This document shows, piece by piece, positions 1 to 64,000 of a DNA stretch of 64,000 nucleotides. Made by a program: the position numbers and the translations under genes. The stretch covers positions 90,024,001 to 90,088,000 of the forward strand of contig OZ024747.1 in assembly GCA_964016885.1 (NCBI GenBank), written 5' to 3'. The DNA is from Eledone cirrhosa. Taxonomy: Eukaryota. The notes beneath the pieces were generated by a model that worked only from the letters and a program-made list of their open reading frames with translations, made no database searches and was not told the origin of the DNA. How positions within the stretch are numbered: the first letter of the stretch is position 1; every line of letters begins with the position of its first letter.

Positions 1-110
1 GCCTTTCCCAACACCAACCACATTTACAGTGTGGACTGGGAGGTTGTTACCGTGTTACCCACACGGCCACATTACAGCGTGGACTGTGTTTTTTTGTCGT
101 GACACCTACA
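1..110 (-). mobile_element. SINE fragment (tRNA-derived family with (GAT)n tail)
   Basis: Similar to 42668-42750 and to the reverse complement of the body of the 42063-42499 SINE (gcctttcc.aacaccaacc.catttacagtg). Confidence 0.55.
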
Positions 111-249
111 CAACCTCATTTGTTTTGGACTGGGTGTTGTGGTACCAACATAACTTTACATTGAAAGGGGTGGTGTATGGGGTGGGGGTAGTGGGACGGG
201 GGTGTATTTTTGTTAGAGGTGCCTACTGACTGTAGGTTTCGCTTTGTAC

Positions 250-452
250 TTAGGCAAGGCGGGTCTTCTGTATTACTGTGTAGCGCCAAAGATCTCGGTC
301 CAGTGACATTGTCTCGGAGAGGTATAAGTGTGTGAGGTCGGAATTTATCAAGTCATCCCAGGTTTTTCTGAGTCTGCCTACTCCGTGGCTACTGTCTATT
401 TTTATTGCCCTGCACTTTTTTATACAGTTGTCGTCTTTCATGCGCATCACAT
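250..452 (-). mobile_element. RTE-clade LINE 3' fragment
   Basis: Translation MRMKDDNCIKKC...GVGRLRKTWDDLINSDL...DRDLWRY resembles the GRP(R/K)xxW...DRxxW C-terminus of RTE ORFs. Confidence 0.7.
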
Positions 453-518
453 GACCATACCAACGTAGCCTTCTCTCGAGTAAACAACATCTGATCCATC
501 TTATTCCTAATTTCTACC

Positions 519-549
<31 letters not shown>

Positions 550-713
550 GTATATATATATTATGTATTTGCAGATAGAGAAGAAAGAAAACAATGTAGT
601 GAGAAAGGGTGATTAGAAGGGAAACATACACACAAACAGAAACATGCACACACATGTACATGTAAATATAAATATAAGTACATATATGTATATGTGTGTG
701 TGTATATATATAC

Positions 714-752
<39 letters not shown>

Positions 753-759
<7 letters not shown>

Positions 760-1609
760 TATTTTCCGTTGTGTTGTAATATAAATATTACACACAGTAG
801 ATTATCGGCTCACGTAGAGTTTGCTCGACGGTTCCAGTTGTAGTTCCAAAAGTAATCCGGAGAAAAATAGAAAGATTTGAATGGATACAGTTTAGTTGAA
901 AGGAATTTATTGACACGTGTTTCTATAACAGTTACATAACCTAAAACAGCTATCTACAAACTTTTAGTTATGCAGACATTCAATATTTCAATGTTATTAT
1001 TTACTGTCATTTCATCAGAATAATATTACTGAGGACCTATTTAGTTTTTATAGAGAATATTAGGAGGGAGGGGTGAAGTTGTTAGAAGAATAGTTGAAGG
1101 AGTGGTTTTTCGATAGCAGTGAGAATTCTTGGTGGCAGTGAGTAATTAGATTCCCATCTGTTGTTTTGACATTTTTTATAGAATATATTATTGGTTATTT
1201 TTCTAAATCTATAGAAGGATTAGAGATAGTGAAGATATGCGTGGTTGGTTTTGTGTTTGCACTTAATTAACATTCAGACTTAAATTTTTCTTTCAAGTGT
1301 ACGTATCCTTTCACCCACGCATTCACACACAAATATATTTGCACACCTCTACAAAATACATATACACACAATTCACATATTCATACTTACATATACATAC
1401 ACATGCATACACATATATATACACACATGTATTCATGTACATACATACGCGCTCATGTGTATACATTTTCATACTCAACTTATCTTTATATACACACGTA
1501 TAGACACACACATATATACATACATACTCTAGTCCATGTGTACACACATTCACATACATACACATCCATATACACATATATACATACACCTATATACATA
1601 CATATATAC

Positions 1610-1652
<43 letters not shown>

Positions 1653-1949
1653 CATACACAAACATACATATACACACATACACATATATATATATATAAG
1701 CACTTTAATACATGAATACACTTACATCTAACTATACACATTAAACATATATATATATTTACTTATTTATATACATTTTCACATATATATACATACTTAT
1801 GGACGTTTTTAGACACATTCATTATCGCATATTTGTACCTATTCTCATCAGCATATCTTTTCATTATTAGTATGGTAATTTAAGGTTATTAATATACATA
1901 TATATGTTGAGAAGAGATTGTTTTTATATTTTTCTAACTAGATTAAGGT
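753..1949 (-). repeat. PLE 3' pseudo-LTR / 3'UTR (copy 1)
   Basis: Near-identical to 4349-~5548 and, inverted, to ~6850-7932. It contains an internal CA/TA microsatellite block whose (TA)n length differs between copies. Confidence 0.88.
907..1023 (-). ncRNA. Type I hammerhead ribozyme motif (PLE pLTR copy 1)
   Basis: The minus strand reads ttatt-CTGATGA-(88 nt with atgacagt/actgttat stem)-GAAA-CACGTG-TC-aataa. This gives a 5-bp stem I, a palindromic stem III and a GUC site. Confidence 0.72.
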
Positions 1950-4298
1950 TTATATAGTTGGGGGATGTCCCTCTTTTATGTAATATTCGGCTTGTAGTGG
2001 GAAAAAAAGGGTTTTAGTTCTGTGACGGCAGAATAATGTTCGTTCAATTCTGTTATTCAGCAGTTTCTTCTTGTGTGTGATTATGTAATAAATCTCAAGA
2101 TTACACAATTTGCAGAAATTTTGGCTCCTGGAAAAGCTTTGGGTTTTAGCTAATTTTTCCCATTTTAGGGTAAACTTTTGATCGCTATCCCTGAGCGTCC
2201 AAGCTTTTTCTGCTAGAGTTGTTACATTTCTTTGGCTCTGGTGTTTTATTGAGTAAGAATGCCTATACAATCGAGATTTAAACGATGTTGCCGTTGATCC
2301 CACGTAATACCACTCGTTGCCTCCGGATTTAATGGTACACTTATAAATAATATTTTTTTCCAGGCAGTTATTGCCGAGGGGGCAGTTGTCAGGATAGGTG
2401 CAGTTACAGTTGTGTACGTTGGGTTTTCTCTGGAGTAGTATTGCGGACGAACTTAGGTGTGGTTTATTTATGTTCTGTAGTGTATTGTCTACTGTTTTTT
2501 TTGTGTTCTTTGTACTTAAGTTCTTAGTGTTTTCGTTTAACCTTCTAGTATTGATCTTTTTTATGTGTTGTTCAAGGTTTAACGCTGTAGAGTATGACAG
2601 TCTTATAGTGGTAGGGTTTAGGATTTTGTGGTATTTGTGAGATGTGGGAAAATGTCTTTTAATTATTTTAAAGAAGAGTACTGGTAAATTTGTACTAATG
2701 GAGCTATTGTATTCGGGGTTATACCATAAGTACTCTTTGCATCGCTTTCTATTAGTTTTGTTTGTTGGTTTACTGGTGTGCATACTATGGTAGTAAGTGT
2801 GGTTTGGTCTTGTGTTATTATATCTACCTATGTGGGATTTATTTTGGGTGTTTTGATTGTTCCCATCTATGTACTCTATTTTGTTGAGGTAGCCTGCTTT
2901 ACTAAGGGCGTTATCGTAGTACTCGGCGTGTTCCTTAAATACTTGTATGTTAGAAGATAGACCCGAGATTCTAAGGGAAATATTTTTAGGGATAGATTTA
3001 ATTATAGAGATGGGGTGGTTAGACCCAACATTTACGTATTTGAGATTTTCATTCAATTTATGAAACGGTTTAATCAAACCAGAGTTTAAATTGAGTGTGA
3101 CATCCAGGAAGTTAACTACTTTAAGGTTGTATTCATATGTTATAGTTAGTCCTATTTCGAGTAATAGTTTTCTTATATCTTTGCGTAGTTTTTCTAGTTT
3201 TTGGTTATTAAGGTTTTTAGCTAGGAGGAGAACATCGTCGCGGTATATTCCGCCGTGGAGATTGCTGAATTTTTCCTGGAGTCTAAAGGCGATAAATAGC
3301 CCCACAATATCAGTTATTTCCGCCGAATCGTTAGAGCCCATTGTTATGTCAAAGTTAGAGGGTCTATCTTTACGTACCCAATAACTGTTCTCAAATTTGA
3401 CTATAGTTTTCCTAGCTTCTAATATAATCTTAATTTCATCGTTTGTAAGGTCAGAGTTATCCTTAGCAAACTTAATGGCTCTATTCAAAGTTTCAGGTGA
3501 TATCGATGAGTAATATTCATCGATATCAAACTGGATAAACTTAGATTTATTCTTATTGCTAATGCTATTAAACCATCTTATTGCTTCTTGGGTCTTCCCC
3601 CAGAGTTTAATGTTAACCTTAGCCTTAATTTGGGGGATGATTCTATCTAAGATATATTTGCTTATTTTACCTATATCTGATTTAGAGGGGCAGATTAATC
3701 TAATTTTAGGGTCATTATCAAAGTTTACCTTGTGGTCCTTAAGATTGAAGGTGGGTACCGCCGGTAAGAGTGGTCCTGTCCTATCTTCGATTCCGAGATT
3801 TTTCACTATTTCGCATGCCTCATCATTGATGTGCTTAAGGGTTCCTTCACTCGTTTTTCTATATTTTTTATGTAATTCTTTTCGAATGAAGTTGTTGTAT
3901 GTAGTGCAATCCATAGTGTACAGGTTTGATGTTTTGTCCGCTTTTACTACAATTCCTTTGGTGTTTTTAAGGTCGTCCAGTAGTTTTTTTATATCTTTCT
4001 GTAATTTGCTGTTGGTGTTGCGTCCTTTGAATTTAATTTTAAGGATTAAGTTCATAAGGTCCTGCTCAAATGCATCTAATAGTGGGTTGGTGGGTGGGTT
4101 TTTACAAGTCCTAAAACCGAATTTGTTGTTTACACCACTTTCTAATGTTGAGTTCATACGGTTTCTATCATAGTGGAGCGTTTTCCACCTGACACGTCGA
4201 ATGAATTCATTAGTTTTTTTAATCATGCTCAATAAATATTCCTTTCTACCCTGGGTTGGTATGTTTTTGAGTGACATATCCAGGTAGTGTTTTTCCAT
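1950..4298 (-). CDS. Penelope-like retroelement polyprotein: reverse transcriptase + C-terminal GIY-YIG endonuclease (Hydra-clade-like)
   Basis: 782-aa open ORF. RT motifs: KADKTSN, QFDIDEYYSSI (motif A), DITMGSNDSAEI (motif B'), GIYRDD (motif C), VNFLDVTL. Linker CNCx5CPLx3C. Endonuclease: IIYKC...YVGST...RLYRH, followed by CKLCxLE...LN.R.E...CRH. Confidence 0.93.
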   Translation of the reverse strand: MEKHYLDMSLKNIPTQGRKEYLLSMIKKTNEFIRRVRWKTLHYDRNRMNSTLESGVNNKFGFRTCKNPPTNPLLDAFEQDLMNLILKIKFKGRNTNSKLQKDIKKLLDDLKNTKGIVVKADKTSNLYTMDCTTYNNFIRKELHKKYRKTSEGTLKHINDEACEIVKNLGIEDRTGPLLPAVPTFNLKDHKVNFDNDPKIRLICPSKSDIGKISKYILDRIIPQIKAKVNIKLWGKTQEAIRWFNSISNKNKSKFIQFDIDEYYSSISPETLNRAIKFAKDNSDLTNDEIKIILEARKTIVKFENSYWVRKDRPSNFDITMGSNDSAEITDIVGLFIAFRLQEKFSNLHGGIYRDDVLLLAKNLNNQKLEKLRKDIRKLLLEIGLTITYEYNLKVVNFLDVTLNLNSGLIKPFHKLNENLKYVNVGSNHPISIIKSIPKNISLRISGLSSNIQVFKEHAEYYDNALSKAGYLNKIEYIDGNNQNTQNKSHIGRYNNTRPNHTYYHSMHTSKPTNKTNRKRCKEYLWYNPEYNSSISTNLPVLFFKIIKRHFPTSHKYHKILNPTTIRLSYSTALNLEQHIKKINTRRLNENTKNLSTKNTKKTVDNTLQNINKPHLSSSAILLQRKPNVHNCNCTYPDNCPLGNNCLEKNIIYKCTIKSGGNEWYYVGSTATSFKSRLYRHSYSIKHQSQRNVTTLAEKAWTLRDSDQKFTLKWEKLAKTQSFSRSQNFCKLCNLEIYYIITHKKKLLNNRIERTLFCRHRTKTLFFPLQAEYYIKEGHPPTI

Positions 4299-4348
4299 TG
4301 CTGTGGTTGCGTTTGCTGTGTGGGTTGCTCGACTTTACAGGAGGTAAA

Positions 4349-5205
4349 TATACAGTATTTTCCGTTGTGTTGTAATATAAATATTACACACAGTAGATTA
4401 TCAGCTCACGTAGAGTTTGCTCGACGGTTCCAGTTGTAGTTCCAAAAGTAATCCGGAGAAAAATAGAAAGATTTGAATGGATACAGTTTAGTTGAAAGGA
4501 ATTTATTGACACGTGTTTCTATAACAGTTACATAACCTAAAACAGCTATCTACAAACTTTTAGTTATGCAGACATTCAATATTTCAATGTTATTATTTAC
4601 TGTCATTTCATCAGAATAATATTACTGAGGACCTATTTGGTTTTTATAGAGAATATTAGGAGGGAGGGGTGAAGTTGTTAGAAGAATAGTTGAAGGAGTG
4701 GTTTTTCGATAGCAGTGAGAATTCTTGGTGGCAGTGAGTAATTAGATTCCCATCTGTTGTTTTGACATTTTTTATAGAATATATTATTGGTTATTTTTCT
4801 AAATCTATAGAAGGATTAGAGATAGTGAAGATATGCGTGGTTGGTTTTGTGTTTGCACTTAATTAACATTCAGACTTAAATTTTTCTTTCAAGTGTACGT
4901 ATCCTTTCACCCACGCATTCACACACAAATATATTTGCACACCTCTACAAAATACATATACACACAATTCACATATTCATACTTACATATACATACACAT
5001 GCATACACATATATATACACACATGTATTCATGTACATACATACGCGCTCATGTGTATACATTTTCATACTCAACTTATCTTTATATACACACGTATAGA
5101 CACACACATATATACATACATACTCTAGTCCATGTGTACACACATTCACATACATACACATCCATATACACATATATACATACACCTATATACATACATA
5201 TATAC

Positions 5206-5256
<51 letters not shown>

Positions 5257-5947
5257 CATACACAAACATACATATACACACATACACATATATATATATA
5301 TATAAGCACTTTAATACATGAATACACTTACATCTAACTATACACATTAAACATATATATATATTTACTTATTTATATACATTTTCACATATATATACAT
5401 ACTTATGGACGTTTTTAGACACATTCATTATCGCATATTTGTACCATTTCTCATCAGCATATCTTTTCATTATTAGTATGGTAATTTAAGGTTATTAATA
5501 TATGTTGAGAAGAGATTGTTTTTATATTTTTCTAACTAGATTAAGGTTTATATAGTTGGGGGATGTCCCTCTTTTATGTAATATTCGGCTTGTAGTGGGA
5601 AAAAAGGGTTTTAGTTCTGTGACGGCAGAATAATGTTCGTTCAATTCTGTTAGTCAGCAGTTTCTTCTTGTGTGTGATTATGTAATAAATCTCAAGATTA
5701 CACAATTTGCAGAAATTTTGGCTCCTGGAAAAGCTTTGGGTTTTAGCTAATTTTTCCCATTTTAGGGTAAACTTTTGATCGCTATCCCTGAGCGTCCAAG
5801 CTTTTTCTGCTAGAGTTGTTACATTTCTTTGTCTCTGGTGTTTTATTGAGTAAGAATGCCTATACAATCGAGATTTAAACGATGTTGCCGTTGATCCCAC
5901 GTAATACCACTCGTTGCCTCCGGATTTAATGGTACACTTATAAATAA
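4349..5947 (-). repeat. 5'-truncated tandem PLE copy (EN C-terminus + pLTR) acting as upstream pseudo-LTR
   Basis: Direct repeat of 753-~2349 (offset ~3596). It lies ~50 nt upstream of the ORF ATG on the minus strand. Confidence 0.9.
4503..4619 (-). ncRNA. Type I hammerhead ribozyme motif (PLE pLTR copy 2)
   Basis: Same sequence as 907-1023. Confidence 0.72.
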
Positions 5948-6936
5948 AACACCCCAAATAAATCCCACATAGGTAGATATAATAACACAAGACCAAACCA
6001 CTCTTACTACCATAGTATGCACACCAGTAAACCAACAAACAAAACTAATAGAAAGCGATGCAAAGAGTACTTATGGTATAACCCCGAATACAATAGCTCC
6101 ATTAGTACAAATTTACCAGTACTCTTCTTTAAAATAATTAAAAGACATTTTCCCACATCACACAAATACCACAAAATCCTAAACCCTACCACTATAAGAC
6201 TGTCATACTCTACAGCGTTAAACCTTGAACAACACATAAAAAAGATCAATACTAGAAGGTTAAACGAAAACACTAAGAACTTAAGTACAAAGAACACAAA
6301 AAAAAACAGTAGACAATACACTACAGAACATAAATAAACCACACCTAAGTTCGTCCGCAATACTACTCCAGAGAAAACCCAACGTACACAACTGTAACTG
6401 CACCTATCCTGACAACTGCCCCCTCGGCAATAACTGCCTGGAAAAAAATATTATTTATAAGTGTACCATTAAATCCGGAGGCAACGAGTGGTATTACGTG
6501 GGATCAACGGCAACATCGTTTAAATCTCGATTGTATAGGCATTCTTACTCAATAAAACACCAGAGCCAAAGAAATGTAACAACTCTAGCAGAAAAAGCTT
6601 GGTCGCTCAGGGATAGCGATCAAAAGTTTACCCTAAAATGGGAAAAATTAGCTAAAACCCAAAGCTTTTCCAGGAGCCAAAATTTCTGCAAATTGTGTAA
6701 TCTTGAGATTTATTACATAATCACACACAAGAAGAAACTGCTGAATAACAGAATTGAACGAACATTATTCTGCCGTCACAGAACTAAAACCCTTTTTTCC
6801 CACTACAAGCCGAATATTACATAAAAGAGGGACATCCCCCAACTATATAAACCTTAATCTAGTTAGAAAAATATAAAAACAATCTCTTCTCAACATATAT
6901 TAATAACCTTAAATTACCATACTAATAATGAAAAGA

Positions 6937-6994
6937 TATGCTGATGAGAATAGGTACAAATATGCGATAATGAATGTGTCTAAAAACGTCCATA
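6937..6994 (+). ncRNA. Degenerate second hammerhead-like motif in the pLTR (also 1798-1855 and 5404-5461 on the minus strand)
   Basis: tatg-CTGATGA-gaa-taggtaca..tgtgtcta-AAAA-C-GTC-cata. Stems I and II can form, but GAAA is replaced by AAAA. Confidence 0.35.
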
Positions 6995-7141
6995 AGTATG
7001 TATATATATGTGAAAATGTATATAAATAAGTAAATATATATATATGTTTAATGTGTATAGTTAGATGTAAGTGTATTCATATATTAAAGTGCTTATATAT
7101 ATATATATATGTGTATGTGTGTATATGTATGTTTGTGTATG

Positions 7142-7190
<49 letters not shown>

Positions 7191-7776
7191 GTATATATGT
7201 ATGTATATAGGTGTATGTATATATGTGTATATGGATGTGTATGTATGTGAATGTGTGTACACATGGACTAGAGTATGTATGTATATATGTGTGTGTCTAT
7301 ACGTGTGTATATAAAGATAAGTTGAGTATGAAAATGTATACACATGAGCGCGTATGTATGTACATGAATACATGTGTGTATATATATGTGTATGCATGTG
7401 TATGTATATGTAAGTATGAATATGTGAATTGTGTGTATATGTATTTTGTAGAGGTGTGCAAATATATTTGTGTGTGAATGCGTGGGTGAAAGGATACGTA
7501 CACTTGAAAGAAAAATTTAAGTCTGAATGTTAATTAAGTGCAAACACAAAACCAACCACGCATATCTTCACTATCTCTAATCCTTCTATAGATTTAGAAA
7601 AATAACCAATAATATATTCTATAAAAAATGTCAAAACAACAGATGGGAATCTAATTACTCACTGCCACCAAGAATTCTCACTGCTATCGAAAAACCACTC
7701 CTTCAACTATTCTTCTAACAACTTCACCCCTCCCTCCTAATATTCTCTATAAAAACTAAATAGGTCCTCAGTAATA

Positions 7777-7893
7777 TTATTCTGATGAAATGACAGTAAA
7801 TAATAACATTGAAATATTGAATGTCTGCATAACTAAAAGTTTGTAGATAGCTGTTTTAGGTTATGTAACTGTTATAGAAACACGTGTCAATAA
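7777..7893 (+). ncRNA. Type I hammerhead ribozyme motif (PLE pLTR copy 3)
   Basis: ttatt 7777-7781, CTGATGA 7782-7788, GAAA 7877-7880, CACGTGTC 7881-7888, aataa 7889-7893. Confidence 0.72.
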
Positions 7894-7927
7894 ATTCCTT
7901 TCAACTAAACTGTATCCATTCAAATCT

Positions 7928-7932
<5 letters not shown>

Positions 7933-8016
<84 letters not shown>

Positions 8017-8058
8017 GTATAGTATATAGTATATATATAGTATATAGTATATATATAT

Positions 8059-8108
<50 letters not shown>

Positions 8109-8136
8109 TATATATTTATATATATATATATAGTGC

Positions 8137-8175
<39 letters not shown>

Positions 8176-8212
8176 CATATATATACATATATATATACAT
8201 AAATATATATAC

Positions 8213-8282
<70 letters not shown>
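7933..8282. repeat. Complex (TA)/(CA) microsatellite
   Basis: Direct inspection; partly duplicated at ~8516-8710. Confidence 0.9.
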
Positions 8283-8285
<3 letters not shown>

Positions 8286-8443
8286 CCAGTAAGACCCCGA
8301 CAGCTGAGCTCAAGCCGTTTCGACGAAACGGCTTGAGCTCAGCTGTCGGGGTCTTACTGGTTCCTATTACCCACTCTACTACCTCAAGTATTGAGTACTT
8401 TGGTGCGTTATGGTCCACCTGGTTCCTTACCACATTTCCTTCG

Positions 8444-8444
<1 letters not shown>
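8283..8444 (+). mobile_element. Short 5'-truncated, fold-back end of a second PLE-like family in (TA)n
   Basis: Perfect inverted repeat 8283-8363 whose right arm starts with a hammerhead 3' half (GAAA-CGGCT..AGCTG-TC). The 3' ~85 bp recur at 9558-9643. Confidence 0.6.
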
Positions 8445-8516
<72 letters not shown>

Positions 8517-8570
8517 TATAGTATAGTATATAGTATATATATAGTATATAGTATATATATATTATATATA

Positions 8571-8603
<33 letters not shown>

Positions 8604-8622
8604 TTATATATATATATAGTGC

Positions 8623-8657
<35 letters not shown>

Positions 8658-8703
8658 CATATATATACATATATATATACATAAATATATATACATATAT
8701 ATG

Positions 8704-8737
<34 letters not shown>

Positions 8738-8738
8738 C

Positions 8739-8792
<54 letters not shown>

Positions 8793-8795
8793 TAT

Positions 8796-8880
<85 letters not shown>

Positions 8881-9085
8881 GTATACACACATGCATACAT
8901 ACATGCATACATACATACATACATACATATGGAAGGGATGTGTGCATTTGTATCTCATCAATTTATGTTTAGATGTATATATGTTTGTGTGTGTTTGTGT
9001 ACGTGGCTATATATATATATGTATGTATGCATGTATGTATGTGTTTATACATGTCTATATTTGTCTGTATACCTGTGTTTGTATG
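8445..9085. repeat. (TA)n/(CATA)n/(TG)-rich microsatellite block
   Basis: Direct inspection. Confidence 0.9.
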
Positions 9086-9512
9086 AACACTTTATATTTT
9101 CCATGAAGGACTGACACTGACTACATATATTTTCCATGAAGTAGATATTACCAGCATGGACTGCTCAACTAACATAGTTCATGACCTTTGATATTTTAGA
9201 AAGAGTTATCGAGAAATGTAATGCCAACATGTAATTTGTTTCTCTATTGTTAAAGGGGTTTGAAAAAGGTGTTGGTGCAGGCTAGCTAGTTCTATGTTGA
9301 AGTGCAAAGCTGAAGATGTGAATTCATGTCTAATCAAGTAAGTCACCAACAAACATGACCTACTACTAGCTCTAATACCTCCAACACTCCTGCACATATA
9401 TACTTTCACATACATACAGAGGCAAAGCAGACAAATAGATATACATACACATATACACACATACACATGCACACACACATCTATATATTCATATATTAAA
9501 CATACCATACAC

Positions 9513-9544
<32 letters not shown>

Positions 9545-9548
<4 letters not shown>

Positions 9549-9641
9549 GAACAAATTGTTCCTATTACCCACTCTACTACCCTAAGTATTGAGTACTTTG
9601 GTGCGTTATGGTCCACCTGGTTCCTTACCACATTTCCTTCG

Positions 9642-9643
<2 letters not shown>
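9545..9643 (+). mobile_element. Second short copy of the same PLE-like end in (TA)n
   Basis: gttcctattacccactctactacc...cacatttccttcgt is nearly identical to 8360-8444. There is a 10-bp-arm fold-back at its 5' end. Confidence 0.6.
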
Positions 9644-9675
<32 letters not shown>

Positions 9676-9699
9676 GTGTGTGTATATATATATATAAGC

Positions 9700-9769
<70 letters not shown>

Positions 9770-9789
9770 ATGAATATATACATATGTAT

Positions 9790-10010
9790 ATGTAAAGTGG
9801 TCATCCACGTGTAGACAAAAAGCACCCAGTACTCACTATAAATGAGGTTGGTGTTAGGAAGAGCATCCAGCTGTAGAAATCAAGCCACAATCAGTTCCAT
9901 ATAAGCAAGGCATGATCATCCAACCTGGCATTGCCCACAACAGGACAACCCGTCTAACCCATGCTAGCGTGGAAGAATGGACGTAAAACGGTGATGATGA
10001 TGATGATGAT
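9790..10010 (+). mobile_element. SINE 3' portion with (GAT)n tail
   Basis: Matches 42265-42499 (gcacccagtactcact..gttggtgttaggaag.gcatccagc..aacccatgctagc..gatgatgat). Confidence 0.75.
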
Positions 10011-10483
10011 ATTTATATAATATATGTAGCTATATTTCTTTTTAGGTCTATGCACATTATCCTTTGTGTAAATATAGTCACTTCAATGCAGATAAGTATA
10101 ATAATAGTCAATCACTATAAATAATAATTGAAAAAATCAGGTAAAGTAACCTTGAAGATAAAAATTAGTGGGCAGAGAAGACATCTATATTCTCAAATTC
10201 CAAATGTCTCAGTGCTTTGTAAATCAACCAGATGAAGATGATGGAGTGTGATTTTAACTAAATTTTGCTATTATTTCTAACAAGTTCAAATAACTGATCA
10301 GAGGTTCCTTCATTAGTTCATTTATCATGTAAGATTGCTGATAGAAATGTCAATGGTCATTGCCCTATCACTGCTGTTACAATGTGTCAATGCTCAAGGT
10401 AGTTAAAATCTCAAATGTTCCAGTTAAACTAGCAGTAAATAAGTACTTGTATGTGGTGTACTTGTTGGTGCAAGCAATGGAAT

Positions 10484-10782
10484 CAGAGGCATAACTAGGG
10501 TATGGTAAGGATGGCACATGTCCTGGATGCCACATAAAGGGGGGCGCCACTTGGACTAGGAGCAGATTCTATTAAAGTCAAATAAGCCTCGTCAGAGAAT
10601 GAAAAAAGAAACTCCTTCAGATGTATGATCTGTCTCTGATTATCATGGGTGAGAAAACTATGCTGGCTGGATCATTAAACCATCTATATAAATTATTAGG
10701 CCCATAGGTAAAAATACAGTGCTGGCTAGGGGCACAATTTCACTGCTTGCCATAGGCACTATTTTACCTGGTTATGCCTCTG
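10484..10782. mobile_element. Non-autonomous DNA transposon (hAT-like MITE)
   Basis: 12-bp TIR cagaggcataac / gttatgcctctg; no clean TSD. Confidence 0.6.
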
Positions 10783-10974
10783 ATAAAACTATGCACTGCA
10801 TAAAACTATTTCTCTCAGTGTCACAGGTGTTTTATAGGAGTGAGTATGATTAATTGAACTGCCAATAATATATCACTGTTGCTTATTTTACTAACCCTGA
10901 ATGGTTAAACGCAAAGTTGATCCCAACAGAATTTGAACTCAAGATAAAGATATTTTGATATAAATACTGTAAGG

Positions 10975-11267
10975 CAGTAGTTCCCAAAGTGGGTTCTGTG
11001 GAACCCAAGGGTCCTCAAAGGAGTGTCTGAGGTTCCATGGAAAAAGTAAAGAAGTATATTTATATTACGACCATATAACAGTATTAGATTTGTGGTTCTC
11101 CTAAAGGTGTATATTTATACTACTACCATATAACAGTATTAGACTTTAGGGTTCCCCAAAGGAGTATATTTATATTACTACCATATAACAGTATTGGACT
11201 TTGTGGTTCCCCCAAAAGTTTCTGAACGAAAAAGGGTTCTGTGTTTAAAAAAGTTTGGGAAACCCTG
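10975..11267. mobile_element. hAT-Charlie-like MITE with internal ~55-bp tandem triplication
   Basis: Imperfect TIR cagtagttcccaaa / tttgggaaaccctg; near-perfect 8-bp TSD ctgtaagg/ttgtaagg; repeat units start at 11054, 11109 and 11164. Confidence 0.7.
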
Positions 11268-12351
11268 TTGTAAGGTATTTAGACTGACAAAGTAATAAGT
11301 TGCAGTTTAATGATTAAATCTCTCTGTTATATTGATATTGGTTTTATGGATTCTAGAAGGAGAAAATACAAAATTGACATGGACATGATTTGAACTCGAT
11401 AACTAGAAGGGTTGAAACTAAATACTGTAACATATCTAAATCAGAATTTTACGGCCTGATATTGATTATAAGTGAGTGAGAGCAGGTTATATGAGAGCTA
11501 TAGTGATTATTTTAAGGTTGCTTGTTTTAGTAGAGCAGGTGAGAATGAAAATATTAAACATTTATGTACAAGTCATGGAATAGTGATAATGAGAAATAAT
11601 ACCATGACAACAATGATAGTAATTCATTAGCTTTCCTCTACAGCAAAATATACAGAACTTTACAAGATATAAAGCAGAGAAAAAGAATATGTTTTATCAT
11701 GTATTATATGTTTTCTTAACTTTTAATACTGAATACAAGTAAGATTTTTAGTTTTGAAAACAGTTACGAAATTAATTGTTTGTTTTCTGTTATTGATGTC
11801 ACTGGAAATGGAAAATTATATCTACAAGTTCATACAAAAATATACAATGTTTTAAAAAAAAGAACATTTATGATTTGATGTTTAATATAGTTCCATCTGC
11901 TCATCTGTACAGCAAAACTAAACAATGTAATGTAAAGGCATCTATGGTAATTTGATTAGCATCAAATAACAGCTTACTGAATAAACATATTTCCTTGATA
12001 CATATGAACAGAAAATGTTAAAATTTCTCACGGTGATTTAATTAGTTTCCGATGTTGTTTAAAAAGTAGACTTTTGTTTATTGCATGAAAGTTTACAAAT
12101 GGAGATTTACAATTTGCAGGATATATTATTGTATTTATGAAATATATTGTACAAAATATGACTGAAAACCACACCTAGAAATGAGAAATAATCAAAGGTG
12201 ATGATAATAAAAAAAACAAAAAAAAACAACAAAATATAATAGTATATATTACATATTTATACATTTATTTATTTAATCAATTTAAACTTCTTTGTAGAGC
12301 TGGAAAGCCATGACAAGCAAGAAAAGGTATCTAATACCCTTTATAATTAAG

Positions 12352-12895
12352 AAGAGAGAGAGAGAGGAGGGAGAGACCTAACTATCTCTCTCTCTCTACC
12401 TCTCTCTCTCTACCTACCTAACTATCTCTCTCTCTCTACCTCTCTCTCTCTTTCTACCTAACTATCTCTCTCTCTCTCTCTACCTAACTATCTCTCTCTC
12501 TCTCTCTCTCTCTACCTAACTATCTCTCTCTCTCTCTCTCTCTACCTAACTATCTCTCTCTCTCTCTCTCTCTCTACCTAACTATCTCTCTCTCTCTACC
12601 TACCTAACTATCTCTCTCTCTCTCTGTCAGTGCGTGTGTGTGTGTGTCAGTGTGCGTGTGTCAGTGTGTCAGTGTGTGTGTCTGTGTGTGTGTGTGTCAG
12701 TGTGCGTGTGTCAGTGTGTCAGTGTGTGTGTGTCAGTGTGTGTGTGTGTCAGTGTGCGTGTGTTTGTGTCAGTGTGCGTGTGTGTGTGTGTCAGTGTGTG
12801 TGTGTCAGTGTGTGTGTGTGTGTGTCAGTGTGCGTGTGTCAGTGTGTCAGTGTGTGTGTGTCAGTGTGTGTGAGAGAGAGACTCACACACAGAGA
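12352..12895. repeat. Compound micro/minisatellite: acctaactat(ct)n units then (gt)n-ca units
   Basis: Direct inspection. Confidence 0.9.
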
Positions 12896-13167
12896 AAGAT
12901 AAAGCAAAACTTGTCTTTTATCTTTTCCTTATTTTTGCTTCTGTTTTCTCTCTCAATGTCTCTTTCGTGTTTTTGTTTCTGAATTATTCAGGCTATAAAG
13001 CAATTAAAAGTTTCGGTTGTTGAGTTGTTCAATCTTTTCGTAGCCTCCGTGCATTGCAAGATATTATTTATGGTTGGCAGACCCTTGAGAAAATGTTACA
13101 TCACCAATCTTGTAAGAATAACAGAGAGGTTTGAAGAGAACATTGTTTTCTTGCATATTTCAATGAA

Positions 13168-13282
13168 TATTATAAATCTTATATATATTATAAATCTTAT
13201 ATATATTATACATCTTATATATATTATACATCTTATATATATTATACATCTTATATATATTATACATCTTATATATATATCA
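13168..13282. repeat. 18-bp minisatellite (tatatatattatacatct), ~6 copies
   Basis: Direct inspection. Confidence 0.85.
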
Positions 13283-13499
13283 TGTTTTTAACAATCGACT
13301 TTTGTCAAATCGGACTGAGGAAACAATGTTTCCATTGGTCTTTAATAATAATTGTTTGCAAATAATAATAATAATTTCTAACTAGTCACAAGGCCAGAAA
13401 TTTATATGATCTCACTACTTCACTGGTACTTTGTTTTATTGACCGTCCCCACCCTCACCCCAGAAGAATGAAAAGCAATGTTGACCTTGGTGGAATTAG

Positions 13500-15130
13500 A
13501 AAACATTCTTTAAGAAATCTGATTTGACATTCAGTATCTGACAAAAGTTTCAATGGTGGAATTTTAAGGTCCAAAACCTGATTTTCTACATTCTTCTGTG
13601 CTATTTATATAAATATCTGACCTCTTTCAATGTTCCTTAATTCAGCTCTCTAGTTTAAAAATGTTGCCTCTACATCAAACTGCTCTTTAAATTATTCAGT
13701 GGCACCTTAAAGTTGTTTCAGTCAATCATCTGTAACATTTCCAAATCCAGATTGTCTTAAGTTACACTGGCAACACATGTATGAGTCTTTGCAGTTTCTT
13801 CAAATGACCTCATCTTAGTGAATCTGAAAGAAAATGTTTCTTTGGTTGACTAAATTATGCTTGCTAATTGCTTTTGAACATTCAGAGTATGTTTTCTTGC
13901 AAATTTAAAGATCAGTCATATTATTATTAAGGTTTGGGAATACATAGAAGTATCATTGTCAGCATCTTTTTGAAAACAGTTTTAGTTTTATTTCAAAGGT
14001 ATTTATGTCATCAAACATAACATCATGTATTTTGTCAGATCTGCATAAATTGATATTCCAGTCATTTAAATGTGAAGATAAATTTGTAAGAACAAAACAT
14101 TAATCTACCAATCCACACAACATTAAATAGTACTTGACAAGAATATTTTTCTTTCATCAAAAACACAAATTTCATCCAAATATTCAACAAATCTTTTAAA
14201 GGCAGAGTTACAACCAAGCTATTAAACAACATACTACATAAATACTGATTTCACCTCACTCACTAAATTATGAAACTTTATTTTTATTTTTTCAAACCAT
14301 GCATAGATATACAATTAAATAACTTGGTTTCAATTTATATCACATTTTCAATATTTTTTTAACCCTTTAGCATTTAAACTGACCGTATCTGGCCAGAATT
14401 CTCTCACCTCTTTCTGTTTAAAATGGCTATAACTGGCTGCTCATACTTATGTTAAGGTTTTGTTCTCAAAATAAATAATATCAAAATCTCATAGATTCAA
14501 TATTATGTGAGATAATAATGTGAAATAAAGTGTTTACTGTGAAAATACAATAGCAAATATAGAGTAATGTAAATGTTAAAGGGTAAAGGCCAATTTTGCA
14601 TGCAATACTCCTCATATACAATGCATTAAAAGGCTTCCGATGGATGTCCAATATATTGTGAAATAATTCATAAAACCTGCTTCTCTGTTATCAGTTGTCA
14701 CAGAAACTGTTTTAGTAAAAGATTAATTTGTCAATTAGAGAAGTCATTTATATATTTCAACCTTTGGTATATTCTCAGGTAATGTTACACAGTTAAACGG
14801 GTCTTTATATATGTCTGCAACCCTACAAAATCAAGTAATAAGGGCTAGCCTAGCAGATAGTATCACATCTGTACTCTTATATAAACAACTTAAAAGGAAT
14901 TTACATGAAGCAATATATTTTGTTAGCTTTTCTTATATACTTGTTTTTATCTTTAATATTGTATATTTTACACTTTCTAATCTCTGGCAATTCTCTGCTG
15001 GATAATTTTTCTCTTTTATGGAAAGTCATCAATAATGAAGCACATTCTGGCCAAGATTCCTTAATATACTCTCCATCACAGAATGTTTTTTCATATTTAG
15101 CAATAATTCTTAAATTAATCAGCAATTAAA
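13500..15130 (-). pseudogene. Decayed hAT (Charlie/SPIN/GTF2IRD2-like) transposase
   Basis: Minus-strand fragments occur in the expected order: IAKYEKTFCDGEYIKESW.EC, VSVTTD, HCI..EE.LHA, LKRFVEYLDEICVF, LTNLSSHLNDWNINL, SYMC. It carries many stops and frameshifts and is interrupted by the MITE at 14359-14587. Confidence 0.65.
14359..14587 (+). mobile_element. piggyBac-like MITE family A copy
   Basis: TTAA-CCCTTTAGCATT ... AATGTTAAAGGG-TAAA; contains one satellite monomer. Confidence 0.85.
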
Positions 15131-15516
15131 TTTAAACTGTGAAGCATGTGGCTTAGTGGTTAGAGAGTTAGATTTGCAATCGTGAAGTTGCGAGTTCAAT
15201 TCACCTCTCCTAACATATGTGCGTTATTTAGTCTTCTAAGAAATTTAGTAGTGAGGGGTATACTGGTTGTGAAATATCCATTGAAAAGCATCGTACCAGT
15301 GAATCTCTTCATTGAATTGCGAAAGAGTGCTACCTGAAAGCTGTCTGGATACTTGATAGTTATCACAGTAGGTTTATATATCTTGATTTATCCTTTTAAT
15401 TGAGTTCTGTGAACCATACCATATTTAATCAGTATTTTCTTCACCCAGGCAGTTTCTGTACCTTGTGATTTGAATGCCTATAGTTATACATCTGTGTTCA
15501 TCTCTTTTTACTGTGT

Positions 15517-15553
<37 letters not shown>

Positions 15554-15723
15554 ATAAGGTAATGAATTCTTTTACAATGGAATTAGCTCGAAGGAGGAAA
15601 ACACCCACTGAGCCGTGTACAAACTAACATGCACGTGATGAAACACAGATACCAACACATCCGTATATATATTGCAAAAGAAAAATTTAGCCAGATTGAA
15701 GTACTTCAATCTGGCTAAATTTT

Positions 15724-15997
15724 CTCCAGTTTACTCAGCTGTAGAAATGAGTGGAATGCAGTCCCTATCATTCCACTGCAAAGTGGACGTGGAGGTGCCA
15801 CGGCAAAAAAGCACCCAGCCCACACTGTAAAGTGGACGTGTAGGCGCCACGGAAAAAAAGCACCCAGCACTCACTGTAAATGAGGTTGGTGTTAGGAAGG
15901 GCATCCAGCTGTAGAAATCAAGCCAGAATCAGTTCCCGTCCCACCCTTGCAAGCAGGGAAAAGCGGACGTAAAATGAAATGATGATGAAATGATGAT
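15724..15997 (+). mobile_element. 5'-truncated SINE ((GAT)n-tail family)
   Basis: Matches 42179 onward and the reverse complement of 60916-61147. Confidence 0.75.
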
Positions 15998-16991
15998 ATA
16001 TAATATATATATGATATATAATATATATATATATATATCATCATCATCATCATCGTTTAACTTCCATCTTCCACGCTAGCATGGATTAGACGGTTTTTTT
16101 TCCATTTGATGTGAGAATGGCCGGGAAACCATGTCTCGCTCGCACAGAAGCGTCTCTGGCAAGTTATTTTTACATATATATATATATTAAAATTAATTCT
16201 AATTATGGGACTATAAAAAAGATAGACAAAAAAGTATTCTATCTAAACTCGCTGATATATAGATCTTCCTAGCAGGGTTTCATATGGGGAATAATTCTTA
16301 TTGGAAGCACCAATAATTGCATACTCTTCAGAGAAGTTTAATTCTTCAAGAGCTAAGAGAAATTGAACAAGATATAATAAATACTGTTTCATTTGCCAAG
16401 GCAGCATTGTGGAATAAAAACACGTATAGTGTTTTGTTATCAAAATCCTCTTGCATATTAGGACTATTTGACAGACTTATAATATCACTAGAAATAGCAG
16501 CCAAAAGACCGTCTTGTACAGCTCAACAAATTAAGGAGCAGTTTAATATTAATTGAAGGTTAATTAGTCTCTAATACTTAAATGTCTCAATGAGAGAAAT
16601 CTCTCAGAGAAGCAATAATATATATTAAAATTAAGTGAGAAAAAAATTCTAATTATATATATATATGTATGTATGTATGTATATGTATTGATAAAAACAA
16701 TGAAGTTTTATTTGCATGTATTTAGTTCTTTTTATTATGTATCAACCTGTTAAGCATGTTTCACAGAGGATTAGCTCAGGGTCACCAATAGAGGTTATAG
16801 ACCTGTTCTTCAGACTGGTGATCTGACAAAAAAATATAGTGTTTGTTTTGGTACCACCACCAGTAATTCACTGAATTACCTACACTCCATCTCCAACTTA
16901 CTTTTGAAAAGCATAAGAACTGCAAAACCAATAAAGAAAATAAATAAATATTCTTATAAAGACTGCAATTGCATTTTTGATTTCTTTTCCT

Positions 16992-17023
<32 letters not shown>

Positions 17024-17895
17024 CGTGTAGTTGAAAAAGGGGTAAAGTTCCACATAAATCAAGGATTATAGGTAAAAAGTATAAATAATTACCAACCTTT
17101 GGTCTTCTTTTCAATGTAATATTTGCTCTTAAACATCTGAAATAAGGAGTTCATACAAGTAAAATTGTATGTAGCCTTCTGAGTAGTTTAAGAGTAGTTT
17201 ACTGTAATAAATGTCATATTTGGAGCTGTAATAACTTCATCTACGTTTATCAGTTTTCATATTTGAAAACGTTTTATTCTAAATTAATATATACATATAT
17301 ATATATGTGTGTGTGTGTGTGTGTCGGTGTGTGTGTATTTGTATGTGTTCATGTGTGTGTTTGTATGTGTGTGTGTGTTCATATGTGTGATTGTATGTGT
17401 GTGTTTGTGTTAGTGGTTTTGTATGTCTATGTCTGTAGCAAAGAAAAGCAAAACATTACCACAAAAATATCAACATGTTTTGTACCAGATGAATGTTAAC
17501 AGGATAACTACAAGAAAATGAATTATTATCAATTACACCAGTAATTTCTTCTTTTGTTCATAAACTATACTATATAAGTAAATGAATAGGGAGAAATAGT
17601 GATAATGACTTTCTGAATGTTATATATAAATACTAAACATTGTTTACAGATGTTGCTCTTGTTATTTCTTGTCTATGTCATATCTTGACATATTTTTTGC
17701 TGAAATCATCCAATTTTTGGGGATCTGTGGATATTGTTTGTGAGACAATGTAAAATATTGAAAATAGTATTGAAGCAATTTGTAGAAAATTTCTGACAAT
17801 GCACATATATGTATATATGACTTCTATTACTTCATATTAAATATGAAGATTTTCAGAAGGGCGATTGAGTATGACATTTGTGTATTAGTGCGAAT

Positions 17896-20800
17896 TTAAC
17901 CCTTTAGCATTTAAACCAACTGTATCTGGCCAGAATTCTCTCACCTCTTTCTGTTTAAACTGGCTATGTATATCTGGCCAGAATTCTCTCACATCTTTCT
18001 GTTTAAACTGGCTGTATCTGGCCAGAATTCTCTCACCTCTTTCTGTTTAAACCTGGCTGTATCTGGCCAGAATTCTCTCACCTCTTTCTGTTTAAATCTG
18101 GCTGTATCTGGCCAGAATTCTCTCACATCTTTCTGTTTAAACTGGCTGTATCTCTCCAGAATTCTCTCACCTCTTTCTGTTTAAATCTGGCTGTAGCTGG
18201 CCAGAGTTCTCTCACCTCTTTCTGTTTAAACCAACTGTATCTGGCCAGAATTCTCTCACCTCTTTCTGTTTAAACCAACTGTATCTGGCCAGAATCCTCT
18301 CACCTCTTTCTGTTCAAACTGGCTGTATCTGGCCAGAATTCTCTCACCTCTTTCTGTTTGAACTGGCTGTATCTGGCCAGAATTCTCTCACCTCTTTCTG
18401 TTTAAACCAACTGTATCTGGCCAGAATTCTCTCACCTCTTTCTGTTTAAACCAACTGTATCTGGCCAGAATTCTCTCACCTCTTTCTGTTTAAAGCTGGC
18501 TGTATGTGGCCAGAATTCTCTCACCTCTTTCTATTCAAACTGGCTGTATCTGGCCAGAATTCTCTCACCTCTTTCTGTTTAAACCAACAGTATCTGGCCA
18601 GAATTCTCTCACCTCTTTCTGTTTAAACCAACAGTATCTGGCCAGAATTCTCTCACCTCTTTCTGTTTAAAGCTGGCTGTATCTGGCCAGAATTCTCTCA
18701 CCTCTTTCTATTCAAACTGGCTGTATCTGGCCAGAATTCTCTCACCTCTTTCTGTTTAAACCAACTGTATCTGGCCAGAATTCTCTCACCTCTTTCTGTT
18801 TAAACCAACAGTATCTGGCCAGAATTCTCTCACCTCTTTCTGTTTAAAGCTGGCTGTATGTGGCCAGAATTCTCTCACCTCTTTCTATTTAAACTGGCTG
18901 TATCTGGCCAGAATTCTCTCACCTCTTTCTGTTTAAAGCTGGCTGTATGTGGCCAGAATTCTCTCACCTCTTTCTATTCAAACTGGCTGTATCTGGCCAG
19001 AATTCTCTCACCTCTTTCTGTTTAAACCAACAGTATCTGGCCAGAATTCTCTCACCTCTTTCTGTTTAAACCAACAGTATCTGGCCAGAATTCTCTCACC
19101 TCTTTCTGTTTAAAGCTGGCTGTATCTGGCCAGAATTCTCTCACCTCTTTCTATTCAAACTGGCTGTATCTGGCCAGAATTCTCTCACCTCTTTCTGTTT
19201 AAACCAACTGTATCTGGCCAGAATTCTCTCACCTCTTTCTGTTTAAACCAACAGTATCTGGCCAGAATTCTCTCACCTCTTTCTGTTTAAAGCTGGCTGT
19301 ATGTGGCCAGAATTCTCTCACCTCTTTCTATTTAAACTGGCTGTATCTGGCCAGAATTCTCTCACCTCTTTCTGTTTAAACCTGGCTGTATCTGGCCAGA
19401 ATTCTCTCACCTCTTTCTATTTAAATCTGGCTGTATCTGGCCAGAATTCTCTCACCTCTTTCTGTTTAAACGAACTGTATCTGGCCAGAATTCTCTCACC
19501 TCTTTCTGTTTAAACTGGCTGTATCTGGCCAGAATTCTCTCACCTCTTTCTGTTCAAACTAGCTGTATCTGGCCAGAATTCTCTCACCTCTTTCTGTTTA
19601 AACCAACTGTATCTGGCCAGAATTCTCTCACCTCTTTCTGTTTAAAGCTGGCTGTATGTGGCCAGAATTCTCTCACCTCTTTCTATTCAAACTGGCTGTA
19701 TCTGGCCAGAATTCTCTCACCTCTTTCTGTTTAAACCAACAGTATCTGGCCAGAATTCTCTCACCTCTTTCTATTTAAACTGGCTGTATCTGGCCAGAAT
19801 TTTCTCACCTCTTTCTGTTTAAACCTGGCTGTATCTGGCCAGAATTCTCTCACCTCTTTCTGTTTAAATCTGTCTGTATCTGACCAGAATTCTCTTACCT
19901 CTTTCTGTTTAGACCTGGCTGTATCTGGCCAGAATTCTATCACCTCTTTCTGTTTAAATCTGGCTGTATCTGGCCAGAATTCTCTCACCTCTTTCTGTTT
20001 AAACCAACAGTATCTGGCCAGAATTCTCTCACCTCTTTCTGTTTAAACTGGCTGTATCTGGCCAGAATTCTCTCACCTCTTTCTGTTTAAACCTGGCTGT
20101 ATCTGGCCAGAATTCTCTCACCTCTTTCTGTTTAAACTGGCTGTATCTGGCCAGAATTCTCTCACCTCTTTCTGTTCAAACTGGCTGTATCTGGCCAGAA
20201 TTCTCTCACCTCTTTCTGTTCAAATTGGCTGTATCTGGCCAGAATTCTCTCACCTCTTTCTGTTTAAACCAACTGTATCTGGCCAGAATTCTCCACCTCT
20301 TTCTGTTTAAACCAACTGTATCTGGCCAGAATTCTCCACCTCTTTCTGTTTAAACTGGCTGTATCTGGCCAGAATTCTCTCACCTCTTTCTGTTTAAACT
20401 GGCTGTATCTGGCCAGAATTCTCTCACCTCTTTCTGTTTAAACCAACTGTATCTGGCCAGAATTCTCTCACCTCTTTCTGTTTAAAGCTGGCTGTATGTG
20501 GCCAGAATTCTCTCACCTCTTTCTATTTAAACTGGCTGTATCTGGCCAGAATTCTCTCACCTCTTTCTGTTCAAACTGGCTGTATCTGGCCAGAATTCTC
20601 TCACCTCTTTCTGTTTAAATCTGGCTGTATCTGGCCAGAATTCTCTCACCTCTTTCTGTTTAAATGAACTGTATCTGGCCAGAATTCTCTCACCTCTTTC
20701 TGTTTAAACTGGCTGTATCTGGCCAGAATTCTCTCACCTCTTTCTGTTTAAACCAACTGTATCTGGCCAGAATTCTCTCACCTCTTTCTGTTTAAACCAA

Positions 20801-23800
20801 CTGTATCTGGCCAGAATTCTCTCACCTCTTTCTGTTCAAACTGGCTGTATCTGGCCAGAATTCTCTCACCTCTTTCTGTTTGAACTGGCTGTATCTGGCC
20901 AGAATTCTCTCACCTCTTTCTGTTTAAACCAACTGTATCTGGCCAGAATTCTCTCACCTCTTTCTGTTTAAACCAACTGTATCTGGCCAGAATTCTCTCA
21001 CCTCTTTCTGTTTAAAGCTGGCTGTATGTGGCCAGAATTCTCTCACCTCTTTCTATTCAAACTGGCTGTATCTGGCCAGAATTCTCTCACCTCTTTCTGT
21101 TTAAACCAACAGTATCTGGCCAGAATTCTCTCACCTCTTTCTGTTTAAACCAACAGTATCTGGCCAGAATTCTCTCACCTCTTTCTGTTTAAAGCTGGCT
21201 GTATCTGGCCAGAATTCTCTCACCTCTTTCTATTCAAACTGGCTGTATCTGGCCAGAATTCTCTCACCTCTTTCTATTCAAACTGGCTGTATCTGGCCAG
21301 AATTCTCTCACCTCTTTCTGTTTAAACCAACTGTATCTGGCCAGAATTCTCTCACCTCTTTCTGTTTAAACCAACAGTATCTGGCCAGAATTCTCTCACC
21401 TCTTTCTGTTTAAAGCTGGCTGTATGTGGCCAGAATTCTCTCACCTCTTTCTATTTAAACTGGCTGTATCTGGCCAGAATTCTCTCACCTCTTTCTGTTT
21501 AAACCTGGCTGTATCTGGCCAGAATTCTCTCACCTCTTTCTGTTTAAATCTGGCTGTATCTGGCCAGAATTCTCTCACCTCTTTCTGTTTAAACGAACTG
21601 TATCTGGCCAGAATTCTCTCACCTCTTTCTGTTTAAACTGGCTGTATCTGGCCAGAATTCTCTCACCTCTTTCTGTTCAAACTAGCTGTATCTGGCCAGA
21701 ATTCTCTCACCTCTTTCTGTTTAAACCAACTGTATCTGGCCAGAATTCTCTCACCTCTTTCTGTTTAAACCAACTGTATCTGGCCAGAATTCTCTCACGT
21801 CTTTCTGTTTAAAGCTGGCTGTATGTGGCCAGAATTCTCTCACCTCTTTCTATTCAAACTGGCTGTATCTGGCCAGAATTCTCTCACCTCTTTCTGTTTA
21901 AACCAACAGTATCTGGCCAGTATTCTCTCACCTCTTTCTATTTAAACTGGCTGTATCTGGCCAGAATTTTCTCACCTCTTTCTGTTTAAACCTGGCTGTA
22001 TCTGGCCAGAATTCTCTCACCTCTTTCTGTTTAAATCTGGCTGTATCTGGCCAGAATTCTCTTACCTCTTTCTGTTTAGACCTGGCTGTATCTGGCCAGA
22101 ATTCTATCACCTCTTTCTGTTTAAATCTGGATGTATCTGGCCAGAATTCTCTCACCTCTTTCTGTTTAAACCAACAGTATCTGGCCAGAATTCTCTCACC
22201 TCTTTCTGTTTAAACTGGCTGTATCTGGCCAGAATTCTCTCACCTCTTTCTGTTTAAATCTGGCTGTATCTGGCCAGAATTCTCTCACCTCTTTCTGTTT
22301 AAACTGGCTGTATCTGGCCAGAATTCTCTCACCTCTTTCTGTTCAAACTGGCTGTATCTGGCCAGAATTCTCTCACCTCTTTCTGTTCAAATTGGCTGTA
22401 TCTGGCCAGAATTCTCTCACCTCTTTCTGTTTAAATCTGGCTGTATCTGGCCAGAATTCTCTCACCTCTTTCTGTTTAAACCAACAGTATCTGGCCAGAA
22501 TTCTCCACCTCTTTCTGTTTAAACTGGCTGTATCTGGCCAGAATTCTCTCATCTCTTTCTGTTTAAACTGGCTGTATCTGGCCAGAATTCTCTCACCTCT
22601 TTCTGTTTAAACCAACTGTATCTGGCCAGAATTCTCTCACCTCTTTCTGTTTAAAGCTGGCTGTATGTGGCCAGAATTCTCTCACCTCTTTCTATTTAAA
22701 CTGGCTGTATCTGGCCAGAATTCTCTCACCTCTTTCTGTTCAAACTGGCTGTATCTGGCCAGAATTCTCTCACCTCTTTCTGTTTAAATCTGGCTGTATC
22801 TGGCCAGAATTCTCTCACCTCTTTCTGTTTAAACGAACTGTATCTGGCCAGAATTCTCTCACCTCTTTCTGTTTAAACTGGCTGTATCTGGCCAGAATTC
22901 TCTCACCTCTTTCTGTTTAAACCAACTGTATCTGGCCAGAATTCTCTCACCTCTTTCTGTTTAAACTGGCTGTATCTGGCCAGAATTCTCTCACCTCTTT
23001 CTGTTCAAACTGGCTGTATCTGGCCAGAATTCTCTCACCTCTTTCTGTTCAAATTGGCTGTATCTGGCCAGAATTCTCTCACCTCTTTTTGTTTAAATCT
23101 GGCTGTATCTGGCCAGAATTCTCTCACCTCTTTCTGTTTAAACCAACAGTATCTGGCCAGAATTCTCCACCTCTTTCTGTTTAAACTGGCTGTATCTGGC
23201 CAGAATTCTCTCATCTCTTTCTGTTTAAACTGGCTGTATCTGGCCAGAATTCTCTCACCTCTTTCTGTTTAAACCAACTGTATCTGGCCAGAATTCTCTC
23301 ACCTCTTTCTGTTTAAAGCTGGCTGTATGTGGCCAGAATTCTCTCACCTCTTTCTATTTAAACTGGCTGTATCTGGCCAGAATTCTCTCACCTCTTTCTG
23401 TTCAAACTGGCTGTATCTGGCCAGAATTCTCTCACCTCTTTCTGTTTAAATCTGGCTGTATCTGGCCAGAATTCTCTCACCTCTTTCTGTTTAAACGAAC
23501 TGTATCTGGCCAGAATTCTCTCACCTCTTTCTGTTTAAACTGGCTGTATCTGGCCAGAATTCTCTCACCTCTTTCTGTTTAAACCAACTGTATCTGGCCA
23601 GAATTCTCTCACCTCTTTCTGTTTAAACCAACTGTATCTGGCCAGAATTCTCTCACTTCTGTCTGTTTGAAGCTGGCTGTATGTGGCCAGAATTCTCTCA
23701 CCTCTTTCTATTCAAACTGGCTGTATCTGGCCAGAATTCTCTCACCTCTTTCTGTTTAAACCAACAGTATCTGGCCAGAATTCTCTCACCTCTTTCTATT

Positions 23801-26800
23801 TAAACTGGCTGTATCTGGCCAGAATTTTCTCACCTCTTTCTGTTTAAACCTGGCTGTATCTGGCCAGAATTCTCTCACCTCTTTCTGTTTAAATCTGGCT
23901 GTATCTGGCCAGAATTCTCTCCCCTCTTTCTGTTTAAACGAACTGTATCTGGCCAGAATTCTCTGACCTCTTTCTGTTTAAATCTGGCTGTATCTGGCCA
24001 GAATTCTCTCACCTCTTTCTGTTTAAACTGGCTGTATCTGGCCAGAATTCTCTCACCTCTTTTTGTTTAAACTGGCTGTATCTGGCCAGAATTCTCTCAC
24101 CTCTTTCTGTTTAAACCTGGCTGTATCTGGCCAGGATTCTCTCACCTCTTTCTGTTTAAATCTGGCTGTATCTGGCCAGAATTCTCTCACCTCTTTCTGT
24201 TTAAACTGGCTGTATCTGGCCAGAATTCTCTCACCTCTTTCTGTTCAAACTGGCTGTATCTGGCCAGAATTCTCTCACCTCTTTCTGTTTAAACCAACTG
24301 TATCTGGCCAGAATTCTCCACCTCTTTCTGTTTAAACTGGCTGTATCTGGCCAGAATTCTCTCACCTCTTTCTGTTTAAACTGGCTGTATCTGGCCAGAA
24401 TTCTCTCACCTCTTTCTGTTTAAACCTGGCTGTATCTGGCCAGAATTCTCTTACCTCTTTCTGTTTAAACCTGGCTGTATCTGGCCAGAATTCTCTCACC
24501 TCTTTCTGTTTAAACCTGGCTGTATCTGGCCAGAATTCTCTTACCTCTTTCTGTTTAATCCAACTGTATCCGTGGCCAGAATTCTCCACCTTTTTCTGTT
24601 TAAACTGGCTGTATCTAGCCAGAATTCTCTCACCTCTTTCTGTTTAAACTAGCTGTATCTGGCCAGAGTTCTCTCACCTCTTTCTGTTTAAACCTGGCTG
24701 TATCTGGCCAGAATTCTCTCACCTCTTTCTGTTCAAACTGGCTGTATCTGGCCAGAATTCTCTCACCTCTTTCTGTTTAAACCAACTGTATCTGGCCAGA
24801 ATTCTCTCACCTCTTTCTGTTCAAATTGGCTGTATCTGGCCAGAATCTCTCACTTCTTTCTATTTAAACCAACTGTATCTGGCCAGAATTTTCTCCACCT
24901 CTTTCTGTTCAAATTGGCTGTATCTGGCCAGAATCTCTCACCTCTTTCTATTTAAACCAACTGTATCTGGCCAGAATTTTCTCCACCTCTTTCTGTTTAA
25001 ACTGGCTGTATCTGGCCAGAATTCTCTCACCTCTTTCTGTTTAAACTGGCTGTATCTGGCCAGAATTCTCTCACCTCTTTCTGTTTAAACCTGGCTGTAT
25101 CTGGCCAGAATTCTCTTACCTCTTTCTGTTTAATCCAACTGTATCTGTGGCCAGAATTCTCCACCTTTTTCTGTTTAAACTGGCTGTATCTGGCCAGAAT
25201 TCTCTCACCTCTTTCTGTTTAAACCAGCTGTATCTGGCCAGAATTCTCTCACCTCTTTCTGTTTAAACCTGGCTGTATCTGGCCAGAATTCTCTCACATC
25301 TTTCTGTTTAAACTGGCTGTATCTGGCCAGAATTCTCTCACCTCTTTCTGTTTAAACCAACTGTATCTGGCCAGAATTCTCTCACCTCTTTCTGTTTAAA
25401 CTGGCTGTATCTGGCCAGAATTCTCTCACCTCTTTCTGTTCAAACTGGCTGTATCTGGCCAGAATTCTCTCACCTCTTTCTGTTTAAACCTGGCTGTATC
25501 TGGCCAGAATTCTCTTACCTCTTTCTGTTTAAACCAACTGTATCTGGCCAGAATTCTCTCACCTTTTTCTGTTTAAACTGGCTGTATCTGGCCAGAATTC
25601 TCTCACCTCTTTCTGTTCAAATTGGCTGTATCTGGCCAGAATCTCTCACCTCTTTCTATTTAAACCAACTGTATCTGGCCAGAATTTTCTCCACCTCTTT
25701 TTGTTTAAACTGGCTGTATCTGGCCAGAATTCTTTACCTCTTTCTGTTTAAACTGGCTGTATCTGGCCAGAATTCTCTCACATCTTTCTGTTCAAACTGG
25801 CTGTATCTGGCCAGAATTCTCTCACCTCTTTCTGTTTAAACCAACTGTATCTGGCCAGAATTCTCTCACATCTTTCTGTTTAAACTGGCTGTATCTGGCC
25901 AGAATTCTCTCACCTCTTTCTGTTCAAACTGGCTGTATCTGGCCAGAATTCTCTCACCTCTTTCTGTTTAAACCAGCTGTATCTGGCCAGAATTCTCTCA
26001 CATCTTTCTGTTCAAACTGGCTGTATCTGGCCAGAATTCTATCACCTCTTTCTGTTTAAACCAACTGTATCTGGCCAGAATTCTCTCACATATTTCTGTT
26101 TAAACTGGCTGTATCTGGCCAGAATTCTCTCACCTCTTTCTGTTTAAACTGGCTGTATCTGGCCAGAATTCTCTCACCTCTTTCTGTTTAAACCAACTGT
26201 ATCTGGCCAGAATTCTCTCACCTCTTTCTGTTTAAACCAACTGTATCTGGCCAGAATTCTCTCACTTCTGTCTGTTTGAAGCTGGCTGTATGTGGCCAGA
26301 ATTCTCTCACCTCTTTCTATTCAAACTGGCTGTATCTGGCCAGAATTCTCTCACCTCTTTCTGTTTAAACCAACAGTATCTGGCCAGAATTCTCTCACCT
26401 CTTTCTATTTAAACTGGCTGTATCTGGCCAGAATTTTCTCACCTCTTTCTGTTTAAACCTGGCTGTATCTGGCCAGAATTCTCTCACCTCTTTCTGTTTA
26501 AATCTGGCTGTATCTGGCCAGAATTCTCTCCCCTCTTTCTGTTTAAACGAACTGTATCTGGCCAGAATTCTCTGACCTCTTTCTGTTTAAATCTGGCTGT
26601 ATCTGGCCAGAATTCTCTCACCTCTTTCTGTTTAAACTGGCTGTATCTGGCCAGAATTCTCTCACCTCTTTCTGTTCAAACTGGCTGTATCTGGCCAGAA
26701 TTCTCTCACCTCTTTCTGTTTAAACCAACTGTATCTGGCCAGAATTCTCCACCTCTTTCTGTTTAAACTGGCTGTATCTGGCCAGAATTCTCTCACCTCT

Positions 26801-29800
26801 TTCTGTTTAAACTGGCTGTATCTGGCCAGAATTCTCTCACCTCTTTCTGTTTAAACCTGGCTGTATCTGGCCAGAATTCTCTTACCTCTTTCTGTTTAAA
26901 CCTGGCTGTATCTGGCCAGAATTCTCTCACCTCTTTCTGTTTAAACCTGGCTGTATCTGGCCAGAATTCTCTTACCTCTTTCTGTTTAATCCAACTGTAT
27001 CCGTGGCCAGAATTCTCCACCTTTTTCTGTTTAAACTGGCTGTATCTAGCCAGAATTCTCTCACCTCTTTCTGTTTAAACTAGCTGTATCTGGCCAGAGT
27101 TCTCTCACCTCTTTCTGTTTAAACCTGGCTGTATCTGGCCAGAATTCTCTCACCTCTTTCTGTTCAAACTGGCTGTATCTGGCCAGAATTCTCTCACCTC
27201 TTTCTGTTTAAACCAACTGTATCTGGCCAGAATTCTCTCACCTCTTTCTGTTCAAATTGGCTGTATCTGGCCAGAATCTCTCACTTCTTTCTATTTAAAC
27301 CAACTGTATCTGGCCAGAATTTTCTCCACCTCTTTCTGTTCAAATTGGCTGTATCTGGCCAGAATCTCTCACCTCTTTCTATTTAAACCAACTGTATCTG
27401 GCCAGAATTTTCTCCACCTCTTTCTGTTTAAACTGGCTGTATCTGGCCAGAATTCTCTCACCTCTTTCTGTTTAAACTGGCTGTATCTGGCCAGAATTCT
27501 CTCACCTCTTTCTGTTTAAACCTGGCTGTATCTGGCCAGAATTCTCTTACCTCTTTCTGTTTAATCCAACTGTATCTGTGGCCAGAATTCTCCACCTTTT
27601 TCTGTTTAAACTGGCTGTATCTGGCCAGAATTCTCTCACCTCTTTCTGTTTAAACCAGCTGTATCTGGCCAGAATTCTCTCACCTCTTTCTGTTTAAACC
27701 TGGCTGTATCTGGCCAGAATTCTCTCACATCTTTCTGTTTAAACTGGCTGTATCTGGCCAGAATTCTCTCACCTCTTTCTGTTTAAACCAACTGTATCTG
27801 GCCAGAATTCTCTCACCTCTTTCTGTTTAAACTGGCTGTATCTGGCCAGAATTCTCTCACCTCTTTCTGTTCAAACTGGCTGTATCTGGCCAGAATTCTC
27901 TCACCTCTTTCTGTTTAAACCTGGCTGTATCTGGCCAGAATTCTCTTACCTCTTTCTGTTTAAACCAACTGTATCTGGCCAGAATTCTCTTACCTTTTTC
28001 TGTTTAAACTGGCTGTATCTGGCCAGAATTCTCTCACCTCTTTCTGTTCAAATTGGCTGTATCTGGCCAGAATCTCTCACCTCTTTCTATTTAAACCAAC
28101 TGTATCTGGCCAGAATTTTCTCCACCTCTTTTTGTTTAAACTGGCTGTATCTGGCCAGAATTCTTTACCTCTTTCTGTTTAAACTGGCTGTATCTGGCCA
28201 GAATTCTCTCACATCTTTCTGTTCAAACTGGCTGTATCTGGCCAGAATTCTCTCACCTCTTTCTGTTTAAACCAACTGTATCTGGCCAGAATTCTCTCAC
28301 ATCTTTCTGTTTAAACTGGCTGTATCTGGCCAGAATTCTCTCACCTCTTTCTGTTCAAACTGGCTGTATCTGGCCAGAATTCTCTCACCTCTTTCTGTTT
28401 AAACCAGCTGTATCTGGCCAGAATTCTCTCACATCTTTCTGTTCAAACTGGCTGTATCTGGCCAGAATTCTATCACCTCTTTCTGTTTAAACCAACTGTA
28501 TCTGGCCAGAATTCTCTCACATATTTCTGTTTAAACTGGCTGTATCTGGCCAGAATTCTCTCACCTCTTTCTGTTTAAACTGGCTGTATCTGGCCAGAAT
28601 TCTCTCACCTCTTTCTGTTTAAACCAACTGTATCTGGCCAGAATTCTCTCACCTCTTTCTGTTTAAACCAACTGTATCTGGCCAGAATTCTCTCACTTCT
28701 GTCTGTTTGAAGCTGGCTGTATGTGGCCAGAATTCTCTCACCTCTTTCTATTCAAACTGGCTGTATCTGGCCAGAATTCTCTCACCTCTTTCTGTTTAAA
28801 CCAACAGTATCTGGCCAGAATTCTCTCACCTCTTTCTATTTAAACTGGCTGTATCTGGCCAGAATTTTCTCACCTCTTTCTGTTTAAACCTGGCTGTATC
28901 TGGCCAGAATTCTCTCACCTCTTTCTGTTTAAATCTGGCTGTATCTGGCCAGAATTCTCTCCCCTCTTTCTGTTTAAACGAACTGTATCTGGCCAGAATT
29001 CTCTGACCTCTTTCTGTTTAAATCTGGCTGTATCTGGCCAGAATTCTCTCACCTCTTTCTGTTTAAACTGGCTGTATCTGGCCAGAATTCTCTCACCTCT
29101 TTTTGTTTAAACTGGCTGTATCTGGCCAGAATTCTCTCACCTCTTTCTGTTTAAACCTGGCTGTATCTGGCCAGGATTCTCTCACCTCTTTCTGTTTAAA
29201 TCTGGCTGTATCTGGCCAGAATTCTCTCACCTCTTTCTGTTTAAACTGGCTGTATCTGGCCAGAATTCTCTCACCTCTTTCTGTTCAAACTGGCTGTATC
29301 TGGCCAGAATTCTCTCACCTCTTTCTGTTTAAACCAACTGTATCTGGCCAGAATTCTCCACCTCTTTCTGTTTAAACTGGCTGTATCTGGCCAGAATTCT
29401 CTCACCTCTTTCTGTTTAAACTGGCTGTATCTGGCCAGAATTCTCTCACCTCTTTCTGTTTAAACCTGGCTGTATCTGGCCAGAATTCTCTTACCTCTTT
29501 CTGTTTAATCCAACTGTATCCGTGGCCAGAATTCTCCACCTTTTTCTGTTTAAACTGGCTGTATCTAGCCAGAATTCTCTCACCTCTTTCTGTTTAAACT
29601 AGCTGTATCTGGCCAGAGTTCTCTCACCTCTTTCTGTTTAAACCTGGCTGTATCTGGCCAGAATTCTCTCACCTCTTTCTGTTCAAACTGGCTGTATCTG
29701 GCCAGAATTCTCTCACCTCTTTCTGTTTAAACCAACTGTATCTGGCCAGAATTCTCTCACCTCTTTCTGTTCAAATTGGCTGTATCTGGCCAGAATCTCT

Positions 29801-31381
29801 CACTTCTTTCTATTTAAACCAACTGTATCTGGCCAGAATTTTCTCCACCTCTTTCTGTTCAAATTGGCTGTATCTGGCCAGAATCTCTCACCTCTTTCTA
29901 TTTAAACCAACTGTATCTGGCCAGAATTTTCTCCACCTCTTTCTGTTTAAACTGGCTGTATCTGGCCAGAATTCTCTCACCTCTTTCTGTTTAAACTGGC
30001 TGTATCTGGCCAGAATTCTCTCACCTCTTTCTGTTTAAACCTGGCTGTATCTGGCCAGAATTCTCTTACCTCTTTCTGTTTAATCCAACTGTATCTGTGG
30101 CCAGAATTCTCCACCTTTTTCTGTTTAAACTGGCTGTATCTGGCCAGAATTCTCTCACCTCTTTCTGTTTAAACCAGCTGTATCTGGCCAGAATTCTCTC
30201 ACCTCTTTCTGTTTAAACCTGGCTGTATCTGGCCAGAATTCTCTCACATCTTTCTGTTTAAACTGGCTGTATCTGGCCAGAATTCTCTCACCTCTTTCTG
30301 TTTAAACCAACTGTATCTGGCCAGAATTCTCTCACCTCTTTCTGTTTAAACTGGCTGTATCTGGCCAGAATTCTCTCACCTCTTTCTGTTCAAACTGGCT
30401 GTATCTGGCCAGAATTCTCTCACCTCTTTCTGTTTAAACCTGGCTGTATCTGGCCAGAATTCTCTTACCTCTTTCTGTTTAAACCAACTGTATCTGGCCA
30501 GAATTCTCTCACCTTTTTCTGTTTAAACTGGCTGTATCTGGCCAGAATTCTCTCACCTCTTTCTGTTCAAATTGGCTGTATCTGGCCAGAATCTCTCACC
30601 TCTTTCTATTTAAACCAACTGTATCTGGCCAGAATTTTCTCCACCTCTTTTTGTTTAAACTGGCTGTATCTGGCCAGAATTCTTTACCTCTTTCTGTTTA
30701 AACTGGCTGTATCTGGCCAGAATTCTCTCACATCTTTCTGTTCAAACTGGCTGTATCTGGCCAGAATTCTCTCACCTCTTTCTGTTTAAACCAACTGTAT
30801 CTGGCCAGAATTCTCTCACATCTTTCTGTTTAAACTGGCTGTATCTGGCCAGAATTCTCTCACCTCTTTCTGTTCAAACTGGCTGTATCTGGCCAGAATT
30901 CTCTCACCTCTTTCTGTTTAAACCAGCTGTATCTGGCCAGAATTCTCTCACATCTTTCTGTTCAAACTGGCTGTATCTGGCCAGAATTCTATCACCTCTT
31001 TCTGTTTAAACCAACTGTATCTGGCCAGAATTCTCTCACATATTTCTGTTTAAACTGGCTGTATCTGGCCAGAATTCTCTCACCTCTTTCTGTTCAAACT
31101 GGCTGTATCTGGCCAGAATTCTCTCACCTCTTTCTGTTTAAACCAACTGTATCTGGCCAGAATTCTCTCACCTCTTTCTGTTCAAACTGGCTGTATCTGG
31201 CCAGAATTCTCTCCCCTCTTTCTGTTCAAACTGGCTTATCCAGCCACTCATACTGATGTTAAAGCATTGTTCTCAAAATAAATAATATGAAAATCTTATA
31301 GATTCAATATTATGTTAGGTAAAGCCCTTCACACGAAAATATAATAGTAAATATAGAGTAATGGAAATGCTAAAGGGTTAA
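17896..31381 (+). mobile_element. piggyBac-like MITE family A copy expanded to ~13.5 kb
   Basis: Left end TTAA-CCCTTTAGCATT at 17896. The normal MITE 3' portion is at 31235-31377 and ends AATGCTAAAGGG-TTAA (31378-31381). Confidence 0.9.
17911..31234 (+). repeat. 44/45-bp tandem satellite array, about 300 monomers, with higher-order repeats
   Basis: Consensus ctgtatctggccagaattctctcacctctttctgtttaaactgg. Rare variants recur at 662-, ~2100- and ~2400-2600-bp spacings. Confidence 0.97.
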
Positions 31382-31904
31382 GCATCTTAGTTCATAAAAT
31401 ATTTGTCTGAACATACAGTGGAAATTGTACTGTGACATAGTGAAGCTCTTTTGTTACCATAATTTTAAAATCCTTTTGAAAATCATCAAGAATTCTAAAG
31501 TATTGGGAATTATTGGTAAACCATTCTTCCAACCTGGGATATTTGAGACTTTGGGATGACCTGAGCTGCTGACAGAGGTTTTTGTCATCATTAGTGGCTT
31601 ACCTTTCTGAAGTGCCCTGTGATTCCCATGAGTGTGCTTGGTTGTTTCAACGCCTTAGCCACACCATCACTAATGCTGCAAGTGTATTGGCTTGCTACAA
31701 AAAGTTTCAAAGACCTTTGCGGTGTGTGACCAATTGACACACTTAGTGTTGAATTGATGACTTTTTAGTTTTTGCTTTGATTATATATTTTTGCGTATCA
31801 TATTTATAAGGTTCCCAGCAATAATTAATTGATTATATCTATGTATTTCTATCTGATATAAATATATTAAATTTAGTTAATTCTTTCAAGAATTTTGAAG
31901 CATT

Positions 31905-32098
31905 TAATAATTGTTTCTACTTTTGGCACAAGACCAGCAATTATCCCAGTACATTACTGGTACTTTATTTTATCCTTATGTAAGGAGGAAAGGCAAAATT
32001 AACCTCAGCAGGATTTGAACTCAGATCATAAAGGGCCGTAACTCTGTGCTGCTAAGCATGGTGTCAGACTCTCTACCGATACTGCCAATCCACCACCC
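31905..32098 (-). mobile_element. tRNA-derived Meta-domain-type SINE
   Basis: Diverged copy of the 59941-60130 family, in tandem with the next copy. Confidence 0.75.
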
Positions 32099-32101
32099 TT
32101 T

Positions 32102-32290
32102 TAATAATTGTTTCTACTTTAGGCACAAGGCCAGCAATTACCCAGTACATTACTGGTACTTTATTTTATCGACCCCGTAAGGATGAAAGGCAAAGTCAAC
32201 CTCGGCGGGATTTGAACTCAGATCGTAAAGGGACATAACTGTGCTGGAAAGCATGGCGTCCGACCCTCTACCGATACTGCCAATCCACCC
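32102..32290 (-). mobile_element. tRNA-derived Meta-domain-type SINE
   Basis: The minus strand has an A-box-like tggcagtatcggtag, B-box gagttcaaatcc and core gcctttcatccttacggggtcgataaa. Confidence 0.8.
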
Positions 32291-33052
32291 TTTTAATAAT
32301 GTAATTAGGTTTTCTATATGTTTAGAGCACAACTTAACAAAAGTTCTTGCATGAAATTGTGATTGAAGGTTTTAGATAATCCAGGGGCTATTTCAAGAGG
32401 TTTGTTACCCCCCAAAAAAGTTTCACTGTAATTTAAGAACCCAATAGCACCATGAGTTGGATGGTAGTTACAAGCACTCTTCACGGCTGTTGACAACACT
32501 CTAATAACGTTCAGAATTTTAACTGTTAATTCTCTCAATGAATGAACCACTTTCATGTCCACTGCTACTGCTACTGCTACTGCTACTGCTACTGCTGTTG
32601 ATACTAATACTAATAATGATCATTTCAGTGTAACCATTCTACCAATCCTTTTATTGAAGAGTTAAAGAAAAATAGCAGGTATAAAACATGTTAATGGTCA
32701 GGAATTTTCAAATAATTTGGCTGTAGATTCTTGGGTCTTCAAAGAGTTAAAGAGCCATATCTCTCCTAAATTTCTGTAATGGAGAGTAGTCTATTTCTGG
32801 AGTTTTATGCTTCACTAAATACATTTCAGGTTAAGTCGTCACCAGTTTCTGGACTGTGATCAAACCATACGTATCAAATAAAATAGATAAAAGAACTAAA
32901 GGAAATAAGTTTTGAAAGTAAAGCTGTAGTATTTAAGCTGAAGTCAGTGAAATGATAATTGCCAAAGTGAATAATTGTGTTCTATAAACTAATGCAGGCT
33001 ACAATGATGTTTAATATAGGTTCAATGTAAAATGGAATGATCTACAGATACT

Positions 33053-33530
33053 ACCCATGTATGTGTATGTGTATGTGTGTGTGTGTATGTGTGTGTGTGT
33101 GTGTGTATGTGTGTATATATGTGTGTGTGAAAGTGTGGATATATATGTGTGCGTGTGTGTACCTGTGTGGGCAGGTGTGTGTGTGTCTGTGGAGGAGAGG
33201 GAATTGTATCTCCTAATGCCCATGTATGTGTATGTGTATGTGTGTGTGAGTGTGTATATGTGTGTGTGTATGTGTATATGCATATGTGTGTGTATGAGTG
33301 TGTATGTGTGTGTGTGTGTGTGTATGTGTGTATGTGTGTGTGTGTCTGTGTCTGTGGAGGAGAGGAAATAGTATCTCCTGATACCCATGTATGTGTGTGA
33401 GTGTGTATGTGTATATGTACATATGCAAATGTGTATGTGCGTATGTGTATATGTGTGTGTGTATGTGTGTGTGTATGTGTATATGTGTGTATATGTGTCT
33501 GTGGATGAGAGGGAACAGTATCTCCTAAGG
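33053..33530. repeat. (GT)-rich microsatellite with a ~40-bp cassette repeated three times
   Basis: ctgtggaggagaggga..gtatctcct.at.cccatgtatg at ~33187, ~33352 and (partially) ~33498. Confidence 0.8.
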
Positions 33531-33805
33531 GATGATAACTATGTTGTTAGAAAGAGATGGTGGTAGTTTAGAAAAGTTTTGAGTGCTTAAATCTCCTCTC
33601 TTTTTTTATTTTCCTTACTATATATTTATGAGATAACATAGATTGGATAGTTGAGTAATTCACTAGGCTGTGTTATAACTAGTTATACCTTCTAACAACA
33701 GACTTTAACACTTTCCATGCCAAACTACCTGAAACCACCTCTGTCGTTAGAATGTCTCAGGAAAGAATCATTGGATTGAAAGGTCACAGCTCTGATACTA
33801 AGGAC

Positions 33806-34055
33806 TTGTCGTTAGAATGTCTCAGGAAAGAATCGCTGGGACAGATTTTACAGGCAAAACCAACCAGCAGGAGACCCAGGGGTAGACCCCGAGCAAGATA
33901 GTTGGATAACATCCATGAGCTTGGCTGGTTTCACTTGGAAATCCAGCCGGACCAGTTGGAGATGTTTGCTTCTGACAGGACCTACTGGAAGGAGTGTTTG
34001 AGGACTCTTCCCTAACGTCTCTCACAAGAAGAAGAAGAAGAAGAAGAAGAAGAAG
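33806..34055 (+). mobile_element. RTE LINE 3' fragment with (GAA)n tail
   Basis: Translates approximately VVRMSQERI...RRPRGRPRAR*LDNI...ASDRTYWKECL; a related piece is at ~47480-47590. Confidence 0.7.
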
Positions 34056-34489
34056 ATTTATTCAACAAATTTCCCAGCAGTCTATTCATAAGCCAGAGAA
34101 GGTCTAATAAAAAAGGAACATGTCCAGAGTTGTTATTTTGTTTTCCAAAATCAATTAATGTTTTTTTAAAAAGTTATCTCTCTTTCCTTTCGTGACAAAT
34201 AATTATCATTAAAATTAAATATTATAAACATAACTATAATTGATTAAAAATATTTTTAGGCTGTCTATGTAAATTATTCATTTAATTATCTTGACTGAGA
34301 TTTCAGTTTGACTATTAGAACAGAAATATTTTAGAAAAAAACAGAAATTTCAGAATCTACATTCCACAGAAAATAAATTGTGGGCCATGAAACATAATTG
34401 GCATCAGACTCAATCTCTAGCAAAAATACAAATTATATCTTATTTGTTATAATTTAGCATTTATGTTACTCTATTGCTTGGGATAAGTT

Positions 34490-35132
34490 ATTTTGGAACG
34501 CGGGCCGCCAACAGACCTAATTGTGGAAATACTGCATGCTTGGACAATATGTAAAGAAAATAAAGATTTTCCTCAATGAAGCAGGAAAAAAGATTTTCCT
34601 CAATGAAGCAGGAAAAATGCAGGTTTTCACCTAATTAGGGCCCTGGGGATCAAGAAAATGAATTTTTTTTTATGTGCATAATATGCCTTGAAATTTCGAG
34701 AAAATCGGCTAGACGTAACGCCTCAAAAAAGCCCTAAAAAGCTGAAAATAGGAAGTTTTCACCTAATGCGGACCCTAGGCCATAAAAAAGTTGAATTTTC
34801 TTTGCTCACGGCACGAAGAAGAGACTGACTAATACATAGTTACAATTTCAAGGAAATCGGTCTGACGTAACGCCTCAAAATACCCCTAAAAAGTTGAAAA
34901 GACGCAGTTTTACATCTAATGCGGGCCCTAGGCGATCAAAAAGTTGAATTTTTTATGTGCATAACACTCCCTGAAACATAAGTAATACACATATAAAGTT
35001 TGAAAAAAATCGCTAGGGTACATCTCGGGTTTCACACACACACACACACGCACACATACACACATACACACATACACACATACATACATACATACATCCT
35101 TCCTCAGTTTTATATATATACATATATAGATT
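34490..35132 (-). mobile_element. Probable Helitron/Helentron-type non-autonomous element with ~150-bp internal subrepeats
   Basis: The minus strand begins atctatata...aaaactg followed by (GT/GTAT)n. The block ttttcacctaat.gggccct.gg...gaatttt recurs at ~34624, ~34756 and ~34908. Confidence 0.4.
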
Positions 35133-35379
35133 AAAATAACATTAAAGTTTAAGCAAAGAATCGTTGCTTTCATCCTTAACGGAATCTTCTGAAACTAAAA
35201 ACATCAATCTGTGAACGCAGATGTAAATATTTCGAAAAACGTTGCAACCGAAGGAAAACAGGAAGACGATACTTTGGTTCGTGATGACGTTCCCTGGCAA
35301 TGAACGGCAAATAGCGAACATAATACGTCATCAATGTTCGTCAGAATGTCGTAATGCAGATAGCCAGGCATACAGACAG

Positions 35380-35596
35380 ATATTATAAGAGCGCAACAGA
35401 GATGGATAACCGGCGCCTAACACCCCTTTAGCAACAGAAAATTGAAAAATAAAAGCTGCAGTTAATATCTTTAGACTGCAAGGAATATATAAAAGCAAGT
35501 TTGAAGTCAATCGGAATAGAAATGTGGATTTGTATAGACTTTACAAAAATGAGGGGAGACACACACACAGACAACAACAGTTTTATATATAGAGAT
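35380..35596 (-). mobile_element. Probable Helitron/Helentron-type non-autonomous fragment
   Basis: Minus-strand start atctctatatataaaactg + (GT)n, similar to the previous element. Confidence 0.35.
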
Positions 35597-36192
35597 TATA
35601 TTTTCATGGTAAAGGATTTATCTTGCATAATTATCTTGCATAATATCGAATCTATGAGATTTTGATATTATTTATTTTGAGAACAATACCTTAACATAAG
35701 TATGCATGGTCAGCTACAGCCAATTTGAACTGAAAGAGGTGAGAGAATTCTGGGCGGATATGGCTGGTTTTACACTTTAACATTTACATTACTCTATATA
35801 TATTATTGTTTTCACAGTAAAAGCTTAACTTCACATAATATTGAATCTATGACATTTTGATAATATTTATTTTGGGAACAATACCTTAATATCAGTATGA
35901 GTGGCCAGCTACAGCCAGTTTGAACAGAAAGAGGTGAGAGAATTCTGGCCAGATAGAACCGGTTTAACCCTTTAGCATTTACATTAGCCTATATATACTA
36001 TTATATTTTTGTAGTAAAGGCTTTACCTCACATAATTATCAGACATAATATCGAATCTATAAAATTTTGATATTATTTATTTTGAGAACAATACCATAAC
36101 ATAAATATGAGGAGCCAGTTACACTCAGTTTGAACAGAAAGAGGTGAGAGAATTCTGGCCAAATATGGCTGGTTTAAATGCTTAAGAGTTAA
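35597..36192 (-). mobile_element. Three adjacent piggyBac-like MITE family A copies (two truncated, one complete at 35964-36192)
   Basis: gaaagaggtgagagaattctgg recurs at ~35732, ~35927 and ~36137; TTAA-CCCTTTAGCATT at 35964. Confidence 0.8.
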
Positions 36193-36544
36193 GATAATCA
36201 AAGATATTATTTCTGACTCCACTTTCTAGAAATATTCCATCACTTATTCCTTTTCTACTGCAAAACATCATGGAAGGCATTACATTTCAATACCAACGAA
36301 AATTTGACATTATCTATGTTCTGAGAATATAGAATGTGCTTATTGGTTATTATCTGACTAACCATTCAAGTAGTTATTTCCTATCTGACAGAAAAAAAAA
36401 AGTATTATTTCTACAAGGTTTCTTACTATTTCTGTGGTACAAGGTTTCTTACTATTTCTGTGGTAGAAAATACAACTTACTTATCTTAGATGGACCTGTT
36501 GTTCTTCATTTCTATATTTACCTTAAGGGATTGTCTTGTTATTT

Positions 36545-36995
36545 CTTTCTATATCTAACCATGTGCCTGAGGGTCACACATAATTTAGAGGATAGACTAT
36601 ATATTTGTGTGCCTCAGAGTTACACTTATTTTAGGGGGTCTCCTCACATTTCTCGATCTAATTGTGTACTTGAAAATCACTCTTATTTTAGGGGATAATC
36701 TCTATATCTAACAGTGTGCCTGAGAATTACACATACTTTAGGGGATAGTCTCTATATCTAACAGTGTGTCTGAGAATCACACCTACTTTAGGGGACAGTC
36801 TCTATATTTAACAGTGTGTCTGAGAATCACACCTACTTTAGGGGACAGTCTCTATATTTAACAGTGTGTCTGAGAGTCACACCTACTTTAGGGGACAGTC
36901 TCTATAATTAACAGTGTGTCTGAGAGTCACACCTACTTTAGGGGACAGTCTCTATATTTAACAGTGTGTCTGAGAGTCACACATACTTTAGGGGG
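36545..36995. repeat. 50-bp minisatellite, ~6 well-conserved plus degenerate copies
   Basis: gtctctatatttaacagtgtgtctgagagtcacacctactttaggggaca with a period of exactly 50 (36741, 36791, 36841, 36891, 36941). Confidence 0.9.
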
Positions 36996-37379
36996 TCTTA
37001 TCATACTTACTTTAGAATCGCATTCAACTTCTGGTAAACTTTTGGTCAGAGATTAGATTATTTATAAGACCCATATAAGACCCAGCTATCCAGTTCAAAT
37101 GCTACCATGTCGGAGAGGTTCTATCTTCACCCCTTCTCCAGATATAACATCACTCCTCCTGTTTATTTCCCATGCATGACCTGCTGCCACACAATTTCGT
37201 AGATTTCTTTATTATGTATGCAATTTGAAATAATATTATGGCATGTCCAGTTGTTTGTTTGGGGTTTGTAAAAGATTCAAACTAATAAACAGTTGTAAAT
37301 TGTGAGAAACTTTGTTAGTTCACTCCTAGCTATATATCAAAACATGTGTTTAATGTAAACTTAATCTCCTGTGTGCATG

Positions 37380-37488
37380 CATTCACACACATATATACAT
37401 ATATATATATTCACACATGCACACATATATATACATATATATATATATATTCACACATACATATATATATATATATTCACACATACAC

Positions 37489-37553
<65 letters not shown>

Positions 37554-37848
37554 CACATACACATATATACATATATATTTATATTCACACATACACACAT
37601 ATACATATATATATATTCACACATACACACATATATATACATATATATATTTCTCACATACACACATATACATATATATATATTCACACATACACACATA
37701 TATATACATATATATATATATATTCACACACCCACACACATATATATATTCATACATACACACATATACCCATATACCTACATGCAGGCACTTACATACA
37801 AACATATATTCATACACACACACACACACATACACATGTATATCATCC

Positions 37849-37882
<34 letters not shown>

Positions 37883-37885
37883 TAA
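37380..37885. repeat. TA/CA microsatellite block and (CAT)n
   Basis: Direct inspection. Confidence 0.9.
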
Positions 37886-38199
37886 CATCATTGTCATCAT
37901 TATAATGGTTTTTACATTTGTTTTTCTGTGCTTGCATGGGTTGGATGGGTCCTTCTCAGCACAGTATCTCTCCACATGTCGTGTTTCTTCGTCATCTCTG
38001 CGAGTCTCAGTGATTTAAGATCAGCTCTCACGCATGTGATTTGAGTGAGGTTTAGCTGTAATTTCTAGCTGAGTGAGCAACCACATAAAGGTACCCTCAA
38101 TTGGTTCATTATATTATATCAATACAGTGTACCCCCCCCCCCATCCCCCGCCATTCACAGTCCCAGTTATTCATGGAATTTATTCCTTAGAACCTAACT

Positions 38200-38387
38200 A
38201 ATAATTGTTTCTACTTTTGGCACAAGGCCAGCAATCACCCAGTACATTACTGGTACTTTATTTTATCGACCCTATAAAGATGAAAGGTAAAGTTAACCTT
38301 GACGGGATTTGAACTCAGACCATAAAGGGATGTAACTATGCTAGAAAGCATGGCGTCCAACCCTCTACCGATACTGCCAATTCCCCG
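38200..38387 (-). mobile_element. Meta-domain-type SINE with 24-bp flanking direct repeat
   Basis: ttagaacctaactaataattgttt at 38187-38210 and 38388-38411. Confidence 0.8.
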
Positions 38388-39157
38388 TTAGAACCTAACT
38401 AATAATTGTTTGTGGAAACCACCGCATATTCCCAGAATTGTAAATATCTTTGTGATTATTTTATGGCTTTTTGTGGCAGTATATATTTTTCTATGCTTTT
38501 AAACGCTAAACTATTAATAAAACATATACCGGCCTATGCTGGCCTATATTTTATGTTGTGTTTTAACATTTATAGGCATTTTTATGGACCACATCCAATG
38601 TTTGCAGTTTATCACTCTTCGTGAGTGATCTAGGAACATAACCCCTGCAAATACCGGGGAACAACTGTGTATATTTGGGGCTGAAATTGTAGACTGTTAT
38701 TTAGAATACTGTGGTTCGTCTGTATACTATGGGTTAGCAGCTGAGGCTACTTAGAAAGCAAGAACTCCACAAGATAACCAACTAGGAATTTGCCAGTTAA
38801 ATTTAAAAAAAAAAAAAAAAAATGCACTAATTTACCAGATTGCAGCAAGATTGTATGTTTCAGAAACATACAAATATGGTTTTGCACTGCACAACCTTGG
38901 AGTTAAGTTTCACAAGTGAATAATGGAGAGTGAAGGAATAGTAAGTGATACAGAGTGCTCAGGTGTTTATTTTTGTTTTTCATCCTTACTCACTTGGAAA
39001 TATTTCTCAATGTATCAGTAACACTGTATTACTTTTGCTTTTTTCAATTCTTCTTCATGATGTTATCAATGCTGTTTGGCTGTAGACATTTTTCTAGAAT
39101 AATGGAGATTTTGTTAATTCTGAAAAGAACAAGGATTTGATTGATACTCAGTATGTG

Positions 39158-40270
39158 GGCGGGGGGGGGGGGTTAAGGATGTGAGAGAGAGATTGGAAAG
39201 TGTGAGAGAGAAAATGGAGGCAGTAAGAGAGAGAATGGAGGATGTGAGAGAGAGAGATTGGAGGATGAGAGCGAGCATAGTGGGTGTGAGAGATACTGGA
39301 GGGTGTGTGAGAGAAAATGAAGAGTATATAAAAGAAAATGATGAATGTGAGAGAGAAAATGGGTGTGAGAGAGAGGTTAAAGGGTGTGAGAGAGATAATA
39401 GAAGGTGCGAGAGAGATTATGGATATGTGAACGAGATTGGAGGGTGTGAGAGAGATTGGTGGATGTGAGAGAGATTGGAAGATGTGAGAGAAAATAGAGG
39501 GAGTGTGAGAGAGATTAGAGGATGTGAGGGAGAGAATGAAGGGGGTGAGAGAGATATTGGAAGATGTGAGGAATGGATGAAGAAGTAAAAACATAGAGGG
39601 AGGGGTGGGAAATAATTAGAACTTTTGTTTCTTTAATCTATCAAATAAACAACTAGAGGGCAAATTGAACCACATAACGGAGAAAGGAAGGCTGGAGAGG
39701 AGACAACATGAGAGGGCAAGAGTGTAAGAGGTGAATAGAAGAAGATCATAAATAGTTAAAGAAATGAGAGAGATGGGGATAGAGGGTGGGAGGGAGAAGA
39801 GATGGAGGTAGAAAGAGGGAGGGGACGGAAGGAAATAGGGGGAGGTAGAGACAAGGAGGGGGAGAGGGAGAAAAAAGGGGAAATATAGAGGGGAGAGATG
39901 GAGGTAGAGAGGGTAAGAGAGAGAGAAGGTAAGAAGGGGTAGAGAGAGAGGGAGGAAAGGGAAGGAAAGAGAGGAGGTAGAGACAAGGGGAGATAGAGGG
40001 AGAGAGAAGGAGATAAATGGAGGTAGAGAGGGGGAGGAAAGGGAAGGGAAGAAGGGGGAGATAGAGAGAAGGAAGGAGAGAAAGAAAGAGAGAGGCACTG
40101 CATAAGAAGCAGGGGGTAGGGGGAATAAAGAAAGCTAGAGATGACAAGGAAGAAGCAGAAGAAACAAAAAATGTAAAAAAAAAAAACGAAAAGAAAAGAA
40201 AAAAGAAAAAAAGAAGGAAAGAACCAATGAGAATAAGAAGAGACAAAAAAAACCTAAAAAAAAACCAAAA
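39158..40270. repeat. Purine-rich (GA) low-complexity tract
   Basis: Degenerate gatgtgagagagagattgga units followed by G/A-only stretches. Confidence 0.85.
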
Positions 40271-40644
40271 AAATTCGAAAGGGTAGAAGAGAGACAGGAA
40301 TCGATTTATTGATTGTGGTCCTGATTGATCATTTGAGACAAGTAAAAGAAAACACACACAAAAATCAACAACAACAACACATAGAGAAACACACACGCTC
40401 ACGCACAGAACAACAACAACAAAAAAACTCAAATGAAATTGTAAAATATCAGTACAGCTAAGTGGTGTAGAGAGTTAATTGAATAAAGGCCAACTAGCAG
40501 GCTGTTCGGTTAGCAGTGCCTTTTAAACTGATGCTGTTTAAGTGAACTTTGCTAGTCAAGTGTCAGACACTCATGTCTGCAAGTGGTTGCAACTACGACT
40601 GCAATCTTATGCAATACAAACTCTTAAACAGCTCAGTTCAGCTC

Positions 40645-41095
<451 letters not shown>

Positions 41096-41635
41096 AGAGA
41101 AAGAGAACAGCAAATTTGGCAGAGATGTTAGGGTGTTGTATTAAAAATGCCTTGATATATGCTCTGCTTGCACTCTGTGTTCAAATACTGCTGAGATCAA
41201 CTGAACCTTCAGTGGTACATAAGTGTGATCTCATGCCATGTATGTTGAAGGATTTCGCTTTTGTCACAATGCTCCAATTGATGGGAGCATTTGTCATCCT
41301 GCTGTCTTTTGACAAATATATTTTGACAGAGATGTTGAATTCTGCACTTGTCTGTTATTGAAGGTATACAGATGTTGAGAAAAGCGGGATTTAAATGTAT
41401 TTTCGGTCAGTCTAATGTAAATTTTTCCCTGTACCTCTGCTTTATATAAGCTCAGTGGACAGGGATTTATTCTCCAGTGGGTTTCAAGTTTGTTCTCTAC
41501 AATTATATTTCTGGGATGTCTGAGATGTGTTGTTAGTTTTTGTGGTATGCTTGTGGCCCTATACTATTGAGGCAAATGTAGCTTTCCTTGTATTCTTGTT
41601 GAAGATGTCATAGTTGAAGATCATATATATAAGTA

Positions 41636-41977
41636 AAGGCTTAGTAGTTAGAGCATTGGGCCTACAATCATGAGGTTGCGTGTTCCAGTTCCCAAACCAG
41701 GCTGCATGGTGTGTTCTTGGGCAAGATATTTTATTTTGCGTTGTTCCATTTCACTCAGCTGTAGAAATGACTTGCAACGTCACAGGTGCCAAGCTGTATC
41801 GGCGATTGCTTTTCCCTTGGACAACATCAGTGGCATGGACAGGGAAGACTGGTATGCTTGGGTGACTGCTGGTCTTCCACAAACAACCTTGTCTGGAGTT
41901 GTGTCTTGAAGGGGTACTTTCTAGGTGCAAATCCATTGGTCATTTGTGACCAAAAGGGGTCTTAACCCATTACCCTT
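41636..41977 (+). mobile_element. tRNA-derived SINE (related head/core, different 3' end)
   Basis: ggcttagtagttagagc head, cttgggcaagatattt core, cactcagctgtagaaatga. Confidence 0.65.
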
Positions 41978-42062
41978 TATATATAGAGAAGTAGATAGAT
42001 AGACATGTATATATATGCATATATGCACACACACACACACATATATATGTATATATACATGT

Positions 42063-42468
42063 GAAGGCACATGGCTTAGTGGTTAGAGCATTTGGGCTTG
42101 CAATCGAAAGGTTGTGAGTTCAATTCTCAGACCGGGTGATGTGTTGTTTCCTTGAGCAAGACACTTTATTTCACATTGCTCCAGTTTACTCAGCTGTAGA
42201 AATGAGATAGGACTGCAAAGTGGTCATGGAGGTGCCACAGCAAAAAAAGCACCCAGCCCACACTGTAAAGTGGATGTGTAGGCACCACGGAAAAAAAGCA
42301 CCCAGTACTCACTGTAAATGAGGTTGGTGTTAGGAAGGGCATCCAGCAGTAGAAATCTAGCCAGAATCAGTTCCAGTATGAGCAAGACAAGGTAAGCCAA
42401 CCGGACACTGCCCCCAACAGGACAACCTGTCTAACCCATGCTAGCATGGAAGAACAGACGAAAAACGG

Positions 42469-42499
<31 letters not shown>
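42063..42499 (+). mobile_element. Full-length tRNA-derived SINE with (GAT)n tail
   Basis: A-box tggcttagtggttagagc, B-box gagttcaattc, CORE-like ccttgagcaagacactt, (GAT)n tail; homologous to 60916-61262. Confidence 0.85.
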
Positions 42500-42500
<1 letters not shown>

Positions 42501-42529
42501 TGAGTCTTTAACTCCATTTTTTTAATTTG

Positions 42530-42752
42530 ATCATCATCATCATCGTTTAACGTCTATATTCCACGTTAGCATGGGTTAGACGGGAATTGTCCCAATTGAG
42601 GTAAAATTGTTCGGGTGACCATGTCTCGCTCGTATAGGACTATCTGGCAGGTTTTCTACAGTTGGATGCCTTTCCTAACCAACCACATTTACAGTGTGGA
42701 CTGGGAGCTTTTTACCATGTTACCCATACGGCCACATTACAGTGTGGACTGT
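42530..42752 (-). mobile_element. SINE 3' fragment, tail-to-tail with the previous SINE
   Basis: (CAT)n-cgtttaacgtc...ggatgcctttcctaac. Confidence 0.7.
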
Positions 42753-42949
42753 TTTTTTTTTGTTTTATATATATATATTTGTTTTCCCTTGTTTTCTGCT
42801 GTCAATTATCTTAATTCTATTATTATTAATCTGTGATGAATGTGTTCATTCTTCTCCCAGCAATAAGTTCAATGGATAACATTAATTAACAAGATTTCTT
42901 ACTTTCTTTTTACCTTTTATCCTCTGTTTTTCTTTTCTCTTTTTTACAG

Positions 42950-43044
42950 TCTCACGAGACTATCGTTGCTATAAGAGCACAATACATTCTCCTAGTCATC
43001 ATATGAAATACAATGTGTACCTGTTATGGTTTAATTGCTGTAAG
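42950..43044 (+). CDS. Candidate internal exon of an unidentified plus-strand gene or pseudogene
   Basis: Long polypyrimidine tract + ACAG acceptor; AAG|GTATTG donor; open frame SRDYRCYKSTIHSPSHHMKYNVYLLWFNCCK ending in phase 0. Confidence 0.4.
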
Positions 43045-43288
43045 GTATTGTTTAGTCTTATCTTTTAATCCAGGGACAGTGCTTTGGTAGGGGTCAAAAC
43101 TGCCTAAACCCATCTCAATGGCTGAAGAACTTGGAGTTCTGTGTCTTTCATTTGTCCCTTTTTTGCCTTTATTTTTTATTTTCAAATATTTTTTTTAAAG
43201 TTTCCCCTTTAAAAATATTTGTTTCATTCTATCTTGCTATATCATATATATATATAATATATATATAAATATATATATATTATATGTA

Positions 43289-43750
43289 AAGACCTTAAAA
43301 TCTACCTCTTCATTGCTGTAGTGGAGTCTGTGCTGCTGTACGGGTCTGAGACTTAGATACTGACCAAGAAACTCACTCAGATGGCGGATGGGTGCTACAC
43401 GAGAATGCTGAGGATGGCTCTGAACATTAATCAGTATACACTGAGGATGAAAAACCCAGAGCTGTATGGGAGCCTCCCAAAAGTCTGCTCAAAAGTGACA
43501 CAGAGAAGACTGAGGTTAGCTGGACATGCTCACCGACATCCCAGTGTTGACACTGCACTGAGTGCTCCTGTGGGAGCCCCTGCATGGACACACTGTAAGA
43601 GGAAGACCAAGATTAACGTATGTTGATGCCCTAAGGACAGACACTGGTCTGTTGGAGTCGCAGGACATGGCAGCGATAATGAGGGACAGAGACCGCTGGA
43701 GAGAACTCGTCCATGGATCTTGGGAATTTTACCCGCCCTAGATAGATAGA
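43289..43750 (+). mobile_element. RTE-like LINE 3' fragment
   Basis: ESVLLYGSET*ILTK...DGCYTRMLRMALN...RRLRLAGH..RH; short (GATA)n tail. Confidence 0.8.
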
Positions 43751-43780
43751 TATATATAGTATATATTATATATACATTAT

Positions 43781-43953
43781 GGTGGATTGGCAGTATCGGT
43801 AGAGAGTTGGACGCCATGCTTTCCAGCATAGTTACAGGTGTTCAAATCCCGCCGAGGATAACTTTGCCTTTCATCCTTACGGGAGTCGATAAAATAAAGT
43901 ACCAGTAATGTACTGGGAAATTGCTGGCCTTGTGCCAAAAGTAGACACAATTA
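43781..43953 (+). mobile_element. Meta-domain-type SINE
   Basis: Homologous to 59941-60130. Confidence 0.8.
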
Positions 43954-44244
43954 TATATATGTATAATATACACCCACACACACACACACGTATATATATA
44001 TATATATGTGTGTATGTGTCTGTATGTGTGTGTGTTTGGCACATACATGCATAACTAGTTATAACTGGATCAGAGCACTTAATATAAATTTATATCAGTA
44101 AATGTCATATAGTTAATTCATACATATTTAATAAGAAAACATGATTAAGTGATATTGGAATTAATTTTAATTCATTTGAAAGTATTACTGAACAATATAA
44201 TTTCTTATTTGCTTGAAATTAATTTTCTATTTTTCTTTTTACAG

Positions 44245-44302
44245 ATTAGTCAGAGTGGAAAGAGCAGTGCTCATGACATCTTTTTAAGGGCCTTTGAAAT
44301 TG
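44245..44302 (+). CDS. Candidate internal exon, phase-compatible with 42950-43044
   Basis: ttttctttttacag acceptor; TTG|GTGAGA donor; ISQSGKSSAHDIFLRAFEI in phase 0. Confidence 0.4.
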
Positions 44303-46458
44303 GTGAGAGAGAAGGAAGGAGGGAAGAGACATCAAACCGAATATGCAATGAAACCTTTGAAAATGAATTATTACTCAGTATAAAGGAAAATGAATTATTA
44401 CTTCAGTATAAAGGAAAACAAATATTTTCAATTCTTTGAATGAATTGTTTGGAAAATGTCCAGCTTTAATGTATTTTCTTTAGTTACTATCTCATATTTA
44501 AAGGAGAAATGAAGGTCTCTTACAACATATCTTTTAACATAAAAACATCAACAAAAAGGACTGCCACATACCCTTCCTAATGCCAACCATATTTACATTA
44601 TGTACTAGGTGCTTTTTGCTGTGATACCTACACGACCACTTTAGAGTGTGGGCTGGGTGCTTTTTGCCATAATGCCTACACAACTACCTTACAATGTGGG
44701 CTGGGTGATTTTTGTGGTGACACCTACACAACCACAGTGTGTATATATGTATATATATATATATATAGACACATCAATCTTTGAATAGTAATAATTTCTA
44801 ACTTTGCCACGAAAGTACAAACATTTCTGGAAACAATATTGTCAATTCACGAACTGGTACATTTTTATCGACCCCTGTAATGAAAGGCAAAACCAGCCCT
44901 ATGAGAGTTTAATCTCAGAACAAAGAAACACTTTATATGCCTTATATTTATTTCATTAAATTTCAATCACTGAAAATATCCATTTACCTCAGCACAAGTT
45001 ATGTTACTTTGGTCAATTATTAATAGACCAACACCAATTTAATTAGAATAGTGTAATATTATTAAGATCACATTAATTAAAATATGGCAGCAACATTTAC
45101 TAATTAATTGGCAAATACTGTTTCTAATTGTGTGAACTGATTAGAACAGTGATTTTAGGTGTCAAAAACACAGCAATTCAGTTAGGATTCATCATTATGA
45201 TTATTAATCAGAAAATAATGATCCTGCACCAGTCCAATATTATGATTAAACATGATAACCAGCAACCCCGTCATATGTTCTGTTTACTGTCATAACAATT
45301 AATTAGTTTAGTAGAAATTAATTAATTTAGTAATCTAACTTATTCTATAGCAACTCTGAAAATAATTAATAGAAATGTTGTTGTTTCATCTCAGATACTA
45401 CATTATTCAATATTTTCTTCCTCTGTTCAAGATGGTAGGACAATAACATTGTTATTTAGCAGCTCTTTCTAGCAGGTTGAATGACGACATAGATGCTCCC
45501 TCATTGGCTGGAAAACACTAAAGATCATCATCATCATCATCATCATCATTTAACATCCACCTTGCATGCTAGTATAGGTTATTTAACATTATTAGATTTC
45601 TTCTTAAACTGCAGTAAATTTCAAATAGATTTGTACTCTGTTGACCCTTCAGACTGAAGTTGAAATAAATATACAAATGGCATAGCAGATTCTTCACATT
45701 TGGGGGGAAAAAAAGACAACCTATTTAACAATCTATTAATTCTGCTCTCTGGCTATAATTAAGTTCTCTCTCCCTATGTTTGCCAGTGCTTATTTTAAAC
45801 CTACTTAAACCTTCTCAATCATTACATACTCTTAATCAAACACTATTGTTCTCCTCCTCACCCTCCAGCAATTGTCTGGAACCAGGCAACTTCTAGTGCA
45901 TTGTTTTAACATATGATCAGTGCCAACTATGAAAGAATTCAATAGACTTTCTGTTGTTAGGTCTAAAAGTACAACAGGCTCTGCCCATTAATTAAAGTGG
46001 ACATATTCATATATGTCTGACAGCTTAAATCAGCAGAGATCCTCCTTTATAGTTAGTATCTATCCAGACCATTAAAACTGTCATTCTGCTGCGTCTGACA
46101 AAGAGGATGAATAACCTGAAGACAACCATGGACCATAGTGTAACAATATATCAGCAGCTCACATTTGTTAAAATAGAGTAAATGTTTCTGCAGTTGCAGA
46201 AATGTTCTTTATCTCCAGGTCAATCCTGATATAGCAGATCTATTATTAAATGTGTTCCATTCTGACCAAGGCCATACTGTCTTTTTGTATATTTAGGACA
46301 TTGTTCAGTGTCATTCCTTTTTAAAGACAGTAGTGTATGATTTGAAAGAGATTTGGTTACTATTTCTTGCATATCAAATGACCACATACAGGCTTCTTTC
46401 ATAGAGTGGCATACACAAATCTTTTATAGAATATTAGTAATCATGAGAGGAGCATATT

Positions 46459-46672
46459 TTGGCAGTATTGGTAGGACACCAGACAACATGCTTCACGGCA
46501 TAGAGTTATGGCACTTAACATTCTGAGTTCAAATCTCGTCCATGTTAACTTTGCCTTTCATCCTTATGGGCTCGATAAAATAAAGTACCAGTAATGCAAT
46601 GGGGGTCAATTTAATCGACTTTCCCCCTCCCCTCAAATTGCTGGTCTTGTGCCTATAATAGAAATTATTATT
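46459..46672 (+). mobile_element. Meta-domain-type SINE (longer variant)
   Basis: tggcagtattggtag, gagttcaaatc, gcctttcatccttatgggctcgataaaataaagtaccag. Confidence 0.75.
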
Positions 46673-47101
46673 TAATACTATCATCAAATAAAGTTTGGCA
46701 TGTATTTTTGGCCAATAACAATTGTATAGTATCAGTATGCTATTATTGAAAAGCTTATTAATCTATTAATGTAATTTAAATTAGTTCAACAATTTCATTG
46801 TGGTTAAAAAATAAAGAAAATCAGTGTCTATAAAGAGGTAATTAAGAAACTTGCTCAAATATTCTGGTAATCTACTCTATCTGCTTTTAACTACAATTAA
46901 TTCAGTTCAAATATTCTGGTAATCTACTCTATCTGCTTTTAAGGAACTACAATTAATTCAGTTCAAATATTTAAGCCACCCTACGTTGCACTGAGATCAT
47001 GTGTTGACACCAAAACAATTGTATCATAGTAAAGTCACATTTAAAAATACACCGTCAATCCATTATTTTAACAAAATTAATGTATTCAGTATGAAGCCTG
47101 T

Positions 47102-47307
47102 TTAACCCTTTAGCATTAAAACCGGCCATATTCGGCCAGAATTCTCTCACCACCTTCTGTTCAAACCAGCCGCTCATACCAATATTATGATATTGTTCTC
47201 AAAATAAATAATATCAAAATCTCATAGCTTCGATATTATGTAAATTATATTTCCTATTGTATTTTCATGGTAAAGGTTTTAGAGTAATGTAAATGGTGAA
47301 GGGTTAA
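47102..47307 (+). mobile_element. piggyBac-like MITE family A copy
   Basis: TTAACCCTTTAGCATT ... AAGGGTTAA. Confidence 0.85.
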
Positions 47308-48224
47308 TATAGATAGGTTTTATGGTACACAAGAGATTAGTAGCCAAATTGATATCTCTCATATTTTGTAAAAAGCATTTGATGATATCCTCATTATCAA
47401 TGTTTTGCCCCTCATTTGAATAAAACTTCAAATTTAACCAGACAAACATGTTCTACAGGTTTCAGTTGGATTAGAAGTACAGCGCGCTATCCACAAGGAC
47501 ATCCCAACAGGGATGTTTATCTGATTTTTGCTTCTGACAGGACTCGCTGGAAGGAGTGTTTGAGGACTCTACCCTCATAATCCTTCTCAGGAATAAGTTA
47601 GCAGAGGTTTCTGTTGTTTAACTAAGGCCATGAAGTATTTTTTAGTCAATCTCTATGAAATAGTGGTTAGGGTGTTTGACTCACACTTGTAAGGCTGTAA
47701 GCTTGATTCTCTGTAGTACATCGTAAATACAAGTGGGTGAAATGAGATTCCTCTGAAGGGTCTTTGGTGTAACGTTACTCAAGAGAGTGTTGTGTAACTC
47801 AAATAAAGAAAGCAAGATATATTAACATGCTATTTTGAGACAGTGAATGTATAGTCCAAATGCTGTATAATTGATTCTATAACATATTTCAAATGCTAGT
47901 GATGGCATGTTATTACAGATGTCAATCCACTTAGTTCTCAGATAGGTACCTCTTCTACATCAGTGATAGAAAAAGTAATGCTGCTGTGAACTATTCACTG
48001 AAATAATTACCACAAATGCTTCTGACTTTACAAAGACATTTAGCATGTAACAAAGAATCTTATATTTGGTCTGAAGAATGACACATACATTATATTTCAG
48101 AAAGTATCTTTTAGACAAACCTTTTCAAACTGTTTTTTTTTCTACTGTGATCCACAGAAAAAGCTGTATTTTATATTGCACCTAATTATGCCTAGACAGT
48201 CATTCTCACTTGCATATTTTTCCC

Positions 48225-48422
48225 TTAACCCTTTAGCATTTAAACCAACTGTATCCGGACAGAATTCTCTCACCTCTTTCTGTACAAACCAGCCATAACT
48301 GGCTGCTTATACTGATGTTAAAGTATTGTTCTCAAAATCTCATAGATTTGATATGTGAGGCAAAGCCTTTACCATGAAAATACAATAGTATATATAGAGT
48401 AATGTAAATGCTAAAGGGTTAA
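48225..48422 (+). mobile_element. piggyBac-like MITE family A copy
   Basis: Perfect TTAACCCTTTAGCATTTA / TAAATGCTAAAGGGTTAA ends. Confidence 0.9.
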
Positions 48423-48730
48423 TGTCATAACCTATTTTATTTATTTTGTGACTCACTAATGGGTGGGGAGCCACAGTTTGAAAAACCCTGCTTTAGAGGG
48501 ACATCAGCCCCAAAACAGTTTTTTCATAAATTCTAAAAATTGTCTAAGGTCTTATTACTGCTCATTCTATACAGCATGAGAGTTCATCCCAAGAAGGAGA
48601 CATAAAAATAGAAAACTAAAACTAGAAAGAAACCAATTTGGCTTAATATTATTCAGTTAGTCAGGAGGAAGTGCAGTGTGCAGTGCCCATGAAATTTTTC
48701 AGGGCTTCCAAGACAGGTAGGAAAATATTC

Positions 48731-48937
48731 TTAACCCTTTAATGTTCAAACCGACCAAAACCGACCAGAATTCTCTACCTCTTTCTGTTGAAACTGGCTG
48801 TAACTGGTATTGTTCTCAAAATAAATACTTTCAAAATCTCATAGATTCGATATTATGTGAGATAATTATGCGAGGTAAAGCATTTACTATGAAAATATAA
48901 TAGTATATATAGAGTAATATGAATGCTAAAGGGTTAA
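48731..48937 (+). mobile_element. piggyBac-like MITE family A copy
   Basis: TTAACCCTTTA ... ATGCTAAAGGGTTAA. Confidence 0.85.
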
Positions 48938-49357
48938 ACCAAAGACCTGGCACAAATACTTACAACAGAGTAAGTCTATCACTTTATTAGGTTGCACTGG
49001 GATTTCAACTGAGACCATAAAGAATTGGAACATATATAATAGAGTTTCTACTTTTGGCACAAGGCCAGCGATTACCCCAGTGCATCACTGGTACTTTATT
49101 TTATCGACCCCGTAAGGATGAAAGGCTAAGTTAACCTCAGTGGATTTGAACTCACCATATATAATAGAGCAGTCTTGACAGGAAATTTCCAGTCCAAAGG
49201 ATGAAAGATGTATAGAACGGATAGATGGGAAACTAAGCCATGAGCTTCTCATGTAAAATACAATTGATAACTTTCTCATGCCAAAAACACAATATTACTT
49301 TTGTAGTAGTTTTCAAAGGGGTTGTTCCAAAAAGCAAAATTCCAATAGAATCTAGCT

Positions 49358-49586
49358 TCAACCCTTTTATAACCACATTTCTGATGAAAGACACTGCCCA
49401 GGATTTTCATATTTTGCAAATAAAAAAAAAAAAATAGAGGAATTTAATAAACTGGTGTTTGGTACATAATTGAACAAAGGTTCTTACATAAAATTATTAT
49501 GTATGGTATTTAGATAGATAGAGACACTTTAAAATAGACAGATTTATGTTGTAGAACCAAGGGCAGTTTGGTATAAAAAGGGTTAA
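49358..49586 (-). mobile_element. piggyBac-like MITE family B copy
   Basis: AACCCTTTTATAACCA ... TTGGTATAAAAAGGGTTAA; related to 53170-53408. Confidence 0.6.
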
Positions 49587-50544
49587 TAAAAGCCATAGTA
49601 ATTGATGTAATATATATATATATATAATCATACATAAATATAACAATTTCTTTTACAGACAACTGCCTGAAACCACCCCTGGTTCTACAATACAAAACTG
49701 TTTCAAAATGCTTAAATCTATCAAAAATTCATCCATCGTAAATTTGATAAGTTATGATGCAAACAACAACTATGAAAAAGTTAGTTATATTACTAAATCT
49801 TTACAAATTATGGATTATTTTCCAAATTATTTGAATATCATAGGCAGCAATTTTCATTAGAAATATGGTAAAATATGGTTTAAAATATGTTAAGTATATT
49901 AAAAAAAAATAAAAATTTTTTAAACGAAAAATAAATAAAGAAAAATACATATATTTCATTTGTTTATTTCGACAAAATGTAAATACTTTTCAAATACCTG
50001 GAACTCAAAATACAAAAAGAGAAACCTACAACTGTCACATATCAATTCCATCAGTTTCAAGAAAGGCAAGATATAAGTTCTGATCAATCTTCTCTCATCA
50101 AGTTCTTTGCAGAATTAGGCACTGATTCTAGATTAAATTTCAAATAGAATTTCTCTTTGACAAATATTTCTTGCCTGTTATTGTATGTGCAGCGATGGCG
50201 GCGAATAGCACGAATGCTACACATCGCATTAGTTTACAAAAAAAAAAAAAAAAAAAAAAAAATAATGTCTTCATTCAAGACAACACCAAATTTTGCTGCC
50301 TCTACAGCAATGATTACTTATAAGTCACTCAAACTGGAATTCCAAAAATATTTGAAGACAAAAAAATAAATAAGAATGTTTGCTTTTTTGTTGTTGTTGT
50401 TGTTGTTCTTCTTGTACAAAGTAATGTCTGTTTTACAAGAAAAAAACAAATCTATTAAAATATTTCCAGATTATCAAGGCCAACTGTTCTTTTTGTTATA
50501 CACAGAAATATACACACATTATATTATATATATACTTATATATA

Positions 50545-51247
50545 TATAAAATACACATACACATTTATATATATAAACATATACACATATATACATATAC
50601 ATACATATACATACATATATATTTATACATACATATACATACACATATATACATACATATACATACACATATATATATACATACATATATATTTATACAT
50701 ACATATACATACACATATATACATACATATACATACATACATATATATACATACACATACATACATATACATACATACATATATACATACATACATACAT
50801 ATATATATATACATATATATATACATACATATATATATATACATACATACATACATACATATATACATATATATATACATACATATATATATATATACAT
50901 ACATATACATACATATATACATACATATACATATATATATACATACATATACATATATATATACATACATATATATATACATACATATACATATATAGAT
51001 ACATATACATATATACATACATATACATACACATATATATATACATACATACACATATACATACACATATATACATACATATACATACACATATATATAC
51101 ATACATATACATACACATACATACATATATATACATACACATATATACATACACATATATACATACATACATATATATACATACACATATATACATACAC
51201 ATATATACATACACATATATACATACATACATATATATACATAGACA

Positions 51248-51293
<46 letters not shown>

Positions 51294-51482
51294 CATATAC
51301 ATACATATATATACATACATACATACATATACATACATACATACATACATATATATACATACATACATATACATACATACATATATACATATATATATAC
51401 ATATACATACACATATATATATACATATACATACACATACATATACATACACATACACATATATATATACATATACATACAC

Positions 51483-51536
<54 letters not shown>

Positions 51537-51769
51537 ATATAATCATATATTAATATTATTGATATATGTATATATATATACATATATCAATAATATTAAT
51601 ATATGATTATATACACACACACACATATATGATTATATATATATATTATTGTATATATATATATACACACACACATATATGATTATATATATATATATAT
51701 ATATACATACATACATACATGATTATATATATACATACATACATGATTATATATATATATATATATACA

Positions 51770-51800
<31 letters not shown>
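50545..51800. repeat. Long (CATA/TA/CA) microsatellite block including a 102-bp perfect palindrome
   Basis: Direct inspection; palindrome at 51524-51625. Confidence 0.9.
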
Positions 51801-51874
51801 GCACTCACCAATGTATCCTCTTGAACTTATTGACAAGTGAAATATTACATTCATAGATTTACTAAAACAAACAA

Positions 51875-52564
51875 CTATTCAGTTACTTGAAGGTTTCTCA
51901 TATTAGCAGAAACAGTCTCTATTTCCTGCTTACATAAAGAAAAATTAGTCTCTTCAAGAATGTCAGAAGCTATTTTTAACATTGCAAAGTTCAAGTTATC
52001 AAAGGATCTGGATCTTGTAAGAGAACACGATGATGAAGTATATTTAATAGGAGACGATGAGTTAGATTTTGACTGTGGTTCTAAACTATCATTTTCTTGA
52101 GAAATGTTGTTAGGTAGAGGCTCCATTAGCCGCCAAGGTACTTCATAAGGTCTCCGGAATCGACGGATTCTACCTAGACGATACCTCTCTAACCGTCTTG
52201 AACGCATATCTGCCTCTATACTTTCATTTCTTTTTTGGTAGTTCTTGAAAAAGTCCAAGTTATTATCTTCAAACGTATTTTGAATCCAGATATTGGAGGA
52301 TGGTTGATTCGATCCAATTGTAACTTTTGCAATGTATTCAGGATTAAAGTGAATTACACCAATTTTCTTTTTCCCTTGTTGCCTATTATCCATATTCTTG
52401 TAAATTCTTGCTACACGAGAGGTGGTCTGTTTTTCCCGCAAGTATTGTTTTCGACTTTCAGTTACGGTACTCAACATCCCAAGTTCATTGAGAGCCTCAT
52501 CTAAGTCCATTTCTTCCGACGACTTCCCTTTATCTTTACAACAATAGCAAGTATTAGCAGCCAT
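51875..52564 (-). CDS. Probable host coding exon, uncharacterised 229-aa protein (may be extended by upstream exons)
   Basis: 690-nt ORF of normal complexity in very AT-rich DNA. A strong acceptor (ttttttttgttttttcag, exon start 52573) lies 9 nt before AAGATGG. A candidate AATAAA at 49963-49968 is followed by a U-rich tract. Confidence 0.75.
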   Translation of the reverse strand: MAANTCYCCKDKGKSSEEMDLDEALNELGMLSTVTESRKQYLREKQTTSRVARIYKNMDNRQQGKKKIGVIHFNPEYIAKVTIGSNQPSSNIWIQNTFEDNNLDFFKNYQKRNESIEADMRSRRLERYRLGRIRRFRRPYEVPWRLMEPLPNNISQENDSLEPQSKSNSSSPIKYTSSSCSLTRSRSFDNLNFAMLKIASDILEETNFSLCKQEIETVSANMRNLQVTE

Positions 52565-52645
52565 CTTGGAATACTGAAAAAACAAAAAAAAACATATGAA
52601 AATATATATATAAATATATATGAAAAATATAAATAAATTAGAAAC

Positions 52646-52944
52646 TTAACCCTTTTGATACCAAACCATCCCACTCCTTTCCAACCTCCATCCCCAGTTC
52701 TACATTACAAAACTGTCCATAAGTGTTTGTTTATCTAAAAACCTTCTATCGTGATTTTATGCAAGATTCTTTAAGTTATGTTCCAAAAAAGCCAGCTAAA
52801 TAATGAAAAAAGTCAATTATGATATATTACACCATCACACCATATTCTAAATTATTTAATAATATATAAGCAAAATAATATATAAGTAAAAAAAAAAAAA
52901 ATAAGCACTGTCTTTCATCCAAAATATGGTAACAAAATGGTTAA
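52646..52944 (+). mobile_element. piggyBac-like MITE family B copy
   Basis: TTAACCCTTTTGATACCA ... TGGTAACAAAATGGTTAA. Confidence 0.65.
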
Positions 52945-53169
52945 ATATTAATTTCTAGAAAATGTACACAATCTCAACAATTTCTCAACCATGATGAATT
53001 TAATTAATATCTCTGTTTGTTTAAATAATTGCTATCATAGAACATGCTCGCTATGGTTAATTGTCTGGAGAAATTCATTGTATAAATTAAAAATAAAACA
53101 AATCCCATTTCACTTTATATATAAAGCATTCTTTATATTCTAATTTATCTGAAATTAATACCTTAATTT

Positions 53170-53408
53170 TTAATCCTTTCATTACCACATTTCTAAGAAA
53201 ATCCATTGCCTATTATTTTCAAAATATTCAAGAATGTCGAGAAGTAGTGCAAACATTTTCCCATTATCAAGCTGGCATTTGAAATATAACTTAAAGGTGC
53301 TTATGTAAAATTATAATTAAACTTAAGGTATATATGAATACTTTAAAACAAAGTTTTGTATCAATGAACCAGAGGCAATTTTGAGAGGGTTGGTATCAAA
53401 AGGGTTAA
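53170..53408 (-). mobile_element. piggyBac-like MITE family B copy
   Basis: TTAATCCTTTCATTACCA ... TTGGTATCAAAAGGGTTAA. Confidence 0.6.
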
Positions 53409-55540
53409 CCAGGGATGGTTTCAAGCATGCTGGTATTAAACCTGGGTTAAATACTTCCCCAAAAAATTAAGAGGAACTGAAGGGTTTGGGGACTATCAGG
53501 AAGCCTGCGAGTTTAAACTTATTGGACTACTGATTACATGGTCTTAAGTTCAGATCTTACTAGTCATTGTACCATGTATCACTGAGCAAGGAAATTGATA
53601 CCGATTGCTTAATTTGCTCAACTGATACAAAACTGGGCACGATTCCTATTTTAAGTTTGGGTAGTTAATGGTAGGAACAACACCCAGACTCAAAATCAAT
53701 GCTGCCAACAAGTAAACCATCACACCCATGGGAAAATAGATTTAAAATAGTTTTAAAAATATAAAATGAAGAAAAGGAACTTTGAAGTAAAATCTTGTGA
53801 TGAAAACAGAATAGATAATATTCAAATTCAAAATGAGAAATATATCTGCCACATGCTTATGTTTTTGTTGTTGTTAGATGTGGTTCCCAACCTATCTAAG
53901 AGAGCAGTAACTCTAGATAACATTTCACTCAGACCACAACATCTCATCCAACCCATGGCAGTATGGATAAGTGGATGTAAAATAATAATTGCTTCTACTT
54001 TTGGCACAAGGCCAACAATTACCCAGTGTATTACTGGTACTTTATTTTATCGACCTCGTAAGGATGAAAGACAAAGTTAACCTCAGCAATGATCTTTATC
54101 GAGTGCTCAAAGTGAACCTTGCCAGCTTTCATATGAGAAGCATAGAAAGATAGAATGGCCTTTATTTGCACACAAGCAACTATTTTAAAACAGGTTGTTA
54201 CTTGCTAGTGAAATAAAGAAATGAAAATATTTTCAAAACAAAATAAAAAGGAGTAAGGTAAAAAGAACAAGATTTCCATTTTTTTTCCACAATTTAAACC
54301 ATATTATACATAAAATGTTATGTAAAAATAGACCAAATAATGTATTTCTCATTTGAAACATGAACTCTCTTTGTGAAAATAACTAGTTTAGAAACCATAG
54401 TTGGAAAGTAAAGATATTTCTTTTCTTATCTAATTATGAAATATTGTTTTCTATATGATGATTAATTTTGAGCAAGGCAGACAGATACTTTAGACATTAA
54501 TAGTCAACAACTGTAACATTGAAGTCAGGTATCCATCACATATCAAGTTGGAAAGAAATTGTTGTAGCTGCTGTTGTTTTTATTGCTATTTTTGTCCCTT
54601 CTAGTAATGTGTCTCTATTCTGTACATTTGACAGCGTCAGTAGTTGGATAGCAATATTGTAAACACTGATCAGTAATGATATATTTATCATATTGCTGCA
54701 GTGTCCTGGGAGATTTCCAGGGCCATTTCTATTTAGAAATGCCACTAACAATAAAACAATAACTGAACATACAAAAAGTAAAAATAGCCAATAAAAACTA
54801 CTAACATGATACATTTCTTTTCTAAATCTTTATTGTAAAGGGAATAGTTTTTTTTAATTAATTGAAACATATTCAACAGGCGAATTAGTTTATAGAAGTA
54901 CAAAGGTATTTTATATATTCATTATTATATATTTTACATTGCAATAGTGTTAGGTCACAGGTTTCTAATGGCAGAGAATGTCTGGTGCAGGTGCAGTTTT
55001 TCAGTTTTCACCCTCATATTTATAAACTATGTTGGTATAAATCAGTGAAAGACACACACACACACACATATAGATAGATACACATATAAATTTCTACACA
55101 CATACACATACAAATATATATGAAAGGTTTCTGAACAGTTTCAATTCACAAAGTATTGATAAACCTAAGGCTATGATAGAAAACATTTGCTCAAACTTCA
55201 GTCAACTAAGATTGAACCTGGAACCAAACTGTCATTCATTTGTTTACATAACAAAGACAGACTATATCAAAGCAAGTTACCTGGGTCTTATGAAAAACAT
55301 GAGAAAAACAAAACAAGAAGGATACAAGAATAGAAATAATTTAAGACAATTACAATACATGAATAAATGCTTCCCTAGAATAATTTTTCAAACAGAAAAA
55401 AAAAAAAAAAAAATTAAAATAAAAACACTTTTTATAATACATTGGTTTGGAAAGTTATCAATAGGATAAATTTTCAATAATAAAAAGTTAATATCTTAGT
55501 AAATGTTTCAAAGCTTTGAGAAATGACCTAAAGTAACATT

Positions 55541-55810
55541 TTAATCTTTTGATACTAACTCTCACGAGACTTCATATTGGTTCTGATACAAAACCTCTCA
55601 TTTGAAAATGTTTGTATTTAAAATTAAAACTTCCTATCATAATTACATGTAAAAAAAAAAAATCTTTTGTTTAGTTATGTTCAAACACCAGCTTAACAAT
55701 GACAAAGTTATTTTATTTAAATCCCTCCAAATTCTTGATTATTTTCAAAATTAATTGAAACACACAGGTCAGTGTGTTGTTCATTAGAAACATAATCATG
55801 AATGGGTTAA
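55541..55810 (+). mobile_element. piggyBac-like MITE family B copy (diverged)
   Basis: TTAATCTTTTGATACTAA ... GGGTTAA; internal similarity to 52646-52944. Confidence 0.55.
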
Positions 55811-56797
55811 AACAAATTAAATTGGTGTCTATGGTTCTGTCAAATGAAAATTGATAATAACATTCATCTTGTGAAGCATGAAGCAGAAAAACTGTAAGAA
55901 TCTAATATATATCTTATTGTAATATATATCATAGCTGAAAAGAAGGAGTCAGTGAAAACATAATAAATATTATTTGAGCGATAGAGTGTTTTATTAGAGA
56001 GATAAGGACAAATTCTGACTTGTATGAACAACAAGTTGATAGCGAAATTTACTGAAATATGGAAGCTAATTATCATTGATGAAGTGTAGAAGATAAATTA
56101 AGACTTGTCAGATCGATGCTAGAATGTATCAAAACTTGAAAAGAAAAAAAAAAAAAAACCGACAGAAAATGATAGCTAATCTCTTGTTTTAAAGATGGAT
56201 TGTATCCAGTTAAAAGAAAAGGACAAGTTTAATAAGCTTAAGTTTGTGTACATCAGCTCAGAATTTCATCCTCTTACTAAAACTCAAAAGATACAAATCA
56301 CTTTATTTTTTCTGAAAGAACAAGATTCTAACTGAGATTTAGTCATCAAATGAAATACCCAGGGACTAATAGCTTCAGATAACAAAATGAAAGTGAAATG
56401 AGAAAAATAAACAAATTCATTCAGAAAAATTAAATCTTAAATCTACCCTTTAGCCAAATTCCATTTGAGATTATTCAGATGGGATGACTTGAAAGAAAGT
56501 ATGAAATACAAAAGGGTAAGAATGTCTTATCACTTATAATTAGCTGACAGAATGGAACAGCAGAATCAATATCAAGATATGCCTGTAGCTGGGCTCACAG
56601 CACTAACACTGATAATGAATCACTGTTAAGTTTAATTTCATTAATAAACAAAATTTACTTTGAATTTACACAAAAACAGTTACCAACTTCACAGCAAGAA
56701 TATAAAATATTATAGCAGAAAAGGTTTGCTGAGAATTATGTCTGACTTTCAGTTGTTTGGAAAGAAAGAAATGTGACAAATATAACCACAATGCACT

Positions 56798-57025
56798 TTA
56801 ACCCTTTAGCATTTAAACCGGCCATATCTAGCCAGAACTCGCTCACCTTTCTCTGTTCAAACTGGTTCTAACCGGCCGCTCATACTGATGTTAAAGTATG
56901 TTCTCAAAATAAATAATAACAAACTCTCATAGATTCAATATTCCATGAGATAATTATGTGAGGTAAAGACTTTACTAAGAAAATACAATAGTATATATAG
57001 AGTAATGTAAATGCTAAATGGTTAA
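56798..57025 (+). mobile_element. piggyBac-like MITE family A copy
   Basis: TTAACCCTTTAGCATTTA ... TAAATGCTAAATGGTTAA. Confidence 0.85.
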
Positions 57026-57425
57026 ACTTCAAATGAAGCAGATAGATAATGAGGTAAAGAGTAATATGAAAAAAATATATGCTCATTTAAATATGCAAAT
57101 ATTGCTGATTATTAAACATGTGAGACAGCATGTGCCTTGGGTTGTCACAACTAGTGAATGACCAACAACTATAGGCAACATAAGTTTTAAATGCAAATGT
57201 TCAAGAATTTAGTAAACATGCCATTTTTTTTTTTTTCAGTGATAGCGAAGTATTTGTAGTAATTAAAATGATTCTAGACTAGAATCTCTGAAGTATATCT
57301 CATTTAGGATATCACTAAAGCATCACTTAACCCATTGAAAACTATATACACTGGTGATGCTCTTTTGTTGTATTCTTGGCTAGTACTGCCATGTCAAGCA
57401 CAGTGAGGGCTGGATTAACAAAATA

Positions 57426-57650
57426 ATGAATATCGATCCAGGAGGCAGTGATGGCCCAGGAAGACCAAAAAGGACTTGGATGGAGGATGTCTACCGGGAT
57501 CAAGCTAGGCTTGGCCTGGCCCAAGTGAGATCGGCAGACAGAAACACATGGAGCGGGACGCTAAGGAGCACTGTCAGGCAGGACCCACCCCTACTTAGGG
57601 ATCAATTGTGTCCTGCATAATAATTTAAAAAAAAACTGGATGATGATGAC
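57426..57650 (+). mobile_element. RTE LINE 3' fragment
   Basis: GPGRPKRTWMEDVYRD...ADRNTW; (GAT)n tail. Confidence 0.7.
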
Positions 57651-58440
57651 ATGTACTAAAATTACAATAATCTAGGACTGTTAGAAGTGACTCTCCTTAA
57701 AAGTCTCAAAACTTCAAGAATGCACCTTGTAACGGTTGAATCCTAGTCTTTGGAATTTTCTATATAACTCTATATCTCATGTAAAAGTTGACTCTAGTTT
57801 TTCAGAGAAAAGATCAACAAATGCCAGCCAGTCAAGTGTATTATCTCATACATTGCTACAATATGAAAATGAATTGTTTTCTATGTTAGCCTATTATCAG
57901 TATGTCTTTTGATGATGATGTTCTTTTATTTTTAGTCCTGTAACTCCTAATAGAGTCATAGAGATACCATATTGACATACAGCGTTTCTTGAGCACTTTT
58001 TAAAGCCTGGCCAGAGCCCATCCCTCTCCAGGCTCGAGTATAGCAGATTTATTCCAGAGAGAGGAAGAATTGACCCCAGTATTAGACTGGTACTTTTTTT
58101 TTTATCAACCTCAAAAGTATGAAAGGCAAAGTTGACCTTGACGGGATTTTAACTCAAAGGGGATCAAACCATTACTAACCTCCACCCTAAAGAATTAGTT
58201 AAGATTTTAAACACTAGTTTCATCTGGTCCAGGAATATATGCGATTGCCCTAATATCATAGAAAACAAAATAAGAAAAGAAAGAAAAGTTGATAAAGGTG
58301 CCTCAGCCAGGACCAAAATTTTGAAATCATTAAAAGAATTCAATATTGATTAAAGTCTCAATCTACATTTGACTAAAAAGGTCAGAATAAGATTGAAACA
58401 TGTCTGGAGTTATATTCCATACTTAATGAAAAAATATAAT

Positions 58441-58633
58441 ATTAGGAAACGCCAGTGGAAAGAAGTCGCGGTAGAGGTAGACCAAGAAAGACCTGGGCAG
58501 AGGTTGTGAGAGCTGACCTCAAATCACAGAGGCGATGACAAAAGGTTACGACATGTGGAGAGATGCCGTGCTAAGAAGAACTCGTCCAACCCATGCAAGC
58601 ATAGTAAAGCGGATGTAAAAACGATGATGACGA
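58441..58633 (+). mobile_element. RTE LINE 3' fragment
   Basis: RGRGRPRKTWAEVVRADL; its 3' end aacccatgcaagcat...gatgatga resembles the (GAT)n SINE tail. Confidence 0.7.
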
Positions 58634-59940
58634 CTACCTTACTACATGTTTATTTCTCGTTAACTTTTTATAGATCATTAAAACATTAGCACTAGCCAAA
58701 CTGAAGTTTCTTAATACATCTGAGTCATCATCATCATCATCGTTTAACACCCACTTTCCCTGCTAGCAAGGGTTCAACAGGTCCATGTAGACCAAGTCAG
58801 GGCTACTGACCTCCAATACATCTGAGTGTCATATGAAAATAGATTCCTTCATTTGAATAACAATAATGGAAAGAAAAATCTTCGTAAATAAAGAACAGAC
58901 AGGAAAAATCTATAGTTAGCAACTCATGTGTGTAGTAAGTGGATAGCAGAAAAGTAGAGTTTACTTGACTGGATCTAGCAATTAGTAATGTTTTTCAATG
59001 TCATTTACCTTTTGGATTGGCAGAGCAGAAGTTCCTAAAATCTCATTACCAACCAGTACAATTGATCTGCTTAAGAACTTGTGTCAAAACTCAAGGCATA
59101 ACTAACTTGAAAAATTTGGAACAGGTTTTAAGTTCATTCTTAATATTTTACTTAGTAAAGAACATCAGACCATTATTAGACATAGGTGTTTATGTTCAAT
59201 AATTTATTTAAGGTTAAGCTTTGATGATAAAGATAAACTATCTTACTGGAAGATTTATTAATAGTTTATTGATTTAAAAGATTCTTCAGATAATAGTTTG
59301 ACCAGCCAGTAATGGATGGTTCATTAGTTTCCTTCATACTGAACATCGCATGGAAATTTGTTTGAGTAGAAAAACATTCCAAATACTAAAAGCTACAAGC
59401 TTATTAATAATTAATATGGTTAAATAGGTCATTTACTTTATAGTAACTCCTAAATCTATTTAATTATTATTTGTTATTTTGTCTGATAATCAATTTTAAT
59501 TCTCCGATCTCTTTAGTCCAATATTTCCTACTTTTAAATGGTAAAGAACTGAACAGGTTAACCCTACTAATTCTTGACTGGTCTTTTCATCTAAATTGCT
59601 GCTGTTAATAAAAAAAAAAAAAGGACAATATTTAAATGGCTTGCAGTTAGATAAGCTAGTATATGTGGTTCTGATAGTCTCAATTACTAAATATCAGTTT
59701 TATACGTAGAATTATGTAAGTACCAGTACATCTGGGATGCCACATGTGACACCTTTTCTAGAGGCAGCCTGGTTCGTTCGGCTACCAGCTAAGACTTCAT
59801 TGACAGCCAGGCCAAAGAGGGCCAACTGTCGAAGTATCGACCAACCACTCACTGATAGGTTTGTGGTTGAGCCTACGACTGGCAGTAGAAACTTTCAGCA
59901 TTCATTGATAACTAAGAGAAAGATATTATTTATGAAAAAG

Positions 59941-60130
59941 GGTGGTGGATTGGCAGTATCGGTAGAGGGTCGGACGCCATTCTTTCTAGCATAGTTACGT
60001 CCCTTTACAGTCTGAGTTCAAATCCCGCCGAGTTTAACTTTGCCTTTCATCCTTACGGGGTCGATAAAATAAAGTACCAGTAACGTACTGGGTAATTGCT
60101 GGCCTTGTGCCTAAAGTAGAAACAATTATT
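59941..60130 (+). mobile_element. Full-length Meta-domain-type tRNA SINE
   Basis: A/B boxes, core gcctttcatccttacggggtcgataaaataaagtaccag, tail ggccttgtgcctaaagtagaaacaattatt. Partial copies are at ~49044-49154, ~53983-54089 and ~58073-58157. Confidence 0.85.
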
Positions 60131-60863
60131 TCTGAAAAAGATTTTACTACATTGAAAATATTGCCACCCTCTAGTCTAGGGTAATATACAAACAATTTCA
60201 ATAGGAAGGAGCCTCCACGCGCAAATGCTTGCTTGAACTTCTAGAAATAGCAACCGAATCTCCCTCAAATCACACCATACCAGCTATACAAAGAAAGAAC
60301 ACAGACAATATAGTCCTAGACAAACAGACAGGATGTTCATGGTTGGAATAGCTTTGATCATACACCTGTTTACTCAATCTGGAATGACCTGAAGCTAAAC
60401 AACAACAATTTCAATACCTTAGGGAGCTTAGATATATCCACTCCCAACTTCCATACTATAGATAGATGCTTGTGAACCAAACCAGCAAAAAGAATCAATT
60501 TTCAACTCTTAAGATTCCTCACAACTGGCTATGTTTATCAGCATTGTAACACAAGAGAAAGTAGTATCAGTGCTGGGCCAGTTGGGCAATATCCAACATT
60601 TTAATCAGGCAATCCATATTTGATGGTCTTGTTGGGCGAAGGCCAAAGTTTCTCTTTGAAAAAAACCACATTCAATAGAGGAGCTAGATAAAGGTTAGAC
60701 TTCTATTAGATCCATAATTACAATTATATCTATCTATATCTTTATATATACACACACACATATATATATATATATACACACATGTATATATACATATATA
60801 CACACATACGTATGTGTGCGCCCACACACACATATATATATATATACATGTACACCCACATGT

Positions 60864-60894
<31 letters not shown>

Positions 60895-60915
60895 CACCCA
60901 TATATATATATATAT

Positions 60916-61260
60916 CATCATCATCATCATCATTTCATTTTTACGTCCGCTTTTTCCCTGCTTGCAAGGGTGGGACGGGAACTGATTCTGGCTTGATTTC
61001 TACAGCTGGATGCCCTTCCTAACACCAACCTCCTTTACAGTGAGTGCAGGGTGCTTTTTTGCCATGGCACCTCCACGACCACTTTGCAGTGGAATGATAT
61101 GGACCCCAGTCCCTATCATCTCATTTCTACAGCTGAGTAAACTGGAGCAATGTGAAATAAAGTGTCTTGCTCAAGGAAACAACACATCACCCGGTCTGAG
61201 AATTGAACTCACAACCTTTCGATTGCAAGGCCAATGCTCTAACCACTAAGCCATGTGCCT

Positions 61261-61262
<2 letters not shown>
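60916..61262 (-). mobile_element. Full-length tRNA-derived SINE with (GAT)n tail
   Basis: Reverse complement of the 42063 head/core; flanked by (TA)n. Confidence 0.85.
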
Positions 61263-61314
<52 letters not shown>

Positions 61315-61766
61315 ATAATAATAAATTTGAAGACTAAAAGAGGGCTCGATAAGGATAAATATATATCAAATATATAAGAACCGTAGAGCAAATATTTATT
61401 AATAAATATATATATATGGGCACACACATATACATATATGTATTTGTGTGTGTGTGTTGTATGCGTGTGTGAGCACATACATACATATTTACAGCAGCAA
61501 AAAAAGACAAGACAAGAAAGATATTTAAAAAAGTTAAATAAAAACTCACTGAATAAGTGACAGAAAAACGTGAAAGATCTATAAAACTAAGGATAAGTAA
61601 GTTTATACAATAAAATATTGGGAAGTGAATTTCAACTTCATAATTCATTTCTGCCAATAAAATAATCAACTTAATGAATTCAAAACAAACAGAATGAGAA
61701 AGGCATATTAAATTTAACTTTGTATAAATGATGTAACAAATATCATGTCCAATCTTTGCCATAGCC

Positions 61767-62282
61767 CAGAGGTTCGCAAGGTGGGCGCTACTGCACCCCA
61801 GGAGGCGTTGAGAAGTCACTGGGACCTAAGGGGTCGGTGGGGAGGTCAGTAGAGATGATATAATAGTATATTAACCCTTTAGCATTTAAACTGGCCATAA
61901 CTGACCAGAATTCTCTCACTTCTTTCTGTTTAAACTGGCTGCTCATACTGACGTTAAGGTACTGTTCTCAAAATAAATAACATCAAAATCTCATAGATTC
62001 GATATTATGTGAGATAATTATGTAAAATAAAGCCTTTACCACAAAAATACAATAGTATATATAGAGTAATGTAAATGCTTAAATATCAAATGATACATAT
62101 AGTAAATTAAAAAAATATAATATATACTATGTATAAATAAATATTATATATTATTTATTATATATAAATTAACGATTTTATTTATTATATATTATTTACT
62201 ATTTGCATGTAGGCAGATATCTCTGGAAATAGGTGGGGGGGGGGGGTATTAAGTGGCCCCAACACAAGTTTGAGAACCTTTG
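61767..62282. mobile_element. hAT-like MITE with perfect 8-bp TSD and a nested piggyBac-like MITE
   Basis: TSD ccatagcc at 61759-61766 and 62283-62290; imperfect TIR cagaggttcgcaa / ttgagaacctttg. Confidence 0.75.
61871..62082 (+). mobile_element. piggyBac-like MITE family A copy (right TIR eroded)
   Basis: TTAACCCTTTAGCATTTA start; tttaaactggc occurs twice, one monomer apart. Confidence 0.85.
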
Positions 62283-62584
62283 CCATAGCCCTTCTATATC
62301 ATTTGTTGATACTGAAAAGATTCCTGCCATTTTATTAACATATAAAGATAAACCATCAATGATGGCATGGGTCATTGTTGTTTAGACCAAAGTTTGCCTC
62401 TAGCAGACTTAGAATGGATAAATGGCCTGCAGCAGATTTATAATGAATGGCATTCAAGCTGGCATTATTATTATTTTTTTTCTTTTGGTAAGTATAATAT
62501 ATAGCAAACTACACTACACAATCTGTTGTTTTCGAAGAAAATAGAGTGTGATTTGAGGGAGATTTGACCACTGTTTTCAATTCT

Positions 62585-62810
62585 TCTTATCGTGCCACAA
62601 GAGTGTCAGCTACAAAGCTTGGCTAGATGTGGTTCTACCACAGCTGAACACATTGCTGTCCAATGCTGTCCAGTGGTGTTCCAGCAGGGGGCATATCAGG
62701 AGATGCTGCATAGTTTGTGGTTCGATGCTGCAGTCACAAACATCCCCATTTTGCCAGATCTTTGCATGTCCAACACCAGATCTTAGTCTGTTTAGGCATT
62801 TCCACACTGC
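62585..62810 (-). mobile_element. Non-LTR retrotransposon C-terminal fragment (CCHC knuckle)
   Basis: WKCLNRLRSGVG...CDCSIEPQTMQHLLICP. Confidence 0.65.
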
Positions 62811-63896
62811 ATAGCTTGTATCTGTTCTGGGGGAGGGGGTGGGGGTGGGGGGGCAGTACCTTGCTCAACTTTAGTTCCTTTGTTTTCAATAGGTCAAGCA
62901 ATCACATAGAGATTCCCTTGTTTGACTTCAGCATGGATCATATGATTTCTATGCAGGACACAACTGGTACGAGATAAAATCATAAAAATCATATCCTGGC
63001 AGTCTACCTACATATTATACAGCAAAATGTTTAATCATTTGACAGGGTTTTCCTTCAGATAGATAAGCTGAAGATTATAAACTACATGCTACAGTGTTAT
63101 GTAAATATGCCAATACATATACAATTTATTCATTGCATTCACTATGGCAATTAAGACACTAGATTAAAAAATGTTATCAAGTGAGACTTGATTCATCATC
63201 ACAAATGAAAAAGGAGCAAAGTTTACAGAGGGTTAAATATGTGATTTCTGTTTTCAGTACTTAATCATGTGTCAAAGGGAAAGCTATGAATGTCACAAAT
63301 TATTTATCTTTTCTAATAAATTACCGTATATACTCGAATATAAGCCGAACCCCTTTCCTATTCTATGTCTGAGAAATGGTCAAAAATCCAAACCCCGTTT
63401 GTAACCCAAGACAGCTAATCAACCCATTATGGCAGTTTTGAAATTCTCATGAGTGGAAAAAATATTTTGATTTTTAATACGAATTAAGTGTAATTTAGAG
63501 AATAGTTTTTGTTTCACAATTCCGCTATATAATGGCTTTAGAAGGGGGGGGGGGGGGGGTAGCAAGTGAGAGAGAGAGAAAGAGAGGGTGAGAGCAAGCA
63601 AAATAAAACAAAACAAGATTGACGAGAAATCTAATAATAAAAGGGTTAATTAATTTAATCACATTATGAAAATACATACAGGATAGTATTTTCGTTGTGG
63701 TGGGTTCTGTGGCTTTGTCCCCTTAACCAGTTTTCAATTTGTCATGCTATTTAACGTATGTTTATTACTCTAAGATGTGATTTATCGATATCTTCTTATT
63801 GAGCGCTTCGTGCAAAGCTCCAAATATTGTTTTCTTTTGTGGATGCTGGCCGACTGCTGCAACTTCGATTTTACTAACTTCCACTCATATAAATAA

Positions 63897-63945
<49 letters not shown>

Positions 63946-64000
63946 CACACACACACACCCTTCTTCAGGCAGATTTCTTCCAGAGAGAGGAAGAATCGAT

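Follow-up and report, generated by a model that had tools for sequence, protein, structure and literature searches.

A 44-bp satellite array between the ends of a piggyBac-like MITE in Eledone cirrhosa, very probably grown in place

Introduction

The route from a MITE to satellite DNA is already known in general, and the initial annotation of the locus described here correctly named precedents in other animals, of which Xstir and miDNA4 are examples in the available text of the sources. The Xstir satellite of Xenopus lies in the Xmix (T2-A1) MITE, which shares with the octopus family a TTAA target and an amplified internal segment; like the octopus family, it is known as MITE, as array, and as composite (PMC6004289 and PMC12628747, available parts). 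Xmix, however, has AGGRR termini and is assigned to Kolobok, whereas the termini of the octopus element read CCCTTT and its autonomous piggyBac relative has been identified. Moreover, the mechanism proposed for Xstir requires two neighboring elements, whereas in the octopus one copy with two internal repeats is enough. miDNA4, a Tc1/mariner MITE of Xenopus tropicalis, likewise has inside it either one monomer or a variable array, and short direct repeats flank this part (PMC12628747 and PMC9659126, available parts). Its monomer is thought to have been captured, in contrast to the octopus monomer, which is the transposon's own left-end module, and octopus arrays of up to 308 kb retain both ends instead of losing them. 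Satellite-feeding tandem repeats inside DNA transposons are also described, in the text available, for Tetris (Drosophila virilis) and DTC84 (Donax trunculus), but these are Foldback and Pearl-like elements and not piggyBac, and the DTC84 repeats number up to five.

A piggyBac-derived satellite or an octopus MITE satellite was not found in print, in a search whose scope excluded Repbase, Dfam, and most subscription papers. The word piggyBac is absent from the available text of two satellite reviews (PMC12628747, PMC9659126). The available text of a repeat paper on Octopus vulgaris contains no word beginning with "satellite"; its supplements or repeat library may include this family.

Regarding the transposon ends, the relevant system is piggyBat from Myotis lucifugus. 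According to the available text of PMC11707139, its left end carries motifs at bp 11-16, 55-60, and 99-104, a transposase dimer is bound per 44-bp piece, and palindromes are found at bp 19-32 and 63-76, with a third at 107-120. The third module lowers activity 6- to 8.7-fold, and whether this inhibitory 44-bp site originated by duplication was left as an open question.

Anatomy of the array

The window is a stretch of 64,000 nucleotides of E. cirrhosa (assembly GCA_964016885.1, contig OZ024747.1, positions 90,024,001 to 90,088,000), and positions below are those of the window, on the plus strand unless stated otherwise. As for its gene context, a Pfam scan of 95 of the 263 candidate frames yielded two matches, both below the curated cut-offs. 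The array locus (17896-31381) is situated about 3.9 Mb from a contig end. It begins with a TTAA target-site copy (17896-17899), followed by a left TIR of 13 bp (17900-17912) that starts with CCCTTT, contains CCCTTTAGCATT at 17900-17911, and matches the right end. The first 22-bp subterminal direct repeat (17910-17931, element bp 11-32) carries a private variant, CCAACTG, which is found again in all five fifths of the array. The array itself (17910-31224) is made up of 301 units, 43-48 bp in length with a mode of 44, and each unit is the interval between the two left-end repeats. Its closing edge is the second subterminal direct repeat (31225-31245), which has a 1-bp deletion. Then follow the ordinary MITE 3' body (31246-31364; top match elsewhere in the genome 92%), the right TIR (31365-31377, with AATGCTAAAGGG at 31366-31377 and an end reading AAAGGG-TTAA), and the right TTAA copy (31378-31381). 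Bases 1-13 of the TIRs are identical between the two ends and base 14 is mismatched; in the family consensus base 14 matches too. Both ends are in place as the initial annotation had described, with the array uninterrupted between a TTAA-bounded left end and a normal 3' segment.

All 300 spacings between the 301 cores measure 43-48 bp, with no interruptions and 62 distinct monomers, and TRF reports a period of 44 with 301.2 copies and 91% matches over 17920-31240. An MscI site is present in 296 of the 301 units and an EcoRI site in 270. Nested duplications of 443, 662, and about 2,500 bp occur inside the array, the largest as three higher-order blocks: block 1 (23650-26258; 2,609 bp), block 2 (26259-28689; 2,431 bp), and block 3 (28690-31200; about 2,511 bp). 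Block 1 differs from block 2 by 1 mismatch in 2,431 aligned bp and from block 3 by 5 in 2,511; overall, the blocks are 1-10 mismatches apart and additionally differ in whole units. Without the TTAAs, the element measures 13,478 bp in the assembled sequence. Since the consensus of the family is 208 bp, the inflation is about 65-fold, which upholds the earlier idea of a greatly inflated MITE while correcting its estimates of about 220 bp and 60-fold.

The MITE family and its autonomous relative

The consensus, built from 32 copies, is 208 bp long without the TTAAs and has a 14-bp TIR, and the family is short, non-coding, TIR-bounded, and of high copy number. Its left ends are well above chance expectation in abundance: at least 16,351 exact 21-base left ends occur in 3.0 Gb, compared with none in a reversed-sequence control. 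Exact right ends number 10,681. TTAA flanks the array copy on both sides, and likewise most single copies. About nine ordinary single-monomer copies had been noticed in the window, and indeed nine were counted. Six are on the plus strand, namely at 14359-14587 (right TTAA altered), 47102-47307, 48225-48422 (both ends intact), 48731-48937 (an intermediate form whose first repeat resembles that of the autonomous element), 56798-57025, and 61871-62082 (right end damaged, second repeat with a 10-bp deletion). The other three form head-to-tail units of almost the whole MITE on the minus strand (35584-36192; period about 195-210 bp), a second tandem kind.

The real seed of the array is found in the consensus as two 22-bp imperfect direct repeats at a lag of 44, identical at 18 of 22 positions. 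A short direct repeat bounding the monomer had been proposed from the copy at 61871; such a repeat is confirmed in this imperfect form, but the exact 11-bp repeat of that particular copy is a side effect of the 10-bp deletion in its second repeat. A clean one-unit deletion occurs in 1 of 70 left-anchored MITE copies and in one copy of the autonomous family, and a three-unit MITE copy adjoins the window. Copies with 2-15 units were absent among 70 left-anchored, 30 right-anchored, and 30 CpG-intact copies. The three CpGs of the first repeat are kept in 147 MITE copies. These were considered as a young subfamily, which was rejected because the first 30 include 23 full-length copies, and these are not younger than the others. 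Young copies were not seen in the samples compared, the best being 95% identical to the consensus among 39 and the best pair 94.4% among the 23 CpG-intact copies.

A PF13843 search of the genome identified a 2,567-bp element flanked on either side by TTAA. It encodes a transposase of 558 amino acids with DDE_Tnp_1_7 and zinc-finger domains, motifs in the D237/D316/D412 region, and a His plus seven Cys/His. Two copies on different chromosomes are identical over 2,577 bp, and this 2.6-kb autonomous piggyBac is intact, recently active, and has termini that are nearly those of the MITE. The MITE consensus is 68% identical to it over nt 1-175 (the left end) and matches at 21 of 22 positions at the right end, with a left-end alignment score of 63 versus at most 27 among 500 shuffles. 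For the array copy, 21 of 32 bases agree with the active element in the left-end motifs and 16 of 18 in the right ends. Judged by this 68%, the active element is a relative of the MITE and not its direct parent.

piggyBac TIRs are 12-19 bp long and begin with C[C/A/T][C/A/T][T/G/A] (PMC5381638). The octopus MITE has a TTAA target-site duplication, a TIR starting with CCCTTT of 13 bp in the array copy and 14 bp in the consensus, and ends in common with an element encoding a DDD transposase with a cysteine-rich domain (a relative, at 68% over 175 nt). By its sequence, the MITE is a non-autonomous member of the piggyBac superfamily, and the piggyBac origin suggested at the outset is borne out by an autonomous partner whose ends are almost identical. 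Membership in Kolobok or the T2-MITEs (Xmix type) was rejected, as these require AGGRR or RR after the TTAA (PMC6004289, available part) versus CCC here.

The 44-bp unit as a left-end module

The array unit corresponds to the interval between the two 22-bp left-end repeats of the MITE, which start at bp 11 and 55. The left end of the autonomous piggyBac is organized in the same way: a 22-bp repeat (21 of 22 identical) begins at bp 11 and again at bp 55, with a lag of 44. In another piggyBac family of the genome, one of three copies examined has a left-end repeat with this position and lag (17 of 20); TRF revealed no 44-bp arrays derived from that family in a small, non-random sample of loci.

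The solved structure closest to the autonomous transposase is that of piggyBat (E 5e-57, vs 1.5e-39 for piggyBac), while its zinc finger on its own matches that of piggyBat weakly (i-E 0.054). The likeness to piggyBat comprises the 44-bp period starting at bp 11, the motifs at bp 11 and 55, the asymmetric ends, a related transposase, and a similar zinc-finger pattern (PMC11707139 and PMC8086355, available parts). When its CpGs are restored, the MITE left end contains imperfect palindromes at bp 19-32 (12/14) and 63-76 (10/14), the same positions as in piggyBat. The autonomous element has a direct repeat and no palindrome at bp 19-32 and instead a palindrome at bp 29-42. According to the same partial sources, piggyBat is an active element with three modules and other motif sequences, whereas two modules are present in the octopus elements and up to 7,002 in the dead MITE; transposase binding was measured for piggyBat, whereas for the octopus module it is deduced from position and period. 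By this analogy, the 44-bp unit is likely a module that binds a transposase dimer.

Other arrays in the genome

Many arrays of 0.5-1.5 kb repeat the layout of this locus, which is one of many and far below the largest in size. From 3,157 array candidates 39 were scored. Both MITE ends are present in 19 of 29 fetched arrays, the left TIR in 26, and the 3' segment in 22, and none lacks both ends. The largest array seen has 7,002 units over 308 kb in a single copy with one MITE end on each side and lies at C2:414.96-415.27 Mb, about 1 Mb from a contig end; a putative 27-amino-acid exon beside it had no Pfam match. The second-largest array seen (574 cores) has both MITE ends as well. Strict junction matches were found 3,290 times, 1,313 of them inside the arrays located and 1,977 outside. 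Roughly 1 in 100 of tens of thousands of MITE copies have expanded. The arrays consist of an internal segment repeated head to tail, single in the dispersed copies, and show concerted evolution; higher-order repeats are seen in the array of the window. The genome is also rich in other tandem arrays of 40-60 bp.

For the comparison of arrays, 26 of 31 were used; L044, L048, L036, and L047 were omitted as suspected duplicates (L047 turned out not to be a long duplicate) and L032 for being out of register. Distances within arrays are smaller than between arrays in 26 of 26, and in 20 the monomers are nearer to the first repeat of their own copy than to most others' (Wilcoxon p 0.003), which does not hold in the remaining six. 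The majority junction type is CT in 13 arrays, TT in nine, and one with A in four. The 3' segments of 21 arrays have a mean identity of 81% and a maximum of 92% (210 pairs). Own-copy variants, differing junction types, and diverged 3' ends together support separate expansions in place. A tree of the 3' segments of 21 arrays and 32 single copies needs 14 label changes, a number equally low in 47 of 500 shuffles. Its resolution is poor, with 3 starred branches out of 50 that require two changes only, and therefore the tree alone leaves a common origin of some arrays possible. At duplicated loci, whose flanks are 96-100% identical, unit counts differ (14 and 24; 14, 16, and 25).

Origin of the array

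We consider it very probable that the array arose by duplication of the module in place, inside an old MITE, followed by block-wise growth. An old 208-bp piggyBac-derived copy would have inserted with its 44-bp interval between the 22-bp repeats, after which, most likely, the two left-end repeats misaligned and the interval was duplicated in place. Later growth likely proceeded by unequal exchange in ever larger blocks, apparently not by slippage. The one-unit deletions and the three-unit copy are reciprocal and intermediate products, and with the repeats at lag 44 they agree with the initial annotation's view of an internal direct repeat as the seed. The duplication seems to have followed insertion, separately at each locus, and dozens of other loci most likely underwent the same expansion independently.

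Alternatively, a multi-unit copy may have arisen on one or a few occasions during the active period of the family, transposed as a whole, and seeded the arrays, with the 13.5-kb unit still movable, as originally suggested, by the active transposase. Here both ends and the TTAAs are intact, an intact transposase of nearly identical termini exists in the same genome, and 16 of 18 right-end bases agree with the active element. In several arrays the two CpG-decay forms of one site occur together, in keeping with a first duplication when the family was still young, and the 3' segment tree leaves array origins open. However, none of the 210 pairs of array 3' segments is near-identical (maximum 92%, and no such pair at different sites), comparison of this array with 30 others shows no exact 100-bp stretch in common with any of them, and those 30 lack three insertion or substitution variants that it carries. 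The samples above held neither copies with 2-15 units nor young copies (39 and 23 compared), the left-end motifs agree with the active element at just 21 of 32 bases, and in piggyBat a third module reduces activity (PMC11707139, available text). Mobility of the unit is unsupported given that young copies were not seen and that the extra piggyBat site is inhibitory; we regard whole-array transposition as very improbable, and the expanded copy would now be immobile.

That the MITE captured an existing 44-bp satellite, with TIR-less arrays being ancestral, is what was proposed for miDNA4 (PMC12628747, available text), and the 1,977 junction matches outside located arrays could be read in this way. 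Yet the unit shares homology with the module at the left end of the autonomous piggyBac, where it is single between two repeats, and the absence of arrays lacking both ends among the 29 fetched, the left TIR and 3' segment counts, and the complete ends of the two largest arrays seen all speak for birth of the satellite within the MITE, as first annotated; capture is extremely improbable. Nearly as hard to sustain is an assembly artefact, by which MITE ends of different loci were misjoined across the repeat or the array length inflated. In its favor, the three 2.4-2.6-kb blocks are so similar, and the left flank (17430-17905) lacked a contig in four runs, including the run that supplied the right flank, where a filter effect is possible. 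Against it, private variants occur in each fifth of the array and are missing from other arrays, the first and last repeats both supply monomer types, the layout recurs in the smaller arrays, the blocks differ in whole units besides point changes, and a short-read contig is identical to 31355-31752. The length of the array may possibly be off by one or two blocks. A search of sequencing runs with the right flank listed 12, and the region 31340-32500 contains a common repeat that dominates the short-read contigs of four runs.

Implications

Most likely the array arose as a neutral by-product, given tens of thousands of copies with a ready-made 44-bp seed in a genome rich in 40-60-bp repeats; that richness also means that array expansion may lack any function. 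We think it unlikely, though conceivable, that module duplication switches the transposon off and that the arrays are or were transposase sinks, decoys damping their own family. Under this decoy reading, duplication would be a built-in route to self-inactivation because a third module inhibits.

As the internal 44-base unit was copied about 300 times between the MITE ends, and also at other loci, the origin of a satellite monomer can here be assigned to one defined and named segment of a transposon. Dozens of replicate expansions from 3 to 7,002 units, with one dated starting sequence and ends that still mark their origin, provide a natural series for how arrays start, homogenize, and gain higher-order structure. 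The intact and recently copied autonomous piggyBac makes module binding and mobility directly testable. Finally, the locus bears on the question left open for piggyBat (PMC11707139, available text), as a module of the same size has here been repeatedly duplicated and deleted.

Array anatomy and distribution in the genome

The focal array lies within a single copy of a piggyBac-like MITE. Its left TTAA (17896-17899, forward strand) is directly followed by CCCTTTAGCATT, and on the same strand a 150-bp MITE 3' segment closes with AATGCTAAAGGG-TTAA at 31381; 13 bases are identical between the two ends. TRF reports 301.2 copies of period 44 (91% matches), and parsing by the core of the unit yields 301 cores with all 300 intervals at 43-48 bp and no interruption. 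The intact MITE ends described in the initial annotation are thus borne out, as is its estimate of about nine ordinary one-unit copies in the window: nine were found, of which three stand head to tail at 35584-36192 (reverse strand). This group belongs to other tandem forms of the MITE, also seen at loci L090, L108, L110, L114, and L116, which consist either of nearly whole-element units with common termini or of 60-70-bp stretches from the 3' body in repeated form.

A search of the Eledone cirrhosa assembly with a 401-bp piece of the focal array (39 of 3,157 candidates scored) gave listed matches that resolve, all places listed having been examined, into 29 other arrays. With a left end called at ≤3 mismatches of the 16 bases just before the first core and a 3' segment at a score ≥77, 26 arrays retain the left end, 22 the 3' segment, and 19 both. 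None lacks both, which argues for a satellite within the MITE and not for the capture of a TIR-less array. The array at C2:414,958,882-415,267,273 (L084 to L160), read whole, is one MITE copy with 7,002 uninterrupted cores over 308 kb, at intervals of 43-45 bp only. A left end, a right end, and a 3' segment are each present once, and none of them lies inside the array. The 308-kb array lies ~1 Mb from the contig end, amid a patchwork of other large satellites. An additional array on C1, located by a junction motif, has 574 cores and both MITE ends. Apart from the 308-kb array, the 29 arrays (28 of them) hold 10 to 115 units each. As the located arrays account for 1,313 of 3,290 strict junction matches, further arrays exist. 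A 90-unit array (C24:2,779,460-2,783,434) starts 46 bases downstream of a Rap_GAP exon's splice donor (L085:7860-8015) and is therefore intronic.

In the 3.0-Gb assembly, exact matches to the 21-base left end number 16,351 and those to the 24-base right end 10,681 (reversed controls, 0 each). Because only 21 of 44 MITE copies located by other means carry the exact left end, these counts suggest a family of >30,000 copies, a rough estimate as the 44 copies are not a random sample. The consensus spans 208 bp between the TTAAs (32 single-unit copies). Identity to it averages 90% (best 95%) in 39 full-length copies among the first 70 listed left ends, and 23 copies picked for three intact CpGs average 91% (best pair 94.4%); the MITE copies are old. 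Among 70 left-anchored copies, 62 have one core, one has 16, and seven have none at our own threshold, the seven comprising two single-unit copies with indels, one clean 44-bp deletion, and four otherwise broken copies. About 1 in 100 copies is expanded, based on 1/70 left-anchored, 0/30 right-anchored, and 0/30 CpG-intact copies in partly overlapping samples.

An autonomous piggyBac relative

A PF13843 profile search of the assembly returned 125 matches, and 15 of the 20 examined are full-length copies of one 2.52-2.58-kb TTAA-bounded element. An intact copy of 2,567 bp, encoding a 558-aa transposase, lies at L124:973-3547 (C2:289,044,825 onward), with others at L120-L128 and L130. Copies on different chromosomes are 99.6-100% identical, and two of them show no difference over 2,577 bp although their flanks differ, so the element has moved recently. 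Its exact left end occurs 103 times, in many cases in a 1.47-kb deletion derivative. The 558-aa frame has a DDE_Tnp_1_7 core, a zinc finger, and the three catalytic-motif segments, as well as a His followed by seven Cys/His, the pattern given for piggyBat (PMC8086355); the solved structure closest to this transposase is that of piggyBat (E 5e-57). This recently active autonomous piggyBac with a piggyBat-related transposase has not obviously been described earlier. Three identical piggyBac fragments spaced 10.39 kb apart (C25:605,362-626,745) are likely a tandem segmental repeat.

Over nt 1-175, the MITE consensus aligns at 68% with the left end of the autonomous element, and it matches the right end at 21/22 positions, and the non-terminal part of the alignment scores 63 against ≤27 in 500 shuffles. 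Because the ends align, at least the first 19 MITE bases are matched exactly by older members of the autonomous family, and the first repeat of the window copy at 48731 is intermediate between both forms, we infer that the MITE arose by internal deletion from a relative of this element. Its TTAA, CCCTTT termini, and near-TIR direct repeats agree with the published piggyBac description (PMC5381638) and not with the AGGRR termini reported for Xenopus T2-MITEs (PMC6004289). Together with the aligned transposase-bearing relative, the TTAA and termini uphold the piggyBac origin proposed initially.

The 44-bp unit as a left-end module

Bp 11 and bp 55 from the tip each begin a copy of a 22-bp direct repeat (lag 44), which matches at 21/22 positions in the autonomous left end and 18/22 in the MITE; in a second piggyBac family, one of three copies examined has a repeat (17/20) that is identically placed and spaced. 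In piggyBat, as described in PMC11707139, left-end motifs occupy bp 11-16, 55-60, and 99-104, with an imperfect palindrome after every motif, and the pieces 1-44, 45-88, and 89-132 are each bound by the transposase. The octopus repeats coincide with the first two of these motifs in position and period. Imperfect palindromes occur at bp 19-32 and 63-76 of the CpG-restored MITE end; none was seen at that place in the inspected left end of the active element. On sequence grounds, the 44-bp unit is shown to be the left-end module of the transposon, and its position and period make it a likely, predicted transposase-dimer site.

Array growth

Misalignment of the two left-end repeats would have created a chimeric junction and the first duplication of the unit, maybe through slippage or repair templating, with later growth by unequal exchange. 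The switch point was read from two fixed differences between the repeats: the majority junction is CT in 13 of 26 arrays, TT in nine (in some of these the second repeat may itself have changed privately), and carries A at the second site in four. In 20 of 26 arrays (p 0.003), though not in the other six, the monomers resemble the first repeat of their own copy more closely than the first repeats of most other copies, and distances are smaller within than between arrays in 26/26 (3.6 vs 6.4 differences per 44). The 3' segments from 21 arrays are no more alike (mean identity 81%, maximum 92%) than those of single copies (85% and 96%), and they are scattered among 32 single copies on a poorly resolved tree, requiring 14 changes (shuffled mean 16.7; 47/500 as low). 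A three-unit intermediate was found, as was the reciprocal one-unit deletion, which, with the 22-bp repeat and the chimeric junctions, supports the earlier proposal that an internal direct repeat seeded the array. Duplicated loci can differ in unit number, 14 vs 24 with flanks 99.8-100% identical.

In the focal array, monomer types derive from the first and last repeat alike. Exact runs recur at lags of 443, 662, 2,123, 2,431, 2,519, and 2,609 bp, and three 2.4-2.6-kb blocks are 1 to 10 mismatches apart; large blocks therefore appear to have been duplicated recently, as from unequal exchange.

Assembly artefact and mobility

A misjoin of two MITE ends is an unlikely explanation of the focal array. 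Three private variants along it are absent from 30 other arrays, one of them being present in all five fifths, and it shares no exact 100-bp stretch with any of these, which argues against a misjoin, although a length wrong by a block or two is possible. A short-read contig identical to 31355-31752 probably shares its source with the assembly. The initial annotation also suggested that the 13.5-kb unit might still be mobilisable. Its termini do resemble those of the active element (16/18 at the right end), but only 21 of the first 32 left-end bases match, no young copy was seen among the 39 full-length and 23 CpG-intact MITE copies, and no array compared has a twin at another site. Extra modules are moreover inhibitory in piggyBat, where two are optimal and removal of the third raised activity 6- to 8.7-fold (PMC11707139). 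Mobility today is thus very improbable.

Other features observed

A 58-bp satellite (L162:3227-10000; C2:415,291,200 onward), whose unit includes TTAA and the left terminus from a sister family of piggyBac-like MITEs, is by its composition a second, differently built piggyBac-end-derived satellite. In the window, copies of another piggyBac-like MITE family, with ends of the CCCTTTTGATACC type (49586, 52646-52944, 53408), match the second autonomous family (L132/L134/L136). The regions 1953-4334 (reverse strand) and 5577-6821 cover a 794-aa open frame with partial copies nearby in both orientations; the frame gave no Pfam match at 0.01 but looks like a Penelope-type retroelement, with a putative reverse transcriptase followed by GIY-YIG. 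A single-exon gene (51878-52564, reverse strand) encodes a mollusc-conserved 229-aa protein, which shares 94% identity with a protein of Octopus vulgaris and 90% with one of Argonauta; two distant homologues contain PF15435.

Known and new aspects

MITE-derived satellites are, as the initial annotation stated, known in other animals, including Xstir in Xmix (PMC6004289, PMC12628747), miDNA4 (PMC12628747), Tetris, and DTC84. No piggyBac-derived satellite was found in the literature searched; in the paper on O. vulgaris repeats, piggyBac families are listed as recently active, and satellites are not discussed in the text searched. As far as our searches reach, the new aspects are the piggyBac origin of the satellite with its autonomous relative identified, the identity of the monomer with the left-end module, and the many, most likely separate, expansions reaching 308 kb while both ends are retained. 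The E. cirrhosa genome also carries many 40-60-bp arrays that are unrelated to this family, which makes a neutral reading of the MITE arrays the most likely.
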